DNA from: Promethearchaeum syntrophicum
GTDB lineage: Archaea; Asgardarchaeota; Lokiarchaeia; Sigyniarchaeales; Promethearchaeaceae
Reading direction: 5' to 3'
DNA length: 32,000 nucleotides
Assembly (NCBI RefSeq): GCF_008000775.2
Contig: NZ_CP042905.2
Span: 30,001-62,000, forward strand
In this document: positions 1 through 32,000 of the stretch, in pieces
Position numbering within the stretch: position 1 is the stretch's first letter
How the letters are laid out: the number at the start of each line of letters is the position of its first letter
Notes under the pieces: generated by a model
Told to the model about the DNA's origin: nothing
Database searches by the model: none
Seen by the model: the letters and a program-made list of their open reading frames with translations, nothing else
Program-made: the position numbers and the translations under genes

Positions 1-2638
1 GGATTTGTACAGCTAATGCACACTCGCAGAAATAGAGCGTTGTCATAAGCATAGTAAGTGTTTTTGCTTGAATTACGTCTACTCCACTCCACAACTCAGT
101 TGTAGCGCTTGTAAATAAATAATACGGATTTAATTTTCCTAATTCTGTATTCCGATTCGTAATTGATATTGGGGCATTAATATAAAGGAAATATATAACC
201 AACATGGCTAGTGCTAACAACGCACCATAAGAAATCAGTAAAAACATATATTTTTTTGATATTATTTCCTCGGAATTTCGAGGTTTTTCTTTCATTACAT
301 TTTTTGATATCGTATCAAAGGTTAAAATTAACCCAGGAATAGTATGTAATGTTAATGACAAAAACACCCATTGATACGAAAATTCTTCACTTAGAAAATA
401 GGGAAGTTTCTTTATCACAACTAAATAAAATTGGACAATTCCTTCAAATAGATTTGTGCAAATGAAGAAAAATACTAAGGATCGAATGTTCGCAAAAATT
501 CCTCTCCCTTGGTGAACCCCTTTTACAATAGAAGAGAAGGAATCGTCTGAAATAATCATATCTGAAGCTTCTTTCGCAACATCGGTTCCAGATATCCCCA
601 TTGCAATTCCTGCATCAGCCATGTTTAAAGCCAACGCATCATTTACACCATCTCCAGTCATAGCAACAATTTTATTAGCGTCTTTATATCTTTCAACAAT
701 AATTTGCTTATGTTTCGGGCTGACTCGTGCAAAAACTTTGATATTGAAAAATTCTTCAGAACTTTCCAATTTTTCAATCTTATCACCTTCAATTGCAATT
801 TCTTTTCCATTTTCTTTTGTTAAAATTGATATTTGTGATGCAATTGCTTTCGCTGTCATTAATGAATCTCCGGTGATCATAATAACATCAATTCCGGCTT
901 TATGACAATTTTCTATAGATTCTTTTACTCCTTCTCTGGGCGGGTCCATAATTGCAACAAAACCAATATATATAAGATCTTTTTCAATAATATCTCGTAA
1001 TTCTTCATCATCTACATCCTTAGGGAGTTCATCCATTACATTATAAGCCAAACTAAGTATTCTATAACCTTGCCGCGCATATTCATTAGCAGTATTCATT
1101 ACTACAAGTTTCATCTCATCAATGAAATCGAATGATTTATTTTCATCCCCCAAGAATTTAGAACTTGACATTATTAAGATTTCACTTGCACCTTTAGTGA
1201 ATACGTAATATTTACCATCTTCAGAGTTCTTAAAAACTTTTGACATGCGTTTTAATAATGAACTAAATGGATATTCTTTGATTTGTTCAAACTGCTCTAC
1301 ATCTTTTTTCTTCATTATCTTTTTATAAAAAGATACTAAAGCTCCTTCAGTCGGTGAACCTAATACTTTCCAATCGATAAAGCATTTTTTACCAACCTCT
1401 ATTTCATGTTTGATGAGGGATGCATTGTTATTTAGAAAACCAGCAGTAAGCAGTAATTTCAAATGTGGAAAATTATCAATATCTTCGACTTTTTGAGGTT
1501 CATTTATTTTATCTTTTAAGGTTATATCTCCTTTTGGTACATATCCAGACCCTGATACTGAAAAACGTGATCCTCGTACCCATATATGTTGAACACTCAT
1601 CTGTCCTTTAGTTAAAGTGCCAGTTTTATCAGAGCAAACAACCGATACTCGTCCTAATGAATCAACTGAGGTAAGATTTCGGACAATTATACCAGTCTCA
1701 GCCATTACTAGGACACCAGTTAACATTACAATAGTAGTAAGTAAAGGGATATTAATTGGCATAATATCCATAGCTGAATATAAACCGGGGATTATTGCAA
1801 TTTCACCTGTTGTGATATAAAGAATAATAACTACTGCAATCCATGCTGCCATAACCCCAATACCAAACCATTTTCCAATATTATTGAGTTTTTTACGAAT
1901 CGGAATTTCTGTTGAATTTGAATCTTGTAGTCCTTGAGAAATTTTACCAATTTCAGTATTTAGCCCAGTTTGAACTACTATAGCTAAGGCATTTCCCATG
2001 ACAATATATGTTCCATAGAATAGCATGTTTTCTTGGCTTTGAAGAGGAAGATTTTCACTTTTCAGTGCTTTTATATAACTTTTTTTAACTGGTTCACTTT
2101 CACCGGTAAGAGAAGCTTCATTTACTTCGAGATTTGTGGCTTCAATGATTCTTGCATCAGCAGGTATTTTATCCCCAGTATTAAGAAGAAGTAAATCACC
2201 AACTACAATATTTTTTGTCAGTAATTGCTCACGTTGCCCATTTCGTATTACATTTGTAGTAGGGGCAGCTAGATTTTTTAAAGCTTTTAATTTTTTTGTA
2301 GCCCGAGCTTGTTGAAAAATAGCAACAAATGAGTTTAGAAGTACTATTGCCATGGTAATATAAATAAGAAGCATATCACTCTCCCCAGTTATTAAACCTG
2401 CAACGAGAAGTATAATTGCAGCAATAAAATAAATAATAATTAACCAATTAAATAATGGAGCTAAGTAAATTTTCCATAAATTTTCAGTACCGGGAGGGAT
2501 TTCATTAAATCCTTGTGAATTAAGGAGTGTTAATGCTTTTCCTTCATCCAATCCTTTCCTTCCAGTGGAAAATTTCTTAAAAATCTCTTCTATTTCAAGT
2601 GCATAATTTTCTTCAGCTAATTTTTTAGCTTCTTCCAT
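1..2638 (-). CDS. Cation-transporting P-type ATPase (P2-like); C-terminal end runs off the left window edge
   Basis: Missing from the ORF track because it has no in-window stop. Manual minus-strand translation from the ATG at 2638..2636 stays open to position 1 (879 codons). The N-terminus reads 'MEEAKKLAEENYALEIEEIFKKFSTGRKGLDEGKA'. Recognised motifs: actuator 'TGES', phosphorylation site 'CSDKTGTLT' (about 1611-1637), 'MITGD', and hinge 'TGDGVNDALAL'. Confidence 0.93.
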   Translation of the reverse strand, partial: MEEAKKLAEENYALEIEEIFKKFSTGRKGLDEGKALTLLNSQGFNEIPPGTENLWKIYLAPLFNWLIIIYFIAAIILLVAGLITGESDMLLIYITMAIVLLNSFVAIFQQARATKKLKALKNLAAPTTNVIRNGQREQLLTKNIVVGDLLLLNTGDKIPADARIIEATNLEVNEASLTGESEPVKKSYIKALKSENLPLQSQENMLFYGTYIVMGNALAIVVQTGLNTEIGKISQGLQDSNSTEIPIRKKLNNIGKWFGIGVMAAWIAVVIILYITTGEIAIIPGLYSAMDIMPINIPLLTTIVMLTGVLVMAETGIIVRNLTSVDSLGRVSVVCSDKTGTLTKGQMSVQHIWVRGSRFSVSGSGYVPKGDITLKDKINEPQKVEDIDNFPHLKLLLTAGFLNNNASLIKHEIEVGKKCFIDWKVLGSPTEGALVSFYKKIMKKKDVEQFEQIKEYPFSSLLKRMSKVFKNSEDGKYYVFTKGASEILIMSSSKFLGDENKSFDFIDEMKLVVMNTANEYARQGYRILSLAYNVMDELPKDVDDEELRDIIEKDLIYIGFVAIMDPPREGVKESIENCHKAGIDVIMITGDSLMTAKAIASQISILTKENGKEIAIEGDKIEKLESSEEFFNIKVFARVSPKHKQIIVERYKDANKIVAMTGDGVNDALALNMADAGIAMGISGTDVAKEASDMIISDDSFSSIVKGVHQGRGIFANIRSLVFFFICTNLFEGIVQFYLVVIKKLPYFLSEEFSYQWVFLSLTLHTIPGLILTFDTISKNVMKEKPRNSEEIISKKYMFLLISYGALLALAMLVIYFLYINAPISITNRNTELGKLNPYYLFTSATTELWSGVDVIQAKTLTMLMTTLYFCECALAVQI

Positions 2639-2709
2639 AGATTATTCTTTATCATGGATTATAAAAAATTTGTTAAACCTCATAAGGATAAAATTAAATA
2701 AAAAAATAA

Positions 2710-3492
2710 TTACATTTTCCTCTTTATTTCTTGAGCTATAAATGTAGCAACATCATCAGCATATTTTCCTGAACCAAAACCAGCATCATAACCTAATTCT
2801 TTTGCTAAATCATTAGTAATTCTTGGACCACCCACAATTAATAGAATTTTATCTCGAATTCCTTCAGCTTCTAACATTTCAACCAGTTCTGTTAAATTAT
2901 GAATATGTACTTGTTTTTGAGTGACTGTTTGAGAAACTAATAGTGCATCAGCTTTTAATTCCTTAGCTTTTGCTATAAAATCCTCATTTAACACTTGAGC
3001 ACCCAAATTATATGCCTCAATCATTTCATAACGTTCTAACCCATAATGGCCCATATATCCTTTAGGATTCATTATAGCGTCTATTCCAACAGTATGAGCA
3101 TCAGTCCCAGTTGTTGCTCCCAGAACAATTATCTTTCTTTTAATATTTTTTTTAATGAACTCATCGGTTTCTTTTATGCTCATAACTTTTCCTTCAATAA
3201 CTGCAACATTGATACTATTATAGTCTATTTCTAATGTAGATCTTCCATATACTACGAAAAATGTGAAGTTTTGATCTAAAGAAGCATGATATACAACCGA
3301 AGGCTCGGAAAATCCCATTTTTTCAACATATTGTCGCGCTACTTCAACAGCTTTATCACCATCTTGAATGGGTAATGTAAAACTTAATTGAATTTGGCCA
3401 TCGTTCATAGTGTCGCCATATGGCTTGATTTTTGATAAATCAAGGGTTTTATCAAAATTTTTTTTCCTTGAAGAATATAATCCCCCGCCCAT
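2710..3492 (-). CDS. kamE: Beta-lysine (D-lysine) 5,6-aminomutase beta subunit, B12-binding
   Basis: 260 aa. Carries the cobalamin DxHxxG motif 'GTDAHTVGIDA' (about 3084-3107) in a Rossmann-like C-terminal domain. A strong SD 'GGAGGAG' lies upstream. The start sits 1 nt after the kamD stop. Confidence 0.9.
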   Translation of the reverse strand: MGGGLYSSRKKNFDKTLDLSKIKPYGDTMNDGQIQLSFTLPIQDGDKAVEVARQYVEKMGFSEPSVVYHASLDQNFTFFVVYGRSTLEIDYNSINVAVIEGKVMSIKETDEFIKKNIKRKIIVLGATTGTDAHTVGIDAIMNPKGYMGHYGLERYEMIEAYNLGAQVLNEDFIAKAKELKADALLVSQTVTQKQVHIHNLTELVEMLEAEGIRDKILLIVGGPRITNDLAKELGYDAGFGSGKYADDVATFIAQEIKRKM

Positions 3493-3493
3493 T

Positions 3494-5077
3494 TTAATTC
3501 TCCTCCATACCTAATTCTTTTTTCATCAAGTCTATGAAGGGATTATAATAATTTCTGTCTTTTGGAACCACACCATCTAAACCTTTACCACCATCATGAT
3601 TTCTTTTAATACCAGCAAAAATTCCTTCAGAAAGAGCTTGGAACAAGCCCTTTTTTTCAATTTCTTGTAATAATTCAGTTGCTTCTGCCAATACATCTTT
3701 CGCCCTCGTTTCTATTATACCATCAGGCTGAAAAGTTATTTCATCTCCCAAGTTTTCTAGATTATTGAATATATATTTTGCATTTTCAATTGATAATGCT
3801 CTATCATGCATAAAAGGAGTATGAATTGCCTCAGTAAGCATCCCCAACAAGCAAATCTTTTGATTGGTCATAATTGTAACAATATTGAAAAGGGCATCTT
3901 GAATATGTCCTTTGAAAATATTTCCTGTTATAAACTTAGTCGGTGGCATATATTTTAGTGGAGCATTAGGAAAGATCTCCCTTGCCATTTGTGCTTGAGC
4001 TATCTCATAAAGAAAGCCATTTTTAATAGATGGATTCATTTCAAAAGCATGACCTAATCCCATTTGTTCTTCCTTAAGCCCTGCAAGTAGTGCAAACTGT
4101 TCATTGATAAATTGTGAGGCAAGAACAGTATGTGCTTCTTCAAAAGCATCGGAAGTTGTTAAATAATTATCCTCTCCTGTGTTAATTGTAATTCCTGCAA
4201 ACGCGTTAATCATTCGTGAAAAATATTGGTCTATCAAAGTTCTTTTCATGTTAATATCACGAAAAAGAATACCGTATAATGCATCATTTAACAAAAAATC
4301 TAATCCCTCAAATGCAGCAATAATGGAAATTTCGGGCATACACAACCCGGATGCATAATTTACTAATCGAATATATCTCCCCAATTCTTCTCCGACATCA
4401 TCCAGAGCTTTTCTCATAATTCGAAAATTCTCCTGAGTAGCATAAGTCCCTCCGAAACCTTCTGTTGTAGCCCCATATGGAATATAATCAAGAAGACTTT
4501 GACCAGTAGTGCGAATAACAGCTATAACATCCGCCCCTTGTTTAGCTGCGGCCACCGCTTGGGTTACATCTTCATATATATTTCCTGTTGCTACAATCAC
4601 ATAAAGTAATGGTCCCTCTTTATCCCCGTATTTAGAAAGGAAATCTTCTCTGGTTTTCTTAGTGACTTTTATTTTCTCCAAACTTTTCTTCGAGACTGAA
4701 TCAATTTTTAATTTAATTTCAAAAAGATCATGGATTGGTAATTTTGTTAATTCTAATTTTTTATCCGCAATTTGTTCAGCAATTTCTTGTGGAGAAAGAG
4801 ATGTGTGGATCATAGCATTTCCGATAAAAAATGCAGCACCAAGACCTAATCCAGAACCTTGTTGAATGTTATTTACTACAATATTAGCTAGAGGAACTCC
4901 GAAATCATTAACTCCATCAATTCCAAGGATCCTGCAAACCGTTCTTTCAACAGAAACAGTGGTATAGCTATCGATAAATTTTTGCATTTTATATGCAATT
5001 TTTGAAGCACTTTTTCTTGCTTCTTTAATAACTGAATTATCTAAATTCAATTTAGACTTAAACTGGTTCTTTTTCAT
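3494..5077 (-). CDS. kamD: Beta-lysine (D-lysine) 5,6-aminomutase alpha subunit
   Basis: About 527 aa, the size and position expected of a TIM-barrel large subunit directly upstream of kamE. The track ORF begins at a TTG (5086). The first ATG, at 5077, is preferred. Confidence 0.88.
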   Translation of the reverse strand: MKKNQFKSKLNLDNSVIKEARKSASKIAYKMQKFIDSYTTVSVERTVCRILGIDGVNDFGVPLANIVVNNIQQGSGLGLGAAFFIGNAMIHTSLSPQEIAEQIADKKLELTKLPIHDLFEIKLKIDSVSKKSLEKIKVTKKTREDFLSKYGDKEGPLLYVIVATGNIYEDVTQAVAAAKQGADVIAVIRTTGQSLLDYIPYGATTEGFGGTYATQENFRIMRKALDDVGEELGRYIRLVNYASGLCMPEISIIAAFEGLDFLLNDALYGILFRDINMKRTLIDQYFSRMINAFAGITINTGEDNYLTTSDAFEEAHTVLASQFINEQFALLAGLKEEQMGLGHAFEMNPSIKNGFLYEIAQAQMAREIFPNAPLKYMPPTKFITGNIFKGHIQDALFNIVTIMTNQKICLLGMLTEAIHTPFMHDRALSIENAKYIFNNLENLGDEITFQPDGIIETRAKDVLAEATELLQEIEKKGLFQALSEGIFAGIKRNHDGGKGLDGVVPKDRNYYNPFIDLMKKELGMEEN

Positions 5078-5086
5078 ATTTCTCAA

Positions 5087-6547
5087 CTAATGATAATATT
5101 TTTTAGCATGATTTAAAACATCTTTATTTAATCCAAGTAAATTAGCAATATTAAGTGCATCTTTTGGAACTTTGTTATTATAAGGGACTTGTTCTAATCG
5201 ATAATCTATAAAATCTTGAATTACTTCAACAGAATTTTTTTGGGAAGTGAAAATTTTAGATTTTAATTTTTCAAAATTAACATTTTTCAAGCCAACAACT
5301 TGATAATGAGTAGTATTCTTGGATGGGATTCCATCATAGTGAGTAGCCATGACGGTTATCACTTTTAATTTTTTTAAATAATCAGAAATAGCTTTTACCA
5401 AAATTTTACCTTCTTTTGGATTTGTACCTCGTGCAAATTCATCCAAAAAAATAAATCCCTCATTTTTTTTAATTGATTTAAAAATTTCATCAATTTTTAA
5501 GATTTCTGCGCCAAATGAACTCAGTCCTTTCGATACATCTTGTAAATCGTCCGAAATGCCATGAATGAATTGAACAATTGGAATTCGGGCTTTTTTAGCA
5601 AACACATAAAACCCTTGTTGGGCGAGTAATACATTTAAAGCAATTGTGTTTAGTGAAACCGTTTTTCCTCCCATATTAGCTCCTGTAATAATCGTTACTC
5701 CTGATTTTAGAAGAACGCTAATGGGAGTAAAAGACTTGTTATTTCTCAATAATATGTCTTGGATAAAAGGATTATTCATATTTTCTAAATTAATTTCTAA
5801 AGATTTGATGATTTCAGGTTTAGTTCCATGATATTTTATAGCTAAATTTGCTTTTGCAAGAAGAAAATCAAAATATCCAATTGAGATAACATTATCTTCA
5901 AGAATAAAAATATTTTTTCTTAATTTCTCAGATAATTCCTTTCTAACACGGAATTCCTCTGCCTTTTCTTCAATAACAACGGAATCTCGTTCCTTTTTTA
6001 GTAATTCTTTAACTATTTCATCTACTTCTTTTGCATAATTTTCTTCAATTATCCTTTTCTTTTCCCGAATATAAGCAAGCTCTTTTGAATAAGATTCACA
6101 AATATGAAAGGTGGACATTCTTTGATTTTTAGGATCCAAGAAGTCTAACAGAGGTTTAGGTGATCTAAGATAGATTTTATCAACTTGAAAATCAATTTTC
6201 TTATACAACTCAATTAATTCTTCAGTTATAAGACAAAAATTCTTTATTTCAAACAATTCCACTTCATCGAGAATTTTTTGGTTCTGGATTTGTATTATGG
6301 TTCTACTAATATCTTTATATCTATCTAAACAAAATTCTATATCATGAATCAAATTACTTTGATGTTTAATTAGCTCTATTAATTTTTCCAAATCATTTAA
6401 TTCTTTAATTAATAAATCGCTGTTTTCAATTTTATAGGATTTAATCTTGTTTTTTTCATTCATTCCATAAAATGTGTGAATTTGCATTGCATTCATGAGA
6501 AAATTATAACCAATTGCTTCTCTTTGAGTATCATCCAAATAATCCAT
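5087..6547 (-). CDS. MutS-domain-V family ATPase without a mismatch-binding domain; putative lysine 5,6-aminomutase reactivase ATPase (KamC-like)
   Basis: Walker A 'GANMGGKTVSLNT' (about 5660-5690). Walker B/signature 'FIFLDEFARGTNPKEG'. 'VMATHYDG', cf. the MutS 'ATHY' motif. The N-terminal ~260 aa are helical and Lys/Glu-rich, with no MutS domain I. The track start is a TTG at 6580. The ATG at 6547 is preceded by 'AGAGGGAA'. Confidence 0.8.
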   Translation of the reverse strand: MDYLDDTQREAIGYNFLMNAMQIHTFYGMNEKNKIKSYKIENSDLLIKELNDLEKLIELIKHQSNLIHDIEFCLDRYKDISRTIIQIQNQKILDEVELFEIKNFCLITEELIELYKKIDFQVDKIYLRSPKPLLDFLDPKNQRMSTFHICESYSKELAYIREKKRIIEENYAKEVDEIVKELLKKERDSVVIEEKAEEFRVRKELSEKLRKNIFILEDNVISIGYFDFLLAKANLAIKYHGTKPEIIKSLEINLENMNNPFIQDILLRNNKSFTPISVLLKSGVTIITGANMGGKTVSLNTIALNVLLAQQGFYVFAKKARIPIVQFIHGISDDLQDVSKGLSSFGAEILKIDEIFKSIKKNEGFIFLDEFARGTNPKEGKILVKAISDYLKKLKVITVMATHYDGIPSKNTTHYQVVGLKNVNFEKLKSKIFTSQKNSVEVIQDFIDYRLEQVPYNNKVPKDALNIANLLGLNKDVLNHAKKYYH

Positions 6548-6566
6548 TATTGTTTCCCTCTTTTTT

Positions 6567-7604
6567 TTAACTATCTTCAAGTAAATTGAAAACCGATATT
6601 TGAATATTCTGTTTTAGTAACTTTAGAAATTTGTCTTTACTAAAACCATCTCCTATCGGTGATTTTGGGTTTATAGTTACCCCGACAATTTTAATTGGAT
6701 ATATAACCTTTAAAATTCCTCCACTTTTTTGAAATCTACTTAAAACTTCTCTTGAAAGAAAAAGTTTAGTAGAATCTTCCACCAATAAAACCATTCTGTT
6801 ATAATTTTTCACATAATTCATAAATTCTTCAATAAAATTATCGCTAACAATACCCTTAACAACTATAATTTGATAATCATTAAGTAACTCCTTCTTAACA
6901 TTCTTTAGAGCTTCTCTAGCATTAAAATTGTTAATGATTTTCGTTTCATGATTAGGAGAAATAAACCCAATTGTTCCATTTTGAATAATTTTCTTTGATA
7001 AATTAATGATCTGTGAATTTTTTTCACCTTCTAGAGAAAGTAAATTAACTAAATGAGACGTATGGTGCACAACTCTATCAATATCAGGTGAGAAAGCTGC
7101 TCCAGTTGCTAGAATCGTTGCATCTGTCACGATTGGTGATGCATAAGATTTTCTATTTACGGCACCATCTATAATTACGAAATCGCAATTAAAACTGAAT
7201 AAAATATTTTTTATTTCTAATAGTTCTGAGTTTTTAGAAGGTCCAGCCAACTCAACGAAACCATCAGATAATGCCCTAATGATTAAAATTTCCCCTAGTG
7301 GTGTTTTAAAATCAGTTGCAACAAGAATTTCCTTAGTTATATCAGTATTAGAAATACATTGTTTTGCTGTTGCAATTATGGTCCCTTTTTCTACGTATAT
7401 TCGTGGTTTTGGAGTGGAAAAAATTGCGTCTTTGCTTTCCCCATCACGACCTATTGAAGTTAAGCCGAGATTATATTTGTTTTTTGCAATATTTATCATA
7501 TAATTAAGAGTTGTGGTTTTCCCTACATTTTTTGCTGTTCCAATTATTGAAATTGATTTAAACTTGTTAAAAATATCCAAAAAAAAGGCTAATTTTTCTA
7601 GCAT
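6567..7604 (-). CDS. P-loop NTPase (SIMIBI/CbiA-DTBS-like Walker A) of unknown function; candidate second reactivase/chaperone subunit (KamB-like)
   Basis: N-terminal Walker A 'SIIGTAKNVGKTTTLNYM' (about 7516-7542). Embedded between kamA and the MutS-like gene. The start is ambiguous: GTG at 7616, 5 nt after the kamA stop, or ATG at 7604. Confidence 0.6.
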   Translation of the reverse strand: MLEKLAFFLDIFNKFKSISIIGTAKNVGKTTTLNYMINIAKNKYNLGLTSIGRDGESKDAIFSTPKPRIYVEKGTIIATAKQCISNTDITKEILVATDFKTPLGEILIIRALSDGFVELAGPSKNSELLEIKNILFSFNCDFVIIDGAVNRKSYASPIVTDATILATGAAFSPDIDRVVHHTSHLVNLLSLEGEKNSQIINLSKKIIQNGTIGFISPNHETKIINNFNAREALKNVKKELLNDYQIIVVKGIVSDNFIEEFMNYVKNYNRMVLLVEDSTKLFLSREVLSRFQKSGGILKVIYPIKIVGVTINPKSPIGDGFSKDKFLKLLKQNIQISVFNLLEDS

Positions 7605-7621
7605 ACAACTTACCACACAAA

Positions 7622-8872
7622 TTAATTACAACTTGACTTTTTTCTATTATTTCTTTCTAATCCTTCGGGTTCTAAAGAAATTCTCTGTCCATTTAACAAA
7701 CCTGCTACTCCAATTAAGTTAGGATCTTCATCGCTTACATTAGGGCACCCAGGAGTATAGAATTTAGGCTCTTCGTAAGTAGTAATAACACCTTCATAAT
7801 TGCGTAAAACTACACGATTATTCCCCTGTGAGATTACATAATTAGGCATTACCGGAATTTTCCCTCCTCCTCCAGGTGCATCTACAACGAAAGTTGGAAC
7901 ACAAAAACCAGAAGTATGACCTCTTAAGCCTTCAATAATATCGATACCTTGGGCAATAGTTGTTCTAAAATGAGATAATCCAATAGATAAATCGCATTGA
8001 TAGATATAATAAGGTCTAACCCTCATTTTCACTAATTCGTGAACTAATTTCTTCATCACAGGGATACAATCATTAATCCCTCTTAAAAGGACAGATTGAT
8101 TTCCCAAAGGAATACCAGCGTCTGCAAGCATTGCACATGCTTTCTTTGAATCATCAGTAATTTCATTAGCATGATTAAAATGAGTATTCAACCAGATTGG
8201 ATGATATTTTTTTAACATAGAACATAATTCAGGGGTAATTCTTTGAGGCATGACACAAGGCGTACGAGTTCCAATTCGTATTATTTCTACATGGGGAATT
8301 TTACGTAAATTTGAAATAATATATTCTAGTCGTTTATCTGAAAGCAATAATGGATCTCCACCCGATAACAAAACATCCCTTACAGATGGAGTATTTGCAA
8401 TATATTCAATTGCATTATCAACTTGTTCTTTGGATGGTGCTTTATCCACGTGACCTGCAAAACGACGACGAGTGCAATGGCGACAGTACATGGAACAGAC
8501 ATGAGTAATTAAAAATAGTACCCGATCTGGATATCTATGGGTAATTCCAGGAACGGGGGAATCTGTATCTTCGTGTAAAGGATCTTGAAGATCTGCTGAT
8601 ACCTCATGAGTTTCTTTTATTGAAGGTACGGATTGTCTCTTAATAGGGTCAATAGGATCGTTGGGATCAATTAATGTGAGATAATATGGAGTTATCGCCA
8701 TTCGGAATACTTTGGTTGTATCAATTACGTTCAATTCTTCTTCTCTAGTTATAGGAAGATATTTTTTTAGCTGTTCGACATCACCAATTCGATTTTTGAC
8801 TTGCCAATGCCAATCATTCCAATCTTCATCGGATACATCTGGATATAATTCTTTTCTTCTATTTACACGCAT
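7622..8872 (-). CDS. kamA: L-lysine 2,3-aminomutase (radical SAM, PLP)
   Basis: 416 aa. Radical SAM cluster motif '[12 protein letters not shown]' (about 8462-8497). The N-terminus '[22 protein letters not shown]' and the 'GGGGK' region are typical of KamA. Full length includes the C-terminal domain, unlike the shorter EpmB. Confidence 0.93.
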
Positions 8873-8881
8873 AATTATTAC

Positions 8882-9919
8882 CTAAACATACTTTTCTTCG
8901 AAAAGTTTCATAAGTTTTGGGCTTTCTCTTAATACATCTAAAGTCATTTTGGCATGATTTTTAGTATATCCATTACCAATTATCATTGAAACATCTTTAC
9001 CTACACCTTCAGCCCCTAAAGCTGCTTTGGTAAAGCTTGTAGCCATGGAAAAGAAATATACAATACCATCATCACGCACTGGAAGAATACTTGACATTTC
9101 AGTATCAGATATATTCACACAATTAATTGAAATATCCACTTCTTTCCCCTCATTAGCTTCGAGTGTTTTTTCATAGACTTCAACTGGATTTCTTGCATCA
9201 GCTACAACAATGGAACCACAAAAACCAATATTTCGAAGATATTCTGCACGTACTTCATTACGGGCTAAACCTAATACTTTACCGTTAGTTCCCACGATTT
9301 TTTTAGCCACATATGAACACATTACTCCAGATTTCCCAGTTGCGCCTAATATTAACACGTTATCCCCCGGTTTAACAAGTTTCATTGTTTGAGCAGGGGC
9401 ACCTGCAACGTCTAAAGCTGCTAAAGCAACTGCATCAGTCATATCTTCAGGAATTTTTGCATAGATCCCACTTTCAAAGAGAATTGCTTGAGCTTTTACT
9501 ATTACTTTATCAATATTCAATTTAATATCGAATATTTCATGAATTTTCAAAGGAGTTAAAGATAGTGAGACTAACGTAGCAATTCTATCTCCAACAGCTA
9601 GATCGATTTTTTCTTTTAATGCGTCACCTATTTTTGCAATTTTACCCATTAGCATTCCACCAGATCCAGTTACCGGATTTTGCATTTTACCCCTTTCTTC
9701 GACAATTTGCATAATCTTTTTTTTAATTTTTTCTGGATCTCCGTGAGCTTCGCTTTTCAGCTGAGTAAAACTCGCAGAATCAATATTAAGTGCATCTACG
9801 TCAATTAGAATTTCATTATCGAAAATTTCCATATCATTGGAAATTTGTTGTGCTGCTTGCGGCATTGATCCTAATGGATTAATTACGCGATGAGTTCCGA
9901 AACGATTACCTTTTTTCAT
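8882..9919 (-). CDS. kdd: 3,5-diaminohexanoate dehydrogenase
   Basis: About 345 aa. Rossmann segment 'VLILGATGKSG'. N-terminus 'MKKGNRFGTHRVINPLG'. First gene of the operon with kamA/kamDE. The track start is a TTG at 9931. The ATG at 9919 has 'GGTG' 7 nt upstream. Confidence 0.85.
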   Translation of the reverse strand: MKKGNRFGTHRVINPLGSMPQAAQQISNDMEIFDNEILIDVDALNIDSASFTQLKSEAHGDPEKIKKKIMQIVEERGKMQNPVTGSGGMLMGKIAKIGDALKEKIDLAVGDRIATLVSLSLTPLKIHEIFDIKLNIDKVIVKAQAILFESGIYAKIPEDMTDAVALAALDVAGAPAQTMKLVKPGDNVLILGATGKSGVMCSYVAKKIVGTNGKVLGLARNEVRAEYLRNIGFCGSIVVADARNPVEVYEKTLEANEGKEVDISINCVNISDTEMSSILPVRDDGIVYFFSMATSFTKAALGAEGVGKDVSMIIGNGYTKNHAKMTLDVLRESPKLMKLFEEKYV

Positions 9920-9972
9920 TAAAAACACCAATTTTAAATTAATTAATTATCCGAACTAATAATGTTTTTCGT

Positions 9973-9997
9973 CAAAACAAAAAGGGAATAGCTTCCC
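9973..9997 (-). terminator. Hairpin GGGAA-GCTA-TTCCC followed by T5GT4 on the minus strand
   Basis: Read directly from the sequence. It lies 55 nt downstream of the relic LKR stop and about 55 nt upstream of the kdd ATG. Confidence 0.45.
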
Positions 9998-10051
9998 ATT
10001 AGAAAACATGGATTAAATGGTTGAAGGAATATCAAAAAAAAAAGGAATAAA

Positions 10052-10375
10052 TTAGGGTAAAAATTTTTCAAGATATGTGTAATTAGGGGTTAATTTTCCT
10101 TGGTAAGCAATGATCGCGTTTTTAATTTCGGAAGATAAATTTAATTCATCAAAATTCCCTTTAAAATCTGCTTTGGCAATAGGTAAAATATATTTTTTCA
10201 AAGTTGAACTAAAACTAATTGAAGATTCTTTAGAAAATTCACATGGTAAATTATCAATTGCTATGATTGGTATCCCCCTTTTACGAATCCTAAAGGGGCA
10301 CTATCTGTAAAAATGTATTAATCTTCAACCTTTAAAATCCACAACTTTTTCATAAGCAATAAGAGATGTCATTGC
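10052..10375 (-). pseudogene. Decayed partial duplicate of the lysine-ketoglutarate reductase gene (3' end plus an internal piece)
   Basis: 10037-10313 aligns with 17371-17648 at roughly 85-90% nt identity. 10309-10375 aligns with 18303-18367. The intervening ~650 bp is deleted at an A-run. The minus-strand frame reads '...IPIIAIDNLPCEFSKESSISFSSTLKKYILPIAKADFKGNFDELNLSSEIKNAIIAYQGKLTPNYTYLEKFLP*'. There is no start codon, and there are upstream in-frame stops. Confidence 0.85.
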
Positions 10376-10648
10376 ACACAACAAATCGTAAATATGAAAG
10401 GATAAATAGAATAAAGAAAAAATGTAAAAAAGACATTAAAAACCCTATCTGTCGATAACCTACTAACCGATAAGCATTAATGGGGTAAAAAATACCCTTT
10501 TTTTCGTTTCTTCTCACACTATATCAAAGTATATAGGATTCACTATCCTAAATAAATTGTGTTTGACTATGGTAGGTCATGTCAATACTTTGATGTTATC
10601 TCGTTTCTGTGGGGTAAAATGTAGGATGTTAGACTATGGGCTTAAGTC

Positions 10649-10658
10649 AAAAAAAAAA
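10649..10658 (-). terminator. Oligo-T (T10) termination signal 5 nt after the giant-gene stop
   Basis: An A10 run on the plus strand sits immediately downstream (minus sense) of the TAA at 10663-10665. Oligo-T is the usual archaeal terminator. Confidence 0.55.
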
Positions 10659-10662
10659 GGTT

Positions 10663-13600
10663 TTAACAATTTCTTTGCCGTTTAATTAATAAAATCATTA
10701 AACCTAAAGTAAATGTTGAAAATAATCCCAGGAATATTATCGAAAAACCCGGAATTCCTGAGCTTGGAAAATCATCAGGATCATTAGGATCTGTACCTGC
10801 TACAATCTCTACTCCATCTGTAAACCCATCATCATCTGTGTCTGCATTATTAGGATCTGTGCTGTGTGTGTTAATTTCTACTTCATCAGATAAATCATCA
10901 TCATCACTATCAGTATCGTTCGGATCTGTGCTGTATGTGTTAATTTCTTCTCCATCGGATAATTCATCATCATCGCTATCTGAATCATTCGGATCTGTGC
11001 TGTATGTGTTAATCTCTTCTCCATCGGATAATCCATCATCATCGCTATCTGCATCGATCGGATCTGTGTTGTTTGTAATTAGTTCTTCTTGATCTGATAA
11101 TCCATCATCATCCGTGTCTACATCATTCGGATCTGTTCCATATGTGATTACCTCTTCTTGATCTGATAACCCATCATCATCACTATCTATATCATTAGGA
11201 TCTGTGTTGTATGTGTTAATTTCTTCTCCGTCTAATAACCCATCTTCATCCGTATCTTCAAGGTGAGGTTCTGTACAATAGGTGATTATCTCTTCATAAT
11301 CTGATAACCCATCATCATCACTATCTATATCATTAGGATCTGTGTAATAAACACTTTCTTCAAGATTTGTTAATCCATCTCCATCATCATCAGTATCTGC
11401 ATCGGAAGGATTGTTCGGATCTAATCCATAATAAACTTCATATCCATCAGACATTCCATCATCATCACTATCTTCATCGTTTGGATCTGTATTATACGTT
11501 AAAATCTCTTCTCCATCAAATAACCCGTCATCATCACTATCTAATTCATTAGGATCTGTGAAATATGTGTTAATTTCTTCTCCATCGGATAATCCATCAT
11601 CATCGGTATCCGTATCATTCGGATCTGTGAAATGTGTGTTAATTTCTTCTCCATCGGATAATCCATCATCATCGGTATCTGTATCATTTGGATTTGTAAA
11701 ATGTGTGTTAATTTCTTCTCCATCGGATAATCCATCATCATCGGTATCTGTATCATTCGGATCTGTAAAATATGTGTTAATTTCTTCTTGATCGCCTAAC
11801 CCATCATCATCACTATCTGCATCATTAGGATCTGTGCCATACGTGTTAATTTCATCTCCATCGGAAAGCCAATCATCATCACTGTCTGAGTCTGTTGGAT
11901 CTGTTTGATAAGAATATTCTTCAAGATTTGTTAAACCATCGCTATCATCATCAGTACCTGCATCAGAAGCACTATTCGGATCTAAACTGTATGTTGTTTC
12001 CCATCCATCAGGCATCCCATCATCATCACAATCTGCATCGTTTGGATCTGTGTTATATGTATTAATTTCTTCTCCATCGGAAAGCCCATCATCATCCGAA
12101 TCTGTATCATTAGGATCTGTGTTATACGTATTAATTTCTTCTCCATCGGACAGCCCATCATCATCCGAATCTGTATCATTAGGATCTGTGCTATACGTGG
12201 TAACTTCTTCTCCATCAGATAATCCATCATCATCCGAATCTGTATCATTAGGATCTGTGTTATACGTGGTAATTTCTTCTCCATCAGATAATCCATCATC
12301 ATCCGAATCTGTATCATTAGGATCTGTTTGATTGATGTATTCTTCGAGATTAGTTAATCCATCTCCATCCAAATCTCCACCTGCATCGGAAATATTGTTC
12401 GGATTTAAACCATTCATAATTTCCCATCCATCAGACATTCCGTCATCATCCGTATCTGTATCATTTGGACCAGTGTTATAAGTGATGATTTCTTCTCCAT
12501 CGGATAATCCATCTCCATCTGAATCTGCATCATTAGGATCTGTGCTATAAGTGAAAATTTCTTCTCCATCAGATAATCCATCATCATCCGAATCAACATC
12601 ATTAGGATCTGTGCTATATGTGTTAATTTCTTCTCCATCGGATAATCCATCATCATCCGTATCACTATCAAAGGGATGTGTGTTGTATATATATTCATTG
12701 AGATTTGTTAAGTCGTCCCCATCCTCATCATAACTTGCAGTAGCATTATTACTAAAGAAGTAAAATATTTCCCATCCATCAGGCATCCCATCATCATCCG
12801 AATCTGCATCATTCGGATCTGTGCCCCACATGAATAATTCTTCTTGATCTGATAATTCATCATCATCCGAATCTGGATCGTTAGGATCTGTACTATATGT
12901 ATTAATCTCTTGTCCATCGGTTAACCCATCATCATCAGAATCTGTATCATTCGGATCTGTGTTATTCGTGATAATTTCTTCTCCATCGGATAACCCATCA
13001 TCATCACTGTCTGGGTCTGTCGGATCTGTATGAAGGTTATATTCTTCGAGATTTGTCAATCCGTCGGTATCAGAATCTATGCCTGCATCAGAAGCACTAT
13101 TTGGATCTAAACCGTATACTGTTTCCCATCCATCAAGCATCCCATCATCATCTGTGTCTGTATCATTAGGATCTGTGCTGTGGGTGTTAATCTCTTCTCC
13201 ATCGGTTAACCCATCATCATCAGTGTCTGCATCATTAGGATCTGTGAAATAGGTATTAATTTCTTGTCCATCTGATAATCCATCATCATCTGTATCTGTA
13301 TTGTTAGGATCTGTTCCATACATGATTATTTCTTCTTGATCTGATAATCCATCTCCATCGCTATCTGCATCGTTTGGATCTGTTCCATACGTGATAACTT
13401 CTTCTTGATCTGATAATCCATCATCATCCGAATCTGCATCATTAGGATCTGTGCTATACGTGTTAATTTCTAATCCATCAGATAATCCATCATCATCCGA
13501 ATCTGAATCTGTGGGATCTGTGCTGTATAAGAGTATTTCTAATCCATCTAATAGTCCATCATCATCAGTATCTGTATCGTTCGGATCTGTGTTATGTGTG

Positions 13601-16600
13601 TTAATTTCATCTCCATCTGATAAAGCGTCATCATCACTATCGTTATCGTTTGGATCTGTTTGATAATTAAACTCTTCAAGATTTGTTAATCCATCGCTAT
13701 CAGAATCTATACCGGCATCAGAAGCACTATTTGGATTAAAACCATACATAATTTCCCATCCATCAGACATTCCATCACCATCACTATCTGAGTCGTTAGG
13801 ATCTGTACTATACGTGATAACTTCCTCTTGGTCGGTTAATCCATCATCATCACAATCTGAGTCGTTCGGATCTGTGCTATACGTGATAACTTCCTCTTGG
13901 TCTGATAATCCATCATCATCCGAATCTGTGTCGTTTGGATCTGTGCTAAATGTGTTAACTTCTTGTCCATCAGTTAATCCATCATCATCCGAATCTGTGT
14001 CGTTTGGATCTGTGCTATATGTATTAATTTCTTGTCCATCAGATAATCCATCATCATCCGAATCTGTGTCGTTCGGATCTGTGCTATATGTGTTAATTTC
14101 TTGTCCATCAGATAATCCATCATCATCACTATCTGGGTCTGTTGGATCTGTACTGTATGTGATTACTTCTTCTTGGTCTGATAATCCGTCATCATCCGAA
14201 TCTGTATCATTGGGATCTGTTCCGTACGTATTAATTTCTTCTCCGTCTAATAACCCATCTTCATCCGTATCTTCAAGATGAGGTTCTGTACCATATGTTA
14301 TTATTTCTTCATAATCGGATAACCCATCATCATCGCTATCTACATCATAAGGATCTGTGTAATGAACACTTTCTTCGAGATTTGTTAATCCATCTCCATC
14401 CGAATCTACATCAGCATCAGAAGGATTGTTAGGATCTAACCCATAATAAATTTCATATCCGTCAGACATCCCATCATCATCACTATCTGAGTCTAATGGA
14501 TCTGTGCTATGGGTTAAAATTTCTTCCCCATCAAACAAACCATCTTCGTCCGTATCTAAAAGGTTCGGATCTGTACCATAGGTTAAAATTTCTTCTCCAT
14601 CGGATAACCCATCATCGTCCGTATCTACATCGCTAGGATCGGTGCTGTGAGTGCTAATTTCTTCTCCGTCGGATAACCCATCATCATCGGTATCGGCATC
14701 GTTCGGATCTGTAGCATGCGTGTTAATTTCTTCTCCATCTGATAATCCATCATCATCGCTATCTGCATCATTCGGATCTGTGCTATATATGGAAACTTCG
14801 TCCCAGTCATCTAATCCATCATCATCGCTATCTATATCGTTCGGATCTGTTCCATATGTGTGTATTTCTTCTCCATCGGTTAATCCATCATCATCCGTAT
14901 CACTATCATAGGGATCGGTGTTGTATGTATATTCTTCAAGATTTGTTAATCCATCGACCTCTTGATCCAAACCCGCATCAGAAGGATTATTTGGATTAAA
15001 ACTGTATAAAATTTCCCATCCATCAGGCATACCATCGTCATCACTATCTGTATCGTTTGGATCTGTGCTGTGTGTGTTAACTTCGTCTCCATCGGATAAT
15101 CCATCATCATCACTATCTATATCGTTCGGATCTGTGCTATACGTGTTGATTTCTTCTCCGTCGGATAACCCATCATCATCACTATCTGAGTCTGACGGAT
15201 CTGTGCTGTATAAGATTATTTCTAATCCATCCAATAACCCATCATCATCACTATCTGAGTCTGTCGGATCTGTGTTATGTGTATTAACTTCGTCACCATC
15301 GGATAATCCATCATCATCACTATCTGAGTCTGTGGGATCAGTTTGATAGTTAAATTCTTCGAGATTTGTCAATCCATCTCCATCCAAATCTCCAACCGCA
15401 TCGGAAGGATTGTTCGGATCTAAACCATACGTAATTTCCCATCCATCTAACATTCCATCATCATCTGTATCTGCATCGTTAGGATCTGTGTCATATGTGA
15501 TTAATTCTTCTTGATCATACAATCCATCATCATCTGTATCTGCATCATTAGGATTTGTTTGATAAATAAATTCTTCAAGATTTGTTAATCCATCACTATC
15601 AGAATCTAAACTTGCATCAGAAGGATTATTTGGATTCAAACCGAATCCTATTTCCCATCCGTCATGTATCCCATCATCATCCGTATCGCTTTTATTTTCA
15701 TTTAACCTAAGTGAAATCTCAAGAATATCTGGCATACTGTCACCATCACTATCCATCGCATTGGCATGATGGAGTGCTGATCCCCCCCAGCATGGCCAAG
15801 GTCCGGGTATCGCCCACGGATCACCATTTCCAATTAAGCAGTATATTTTACCATCATCGGAGCCAAACAGGACTTCCATATTCCCATCCCCGTCCACATC
15901 ACCGAGCGCGGGACTGGAACTAATCGTATTTCCGGTTGTAAAATTCCATTCTTCTCCTCCAGTTGTCCCGTCAATACAGTACATTTTGTGATCAAGGGAA
16001 CCAAATAAGATTTCTATATCCCCATCCCCGTCCACATCACCGATTGTGGGGCTACTAGAATAAACACGATCTCCAGCTGTAAACGACCATTCTTGTAATC
16101 CTGTTGTCCCGTCAAGGCAGTACATTTTGTGATCATAGGAACCAAATAAGATTTCTATATCCCCATCCCCGTCCACATCACCGAGTGCAGGGCCAGAATA
16201 AACAGTACTTCCAGCTAAAAAATTCCATTCTTCTACTCCAGTGGTTCCGTCCAGACAGTAAATATTGCGATAGCAAATAAATACGATTTCTATATCCCCG
16301 TCTCTGTCCACATCACCGAGGGCGATGGTTGAAGGGCTATTTCCGAGTGAAAAAGACCATTCTGACAATCCCGTGGTTCCGTCTACACAAAAAATATAGT
16401 GTCTAGAGCAACTTACAAGAACTTCCATGTCCCCGTCCCCGTCCACATCACCGATGGCAGGAATGGAATAAAAACTAGCTAAATAAGAATCAACCGTCCA
16501 TTTTTCTTCTCCCGTGGTTCCGTCCAGACAGTAAATTTTGTCATGACCTCCCAGAACTTCCATATTCCCGTCTCCATCTACATCACCAAGTGCAAGACCG

Positions 16601-17055
16601 GAATTAACAACATCTCCGGTTGTAAAATTCCATTCTTCTCCTCCAGTTGTACCATCAAGACAGTAGATTTTGCGATCATTGGAACCAATCAGAACTTCCA
16701 AGTTTCCGTCACCGTCCACATCACCGATTGTGGGGCTAGAATAAACAACATCTCCGGTTGTAAACGACCATTTTTCTTCTCCCGTGTCCCCGTCCAGACA
16801 ATAGACTTTGTGATCTTGGGAACCTACTACAACTTCCATATTTCCATCCCCATCTGTATCACCTATTGCAGGATTAGAACTAACACTGTCTCCGGTTGTA
16901 AATGTCCATGCTAGAGACCCTGTTGTTCCCGTAAAGCCTGTGGAATATTCCGCATCTTCGGAAATCATTAACGGAAAAATAAGAAATGTCAGTAAAATCG
17001 CTATACCTATTATGATATTTTTCCTCATTACTCGATTGACCGATATTCCGGCCAT
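10663..17055 (-). CDS. Giant secreted/surface-anchored Ca-binding repeat protein: signal peptide + 8-bladed FG-GAP/PQQ-like beta-propeller + ~70 TSP type-3-like repeats + PGF-CTERM anchor
   Basis: The ORF is open over 10663-17187, but the track start is a TTG. The first ATG is at 17055 ('MAGISVNRVMRKNIIIGIAILLTFLIFPLMI', a signal-like sequence). There are eight blades of the form 'W.F.TGD.V.SSP.IGDVDGDG..EV..GS.D.K.YCLDG.TG'. A long array of 'D.D.DDDGLSDGEEINTYSTDPN' units follows. The C-terminus is 'SSGIPGFSIIFLGLFSTFTLGLMILLIKRQRNC'. Confidence 0.9.
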   Translation of the reverse strand: MAGISVNRVMRKNIIIGIAILLTFLIFPLMISEDAEYSTGFTGTTGSLAWTFTTGDSVSSNPAIGDTDGDGNMEVVVGSQDHKVYCLDGDTGEEKWSFTTGDVVYSSPTIGDVDGDGNLEVLIGSNDRKIYCLDGTTGGEEWNFTTGDVVNSGLALGDVDGDGNMEVLGGHDKIYCLDGTTGEEKWTVDSYLASFYSIPAIGDVDGDGDMEVLVSCSRHYIFCVDGTTGLSEWSFSLGNSPSTIALGDVDRDGDIEIVFICYRNIYCLDGTTGVEEWNFLAGSTVYSGPALGDVDGDGDIEILFGSYDHKMYCLDGTTGLQEWSFTAGDRVYSSSPTIGDVDGDGDIEILFGSLDHKMYCIDGTTGGEEWNFTTGNTISSSPALGDVDGDGNMEVLFGSDDGKIYCLIGNGDPWAIPGPWPCWGGSALHHANAMDSDGDSMPDILEISLRLNENKSDTDDDGIHDGWEIGFGLNPNNPSDASLDSDSDGLTNLEEFIYQTNPNDADTDDDGLYDQEELITYDTDPNDADTDDDGMLDGWEITYGLDPNNPSDAVGDLDGDGLTNLEEFNYQTDPTDSDSDDDGLSDGDEVNTHNTDPTDSDSDDDGLLDGLEIILYSTDPSDSDSDDDGLSDGEEINTYSTDPNDIDSDDDGLSDGDEVNTHSTDPNDTDSDDDGMPDGWEILYSFNPNNPSDAGLDQEVDGLTNLEEYTYNTDPYDSDTDDDGLTDGEEIHTYGTDPNDIDSDDDGLDDWDEVSIYSTDPNDADSDDDGLSDGEEINTHATDPNDADTDDDGLSDGEEISTHSTDPSDVDTDDDGLSDGEEILTYGTDPNLLDTDEDGLFDGEEILTHSTDPLDSDSDDDGMSDGYEIYYGLDPNNPSDADVDSDGDGLTNLEESVHYTDPYDVDSDDDGLSDYEEIITYGTEPHLEDTDEDGLLDGEEINTYGTDPNDTDSDDDGLSDQEEVITYSTDPTDPDSDDDGLSDGQEINTYSTDPNDTDSDDDGLSDGQEINTYSTDPNDTDSDDDGLTDGQEVNTFSTDPNDTDSDDDGLSDQEEVITYSTDPNDSDCDDDGLTDQEEVITYSTDPNDSDSDGDGMSDGWEIMYGFNPNSASDAGIDSDSDGLTNLEEFNYQTDPNDNDSDDDALSDGDEINTHNTDPNDTDTDDDGLLDGLEILLYSTDPTDSDSDDDGLSDGLEINTYSTDPNDADSDDDGLSDQEEVITYGTDPNDADSDGDGLSDQEEIIMYGTDPNNTDTDDDGLSDGQEINTYFTDPNDADTDDDGLTDGEEINTHSTDPNDTDTDDDGMLDGWETVYGLDPNSASDAGIDSDTDGLTNLEEYNLHTDPTDPDSDDDGLSDGEEIITNNTDPNDTDSDDDGLTDGQEINTYSTDPNDPDSDDDELSDQEELFMWGTDPNDADSDDDGMPDGWEIFYFFSNNATASYDEDGDDLTNLNEYIYNTHPFDSDTDDDGLSDGEEINTYSTDPNDVDSDDDGLSDGEEIFTYSTDPNDADSDGDGLSDGEEIITYNTGPNDTDTDDDGMSDGWEIMNGLNPNNISDAGGDLDGDGLTNLEEYINQTDPNDTDSDDDGLSDGEEITTYNTDPNDTDSDDDGLSDGEEVTTYSTDPNDTDSDDDGLSDGEEINTYNTDPNDTDSDDDGLSDGEEINTYNTDPNDADCDDDGMPDGWETTYSLDPNSASDAGTDDDSDGLTNLEEYSYQTDPTDSDSDDDWLSDGDEINTYGTDPNDADSDDDGLGDQEEINTYFTDPNDTDTDDDGLSDGEEINTHFTNPNDTDTDDDGLSDGEEINTHFTDPNDTDTDDDGLSDGEEINTYFTDPNELDSDDDGLFDGEEILTYNTDPNDEDSDDDGMSDGYEVYYGLDPNNPSDADTDDDGDGLTNLEESVYYTDPNDIDSDDDGLSDYEEIITYCTEPHLEDTDEDGLLDGEEINTYNTDPNDIDSDDDGLSDQEEVITYGTDPNDVDTDDDGLSDQEELITNNTDPIDADSDDDGLSDGEEINTYSTDPNDSDSDDDELSDGEEINTYSTDPNDTDSDDDDLSDEVEINTHSTDPNNADTDDDGFTDGVEIVAGTDPNDPDDFPSSGIPGFSIIFLGLFSTFTLGLMILLIKRQRNC
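10790..15765 (-). repeat. Tandem coding repeats, 69-bp (23-codon) period, ~70 units (thrombospondin type-3-like DxDxDGxxDxxE calcium-binding units)
   Basis: The periodicity is visible in both DNA and protein. It is punctuated by 10 double-length modules 'DDDGM.DGWEI.YGL(D/N)PN(N/S).SDA..D.D.DGLTNLEE'. Confidence 0.9.
15790..16930 (-). repeat. Eight ~140-bp coding repeats (propeller blades)
   Basis: The plus-strand string 'ccccgtccacatcaccga' (encoding GDVDGDG) recurs about every 140 bp. Confidence 0.8.
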
Positions 17056-17386
17056 CTTATTTCGCCCTAAAGAAATTGAACTTAACTTGTTATGTTTAAA
17101 TTTTCTGTATTTTGTCAATTTTGATTCCTCATTTATGTTTGAAATTATTAATTTGTTAACCCAATTATCAAATTGTCTATAAATCAAATTATAAATCTAT
17201 CTTTAGATTAACTTGTATAAAAAATTTATTATAGAGGCAGGTGAGAAAAATTATGATATTTTCTTTTTTATCGGAATCTATTATCCAATTTTGGTTTTAT
17301 CTCCCAATTTTTGTTCAAGTGTTTTTGCATCACTTAAAATAATAATTAGATTCCATGCATAAATGAATAGAAAAAAAGGAATTAAC

Positions 17387-18685
17387 TTATTGCAAATATT
17401 TTTCAAGATATGTGTAATTAGGAGTTAATTTTCCTTGGTAAACAATGATCGCGTCTTTAATTTCGGAGGGTAAATTTAATTTATCAAAATTTCCTTTAAA
17501 ATCTGCATTTGCTATAGGTAAAACATATTCTTTTAAAGTCGAACTAAAACTGATTGAAGATTCTTTAGGTAGTTCACATGGCAAATTATCAATTGCCATG
17601 ATTGGCATTCCGCCTTTGATTAATCCTAAATATGTACTATCTGTAAAAGGATCATATGTAATAATTGGATTATCTGGTTTTGTTGATTCAAGAGACCCTT
17701 CTATAGCACCTTCTATATCTATTGAAATATCACCAATTATTTTTAATCTGCTATTTTCTTTTATCAAGGATTTGAATCCTTCCTTTCTTATCAATCGAGG
17801 ATATTTTGCTGACCAAAAGAGGGCATTGACTAAGATTGTTAAATACGGTAAGTATTCATGGAATTTGCTATGGTATTTATCCAAACCGTTATCATAATAG
17901 TCTTGTAAGTCAAATTTATGATTTGGATCATTAGGTTCCACTAAATGTTCTTCTTTGAAAACAATTTTATAAACATGGTTTTTGGAAAAATTACCTTCTT
18001 CAAAAAAAGATTTTAAATCATTTGGATCAATTTCAATGACTGGTAAGATATCTAAGAAAGATTGAGCTCCTTTAGAAACATTTCCATACCCAGCAAAACC
18101 ACAAAATATTGGAAGATTCAACCCATTTTTCTCTATATCCTTTGAAAGATCTTCAAAATATTTCTTTTGTTCCTCGACATTATTGTACTCAAAAGTATGT
18201 TTTAACTTCAAAAATGGAGTTTGGATCCCTTCGATTTTTAATAATCTTTGCCCATATCCCCATAAAGTTTCATTTATACCAGATAACCCGGCCCAATTCC
18301 CAAAAAATATTAACCTTCGTCCTTTAGAATCCACAACTTTTTCATAATCAATAAGTGTTGCATTTTCTTTTAATATTTTTTTTAGCATAGGCATATTATA
18401 TCGTTGACCTTTGATTACATGGCTGAAAAAGATATACACTTTCTGGGATATTAATTTTGAAGGAATTTCTTTAACTGCAAATATAACATCTGCATTTTCA
18501 AGAGTATTTTCAATAATTGCACCTTCCTCCTCATACTCGTTATCTGAAAAAGCGCGATTGTCAGATGATTGAACAATAAATTGACAAGAATGGTTTTTTA
18601 CTAAATCTCCAACATCTTTTGGAATTATTGGAGCTCTTTTTTCCCATTTATTTTTATCTTCTTTTCTAATGCCAAGGACGTTCAC
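17387..18685 (-). CDS. Saccharopine dehydrogenase (L-lysine-forming) / lysine-ketoglutarate reductase, long AASS-LKR-like form
   Basis: 432 aa. The N-terminus 'LGIRKEDKNKWEKRAPIIPKDV' resembles the LKR domain of AASS ('RRED.N.WERRAPL.P'), an AlaDH/PNT-type fold. The only possible start is the GTG at 18685, with an in-frame stop 9 nt upstream. Confidence 0.82.
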   Translation of the reverse strand: MNVLGIRKEDKNKWEKRAPIIPKDVGDLVKNHSCQFIVQSSDNRAFSDNEYEEEGAIIENTLENADVIFAVKEIPSKLISQKVYIFFSHVIKGQRYNMPMLKKILKENATLIDYEKVVDSKGRRLIFFGNWAGLSGINETLWGYGQRLLKIEGIQTPFLKLKHTFEYNNVEEQKKYFEDLSKDIEKNGLNLPIFCGFAGYGNVSKGAQSFLDILPVIEIDPNDLKSFFEEGNFSKNHVYKIVFKEEHLVEPNDPNHKFDLQDYYDNGLDKYHSKFHEYLPYLTILVNALFWSAKYPRLIRKEGFKSLIKENSRLKIIGDISIDIEGAIEGSLESTKPDNPIITYDPFTDSTYLGLIKGGMPIMAIDNLPCELPKESSISFSSTLKEYVLPIANADFKGNFDKLNLPSEIKDAIIVYQGKLTPNYTYLEKYLQ

Positions 18686-18808
18686 AGTGATTCACACTTA
18701 TTCTTAGCTAAAAAATTTATAAAAGTCTTTTGAAAATTAGACAAATAATAAATTCCTTAATAGAACATTATTCAAATAAGATTTATTTTTTTTAACGGTG
18801 ATTATTAT
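18686..18808. promoter_or_regulatory. Divergent promoter region shared by the LKR and SDH genes
   Basis: The 123-bp AT-rich spacer has a TATA-like 'TTTATAAA' (18716-18723) about 32 nt from the LKR GTG, which suggests a leaderless or short-leader transcript. On the SDH side there is a T-rich TATA-like element and the SD 'GGTGAT' 8 nt before the ATG at 18809. Confidence 0.4.
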
Positions 18809-20128
18809 ATGAAAAAGGTATTACTATTTGGAGCGGGATTAGTAGCAGGTCCAACTGTTCAATATTTATTAGAACATGGATTTGACGTCACTAATGCAAG
18901 CCGAACTATTTCTAAAGCAGAAAAATTAATTGGAAATCACCCAAATGGTCATTCTATTCAATTTGATATTTCAAAAAATCCTGAAAAATTAGATGATCTA
19001 GTAAAAAAATGTGATATTGCAATTAGTCTTCTGCCTTATACTTTCCATGTTCAAATTGCGAAGAGTTGTATAAAAAATCGAAAACATATGGCTACAACAT
19101 CCTATGTTAGTGATGAGATGAAACTACTGGATGAAGAAGCTAAAAAAGCGGGAATTATCCTTTTAAACGAAATGGGTGTTGATCCCGGAATTGACCATAT
19201 GGCAGCTCAAGAAATAATTGATAAAGTGCATGAAAAGGGCGGAAAAATTGAAAGTTTTCGTTCTTTATGCGGAGGATTACCGGCTCCCGAAGCAAACACT
19301 AATCCTTTTGGATATAAATTATCATGGTCACCCCGTGGTGTTTTATTGGCAGGAAGAAATACAGCCGAATATCTTGAAGATGGAAAAAAAGTTGTTATTC
19401 CAGGTAAAGATTTATTTGACAATTATTTTCCATATATTGTAAATGGATTGGGAGATTTTGAAGCATATCCGAATCGGAATTCTAATCCTTATATTGAAAC
19501 ATATGGAATTCAGGAAACTAATTTCATATTACGAGGAACCTTGAGAAATATTGGATGGTGTTCAACATTAAAGAAAATTGCCGATATGGGTTTGATGGAT
19601 TTAGAAGAGCGCGAAATTGAAGAAGATACGAATTATTCAAATTACATGAAGAAATTCCTAAATTTACCGAATAAGCCAATACGGGAAGCAATTGCTGAAA
19701 AATTCAATATTACTGATAAAAAAATTATTGATCGCTTGGAATGGCTTGGGTTATTAGGAGATGAGAAAATCCCCTTTAAAAAAGGAAGTCCCCTTGACGC
19801 TTTGGACTACCTTTTCAATAAAAAATTACAATATGCACCCGGAGAACGAGATATGCTAATTTTGATCCATGAATTTATCGCAAGTTATTCTGATCATAAG
19901 GAAAAAATAACTGCAACTATGATTGATTATGGTATTCCTAATGGGGCTAGTTCAATGTCTCGTACGGTTGGACTTCCAATAGCTATTGGTGTTCGTATGA
20001 TTCTTGAAGGAGCGATAACTGAAACAGGTGTGCATATTCCAATAAAGAAGGGGATTTATACCCCAGTGTTAAAAGAATTAGCTGAAATGAATATTAAATT
20101 TGTGGAAACAATCGAAAAAATCGAATAA
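18809..20128 (+). CDS. Saccharopine dehydrogenase (L-glutamate-forming) / saccharopine reductase, LYS9/AASS-SDH-like
   Basis: 439 aa. Rossmann 'KVLLFGAGLVAGP'. The strings 'LLPYTFH', 'NEMGVDPGIDHM', 'SLCGGLPAPE..NPFGYKLSWSPRGVLLAGRN' closely track LYS9-type enzymes. Confidence 0.9.
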   Translation: MKKVLLFGAGLVAGPTVQYLLEHGFDVTNASRTISKAEKLIGNHPNGHSIQFDISKNPEKLDDLVKKCDIAISLLPYTFHVQIAKSCIKNRKHMATTSYVSDEMKLLDEEAKKAGIILLNEMGVDPGIDHMAAQEIIDKVHEKGGKIESFRSLCGGLPAPEANTNPFGYKLSWSPRGVLLAGRNTAEYLEDGKKVVIPGKDLFDNYFPYIVNGLGDFEAYPNRNSNPYIETYGIQETNFILRGTLRNIGWCSTLKKIADMGLMDLEEREIEEDTNYSNYMKKFLNLPNKPIREAIAEKFNITDKKIIDRLEWLGLLGDEKIPFKKGSPLDALDYLFNKKLQYAPGERDMLILIHEFIASYSDHKEKITATMIDYGIPNGASSMSRTVGLPIAIGVRMILEGAITETGVHIPIKKGIYTPVLKELAEMNIKFVETIEKIE

Positions 20129-20138
20129 TTTTTTTTTT
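20129..20138 (+). terminator. Oligo-T (T10) directly after the SDH stop
   Basis: The sequence reads 'taaTTTTTTTTTTag'. Confidence 0.5.
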
Positions 20139-20240
20139 AGTTATCGTGTCCAATTCTAACCGATAAATAGAAATGGTGAGATTTTTATATCATTCTCTTC
20201 CATATTTAGGCTTAAATAGGAATGATATTAAGTAATATAT

Positions 20241-20732
20241 ATGGAAAAGTTAAAAATTTTCAATTTTCTGTATGATTTTGAAGAGAATAAGAAAGTGAAC
20301 CTCTCCGAGGCACTCAAATTATTAGAAAAAACTCCTTTTCCAAAAGTTATTAATGAAAAGGAAATTTACGCGATTAACGATGATACATTCATTATGACTA
20401 AAAACTCTGATTCAGAAGACAACGCAGTCGGTTTTATGAAAAAAAATGGAGAAATCATTCAATTCCTTAGACTTTTTGAGGATGAATGGGAAATTGATAT
20501 TCCTATTCAAAATTTACAAACTAAAAGCTGGACCGGAGAAACTTATTTGTTTGATGGGCTTTCAATCTATGATGTGAAAAAAATTGTAAGGGTATTTTTT
20601 AGAGATGCAGATTTAATTAGTTCAATCGTAGAAAATTTTGAAGCAAGAGACAATTATAATGAGGATGATGATAAATTTAAATTAGAAATGGATGTAAAAT
20701 TTAAGAAATGGGTAAATCAAAGATCTAATTAA
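20241..20732 (+). CDS. Hypothetical protein (163 aa, acidic, no recognised domain)
   Basis: Clean ATG ORF in an otherwise non-coding gap, followed by a T12 run at 20747-20758. Confidence 0.55.
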   Translation: MEKLKIFNFLYDFEENKKVNLSEALKLLEKTPFPKVINEKEIYAINDDTFIMTKNSDSEDNAVGFMKKNGEIIQFLRLFEDEWEIDIPIQNLQTKSWTGETYLFDGLSIYDVKKIVRVFFRDADLISSIVENFEARDNYNEDDDKFKLEMDVKFKKWVNQRSN

Positions 20733-20877
20733 GTCTAAATTTCTTCTTTTTTTTTTTTATCTACAGTAAGGAAAATTTTTCCCCTCTTTTTGTTCATTAA
20801 ATCTAATAATTATGCCAAGAACTGGACGTGATTTCATTTATATTATTTTAAATTAAATAAAAATCAAGATTAACTTT

Positions 20878-21480
20878 TTGAAGGTGAACACGATAAGTAT
20901 TGAAAATATATCAGATCCGAATTTTGATCAAGCTAAATATGAAAAAAAATTACAAGACTCACGATCAGCAGTTGTGGGTACATTAACAGGACTTGCAATC
21001 GTAACAATTGTAATGGTTGCTGTTGGGCATGGAGCATGGTGGAGTATCATTCCAATTCTTGCTGTTGGTTATGGATTTATAGATCAAGTAGTCGAGTATC
21101 GATTACGTAAACGATATGCTTCTAAAAAAGAAATTGATGCTATAAAAGCACCAATGGGTGCTTGGTTTGGTTTTATTTTAGTCTCATTTATTATGACTTC
21201 TATTTTTGGAAGTTTCTTTTATTGGATTGCTTTAATTGTAGAGGTTGCAGTATTTTCTGGTGGTGTTTATACAACCATGGATTATGTTAATGCAAAAAAA
21301 CGTAATTTTCAAAAGAGAGGGGAACAAACAGAATCTGCTGATACTGGATCTTATCAAGAACAATTAAGTCCAGAACCTAATATTGTAAAATCTAATGTAC
21401 ATGAACTCTTTTGTGCTACTTGTGGTAATTCAATTTCAAGTAGTTCTGAATATTGTCCATCTTGTGGAGATCACATTTAA
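20878..21480 (+). CDS. Hypothetical 4-TM membrane protein with a C-terminal zinc ribbon
   Basis: Four hydrophobic segments. The C-terminus is 'CATCGNSISSSSEYCPSCGDHI' (CxxC...CxxC). The start is uncertain (TTG 20878 or GTG 20884). A T15 run at 21486-21500 follows. Confidence 0.55.
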   Translation: MKVNTISIENISDPNFDQAKYEKKLQDSRSAVVGTLTGLAIVTIVMVAVGHGAWWSIIPILAVGYGFIDQVVEYRLRKRYASKKEIDAIKAPMGAWFGFILVSFIMTSIFGSFFYWIALIVEVAVFSGGVYTTMDYVNAKKRNFQKRGEQTESADTGSYQEQLSPEPNIVKSNVHELFCATCGNSISSSSEYCPSCGDHI

Positions 21481-21485
21481 TTAAA

Positions 21486-21500
21486 TTTTTTTTTTTTTTT
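21486..21500 (+). terminator. Oligo-T (T15)
   Basis: Runs from 6 nt after the stop at 21480. Confidence 0.5.
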
Positions 21501-21526
21501 CGGATTGTTTTGGTTTATTTTTTTAA

Positions 21527-21715
21527 TTAACAGAAGGTAGTTGGTTCTAAATCTTTTAGGCGATAGACGATAACTTCTTTTAGAACAATTTCGTAAATTT
21601 CAATTTGTTTAAGCCTATTGAGTAGATATTCACGTTGTTCATTCTCGTTCATAATTATTAGATTCAAACAGAGTTCAGAAAGGAGAACACGGACTGCAGA
21701 GGTCTTATCCATCAT
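21527..21715 (-). CDS. Small hypothetical protein (62 aa)
   Basis: ATG-ATG start, divergent from rlmN. There is no recognisable motif and no T-run downstream, so support is weak. Confidence 0.25.
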   Translation of the reverse strand: MMDKTSAVRVLLSELCLNLIIMNENEQREYLLNRLKQIEIYEIVLKEVIVYRLKDLEPTTFC

Positions 21716-21822
21716 CTAGGTTGACTGAAAAACGGGGGAAAAACTCCAATTTTCAGATGACAATCAACAATTCGGGCTAAAAAATCTTTTTTATTAGCGA
21801 AGAAGAGCTATTAAAGGTAGCA

Positions 21823-22857
21823 ATGAAAGAAAATATCTTATCGTTCACCCGTGATGAATTAAAATCCAGGTTCAAACAAATCTATAATCTCCCTTCCTAT
21901 CGGACAGAACAAGTATTCGGCTGGTTATACAAAGATATTTCTACTTTCGATGAAATGCTAAATGTTCCGAAAAAATTGCGGGAGAATCTTACTCAAGATT
22001 TTTTTATTGGGCAAATGTCGGTTTTTCAATCTCACCGATCTCATGATGGAACAGAAAAATACTTATTAAAATGTGTTCAAGATGATAATGTTATTGAAGC
22101 AGTCAAAATGGAATATTATCATGGAATTTCAGCCTGTATATCCACCCAAGTTGGGTGTGAAATGGGATGTGTTTTTTGTGCTTCTGGGAGGGATGGATTG
22201 GTGCGAAATCTCTCTGCGGGGGAAATGATAGGTCAAATATTAGCAATTCAAAAGCATGCAAAAATTAGAATTTCCAATATTGTGTTAATGGGAGCTGGGG
22301 AACCTCTCCAAAATTTTGAAGAAGTGATGAAATTTTTAGAGCTGGTACATGACCCTCAAGGATTGAATGTGGGGTATCGACACATTACCATTTCTACTTG
22401 TGGTTTAGTACCTGAAATCTATAAACTCGCGGAATTAAACCTCCCCATTACTTTAGCAATTTCATTGCATTCTCCTTCAGATACGGAACGTTCTCGTATC
22501 ATGCCGATAAATAAAAAATATCCTCTCAAGGATTTGATTTATGCCTGTTTGGCTTACATCAAGAAAACAAAGCGAAGAATTACTTTTGAATATGCGTTGA
22601 TCAAAGGAAAGAATGATTCTATTGCGGATGCAGAAGCGCTAATTAAATTAATAAAACCTGTTTTTGCCCATGTAAATTTAATCCCTATCAACACTACGGA
22701 TACTAAACTTCGGGCTCCGGATTTACAATGGGTTGAAAAATTCAATGAGTATTTAAATTCTCATGGGCAAAATGCGACCATTCGAAGAAATTTGGGTTCA
22801 GATATTAATGCTGCGTGCGGACAGCTTCGATGGCAATATTTGAAGAAGTCTGAATGA
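21823..22857 (+). CDS. rlmN: RlmN/Cfr-family radical SAM RNA (adenine-C2/C8) methyltransferase
   Basis: 344 aa. 'QVGCEMGCVFCASG' (CxxxCxxC, about 22153-22188). Also 'MGAGEPLQN', 'ISTCGLVP', 'LAISLHSP', 'NLIPIN', and the C-terminal catalytic Cys in 'GSDINAACGQL'. Confidence 0.88.
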   Translation: MKENILSFTRDELKSRFKQIYNLPSYRTEQVFGWLYKDISTFDEMLNVPKKLRENLTQDFFIGQMSVFQSHRSHDGTEKYLLKCVQDDNVIEAVKMEYYHGISACISTQVGCEMGCVFCASGRDGLVRNLSAGEMIGQILAIQKHAKIRISNIVLMGAGEPLQNFEEVMKFLELVHDPQGLNVGYRHITISTCGLVPEIYKLAELNLPITLAISLHSPSDTERSRIMPINKKYPLKDLIYACLAYIKKTKRRITFEYALIKGKNDSIADAEALIKLIKPVFAHVNLIPINTTDTKLRAPDLQWVEKFNEYLNSHGQNATIRRNLGSDINAACGQLRWQYLKKSE

Positions 22858-22997
22858 TAAAAAAAACCCTCGATCTTTTTTTACATTTCTAGAATATTAT
22901 ATCTTACTTATTCCGTTACCCCTTTCGTTGTTTAAAATTCCTTCTAATATAAGCACCTTTTTTTTCTCTCTTTTCTTCTTCCATAGTGTGAATTAAA

Positions 22998-23663
22998 TTG
23001 AAATACGATTCAATTTTTGATGTTGTCGGACGCATTATGGTTGGACCCAGTTCATCTCATACTGCAGGAGCTTGTAGAATTGGATATTTAGCGAACATTC
23101 TATTAGGTCAAATTCCAGATAAAGCTAAAATTTCATTACATGGGTCATTTGCTGAAACATACAGAGGGCATAAAACAGATATCGCCTTAATAGGAGGGTT
23201 ACTTGGTTTTCCACCTGAAGATGCTAGGATTCCAGATAGTTTTAAAATTGCGGATAAAAAAGGGATGAAATATAGCTTTACTGAGATAGATCTTGGATCA
23301 GATTATCACCCAAATAGTGTATTACTGGAGTTAGAAGGAAAAAACGAAAAATTATCTATCATTGGATGTTCCATAGGGGGAGGAAACATCGTAATTAAAG
23401 AAATAAATGGGTTAGAAGCGGGTTTTGATGGAGATTCCCCAACTATCATTGAAATTCACAAAGACATTCGTGGTATAGTCGCAAACATTACTAGTGCAAT
23501 TGCAATGCACGGGTTACAAATTCTGGAAATGCATCTTAGTAGAAATATAAGGAAAGGAATTGCCTTAAGTTGGATTGAATGTTCTGCTCCAATTTCTAAT
23601 GAATTAATCGAATCCTTACAAAATATACCAGAAATGATAAATGTGAGGTGTTTAAATGTATAA
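22998..23663 (+). CDS. sdaAB: L-serine dehydratase, Fe-S dependent, beta subunit
   Basis: 221 aa. The TTG start gives 'MKYDSIFDVVGRIMVGPSSSHTAGACRIG', collinear with known SdaAB N-termini. The C-terminal region is ACT-like. Confidence 0.9.
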   Translation: MKYDSIFDVVGRIMVGPSSSHTAGACRIGYLANILLGQIPDKAKISLHGSFAETYRGHKTDIALIGGLLGFPPEDARIPDSFKIADKKGMKYSFTEIDLGSDYHPNSVLLELEGKNEKLSIIGCSIGGGNIVIKEINGLEAGFDGDSPTIIEIHKDIRGIVANITSAIAMHGLQILEMHLSRNIRKGIALSWIECSAPISNELIESLQNIPEMINVRCLNV

Positions 23664-24519
23664 AAATTTAAAAGAATTCACAAGCGACGCTCAAGAGAAA
23701 AAATTAGTCCTTCATGAGGCAGTAATAAAAGAAGAGTGTCTTAGTACTGATAAAACACGAGAATATGTTTTAAACCGCGCGAAAAAATCCTTGGATGCGA
23801 TGTTAAATTCTTTGGAAAAAGGAAATACCCTTGACATCAATTTACCGATTAAAGAAGTTATTGAACAATCCCAACTTATGATGAAAACTCCAACTTTCTT
23901 AAGTAAAGATTTGAAAGAGGCAGTTTATTGGGCCATGTCAATTGTTGAATATAGTAATGGAATGGGTATTATCTGTGCCGCGCCTACTGCAGGATCATCT
24001 GGTGTATTTCCAGCAGTTCTATTTAAAGCTCAACAGATGTTGGGTAAAACAGAAGAAGATGTATTGAATGCATTTCTTGTTGGCTCAATGATAGGAGCTA
24101 TTATTGGAAATAATGCTACCCTATCCGGTAGTGAAGGAGGATGTCAAGCAGAAGTTGGTGTCGCATCAGCCATGGCTGCTTCTGCAATCACTTATTTAGC
24201 AGGAGGAACCCCCTCTCAAGTTGAACATTCTGTTGCTCTTTCTTTGAAGAATTTATTAGGTTTAATCTGTGATCCCGTAGCGGGATTAGTAATTTCTCCT
24301 TGCATAAAACGAAATGCGATCGGAGTAATGAATGCTTTCCTGGCTGCTGAAATGGCATTGTCAGGAGTAACTTCCATCATCCCAGCAGACGAAGTGATTG
24401 AAGCAATGATGAAAGTTGGTTTATCACTTCCACGTAATTTAAAAGAAACAGGCACTGGAGGAATAGCAGACACTCCAACAGGCCGCAGAATAAAAGAGGA
24501 AATTTTTGGCAAGGAATAA
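23656..24519 (+). CDS. sdaAA: L-serine dehydratase, Fe-S dependent, alpha subunit
   Basis: 287 aa. 'GIICAAPTAGSSGVFPAVL', 'SEGGCQAEVG', 'LICDPVAGLV'. SD 'GAGGTG' upstream. Overlaps sdaAB by 8 nt. Confidence 0.9.
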   Translation: MYKNLKEFTSDAQEKKLVLHEAVIKEECLSTDKTREYVLNRAKKSLDAMLNSLEKGNTLDINLPIKEVIEQSQLMMKTPTFLSKDLKEAVYWAMSIVEYSNGMGIICAAPTAGSSGVFPAVLFKAQQMLGKTEEDVLNAFLVGSMIGAIIGNNATLSGSEGGCQAEVGVASAMAASAITYLAGGTPSQVEHSVALSLKNLLGLICDPVAGLVISPCIKRNAIGVMNAFLAAEMALSGVTSIIPADEVIEAMMKVGLSLPRNLKETGTGGIADTPTGRRIKEEIFGKE

Positions 24520-24534
24520 TTTTTTAACGTATTT

Positions 24535-25371
24535 TTACTTTTTCAAAGGAATATTTAAGATCTCTCGTGCTTCATTGGGGGTTGCGATAGGTCTTCCTAA
24601 GTCCTTGGCAATTCTTACTGCTTTTTGCACTAATTCACCATTTGATTTCGCTAAAACTCCTTTTTCTAGATATAAATTATCTTCAAACCCTACTCGAACA
24701 TGTCCCCCCATAATAATCGATACCGCAGCCATGCTCATTTGATGACGCCCCATTCCACTCACAGTAAACGTACTTCCTTGGGGTAAACTCTCCACCATGA
24801 AAGTTAAATCTCTGGGACTGGCACTAATACCTCCATTAACACCCATTACAATGTTGAAATGCATCGGAGATAAAATATTGCCTTTTTTATTCTGACGAAT
24901 AGCCGTATCGATCATCCCTTTATCAAAAACTTCACATTCCGGTTTGATTCCTAGTTCTTTCATCTTCTGGGCAAATTCGATAATGGTATTTTCCGTGTTC
25001 ACAAACACTTCATCGCCACCAAAATTACACGTGCCACAATCTAATGTCGCCATCTCAGGAATTAATTCTATCGGCTGCAATCTTTCTTCATTACTCATCC
25101 CAACCGCTCCACCTGTAGAAGGTTGAATTATTACATCGGGGCATCGATTCTTTATTGCTTCAATACATTCCTTAAAGCGATCTATACTTTGAGTTGGAGT
25201 CCCATCATCTTCACGAACATGAAGGTGGATAACACTTGCTCCCGCTTTATAGGCACTTTCAGCTTCCCGTGCGATCTCCTCTATTGTATATGGAACATTA
25301 GGATTTTGGTTTTTGGTAACTTCTGCTCCACTAATTGCAGCGGTGATAATTAGTTTCTCCATTTGAATCAT
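24535..25371 (-). CDS. kce: 3-keto-5-aminohexanoate cleavage enzyme (BKACE/DUF849)
   Basis: 278 aa. '[51 protein letters not shown]'. The ATG overlaps the kal TGA (ATGA at 25371-25368). Confidence 0.88.
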
Positions 25372-25751
25372 TTTTTTCGCTGTTTTTCTTTAGGAACAAC
25401 ACAGGTGCCTGTGGCTTTACAAACAATTATTGGAGTTTCTAAGAAATCACATGCAGAATCATTAATTTCTGGCCTGGGAACAATAACTTTTCTCGCCTCA
25501 AACACAATTTCCCTTGATGAATTTCCAACTTTGACTATTTCTCCCTCAGCTTCGATGTAATCCCCTGCATATACCGGGGCTAAAAACTCAACATTACTAT
25601 AAGCGCGAAATAATCCTTCATCTCCATCGTGTTTGATGAGCAATTCGGTTGCAACATCCCCAAACAATTCCAACATCTTCGCACCATCAACAAGATTCCC
25701 CCCATAATGGGCGTCATGCATACTCATCCTTATTCTGATTAATGATTTCAT
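25368..25751 (-). CDS. kal: 3-aminobutyryl-CoA ammonia-lyase (hotdog fold)
   Basis: 127 aa from the ATG at 25751: '[38 protein letters not shown]'. Coupled to kce. The 41-codon upstream extension in the track (to 25874) is hydrophobic low-complexity and is judged spurious. Confidence 0.8.
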
Positions 25752-25802
25752 GATTTTCGACTCAAATAATAATATTGTCTGTAAATAAAAAATTTTACTG
25801 AA
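25744..25802 (-). repeat. Direct repeat copy 1: kal start codon + 5' region/promoter (TATA-like 'TTTTTTATTTA')
   Basis: 56/59 nt identical to 27316-27374. Confidence 0.85.
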
Positions 25803-25892
25803 CAAGATAATGAATATAAATATACATAATTTAAAATAGCAGAAATGGTAAAAAAAAATGAAAAATTGACCCAATTATTAAAAAAAAAGAAA

Positions 25893-25914
25893 CGCGGTGG
25901 GAGGAACGCGAACC
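25893..25914 (-). pseudogene. Displaced 3' fragment of tRNA-Ser (acceptor 3' strand + half of T arm)
   Basis: 'cgcggtgggaggaacgcgaacc' compared with the intact gene 28088-28109 'cgcggtgggagggacttgaacc', with 3 mismatches and the same orientation. About 70 bp of flank (25820-25892) also resembles 28020-28087. Confidence 0.7.
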
Positions 25915-26041
25915 TTTTGGGCGGACAAAATTGGATAAACGGTTTTGGGGAATTTGAAACTTTTGGGTGGACATAGAAACTTTCCAAATTTTAATTCCTA
26001 CTGAGGTGATACATAGTTTTAATTGGGATGAAATTGATTTG

Positions 26042-26054
26042 AAAAAAAAAAAAA
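26042..26054 (-). terminator. Oligo-T (T13) downstream of the 363-aa membrane protein gene
   Basis: An A13 run on the plus strand, 27 nt past the stop at 26082. Confidence 0.5.
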
Positions 26055-26081
26055 TTTTTATTTCATAGCACTCAATAATTT

Positions 26082-27173
26082 CTACTTCTTAATATATTTT
26101 TTTTTAAGGATTAAATATCCAATACTAAAACTCGCACAAATAGTTCCAAATGAAGACATTAAAATAATAAACCATGTTGATTGCAAGATACCACGATTAT
26201 TAACATCTTCTATTCCAACAATTATATCAACCCCAACATAAGTTGAATCAAATTTTACACCAAAGGAATGTGTTAGACGATCATATTCATAAGAACATAA
26301 AGAAGGATCTAAATCAAATCGATATTCTCCGTAATAAGTAAATGATTCATTACTATATAAAAAACCTGAATAAAAAAGATCAGAGAATCCAGAATTATTT
26401 AGTGAAGGATATGATTGTCCAGTTCCTCCCAACATGATATCAGATTCTATTATTGGGATTGTAATCTCATTGTCACTGATATTGGCTAATGAAGTTTGAT
26501 AAAATCCATATACTATAAAAGCTGAAATATTTGGCCAAAAAAGCATTGTCTGAATTTTCTGCTCAACTGTATCTGTAATAATGGTCAGGTTAAATTGAAT
26601 CCTATTCGGATTTTCTGTAATATAATCAAAATCATCTTCATTATCTGAAGGAGAAATTATATTTATATCTTGTGAGAAGCGAAACATTATATCATTTTGA
26701 ATTTTTAATCTAGTGAGAGGAATCGAATTATTCACTATCCAATTCTCTTCTATTTGGAAAAACTCCCCTGTTTTATTTACTGGGATATCATAACCAAAGA
26801 TTTTTACATTAAAATCGTGATTATTTCCCCAAAAGATAGAAAAATCCATTGAAAAATCATGCTCAATATAAAAATCAACTGAGATATTAAATTTAAATGT
26901 AATATTGTAAATATTTTTTTCAATAGTATCAAGAATTTTAGTATGAGTTACTAAAATAGAGCGATCTACATCAAAACCTTCAAGGATAATATTGATTCCA
27001 TCTATTCCGAGTTTATTTTCGAATATTATCTCTGAATTATCAACATTCGAATTCGATTGTGTTATTTCTTGTCTATAGGCTGTAATAAAGACATTATTGC
27101 AAGCAATAAATAATATTCCTAAATTAATTAAAATAATTATAGAAATACTTATGATTTTAGTTGTTTTTTTCAT
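26082..27173 (-). CDS. Hypothetical exported protein with an N-terminal signal/lipobox-like sequence and a C-terminal TM anchor
   Basis: 363 aa. N-terminus 'MKKTTKIISISIIILINLGILFIAC'. C-terminus 'WFIILMSSFGTICASFSIGYLILKKKYIKK'. The body is Asn/Ile-rich with no recognised domain. Confidence 0.6.
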   Translation of the reverse strand: MKKTTKIISISIIILINLGILFIACNNVFITAYRQEITQSNSNVDNSEIIFENKLGIDGINIILEGFDVDRSILVTHTKILDTIEKNIYNITFKFNISVDFYIEHDFSMDFSIFWGNNHDFNVKIFGYDIPVNKTGEFFQIEENWIVNNSIPLTRLKIQNDIMFRFSQDINIISPSDNEDDFDYITENPNRIQFNLTIITDTVEQKIQTMLFWPNISAFIVYGFYQTSLANISDNEITIPIIESDIMLGGTGQSYPSLNNSGFSDLFYSGFLYSNESFTYYGEYRFDLDPSLCSYEYDRLTHSFGVKFDSTYVGVDIIVGIEDVNNRGILQSTWFIILMSSFGTICASFSIGYLILKKKYIKK

Positions 27174-27315
27174 TTTGTATCTTCAATATTATAATAGAGA
27201 ATTTCTTTAAAATAAATTTCTTAAATATCTTAATTAACAAATATTATGAGAAAATGGAATAAGATTATCAATTTATATAAGTAAATTTTAAAATAGCGTA
27301 AATTGTAAAAAACAC

Positions 27316-27374
27316 GATTTCATGTTTTTTGACTCAAATAATAATATGGTCTGTAAATAAAAAATTTTACTGAA
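27316..27374 (-). repeat. Direct repeat copy 2 (kal promoter + 'ATGAAATC'), ~145 nt upstream of the membrane protein gene
   Basis: 56/59 identity with 25744-25802. It is fused on its downstream (minus-sense) side to 27288-27317, a sequence related to 25831-25860 and 28037-28061. Confidence 0.85.
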
Positions 27375-27495
27375 TTGATGGTTGAAAAATATCTGAAGTT
27401 TATCACCTTCAAAGACTTCTAAAAAAATCAATTAAAAATATGGTTCTCTATGGGAATCGACTTCAAATCCTACCGAATCGAAAAAAATTTTGCAC

Positions 27496-27954
27496 TTACA
27501 ATTTTATGCGCATAACTTGTTCATTTTCTTCCATTTCATCTATATCTTCAAATCCATATAGGTGATAAAATTTTTCTGGACCATGCTCTCCAGGATGATA
27601 ACTTCCATAAAGAAAATCAGCATTCGGACGAGTTCTCACATATTCACGAAGTAAATCTAATGCCATTTTTCCATATCCTTGTCTTTGGTGATTCTGATCC
27701 ACCATTAAACGCCAGAGATAATATCGAGTGGACCCTTCAACCGTTCCTGGATGTGCCAACATTATAAAACCTACAGGCGTTTCATCAGCATAGATTGCCT
27801 TGAAATAGACATTATTGTTATAATGTGCTTCAGCAATTGATTTTGCATTTGAAGCAACGAATGTCCGTTGCTCTGGTTTGACCATTAATCCAATTACAGT
27901 GTAAAAATTCTCACGGGTAATTGACCTTAGAGATACTTTTGGAGGAGAATTCAT
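27496..27954 (-). CDS. GNAT family N-acetyltransferase
   Basis: 152 aa. Acetyl-CoA binding motif 'QNHQRQGYGKMALDLL' (about 27663-27700). A T7 run follows the stop. Confidence 0.8.
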   Translation of the reverse strand: MNSPPKVSLRSITRENFYTVIGLMVKPEQRTFVASNAKSIAEAHYNNNVYFKAIYADETPVGFIMLAHPGTVEGSTRYYLWRLMVDQNHQRQGYGKMALDLLREYVRTRPNADFLYGSYHPGEHGPEKFYHLYGFEDIDEMEENEQVMRIKL

Positions 27955-28087
27955 TACTTTTATTAGAATAATTTGAGTTATAAAGATTTAGATTTATAAT
28001 TGATTTAAACATACTTAATAAATACATAAGATGGAAGAAAAGGTAAAAAACACGAATTTTTACACCGATTTTTAAAAAAGAGAAAAA

Positions 28088-28170
28088 CGCGGTGGGAGGG
28101 ACTTGAACCCTCGCGCACAGATGTGCACTGGATTAGCAGTCCAGCATCGTAACCACTTGATTACCACCGC
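28088..28170 (-). tRNA. tRNA-Ser (anticodon GCU), class II, no encoded CCA
   Basis: Manual fold. Acceptor GCGGTGG/CCACCGC. 3-bp D stem with a GG loop. Anticodon stem CTGGA/TCCAG with loop CTGCTAA. Long variable arm GCACA-TCT-TGTGC. T arm GAGGG-TTCAAGT-CCCTC. Discriminator G, followed by a T-rich tract. Confidence 0.92.
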
Positions 28171-28222
28171 ATTGAAATTTTTTTAAAATTCCAGATTAAA
28201 AAAACTTTCATTTCAAAAAAAA

Positions 28223-29497
28223 TTAATGGTATTTTTTTTGTTGTTTGAAGGCAATAATTATCTCGCTAATTTTCTCAAACCCAGTTTTATCCAGGGCAGA
28301 AATTGACACATTCGGAATCTCGGGATAAATTTCACGAATTTTTTCGACTCTTTTTTGGAGGAACTCCTCGGACAATTCATCAATTTTGTTTAAAACTAAA
28401 ACTCTCGGGATTTCCATGACCAAAATTTGAGCCATTATGGTGAAAGTAGTTCTAATTTTGTCCAAGATAGCCTCAAATTTCGGTTCTGAGATATCAACGA
28501 TTAGGAGGAGTAAATCTGAAAACTGGAATTCTTCCAATGTTGATAGGAAAGCGTTGATCAAAGCGGGAGACATATCCATAATGAAACCGACTGAATCTGT
28601 TATTATAACTTCTTGTCCATCCCATTTTCCATTCTCTTTGAAAGAAGGAAAAACGACCTTTCGTGAAACTGGAGTAATTGTAGTAAATTCTTGTTGGGCG
28701 GTTTCAAAACGTGATTTAGCTAATTGATTTAGAATGGTAGATTTTCCTGCGTTTGTATACCCAATCAATCCAACATTAAAAAATTTGGATCTTCCTTTTC
28801 TACGCAGGTTTCTTCTTTTAGAAATTACTTTGAGCTCATCCCGAATCTTCTTCTTTCGCCCGCGATAAGCTTGCATTTTGGGTTCCCACCCCTTGCGTCC
28901 TTTTCCTTTAAAATCTCTCCCTTGTTTTTCTTCTAAATGTTGTCCGAGTTCTTTTTTTATAATATTTGTTTCAAGATTTAGGCGCGCGAGTTCAATTTGT
29001 AATTTACTTTCGTGAGTTTGGGCATGTCTTTCAAAGATTTCTAAAACTAATTCATCGCGATCAATAACTTTTAGATCCCAAATTTTTGTGAGATTCAATC
29101 GGTGCATATTTCCCAGACGATTATTAAAAATAATGGTTATATCCTTTCGTTTGTGAATTGTTTCGGGAAAATCAAATTCAATATTATCTTCCTTATTTTC
29201 ATATTCTTCAAAGGGATTACCATTTTCATCGAATTCTTCTGATTCTAAGAGTTCTTCGACATATTGATTATGATGGTGATTGAAAAAGAAATTATCTATT
29301 CCTGTGTTAATTAATTCAACTTTACCTTTTCCTAGAAAAAACTTAGGATTAATATGGTCCAAATTTTGAGGGATAATGCTAATAATATTATATCCCGCAG
29401 TTTTCGCAAGACCCTTCATTTCATCTATATCATAAGGGAATAAAGTGGGACAATATACCTGGACAACAATTGCTGTTTTTAGTAAACTATTGATCAT
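28223..29497 (-). CDS. hflX: GTPase HflX (divergent)
   Basis: G1 'GYTNAGKSTILN' (about 28739-28763), 'TDSVGFI', 'NKID'. The HflX N-domain string 'DRDELVLEIFERHAQTHESKLQIELARL' is present. The preferred start is the ATG at 29497 ('MINSLLKTAIVV'). The track extension to 29566 overlaps MBF1. Confidence 0.82.
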   Translation of the reverse strand: MINSLLKTAIVVQVYCPTLFPYDIDEMKGLAKTAGYNIISIIPQNLDHINPKFFLGKGKVELINTGIDNFFFNHHHNQYVEELLESEEFDENGNPFEEYENKEDNIEFDFPETIHKRKDITIIFNNRLGNMHRLNLTKIWDLKVIDRDELVLEIFERHAQTHESKLQIELARLNLETNIIKKELGQHLEEKQGRDFKGKGRKGWEPKMQAYRGRKKKIRDELKVISKRRNLRRKGRSKFFNVGLIGYTNAGKSTILNQLAKSRFETAQQEFTTITPVSRKVVFPSFKENGKWDGQEVIITDSVGFIMDMSPALINAFLSTLEEFQFSDLLLLIVDISEPKFEAILDKIRTTFTIMAQILVMEIPRVLVLNKIDELSEEFLQKRVEKIREIYPEIPNVSISALDKTGFEKISEIIIAFKQQKKYH

Positions 29498-30068
29498 ATT
29501 CAGGTTTCTTGCCTCTTTTACGGAAATACACCATTGAATCTGAAGAATCTTGTGACTTTGGTGCATATTGCATTTTATTGTCCTCTTCTTCTTCTTGAAA
29601 ATCTTCTGTTTCTACAAGAGTTATTTTATATTTCTTTTCAATTCTTCTGGCTAATTTAATATTTAGTTGGGTGGTTCCTTTTTCTATCCGATGATAGTAA
29701 TTTTCTTTAATAAAAAGAGAGTTAGCGAATTCTTTAGCCGATAATCCCTCTTTATTTCTACATTGGACAAGAAGTTTGATATAATTATCAACAATTTTCA
29801 GATTAGAAATATTTTCCCGCTTTTTATATGTGCTTGGTCTTGAAGGCGGTTTATAGGCTTTTTGTGTAGGTTTAGATTTTTTTGAAGAATATATATCTCG
29901 AAATTTGCTAGCATTTCTGGTTGGTTTTCTTGAAGATCTTTCATAATTTGGTTCTTCTCCAACATCTTTACAATCATTACAAACTTCCATCAGTACCCCT
30001 TCGATTTTTCTACGGAATAATGAATGGGCTTCTCGTCCACAGACTTCACACTCTTTTAGCACTGGCAT
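29487..30068 (-). CDS. mbf1: Archaeal multiprotein bridging factor 1 (Zn ribbon + XRE-type HTH)
   Basis: From the ATG at 30068: 'MPVLKECEVCGRE...VCNDCKD' (C4 Zn ribbon). A Lys/Ser/Pro-rich linker follows, then the HTH 'LSAKEFANSLFIKENYYHRIEKGTTQLNIKLARRIEKKYKITL'. Confidence 0.8.
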   Translation of the reverse strand: MPVLKECEVCGREAHSLFRRKIEGVLMEVCNDCKDVGEEPNYERSSRKPTRNASKFRDIYSSKKSKPTQKAYKPPSRPSTYKKRENISNLKIVDNYIKLLVQCRNKEGLSAKEFANSLFIKENYYHRIEKGTTQLNIKLARRIEKKYKITLVETEDFQEEEEDNKMQYAPKSQDSSDSMVYFRKRGKKPEYDQ

Positions 30069-30159
30069 AGTAATTCCACTTATCAAGAATTAAAAAGAAT
30101 AAAAAAGTATTCTTCTCATATTTAAATATATTTTTTCCCAAAAAAATTCTGTTATTTGT

Positions 30160-30190
30160 AAAAAAAAAAATCCCATTTTCATCTAAGGGA
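30160..30190 (-). terminator. Hairpin (AATCCC-12 nt-GGGATT) followed by a T-run immediately after the Ubl stop
   Basis: The minus strand reads 'AATCCCTTAGATGAAAATGGGATTTTTTTTTTT'. Confidence 0.55.
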
Positions 30191-30361
30191 TTATCCACCA
30201 GCTATCCTAGGCAATATTAAAATTTCATCATCTTTTTCCACAAAATCAGAAGGTTCTACTTTCTTACCATTGATTAAGACGACAAAATATCTTGATTCAA
30301 GATTTAATTTAGTTAGTACATCATATACTTTCTGTGGATTTTTGACTCGATAAGTGGTCAT
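30191..30361 (-). CDS. ThiS/MoaD/SAMP-family ubiquitin-like beta-grasp protein ending in Gly-Gly
   Basis: 56 aa from the ATG at 30361: 'MTTYRVKN...VVLINGKKVEPSDFVEKDDEILILPRIAGG*'. The C-terminal 'D.IL....IAGG' matches the ThiS pattern. The track start at 30397 is a TTG. Confidence 0.72.
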   Translation of the reverse strand: MTTYRVKNPQKVYDVLTKLNLESRYFVVLINGKKVEPSDFVEKDDEILILPRIAGG

Positions 30362-30508
30362 GGATGACACTTCTTCGATTTTTTCGATATTCTGCAAAAT
30401 TATTCACCCTCCCTGTTTTTTGTTTTCGATAAAGTAATCTTAAAACAATGATAAAAAGGTTACTAATTTGTAAAATAAGGTGTTAATAAAAAAACAAAAT
30501 TCTAATAA

Positions 30509-31201
30509 TTATTTCTTCTTTTTTCTTTTTTGTTTTACTTTCTTCCCTTTTTCTTTTTCATTTGGAACGTTATTGTTGATAAATCTTTGTGTAATATCTT
30601 TTTCCAAACAATTTTGAGAATACTCACTTAAAATTTGATTCAATAAACCAATTCCATCAAAATCATAGGTTTTAGCTAAAGAAAGATCATTTTCAAATAG
30701 CTTATCAATAATTGTCAAAGCTTCAACGGGAATATTTAAGTTAAAATCCATAGAAAAATAATCTTCCGTTTGTATTGAATCCAAAATCTTTGCTAATTGT
30801 GGAGAAAATCCAGCAAAATTTGGGATAATCCCTTTCTTCATCCCTTTTAAAAGATCAGAATTGCTGGTATTTATTTCATCTAAGTAAATACTGAATAATT
30901 CCGTAATTTCTGATAAAATTGCATGACTAGTTGTCGGATCGAATCCTGTCGATATTAATAATAAATCTACTTGCCCGATATGATCAAAATCGACCGTTTC
31001 AAAATCCAATAATGAATTTCCTAAACTTATTGATTTTAATTCATTCATTTTAGAACTTTGAAGAAAGGAGTTAGAAAAGGATTTTAGCGCGGAGAAAAAT
31101 GAGAGTAATAAACTTTCATCTATATTTTTATTGCTATAGTCTTTGGAATAAATAGGTATTCCATACTTATCTGCAATAAGTACTGCATCTATATCTCCCA
31201 T
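30509..31201 (-). CDS. Hypothetical protein with a longin/roadblock-like N-terminal domain and a poly-Lys C-terminal tail
   Basis: 230 aa. 'IDAVLIADKYGIPIYSKDY...DESLLLSFFSALKSFSNSF...VDLLLISTGFDPTTSHAILSEITELFSIYL' fits a beta-beta-alpha-beta-beta-beta-alpha pattern. The tail is 'EKEKGKKVKQKRKKKK'. The domain call is inferred from pattern only. Confidence 0.4.
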   Translation of the reverse strand: MGDIDAVLIADKYGIPIYSKDYSNKNIDESLLLSFFSALKSFSNSFLQSSKMNELKSISLGNSLLDFETVDFDHIGQVDLLLISTGFDPTTSHAILSEITELFSIYLDEINTSNSDLLKGMKKGIIPNFAGFSPQLAKILDSIQTEDYFSMDFNLNIPVEALTIIDKLFENDLSLAKTYDFDGIGLLNQILSEYSQNCLEKDITQRFINNNVPNEKEKGKKVKQKRKKKK

Positions 31202-31266
31202 GATATCCCTTAATTCCTTCCCGTAAAAATAAATGAAAGTATAGAAAAATAAAGGTTAACATTATC

Positions 31267-32000
31267 TTAAAATATTGCTTTAACGTCTTTCAAAAATTCA
31301 GCAAGATGGGATTTTTTGATATGAGGCATTAATACAACTCTTAAGAGATTCCACTGTTTGAATACGCCTAATGCCCACCCTTTCTGTCGAAGTAGCGAAT
31401 TAAATCTATCTAAAGACATATTTGCTTTGGAAGACATCTGAATTCCTAAAACATTCATGGTTGGTTCAGTTGCGATTTTCAATTCAGGAATTTCCTCAAT
31501 TTGATCTTTAAGGTAATAAGTATTTTCTAAACTGTGTCTCACATTTTCTACGAACCCTTGTTTTCCCATAAACTGCATTAATCCCCAAAATGATATAGCT
31601 GAGGCTCCTGGGCGCGTTCCAAGAATATTATAAGATGGAAATGCTCCACCTGCGAGATAAGGTATTTCAAACTTGAAGGAATTTACATTCGAATCTTTAA
31701 CGAGTAATGATCCACTAGGATTAACCGACATTCCCATTTTGTGAGGATCCACTGTATAACTACAAATTTCTGGAACTTTTAGATTGTATGGAGGAAAATC
31801 ATAACCTAATTCTTCCATAAACGGAACAACCAATCCACCAAAGGCCGCATCTACGTGGAAATACTTATTATATTTCCCTGCTAACTTTCCAATTTTTTCA
31901 ATGGGATCAATCAATCCAAGTGCACTCGTTCCTAGTATTCCTACTAATGCTATTGTGTTATCATCAATTAACGATTCATAATGGTCGAAATCCAAATGAT
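31267..32000 (-). CDS. mfnA: Group II PLP-dependent decarboxylase, MfnA-like (tyrosine/aspartate decarboxylase); N-terminus outside the window
   Basis: 'YFHVDAAFGGLVVPFM' and the PLP-lysine motif 'TVDPHKMG' (about 31733-31756). The ORF is open to the right window edge. Confidence 0.8.
   Translation of the reverse strand, partial: HLDFDHYESLIDDNTIALVGILGTSALGLIDPIEKIGKLAGKYNKYFHVDAAFGGLVVPFMEELGYDFPPYNLKVPEICSYTVDPHKMGMSVNPSGSLLVKDSNVNSFKFEIPYLAGGAFPSYNILGTRPGASAISFWGLMQFMGKQGFVENVRHSLENTYYLKDQIEEIPELKIATEPTMNVLGIQMSSKANMSLDRFNSLLRQKGWALGVFKQWNLLRVVLMPHIKKSHLAEFLKDVKAIF

Follow-up and report, generated by a model that had tools for sequence, protein, structure and literature searches.

A kamB-kamC gene pair between kamA and kamDE of an Asgard archaeon and its predicted role in the reactivation of lysine 5,6-aminomutase

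We analyzed a stretch of 32,000 nucleotides from the genome of the Asgard archaeon Promethearchaeum syntrophicum MK-D1 (NZ_CP042905.2, positions 30,001 to 62,000; hereafter the window), in which two adjoining minus-strand open reading frames at 5087..7616 encode KamB and KamC, bona fide members of the curated protein families of those names. The idea that this pair reactivates the adenosylcobalamin (AdoCbl)- and PLP-dependent lysine 5,6-aminomutase KamDE is sound and well supported by the gene neighborhood, but already known. In the window the genes follow the minus-strand order kdd-kamA-kamB-kamC-kamD-kamE, and the features referred to below are as follows.

8882..9931, minus strand: kdd, L-erythro-3,5-diaminohexanoate dehydrogenase, first gene of the operon (NF052381 Lys_ferment_KDD, 267 bits, cut-off 200)
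7622..8872, minus strand: kamA, lysine 2,3-aminomutase, radical SAM/PLP (TIGR03820, 629 bits, cut-off 525; Pfam Radical_SAM and LAM_C)
6567..7604, minus strand: kamB, P-loop protein of 345 residues, 38.4 kDa, pI 9.2 (NF052386)
7512..7541, minus strand: KamB P-loop GTAKNVGKTT, residues 22-31 (sequence motif)
7152..7175, minus strand: KamB IIDGAVNR, residues 144-151, a Walker-B-like strand ending in the near-invariant D146-G-A..R151
5087..6547, minus strand: kamC, MutS2-core-like ABC ATPase of 486 residues, 56.4 kDa (NF052383)
5660..5683, minus strand: KamC Walker A GANMGGKT, residues 289-296
5504..5527, minus strand: KamC GLSSFGAE, residues 341-348, at the position of what we take, from general knowledge of MutS proteins, to be the MutS/ABC signature motif
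5423..5446, minus strand: KamC Walker B LDEFARGT, residues 368-375, with D369-E370
5336..5347, minus strand: KamC ATHY, residues 401-404, His-switch
3494..5077, minus strand: kamD, start at ATG 5077 or TTG 5086 (NF052384, 907 bits; Pfam Lys-AminoMut_A, 886 bits)
2710..3492, minus strand: kamE, with DAHTVG (DxHxxG, residues 131-136) and K144 (NF052385, 390 bits; Pfam OAM_dimer and B12-binding)
24535..25874, minus strand: a further feature (NF052388, 196 bits; NF052387, 458 bits)

A preliminary description of this DNA had placed the pair between kamA and kamDE, which the flanking matches to TIGR03820, NF052384 and NF052385 bear out. It had also given limits of 5087 and 7616; both reading frames do lie there, but 7616 comes from the longest open reading frame, and translation of kamB probably starts at ATG 7604 and that of kamC at ATG 6547. 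Both starts agree with the deposited proteins DSAG12_00555 (KamB) and DSAG12_00554 (KamC), to which the products are 100% identical, and GAGGGA lies upstream of the kamC start. With these starts the two genes are separated by a spacer of 19 nt, so that the apparent 14-nt overlap between them is an artefact of longest-ORF calls. In KamE, the DAHTVG motif and K144 were invariant in 12 homologues.

Both proteins scored above the curated cut-offs of their NCBIfam families, with matches well beyond anything that chance would give. KamB matched NF052386, "lysine 5,6-aminomutase reactivase subunit KamB", with 379.3 bits (cut-off 210, E = 1e-113; residues 22-344 on profile positions 1-325 of 326), and KamC matched NF052383, "lysine 5,6-aminomutase reactivase ATPase KamC", with 562.4 bits (cut-off 300, E = 1e-168; residues 23-496 on profile positions 1-508). 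Reactivase names are also given to KamB and KamC homologues by UniRef and NCBI, and the pipeline names mentioned in the preliminary description were thus correct. Since both proteins exceed the equivalog cut-offs, the reactivase reading is already public annotation, and the novelty implied for it was overstated. The gene order between kamA and kamDE, the motifs and the full-length matches are those of the two families, and nothing substantive differs except that the copy in the window is archaeal and that both products are named "hypothetical protein" in the organism's own record. The term reactivase in the family names denotes a predicted function; no experimental study of KamB or KamC was found in a full-text literature search with incomplete coverage of older primary papers, and no solved structure of either family was found in the PDB.

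The ATPase motifs reported earlier for the MutS-like protein (GANMGGKT, LDEFARGT and ATHY) are present in KamC, and Walker A with its flanking threonine (T288-K295), the signature-like GLS.FG.E, Walker B D369-E370, T402 and H403 were at least 97% conserved among 114 homologues. The only Pfam match was MutS_V (E = 3e-26, residues 297-444 of the long ORF). MutS_I, MutS_II, Smr and KOW domains were not detected by Pfam, in agreement with the claim that mismatch-recognition and Smr domains are lacking, and the chain of 486 residues continues for only about 60 residues beyond the His-switch. MutS domain V is nevertheless too narrow a description, as the AlphaFold (AF2) model of KamC (pLDDT 88.2) spans a full MutS2 core, superposing over its full length on MutS2 cores (TMq 0.73-0.76) and matching 9a5o_B, 7qv3_w, 9kce and 7vuf (Foldseek E ~1e-20, TMq 0.65-0.76; 6e-21 to 2e-19 and 0.66-0.76 for 9a5o_B, 7qv3 and 9kce), and MutS and MutS2 chains made up the Foldseek list throughout. 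The best HMM outside the KamC family was TIGR01069 mutS2, with 176 bits against a cut-off of 400 and covering profile positions 235-452 of 790 only, and the MutS1 mismatch-repair HMMs gave 105-118 bits against cut-offs of 480-642. With pI values of 4.9-6.8, the arms range from acidic to neutral. Judged from the model, KamC keeps the whole MutS2 core fold of helical lever arms and ABC ATPase, without the mismatch-binding, KOW and Smr modules. It thus has core fold and ATPase motifs in common with MutS2 (B. subtilis MutS2/RqcU and the T. maritima and T. thermophilus MutS2 cores), but differs from it by lacking KOW and Smr, by falling below the TIGR01069 cut-off, by its pairing with KamB and by its tie to lysine fermentation.

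KamB carries the motifs of NF052386, namely an N-terminal P-loop G-x2-KN-x-GKTT followed by SIGRDGE and DGA..R, and G22, K25, N26, K29, T30 and D146 were at least 97% conserved in 113 homologues. By inspection, the P-loop spacing G-x5-GKT is that of DTBS/CobQ-type proteins. No domain was assigned to the window protein by a Pfam scan, and assignment to a Pfam class was abandoned, as 30 aligned members searched at E <= 5 gave sub-threshold and inconsistent matches (MJ0548_C, DUF1611_C, AAA_26 and MMR_HSR1), with AAA_26 matched by two members (E >= 0.16) and DUF1611_C by six (E >= 0.04). The AF2 model (pLDDT 87.8) retrieved mainly P-loop NTPases in Foldseek; its best PDB matches were all SIMIBI but weak (E 7e-3 to 0.1, TMq 0.2-0.29, about 200 aligned columns), including MeaB (3tk1 and 2qm7; E 0.05-0.09, TM 0.21-0.24), CooC-like, MinD and Get3-type chaperones, and the KamB profile gave no match at E <= 10 to PDB sequences. 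An extra C-terminal alpha/beta domain is also seen. By motif and model, KamB is a P-loop protein whose loop is of the DTBS/CobQ type and whose fold only weakly resembles the SIMIBI class. Its loop had been likened to those of CbiA, DTBS and MeaB; the motif, its spacing and the weak fold similarity agree with this, but no homology to MeaB was detected.

Conservation of gene order with kamDE in other genomes, named beforehand as the point on which the reactivase idea could fail, was clearly observed. At least 590 stretches encoding a KamC relative were found in a collection of species genomes, and 80 KamC loci were examined, 71 of which were testable for KamB. In all but one of these 71, kamB was the gene immediately upstream of kamC and shared its strand, and the gap between the two had a median of about 20 nt. 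KamD was present at 63 of the 80 loci, which comprised 46 with the order kamB-kamC-kamD-kamE and 17 with kamB-kamC-kal-kce-kdd-kamA-kamD-kamE; seven further loci carried lysine-fermentation genes cut by the contig end, giving 70 of 80 in a lysine-fermentation setting. In the reverse scan from KamD, both kamB and kamC were found at 36 of 58 testable metagenome loci. One locus, L026, holds kamBCDE without kamA or kdd, and KamA is therefore not required nearby. Mean identity to the window proteins was 43% for KamB, 43% for KamC, 70% for KamD and 65% for KamE, and the identities of KamB and KamC were correlated (r = 0.96, 52 loci), both diverging faster than KamDE. kamB and kamC thus constitute a nearly obligatory co-evolving pair that, in bacteria as in Asgard archaea, lies within or next to kamDE and genes of lysine fermentation. 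The pair was not linked to some complete lysine operons (L120), and bona fide pairs were also found amid unrelated genes (L045, L059 and L078). A B12 enzyme was sought beside these orphan pairs, and the neighbors were unrelated (HD, PhzF, spore photoproduct lyase, DprA, transketolase, amidohydrolase and aldehyde dehydrogenase).

What is new here is that some archaeal operons look as if they manage with KamB alone. At six metagenome loci and two loci of Asgard MAGs (Thorarchaeota and Promethearchaeota), the genes ran kamA-kamB-kamD-kamE, and a MutS_V gene was absent from the surrounding 8-10 kb. The designation of the system as two-component therefore holds for the adjoining kamB and kamC genes of most loci, but not for these operons, and KamB thereby looks like the constant partner of KamDE. 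No KamC from Thorarchaeota or other Asgard archaea was found among the 120 best matches to Lokiarchaeum KamC, and in the KamB of the Asgard kamA-kamB-kamD-kamE operons Ser replaces the Gly before the Walker lysine. A substitute ATPase was also sought, and no candidate was seen among the neighbors of the kamC-less operons (an aminotransferase, a SagB-like protein, a methyltransferase, a 2-hydroxyacid dehydrogenase and transporters).

From this genomic context we consider it very probable that kamB and kamC are functionally dedicated to KamDE, and rather likely that their activity is ATP-dependent reactivation or cofactor exchange. In the proposed mechanism, KamDE would inactivate itself in turnover and be left with damaged cob(III)alamin. 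KamB would bind KamDE, probably at the B12-binding KamE domain, a role suggested for it because it is the constant partner and because SIMIBI NTPases are commonly dimeric cofactor chaperones. KamC would form a homodimer with two composite ATP sites, in which ATP binding and hydrolysis would move the lever arms, and this motion could cause a conformational change by which the dead cofactor leaves and fresh AdoCbl binds. Such a division of labor between KamB and KamC is speculative.

AdoCbl enzymes occasionally destroy their cofactor, and dedicated ATP-driven repair factors are needed. Among these, the diol and glycerol dehydratase reactivases (DdrAB, PduGH and GdrAB) and the ethanolamine ammonia-lyase reactivase EutA are Hsp70/actin-fold (ASKHA) ATPases, and DdrB mimics a dehydratase subunit. 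KamB and KamC differ from the DdrA, PduG and EutA type in being P-loop proteins; no Pfam or NCBIfam match to DdrA/PduG or EutA was obtained, and no reactivase or EutA chain was among the top 50 Foldseek matches of either protein. The lack of likeness between KamB or KamC and known B12 reactivases counts against the reading as a reactivase. Subunit mimicry by KamB was dropped at the sequence level (hhalign probability 0.3% against KamE and 0.6% against KamC), and since no similarity between KamB and KamE was found, no mimicry signal is visible there. The job proposed for KamB and KamC is the same as that of the dehydratase reactivases, namely to use ATP to free a suicide-inactivated AdoCbl enzyme of its damaged cobalamin, with the genes located beside the enzyme (role partly from PMC3958899). 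MeaB/MMAA, the G-protein chaperone of methylmalonyl-CoA mutase (SIMIBI, G3E), is likewise a P-loop NTPase serving a B12 mutase, but the fold matches between MeaB/ArgK and KamB are near noise, no Pfam or NCBIfam match exists, and KamB has the DTBS-like P-loop and the extra C-terminal domain.

Suicide inactivation of KamDE and an ATP-dependent activating protein of ~80 kDa, E2, have been reviewed, with neither review naming its genes or linking E2 to any (PMC3958899; PMC9081730). Most probably, kamB and kamC are the gene-level counterpart of this E2. As proposed for KamB and KamC, the E2 of D-lysine/beta-lysine 5,6-aminomutase activated or reactivated E1 (KamDE) in an ATP- and Mg2+-dependent manner, and its mass is near the 2 x 38.4 kDa of a KamB dimer and only somewhat below the 95 kDa of KamB plus KamC. 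E2 was, however, called a sulfhydryl protein, and no cysteine is conserved at 97% in the KamB or KamC families. Isolated E2 had 'dAdoCbl synthetase activity', and label moved from [8-14C]ATP to E1 (PMC3958899). What E2 was is itself uncertain, as in the same review it is OraS that is credited with restoring the ATP effect classically seen on KamDE (PMC3958899).

In the proteome of Intestinimonas AF211, the two genes directly upstream of kal were expressed at ~1/100 and ~1/15 of KamD abundance, a ratio resembling that of Pdu reactivase to dehydratase, and the pair is thus sub-stoichiometric to its enzyme as the Pdu reactivase is (PMC4697335 Supplementary Data 1). On lysine the two proteins changed by +1.5x and -1.0x, and the pathway enzymes rose 6-11x (PMC4697335 Supplementary Data 1). 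The lack of lysine induction of this pair counts against a role dedicated to KamDE.

Several other readings were weighed against reactivation by exchange. KamB and KamC might instead be a cofactor-delivery or gating chaperone that loads AdoCbl onto apo-KamDE as MeaB does for its mutase, or KamB might re-adenosylate in place, moving adenosyl from ATP to enzyme-bound cob(I)alamin. The SIMIBI-like matches of KamB, which include MeaB, CooC-like, MinD and Get3-type chaperones, would suit this, as would its occurrence without KamC in some operons and a P-loop spacing shared with DTBS/CobQ-type proteins, some of which act on corrinoids, together with the weak AAA_26 and DUF1611_C matches. Re-adenosylation in particular would agree with the synthetase activity and ATP label transfer of E2 (PMC3958899) and with the window, in which no adenosyltransferase gene was found. 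Similarity to CobA/BtuR, PduO or EutT was, however, not detected in Pfam scans, the MeaB matches are at noise level, and both versions leave unexplained the co-inheritance of a MutS2-type clamp ATPase in nearly all bacterial loci; we regard them as unlikely. It is improbable that kamBC plays no part in cofactor repair and is instead a regulatory module that controls the operon or that senses ATP and acts allosterically on KamDE. ATP was classically an allosteric activator needing E2 (PMC3958899; PMC9081730), and the low constitutive expression of the Intestinimonas pair would fit, but the catalytic residues of both NTPases are fully conserved, the Walker-B glutamate and the His-switch of KamC among them, which points to hydrolysis-driven work over sensing, Pfam found no DNA-binding regulator domain in either protein, and the ATP effect has been ascribed to OraS (PMC3958899).

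The nearest solved folds of KamC are MutS2 proteins, including the ribosome-bound B. subtilis MutS2, and with TIGR01069 as best HMM outside the family, many pipelines calling homologues 'MutS2' or 'DNA mismatch repair protein' and no lysine induction in Intestinimonas, KamC could be seen as an ordinary MutS2-type paralogue whose target is nucleic acid or the ribosome (to suppress recombination or to rescue ribosomes that have collided), with its position at kamDE incidental. This is extremely improbable in view of the 176 bits against a cut-off of 400, the absence of Smr, KOW and MutS_I/II, the pairing with KamB at 70 of 71 loci, the lysine-fermentation setting of 70 of 80, the acidic to neutral arms and the separate MutS2 and MutS in organisms with KamC (AF_01012 and AF_00172). 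It is also very improbable that KamB, with or without KamC, serves KamA instead of KamDE, for example in Fe-S cluster support or activation. Fe-S carriers and electron donors are known among the SIMIBI NTPases, and kamB is the gene next after kamA both in the window and in those Asgard operons that read kamA-kamB-kamD-kamE. KamB has, however, no conserved cysteine, kal-kce-kdd lie between kamBC and kamA at 17 loci from genomes and at many from metagenomes, L026 has kamBCDE without kamA, and we know of no KamB partner reported for KamA-family genes in other roles (ablA and epmB).

Returning to reactivation, we tentatively suggest that KamB may be the universal and sufficient partner of KamDE. 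KamC would in that case be a MutS2 core that took on a new use as an ATP motor directed at proteins and joined KamB in most bacterial lineages. The two would then make up a P-loop class of B12 reactivases that is new in structure and unrelated to the Hsp70-fold reactivases and MeaB, and the kamA-kamB-kamD-kamE operons of Asgard archaea would represent its minimal form in nature. KamB and KamC are the obvious gene candidates for E2, biochemically described decades ago in the Stadtman era. If their role were proven, they would represent a type of reactivase non-homologous to the known ones, with a MutS2 core acting on a protein and not on DNA or ribosomes. The window shows an Asgard archaeon with a complete, apparently bacterial-type set of lysine-fermentation genes, including both accessory genes.

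Six close-packed genes at 2710..9931 (-) of the window were identified with Pfam and NCBIfam.

Genes at 2710..9931 (-) and the family models or domains found in them
9931..8882 (-): kdd, NF052381, 267 bits
8872..7622 (-): kamA, radical-SAM lysine 2,3-aminomutase, TIGR03820, 629 bits
7616..6567 (-): kamB, 349-aa ORF, without a Pfam domain
6580..5087 (-): kamC, 497-aa ORF, MutS_V as its only Pfam domain
5086..3494 (-): kamD, NF052384, 907 bits
3492..2710 (-): kamE, NF052385, 390 bits

The two ORFs reported earlier at 5087..7616 are real, and all four motifs quoted for them were found where expected. Their products are 100% identical to DSAG12_00555 (KamB, 345 aa) and DSAG12_00554 (KamC, 486 aa) of Promethearchaeum syntrophicum MK-D1, both labelled 'hypothetical protein'. 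Based on this identity, kamB probably starts at ATG 7604 and kamC at ATG 6547, the latter preceded by GAGGGA, and the 14-nt overlap between the ORFs is an artefact of the longest-ORF choice. KamE retains the DxHxxG cobalamin motif and K144, and KamDE, the AdoCbl/PLP-dependent lysine 5,6-aminomutase, is intact in the window. A second lysine-fermentation unit is located at 24535..25874 (-), so that the whole upper lysine-fermentation pathway is present in the window as two units. The following genes were also observed.

Other genes of the window
2..2641 (-): P-type cation-transporting ATPase directly downstream of kamE, running off the left end of the window; closest to the Ca2+ and Na+/K+ types
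10663..17187 (-): 2174-aa ORF, beta-propeller/PQQ-like repeats at its N terminus and numerous TSP3 calcium-binding repeats of the bacterial kind; G+C of 0.38-0.40 against 0.30-0.33 around it, GC and AT skews negative
17387..18685 (-) and 18809..20128 (+): divergent pair with AlaDh_PNT (lysine/saccharopine dehydrogenase-like) and saccharopine dehydrogenase domains
21823..24519 (+): RlmN/Cfr-type radical-SAM RNA methyltransferase (TIGR00048, 377 bits), then sdaB/sdaA, a two-subunit iron-sulfur L-serine dehydratase

The divergent pair may constitute a second lysine-related route nearby, and the RlmN/Cfr-type gene and sdaB/sdaA are of bacterial type although the genome is archaeal.

KamB scored 379 bits against a cut-off of 210 for the NCBIfam equivalog NF052386 ('lysine 5,6-aminomutase reactivase subunit KamB'), and KamC 562 bits against 300 for NF052383 ('lysine 5,6-aminomutase reactivase ATPase KamC'). 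The same reactivase names are carried by Clostridia homologues in UniRef and in many NCBI records. The proposal of the preliminary description, a candidate two-component B12-aminomutase reactivase, is therefore the current curated annotation and was already known. A full-text literature search found no paper testing KamB or KamC experimentally, nor the basis for the curated names. KamDE inactivates itself, with cob(III)alamin as the end state (PMC3958899), and reviews from 2014 and 2022 describe its classical activating protein, E2, as an ATP-dependent sulfhydryl protein of ~80 kDa, leaving the genes unnamed (PMC3958899, PMC9081730). In a 2011 paper the pair appears, without comment, as 'HP' and 'mutS' in drawings of the lysine-fermentation clusters of Fusobacterium, a Bacteroidetes contig and Cloacimonas (PMC3149608).

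In an alignment of 114 KamC homologues, four elements were conserved at a threshold of at least 97%: the Walker A motif T288-G-A-N-M-G-G-K295, a signature-like G341-L-S-x-F-G-x-E348, the Walker B catalytic pair D369-E370 followed by A-R-G-T-N-P-x-E-G, and the His-switch T402-H403. This motif set looks like that of a working, dimer-forming ABC/MutS ATPase. The AlphaFold model of KamC is confident (pLDDT 88.2, pTM 0.86) and at full length matches MutS2 cores (E ~1e-20, TMq 0.65-0.76), among them B. subtilis MutS2 bound to collided ribosomes and the cores of T. maritima and T. thermophilus MutS2. KamC is thus predicted to be a MutS2 core, in which helical lever arms at the N terminus and a small tip accompany the ATPase; the earlier description as a MutS domain V protein is too narrow. 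MutS_I/II, KOW and Smr are all absent from KamC by Pfam, and the lack of a mismatch-recognition domain and of Smr had been noticed from the sequence. With pI values of 4.9-6.8, the arms range from acidic to neutral, and the ATPase part is basic, while L137-D138-P139, F147, R161, K164, E194 and E197-198 are highly conserved in the tip and arms; these features, which are only suggestive, are easier to reconcile with a specific protein as partner than with DNA.

KamB contains no Pfam domain and has no relative of solved structure; its profile, run against the sequences of the whole PDB, returned nothing at E <= 10. Its model is confident (pLDDT 87.8), and the Foldseek matches are weak (E 7e-3 to 0.1, TM 0.2-0.29) and nearly all to SIMIBI-class NTPases; among them are CapB/Wzc, MinD, FlhG, Get3, ParA, MeaB, FtsY and a NifH-like protein. 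In its G-x5-GK[ST] spacing, the KamB P-loop (G-T-A-K-N-V-G-K-T-T) follows the pattern usual for dethiobiotin synthetase and enzymes of the CobQ/CbiA type, and family HMM support for this link is at noise level. The term 'SIMIBI-like' is reasonable, but the HMM and fold matches fall short of establishing the specific kinship with CbiA, DTBS and MeaB suggested earlier. Conservation is concentrated in the N-terminal P-loop domain and its beta-rich insertion (48% and 23% of positions, respectively, at least 90% conserved), and the C-terminal alpha/beta domain is variable (5%).

A scan with the KamC alignment, using one genome per species, found at least 590 stretches encoding a KamC relative, and the best 80 loci were examined. 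These belong to Clostridia, Peptostreptococcaceae, Oscillospiraceae, Fusobacteria, Ozemobacteraceae and Asgard archaea, including Lokiarchaeum ossiferum. Of the 71 loci with enough upstream sequence, 70 have kamB as the gene immediately before kamC in the same orientation, mostly with gaps of 13-30 nt. The window order kamB-kamC-kamD-kamE occurs in 46 of the 80 loci and kamB-kamC-kal-kce-kdd-kamA-kamD-kamE in 17, so that the synteny with kamDE implied by the preliminary description is indeed conserved. Seven further loci contain other lysine-fermentation genes before the contig ends, and ten have no lysine gene within the available stretch. Three of these ten, with kamBC at L045:8995-11452, L059:8967-11476 and L078:8904-11440, have full 10-kb flanks with unrelated neighbours and no lysine-fermentation gene; even so, their KamB and KamC score above the NCBIfam cut-offs. 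In the reverse scan of metagenomes from KamD, both kamB and kamC were present in 36 of 58 testable loci, the others being mostly partial versions of the eight-gene arrangement; at least one metagenome locus (L120:3196-10523) has a complete kal-kce-kdd-kamA-kamD-kamE operon and no kamBC nearby. Unlinked pairs and pair-less operons would be expected had the cluster come apart in a few genomes. At another locus, L143:7998-10288, kamD stands without a detectable kamE or any further lysine gene and precedes an IS630-family transposase fragment; this locus is probably disrupted. Mean identity to the window proteins is 43% for both KamB and KamC, which track each other (r = 0.96), and KamD (70%) and KamE (65%) are far more conserved.

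The arrangement kamA-kamB-kamD-kamE, with no MutS-like gene within 8-10 kb, was found in six metagenome loci (L083, L086, L088, L094, L113 and L128) and two Asgard MAG loci (L161:8693-13459, Thorarchaeota GCA_048881985.1; L162:8609-13454, Promethearchaeota GCA_048938225.1). This second operon type reads kat-kce-methyltransferase-kdd-(2-hydroxyacid dehydrogenase)-kamA-kamB-kamD-kamE, and its KamB is bona fide (~400 bits). The P-loop of five of the six metagenome KamB proteins is GLAKNVSKTT, with Ser for the Gly that precedes the Walker lysine in every one of the 106 KamB proteins encoded next to KamC, an association confounded by descent as the kamC-less loci form one clade. KamC could also sit elsewhere in these genomes; a search with Lokiarchaeum KamC gave no homologue from such archaea among its 120 best hits. 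KamC is essentially always accompanied by KamB and KamB not always by KamC, and KamB looks like the constant partner of KamDE.

For Intestinimonas AF211, which ferments lysine, the published proteome contains the products of both genes directly upstream of kal (PMC4697335, Supplementary Data 1), where AF_00974 and AF_00975 were taken as KamB and KamC by gene order and annotation, not by sequence.

Abundance (logiBAQ) and change on lysine in Intestinimonas AF211 (PMC4697335)
AF_00974, presumed KamB: change +1.5x
AF_00975, 'Recombination inhibitory protein MutS2', presumed KamC: 8.25, change -1.0x
AF_00977, Kce: 8.99, change 10.9x
AF_00979, Kdd: 9.60, change 7.1x
AF_00980, KamA: 9.67, change 11.1x
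AF_00981, KamD: 9.42, change 6.25x
AF_00982, KamE: 9.23, change 11.3x

The presumed KamB and KamC reach ~1/100 and ~1/15 of KamD abundance, respectively, and KamC stands to KamD much as the reactivase of propanediol dehydratase stands to the dehydratase in these data (8.78 vs 9.74) (PMC4697335). Unlike Kce, Kdd, KamA, KamD and KamE (6-11x), neither presumed protein is lysine-induced. The 'MutS2' annotation of AF_00975 shows how the KamC family is mislabelled.

KamB and KamC are 72-85% identical to their counterparts in close Promethearchaeum relatives and then ~50% identical to those of Clostridia; at 45-48%, the proteins of Lokiarchaeum ossiferum show no greater similarity than the Clostridia ones. 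In unbootstrapped NJ trees, Asgard KamC, KamD and KamE each cluster together within bacterial diversity, suggesting that the entire operon passed from a bacterium to an archaeon long ago.

The comparative evidence strongly backs the predicted function of a dedicated reactivase-type pair. KamB and KamC are very probably dedicated to KamDE, and we favour, with less assurance, ATP-dependent reactivation or cofactor exchange as their activity. By analogy with SIMIBI cofactor chaperones, dimeric KamB would dock on the B12-binding subunit. A KamC dimer with two composite ATP sites might undergo a lever-arm swing resembling MutS/MutS2 conformational cycles, and this swing could force the dead cofactor out of KamDE. 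An early account that ascribed 'AdoCbl synthetase' activity to E2 would instead favour a loading/gating or re-adenosylating chaperone, which we consider unlikely, and a role as regulatory ATP sensor is more doubtful still. That the pair serves KamA is highly improbable: one locus (L026) has kamBCDE with no kamA nearby, which points to KamDE rather than KamA as the partner. Hardly any weight falls on an ordinary MutS2 paralogue acting on nucleic acid or the ribosome; KamC shares the MutS2 scaffold, but fails MutS2 membership by score (only 176 bits against a cut-off of 400), Smr and KOW.

The job proposed for KamB/KamC, reactivation of KamDE, matches that of DdrAB/PduGH/GdrAB, EutA and MeaB. 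DdrAB/PduGH/GdrAB and EutA have an Hsp70-like fold, and MeaB has no homology to KamB/KamC. DdrB-style subunit swapping was considered for KamB and rejected at the sequence level, as no KamB-KamE similarity was found. The window adds only an archaeal member of the family and the observation that some Asgard operons are without kamC; if the annotation is right, KamB/KamC would represent a non-homologous class of B12 reactivase.

Follow-up and report, generated by a model that had tools for sequence, protein, structure and literature searches.

What does a 6.4-kb open reading frame in the genome of Promethearchaeum syntrophicum encode, and does its product tie this Asgard archaeon to the adhesion proteins of eukaryotes? 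A first-pass annotation of a 32,000-nt stretch of the genome (contig NZ_CP042905.2, positions 30,001 to 62,000, here called the window) had placed the gene at 10663-17055 and read its product as a surface protein with an integrin-alpha-like propeller and thrombospondin-type-3-like repeats. This extent is matched exactly by an ATG-started ORF of 2,130 aa on the minus strand, within a longer frame (10663..17187) that runs without a stop for 2,174 codons after a TTG start. The order of parts that had been described, a signal, eight blades, about 70 calcium-type repeats and a C-terminal anchor, was also recovered (Table 1). The whole protein contains 24.1% Asp with a net charge of -645, and a hydropathy scan along its full length found no hydrophobic segments beyond aa ~8-32 and aa ~2104-2126.

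Table 1. Features of the locus, in window coordinates.
Feature	Position	Strand	Basis
Complete CDS, giant acidic surface protein, 2,130 aa + stop	10663..17055	-	intact ORF, Pfam, dN/dS
N-terminal signal segment, aa 1-32 (MAGISVNRVMRKNIIIGIAILLTFLIFPLMIS)	16960..17055	-	basic n-region and ~18-20-residue hydrophobic core
Eight-bladed beta-propeller, aa ~44-408	15832..16926	-	DxDGDGxxE loop per blade; AF2, Foldseek, Pfam
Linker, aa 409-456 (GNGDPWAIPGPWPCWGGSALHHANAMDSDGDSMPDILEISLRLNENKS)	15688..15831	-	low AF2 confidence, no repeat motif
Array of 70 TSP3_bac / EF-hand-like calcium-loop repeats, aa 457-2098	10762..15687	-	tiling, TRF, Pfam, AF2, Foldseek
C-terminal sorting/anchor signal, aa 2101-2130	10666..10755	-	GIPGF motif, hydrophobic helix, KRQR basic tail
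T10 run 5 nt past the stop codon, candidate archaeal oligo-T terminator	10649..10658	-	read from sequence
Upstream AT-rich intergenic region, 331 bp	17056..17386	-	TATA-like elements read from sequence
Pseudogene relic of AlaDH/PNT-like gene	10037..10373	-	64-nt internal piece and last ~278 nt

The top Kyte-Doolittle 19-mers of the entire protein begin at aa 13-15, and from this hydrophobicity we infer that aa 1-32 form a Sec signal peptide or signal anchor. The second hydrophobic peak (aa 2104-2126) lies in the C-terminal segment, which had been called a PGF-CTERM. Although the letters PGF are present, the PGF-CTERM model gave no match in an NCBIfam search of the protein, and the model that did match was Loki-CTERM (NF033507), which scored 20.7 bits and so passed its cut-off of 19.9 by only 0.8 bit. 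The Heimdall-CTERM and LPXTG models scored under their cut-offs at the C-terminus in the NCBIfam search.

Between the propeller and the repeats lies a linker in which a motif scan of aa 409-456 found no repeat motif and AF2 pLDDT was <50 over the modelled part (aa 414-434, model residues 382-402). Beyond it, 70 contiguous units of 22-27 aa tile aa 461-2098 without gaps, bearing out an earlier estimate of ~70 repeats over ~1,650 aa of 23-residue units: 50 units have 23 aa, 10 have 27 or 25 aa ('DGMxDGWEIxYGLDPNNPSDA') and 10 have 22 aa ('DGLTNLEE'). The canonical DxDxDGxxDxxE/D loop is kept in 63 of the 70 by a strict count, and TRF analysis of the array DNA gave a period of 69 nt (64.3 copies, 10826-15326, score 1749). 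As the first-pass annotation had stated, the array is extremely acidic, with 28% Asp, a net charge of -578 and no Lys or Arg across 1,638 residues; it contains only three Cys.

The full protein matched Pfam TSP3_bac (PF18884) with 508.8 bits (E=7e-157), and the model found six stretches in a 6-unit piece of the array. The eukaryotic model TSP_3 (PF02412), in contrast, did not match the repeats even at E<=10, and in Foldseek searches thrombospondin structures aligned with the AF2 repeat model at E 0.05-0.1, a probability of 0.02 and rmsd >10 Å, so that the proposed thrombospondin-type-3 likeness holds in the TSP3_bac sense but not in the eukaryotic one. Thrombospondin/COMP type-3 repeats (Pfam TSP_3, PDB 1UX6) are likewise Asp-rich, extracellular calcium repeats of the DxDxDG type, but they are disulfide-rich, and the repeats here are without their disulfide-bonded Cys pattern and have a predicted unit with a short helix. 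In the AF2 model of aa 1532-1680 (pLDDT 95.9, pTM 0.84), there is one such helix per unit and two in the 27-aa unit. The repeats are of the Pfam TSP3_bac kind, and among solved structures their unit comes closest to the EF-hand pair of Staphylococcus Bap, on which the repeat model superposes with an rmsd of 0.5-0.6 Å over 43-45 residues at 42-44% identity (Foldseek). These motifs 2 and 3 of the S. aureus Bap B-domain (PDB 7C7R, 7C7U) carry the same DxDxDGxxDxxE loop and are responsible for a calcium response that mutation of loop positions 1, 3 and 12 abolishes (PMC7785521). The likeness is confined to the motif pair, with none outside it; in Bap, two motifs lie within a globular domain as a calcium switch for amyloid formation, whereas most of the present protein consists of its 70 units.

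In the head, eight DxDGDGxxE[IV] loops occur at aa 66, 112, 158, 203, 248, 293, 340 and 386, spaced by 45-47 aa, and the AF2 model (pLDDT 90.1, pTM 0.88) has 32 strands in eight blades, in agreement with the earlier description of eight blades each with a calcium loop; the accompanying strand motif, Y/F-C-L/V/I-D/I-G...W, is intact in six. The propeller DNA has a TRF period of 138 nt (7.8 copies, 15839-16909). The fold is confidently predicted to be eight-bladed and BamB/PQQ-like. BamB, YxaL and Tako8 were the best Foldseek neighbours of the model, PQQ dehydrogenases were also among the matches, and integrin alpha was absent from the top 50. BamB, YxaL and archaeal PQQ-like propellers (e.g. 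PDB 3HXJ; also the designer proteins Cake, Bagel and Tako8) share this eight-bladed fold, with Foldseek E ~2e-18 and TM ~0.8 normalised to target for propellers of the BamB/YxaL type, and the sequence of the propeller matched Bagel8 at E=2e-60 and 3HXJ at E=3e-28. At the sequence level, however, just 17-19% of residues are identical to BamB, and the protein here is without a BAM-complex role. BamB-like propellers are generic interaction scaffolds.

The full protein also matched Pfam Beta-prop_ACSF4 with 150.5 bits (cut-off 133). With the propeller isolated, this model gave 160 bits, FG-GAP_3 127.9, PQQ_2 78.2 and FG-GAP 63.8 (8 stretches), so the FG-GAP and PQQ_2 models that the first-pass annotation had named for a domain search were both recovered, and the best Pfam model was Beta-prop_ACSF4/PQQ-like, above the FG-GAP models. 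The FG-GAP matches arise because of the extra DxDGDGxxE loop in each blade, which Bagel8 and Cake are without and where their alignments gap by 3+2 residues. An FG-GAP-type calcium loop and an extracellular binding head are common to this protein and integrin alpha, but the integrin alpha propeller has seven blades, only some of them with calcium sites, whereas here there are eight with loops in all. The FG-GAP part of the earlier reading therefore stands, and the integrin-alpha part does not.

We found 1,823 proteins at E<1e-10, the best of which carry TSP3_bac arrays beneath varied heads (S8 and M4 peptidases, transglutaminase, beta-helix and propellers). Both module types are widespread in WOR-3, Bacteroidota, Proteobacteria, MGII/III and haloarchaea, and arrays also occur in annotated Asgard proteins. 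No orthologue was found among them; the best full-length match has 42% identity over 64% of the query and the best propeller match ~40-45%. Giant surface proteins with PF18884 arrays include a Heimdallarchaeota 'PQQ-binding-like beta-propeller repeat protein' (P0005), a Promethearchaeota 'BamB family protein' (P0045), MGII/III transglutaminase proteins and the Myxococcus CglD/MtsD type, the last matched only partially and under cut-off by NCBIfam models (CglD, 301.8 bits versus 400; MtsD, 137.6 versus 800). Common to all is a globular head followed by a long tandem TSP3_bac array, with a C-terminal TM anchor ending the archaeal examples checked (P0005, P0045 and P0011), and a 149-aa array block aligns at 50-70% identity with blocks in P0097 and P0005. 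The array here is unusually long and pure (70 units, 63 strict loops), the head being a single propeller only; loop counts among the 120 best matches have a median of 31 and a maximum of 78, which puts this protein near the top, as does its Asp content of 24%. Three small homologues (P0240, P0221 and P0226) pair the same propeller with one or two repeats and a C-terminal TM anchor, and for this reason the repeats look, in sequence comparison, like a spacer of variable length.

Salmonella SiiE and RTX-type ice-binding/adhesin proteins follow the same principle, in which tandem calcium modules form a stiff rod projecting a distal binding region. Their fold is unrelated, however, since giant bacterial adhesins are built from BIg domains of ~90-100 aa and not from 23-aa EF-hand-like units, and they are exported by T1SS, whereas this protein has a signal segment and Loki-CTERM. 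SiiE has been described as such a calcium-stiffened rod with a distal binding region (PMC7785521).

Could the protein nevertheless be homologous or ancestral to the adhesion machinery of eukaryotes, as an Asgard 'eukaryotic signature' protein that combines the integrin-alpha propeller with thrombospondin/COMP type-3 repeats? The FG-GAP and FG-GAP_3 matches, the DxDxDG motif common to type-3 repeats and the Asgard host would fit, but the eight-bladed BamB/PQQ-like fold without integrin neighbours, the failed TSP_3 and thrombospondin comparisons, the scarcity of Cys and the abundance of both modules in prokaryotes argue against it. The fold, the TSP_3 null and the broad prokaryotic spread largely refute this idea, which we regard as highly improbable; the protein is not a relative of integrins or thrombospondins. 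The link to eukaryotic adhesion proteins drawn by the first-pass annotation thus falls, and no specific Asgard-eukaryote connection is indicated, because both modules are widely spread over bacteria and archaea. It is also very doubtful that the stalk displays the catalytic domain of a PQQ-dependent dehydrogenase: the propeller partially matches Pfam PQQ and PQQ_2 as well as NCBIfam models of PQQ dehydrogenases, and its structural matches include PQQ methanol dehydrogenases, but every dehydrogenase model falls far under its cut-off (e.g. 33 bits versus 480), the domain of ~365 aa has the size of BamB and not of the dehydrogenases (~560-660 aa), and the top matches, namely BamB, YxaL and designer propellers, are not catalytic.

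The high repetitiveness, the absence of the exact protein from the public gene index and the position in a recently rearranged spot adjoining a pseudogene might raise the suspicion that the ORF was created by misassembly, or that the gene is decaying and not expressed. The first-pass annotation had itself allowed for an interrupted frame, but the 2,130 codons run unbroken in the given sequence, and a 6.4-kb ORF in AT-rich DNA of ~33% GC cannot be of chance origin. The longest exact DNA repeat inside the gene is just 59 nt and the 23-aa units share a mean of 75% nucleotide identity, and the array is not obviously an assembly artefact. Furthermore, it is under purifying selection (dN/dS 0.19-0.24 at dS 0.57-0.84 between 149-aa duplicated blocks within the gene), codon usage is akin to that of the host (array GC3 0.22) and both targeting signals are intact, leaving little room for this explanation. 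Another possibility is that the array is the functional part and the propeller secondary, making the protein a polyanionic envelope or matrix component, a high-capacity sink for divalent cations that could buffer Ca2+/Mg2+, organise EPS, nucleate minerals or surround the cell with a hydrated electrostatic barrier. The net charge, the at least 63 canonical calcium loops, the lack of Lys and Arg and the top-of-family Asp content and loop count would agree with this, as would the description of MK-D1 cells as coated with EPS-like material (Imachi et al., 2020). However, the propeller is well conserved, with a confident fold and eight intact loops, recurs with the same family in many proteins and sits at the membrane-distal end, as fits a presented head; because the arrays of homologues bear enzymatic or binding heads, they point to a spacer role. 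We consider the sink unlikely, though worth keeping in mind.

The gene sits inside a lysine-fermentation cluster, adjoining a relic with 84% and 87% identity to the functional AlaDH/PNT-like copy at 17387-18685 and 82% to the sister-species contig L001 (blastn); an ORF fragment at 10052-10201 falls in this relic, which marks the downstream edge of the inserted segment. L001, the only contig recovered from a sister species, has no copy of the gene at the syntenic site, and by this comparison the gene is a lineage-specific insertion into the cluster. Upstream, the TATA-like TTTAAACA ~40 nt from the ATG and TTTTTATA farther away suggest a promoter region, and blastn within the window found no similarity of this region to other parts. 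The terminator role of the T10 run follows archaeal termination in general. With its own flanks, the T10 run and the absence from L001, the gene is probably its own transcription unit.

We therefore favor, with a probability of roughly 0.6, a membrane-anchored cell-surface protein in which a calcium-stiffened stalk holds a propeller head off the membrane. The stalk proposed by the first-pass annotation is a reasonable reading, fitted by the predicted architecture and the short-array homologues. The N-terminal segment would direct export, and the Loki-CTERM signal (GIPGF, TM helix and KRQR), a family match, may lead to retention or processing at the cytoplasmic membrane. By homology with the calcium-responsive Bap EF-hands 2 and 3, each of the 70 units would bind at least one Ca2+ (or Mg2+), and the confident AF2 model suggests that they fold into a regular rod with about one short helix per unit. 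Such a rod, which probably grew through segmental duplication of multi-unit blocks, would be a long, strongly anionic stalk holding the propeller with its eight calcium-type loops away from the membrane, where it could bind a ligand, e.g. a partner cell, a matrix polymer or a particle. Stalk-like structures have been reported on vesicle surfaces of P. syntrophicum MK-D1 (Imachi et al., 2020); their fit with the stalk reading is suggestive only. Sequence comparison places the protein, which is unusually long, in a known class that is spread widely across both bacteria and archaea.

The minus-strand reading frame from 10663 to 17187 is uninterrupted over 2,174 codons, and translation from its first in-frame ATG, at 17055, gives a product of 2,130 amino acids that begins with MAGISVNRVMRKNIIIGIAILLTFLIFPLMIS and ends in ...GIPGFSIIFLGLFSTFTLGLMILLIKRQRNC. 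This ATG-started ORF matched exactly the gene coordinates proposed in the first-pass annotation and, together with motif tiling, upheld the architecture described there: a signal segment, eight propeller blades, about 70 calcium-type repeats and a C-terminal anchor. Aspartate makes up 24% of the whole giant protein, which has a net charge of −645; lysine and arginine are absent from the repeat array, and hydrophobic segments occur at the two termini only. A repeat-collapse artefact, a concern raised at first pass, was judged unlikely because the longest exact DNA repeat within the gene is only 59 nt and the 23-aa units have a mean nucleotide identity of 75%. Multi-unit blocks have been duplicated inside the array (e.g., aa 855-1003 vs. 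1860-2008), with dS values of 0.57-0.84 but dN/dS of 0.19-0.24, so that the duplications must be old and their copies under purifying selection. The short ORFs on the other strand or in other frames of the gene are most likely by-products of its repetitive Asp-codon composition and not genes.

Features of the window, including the giant gene, its tandem repeats and neighbouring genes
Feature	Position	Strand	Remarks
Lysine-fermentation operon, complete, with BKACE/kce and thioesterase genes further on	2710-9931 and 24535-25371	- (2710-9931)	kdd (NF052381), kamB (NF052386), kamC (NF052383, MutS-like ATPase), kamA, kamD, kamE
AlaDH/PNT-like pseudogene relic	10037-10373	-	internally deleted; between giant gene and kdd
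Giant gene	10663-17055	-	
Tandem repeat, array	10826-15326		Tandem Repeats Finder: 69-nt period, 64 copies, score 1749
ORFs within giant gene	11982-12317, 13814-14281, 14651-14911, 15065-15346, 16543-16914		86-155 aa
Tandem repeat, propeller	15839-16909		Tandem Repeats Finder: 138-nt period, 7.8 copies
AlaDH/PNT-like gene	17387-18685	-	functional copy
Saccharopine-dehydrogenase-like gene	18809-20128	+	divergent to AlaDH/PNT-like gene; adjoins kam operon
ORF, 163 aa	20241-20732		no Pfam or NCBIfam match
ORF, 200 aa	20878-21480		C-terminal zinc ribbon; homologous ORF at equivalent L001 position (221-820)
ORF, 363 aa	26082-27173		no Pfam or NCBIfam match
tRNA-Ser(GCT)	28087-28171	-	ARAGORN and Rfam; sole RNA gene in window
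230-aa protein	30509-31201	-	weak Fuz_longin_1 match

The propeller head contains eight DxDGDGxxE loops, spaced 45-47 residues apart from aa 66 to 386. A Pfam scan of the full giant protein recovered Beta-prop_ACSF4 (PF13570), PQQ_2 and Beta-prop_CGLA, and FG-GAP models were absent from it. When the N-terminal 456 aa were searched in isolation, FG-GAP (PF01839) matched in eight stretches with 63.8 bits (cut-off 22.1) and FG-GAP_3 (PF13517) in nine stretches with 127.9 bits; the isolated domain also belongs to the PF13570 family (160 bits, cut-off 133) and matched PF13360 (PQQ_2) with 78.2 bits (cut-off 27.6). An AF2 model of the head, built from an alignment of 66 sequences (pLDDT 90.1, pTM 0.88), has 32 strands arranged as eight four-stranded blades. 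In Foldseek searches it matched BamB (E = 2e-18, TM 0.81 normalised to the target), with YxaL, the designed 8-blade Tako8, PQQ dehydrogenases and BBS2 as other structural neighbours in the top 50 PDB matches. The nearest PDB entries by sequence were the designer propellers Bagel8, Cake and Scone, plus 3HXJ; unlike in the designer propellers, every blade of the giant protein has an inserted DxDGDG loop. Fold, structural neighbours and inserted loops together identify the modelled head as an 8-bladed BamB/PQQ-like propeller carrying FG-GAP-type calcium loops. The earlier description of this domain as integrin-alpha-like retains the FG-GAP and FG-GAP_3 matches of the isolated domain in its favor, but there are eight blades and not seven, and with no integrin among the top 50 PDB structural matches an integrin-like fold was rejected. 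Assignment to the PQQ-dependent dehydrogenases was also rejected (TIGR03075, 33.4 bits, cut-off 480; TIGR03074, 27.2 bits, cut-off 833). The propeller is common to about 1,200 proteins at E<1e-10, many of them ~450-700 aa long and from WOR-3 bacteria and Asgard lineages, with a best identity of ~40-45% in the protein database and at most 34% in metagenome contigs.

A single cysteine is kept in each of the eight blades, in the strand Y/F-C-L/V/I-D/I-G (aa 86-406, DNA ~15838-16800), with a second in two of the eight, and the blade cysteine also appears in the propeller-family consensus ('VYCLxG'). One conserved unpaired cysteine per blade is odd for an extracellular domain; burial in the core and metal binding are possible explanations.

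The array tiles without gaps from aa 461 to 2098 into 70 units, 50 of them 23 aa long, 10 of 27 or 25 aa (carrying 'DGMxDGWEIxYGLDPNNPSDA...') and 10 of 22 aa (carrying 'DGLTNLEE...'). A strict EF-hand-type pattern, DxDxDGxxDxxE/D (searched as D.[DN].[DN]G..[DN]..[ED], with ligand positions 1, 3, 5, 9, and 12 and Gly at 6), is kept in 63 of the 70. The array belongs to TSP3_bac (PF18884), a family of repeated ~22-residue units with a gathering cut-off of 25 bits, which matched the full protein with 508.8 bits (E = 7e-157) in 28 stretches and a 6-unit fragment with 88.3 bits in six stretches, one per unit. The eukaryotic TSP_3 family (PF02412) was not matched by the full protein at E<=0.01 or by a 149-aa array fragment at E<=10. 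Membership in TSP_3 was rejected on this result and on the lack of the Cys-containing, disulfide-bonded repeat type that winds about a core of calcium in 1UX6, only three cysteines being present in the 1,638-aa array.

Structural comparison pointed in the same direction. An AF2 model of aa 1532-1680, based on an alignment of internal and homologous blocks (pLDDT 95.9, pTM 0.84), shows one short helix per unit and a second helix in the 27-aa unit. Its only significant PDB matches were to the B/BSP-domain of the Staphylococcus surface protein Bap (7C7R and 7C7U), over 43-45 residues with an rmsd of 0.5-0.6 Å and 42-44% identity. The thrombospondin structures 1UX6, 2RHP and 1YO8 gave E values of 0.05-0.1 at a probability of 0.02 and an rmsd above 11 Å, and the OmpA TSP3 structure 5WTL was also marginal (E 0.05-0.2 and probability 0.01-0.02 when taken with the thrombospondins). 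Apart from Bap (E = 0.031), a PDB sequence search with a piece of the array returned nothing but a low-complexity match to a curlin repeat. The label "thrombospondin-type-3-like" therefore survives in its bacterial form, TSP3_bac, but not in its eukaryotic one. Judged from the aligned DxDxDG sequence, the matched Bap segment is taken to be EF-hand motifs 2 and 3, in which mutation of loop positions 1, 3 and 12 abolishes the calcium response (PMC7785521). From this mutagenesis and from motif and structural homology we infer, on good grounds, that the array units would bind Ca2+.

The C-terminus combines a hydrophobic helix with a basic KRQR tail. An NCBIfam sorting-signal scan of the C-terminal 44 aa matched Loki-CTERM (NF033507) at residues 2101-2126 with 20.7 bits, a small margin over the cut-off of 19.9, and the Heimdall-CTERM and LPXTG models fell below their cut-offs. 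The PGF-CTERM assignment made at first pass was not borne out, as this model (TIGR04126, archaeosortase A target) was unmatched at E<=10 despite a literal 'PGF' tripeptide. No cognate sorting or processing enzyme for Loki-CTERM is encoded within the 32-kb window.

A full-length search with the giant protein returned 1,823 proteins at E<1e-10. Among the matches listed, sizes were roughly 1,250-3,630 aa, nearly all had TSP3_bac arrays, and the heads carried on these included S8 and M4 peptidases, transglutaminase, beta-helix, and FG-GAP and PQQ propellers; they came from many bacteria, Heimdall-, Thor- and Promethearchaeota, MGII/III and haloarchaea, and existing annotations call several of them a 'PQQ-binding-like beta-propeller repeat protein' or 'BamB family protein'. 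One homologue from Heimdallarchaeota (P0005) has C25 and C11 peptidases, a propeller, a TSP3 array and, at its C-terminus, a TM helix; in three others (P0240, P0221 and P0226) the propeller is combined with 1-2 TSP3 units and again with a TM helix at the C-terminus. These varied heads, and arrays that range from 1-2 units to long ones, support a role of the array as a putative spacer of variable length between membrane anchor and head. With 63 strict loops, against a median of 31 and a maximum of 78 among the 120 best matches, the giant protein is at the long, pure end of the TSP3_bac family. The NCBIfam equivalog models of Myxococcus CglD and MtsD scored below their cut-offs (301.8 bits against 400 and 137.6 against 800, respectively), the similarity being to TSP3 regions only. 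The exact protein, in two start variants, is not on record, and no orthologue was found in the protein database, in a genome scan anchored on a neighbouring gene or in a metagenome scan with the propeller; the closest contig from the genome scan, L001 from a Promethearchaeum sp. MAG (a sister species), has the syntenic site without the giant gene. Literature searches on Asgard TSP3 proteins, Asgard integrin/FG-GAP, Prometheoarchaeum surface proteins, archaeal TSP3 and Loki-CTERM yielded nothing specific. The sole relevant literature found was a giant-gene preprint, in which dockerin and bacterial-TSP3 giant proteins are considered likely attachment factors.

The neighbours of the giant gene form a lysine-fermentation cluster (kdd, kamA, kamB, kamC, kamD and kamE), consistent with amino-acid-fermenting Asgard metabolism, with a BKACE/kce gene and a thioesterase gene further along, beyond the kam operon. 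In L001 (Promethearchaeum is a genus in Promethearchaeota of the Asgard group), kdd directly follows the AlaDH/PNT-like gene at locus 2362-4824, the two products being 89% and 84% identical, respectively, to those of the window. In the window these genes are about 7.4 kb apart. Between them lie the giant gene, with 331 bp of DNA upstream of it and a T10 run 5 nt past the stop codon, then 289 bp of unrelated sequence and an AlaDH/PNT-like relic. The relic combines a 64-nt piece from codons ~108-128 of the AlaDH/PNT-like gene with the final ~278 nt of that gene, and has 87% identity to the functional copy and 82% to L001. This relic and the gene adjacency in L001 indicate that the giant gene is a lineage-specific insertion that accompanied the duplication of a gene. 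The ~7.4-kb insert contains neither an integrase nor a transposase. A functional tie to lysine fermentation was rejected because L001 lacks the giant gene at this site and because the gene is bounded by flanks of its own and followed by a candidate T-run terminator; it probably forms a separate transcription unit. The GC content of the region is raised (0.38-0.44) because of Asp and Gly codons, and a foreign origin deduced from GC was also rejected, with GC3 values of 0.22 in the array and 0.35 in the propeller against 0.14-0.31 in neighbouring genes giving no clear sign of recent import.

Elsewhere in the window, the AlaDH/PNT-like and saccharopine-dehydrogenase-like pair resembles the two halves of the lysine-ketoglutarate reductase / saccharopine dehydrogenase of the saccharopine pathway, and relatives of the former at ~50% identity are widespread (Thermoplasmatota, Aminicenantes, Bacteroidales). 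The 230-aa protein has a match to Fuz_longin_1, the longin domain of FUZ/MON1/HPS1, below the cut-off (E = 1.4e-4, 22.5 bits vs. 26.1) and none in NCBIfam; it is perhaps a longin protein of the Asgard eukaryotic-signature kind.

In the mechanism we propose, the N-terminal signal segment would drive export of the giant protein, and Loki-CTERM would anchor it or have it processed. Ca2+/Mg2+ would fill at least 63 EF-hand-like loops and the eight propeller loops, the array would form a regular, rigid and highly anionic rod, as the confident AF2 repeat geometry suggests, and the distal 8-blade propeller may serve as a binding head. Stalk-like structures have been described on vesicle surfaces of MK-D1 (Imachi et al., 2020), and a morphological correspondence with the giant protein is no more than a possibility. 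A more specific reading would make it a lineage-specific, recently acquired Ca2+-dependent tether, its stalk (at a guess roughly 50-100 nm long) bringing the propeller to partner cells or to the organism's own vesicles or protrusions and corresponding to the MK-D1 stalk-like structures, with partner contact dependent on porewater Ca2+. We consider this reading improbable, at roughly 0.12. If true, the attachment of Asgard archaea to their partners could be tested directly through this molecule.

Asgard archaea of the genus Promethearchaeum are obligate syntrophs, and little is known of the way in which their partners are held or their envelope is organised. The first-pass interpretation is partly supported, in that the stalk idea and overall architecture hold and the kinship with integrin and thrombospondin does not; its implied link to eukaryotes found no support, and no evidence is added for an archaeal origin of these adhesion modules, both being common prokaryotic versions. 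The giant protein, probably among the largest made by the organism, adds an unusually long new example to a class of surface proteins that is already known and widespread in prokaryotes. Its practical value is modest, as a well-annotated extreme of the TSP3_bac stalk-plus-head design from a cultivable lineage, and the confident AF2 repeat model ties the TSP3_bac array to the experimentally calcium-responsive EF-hands of Bap. Because it is predicted to be surface-exposed with about 70 calcium sites, it would be a sensible choice for work on the envelope or on attachment, and its importance lies mainly in its host organism and in the access it could give to these aspects of Asgard biology.
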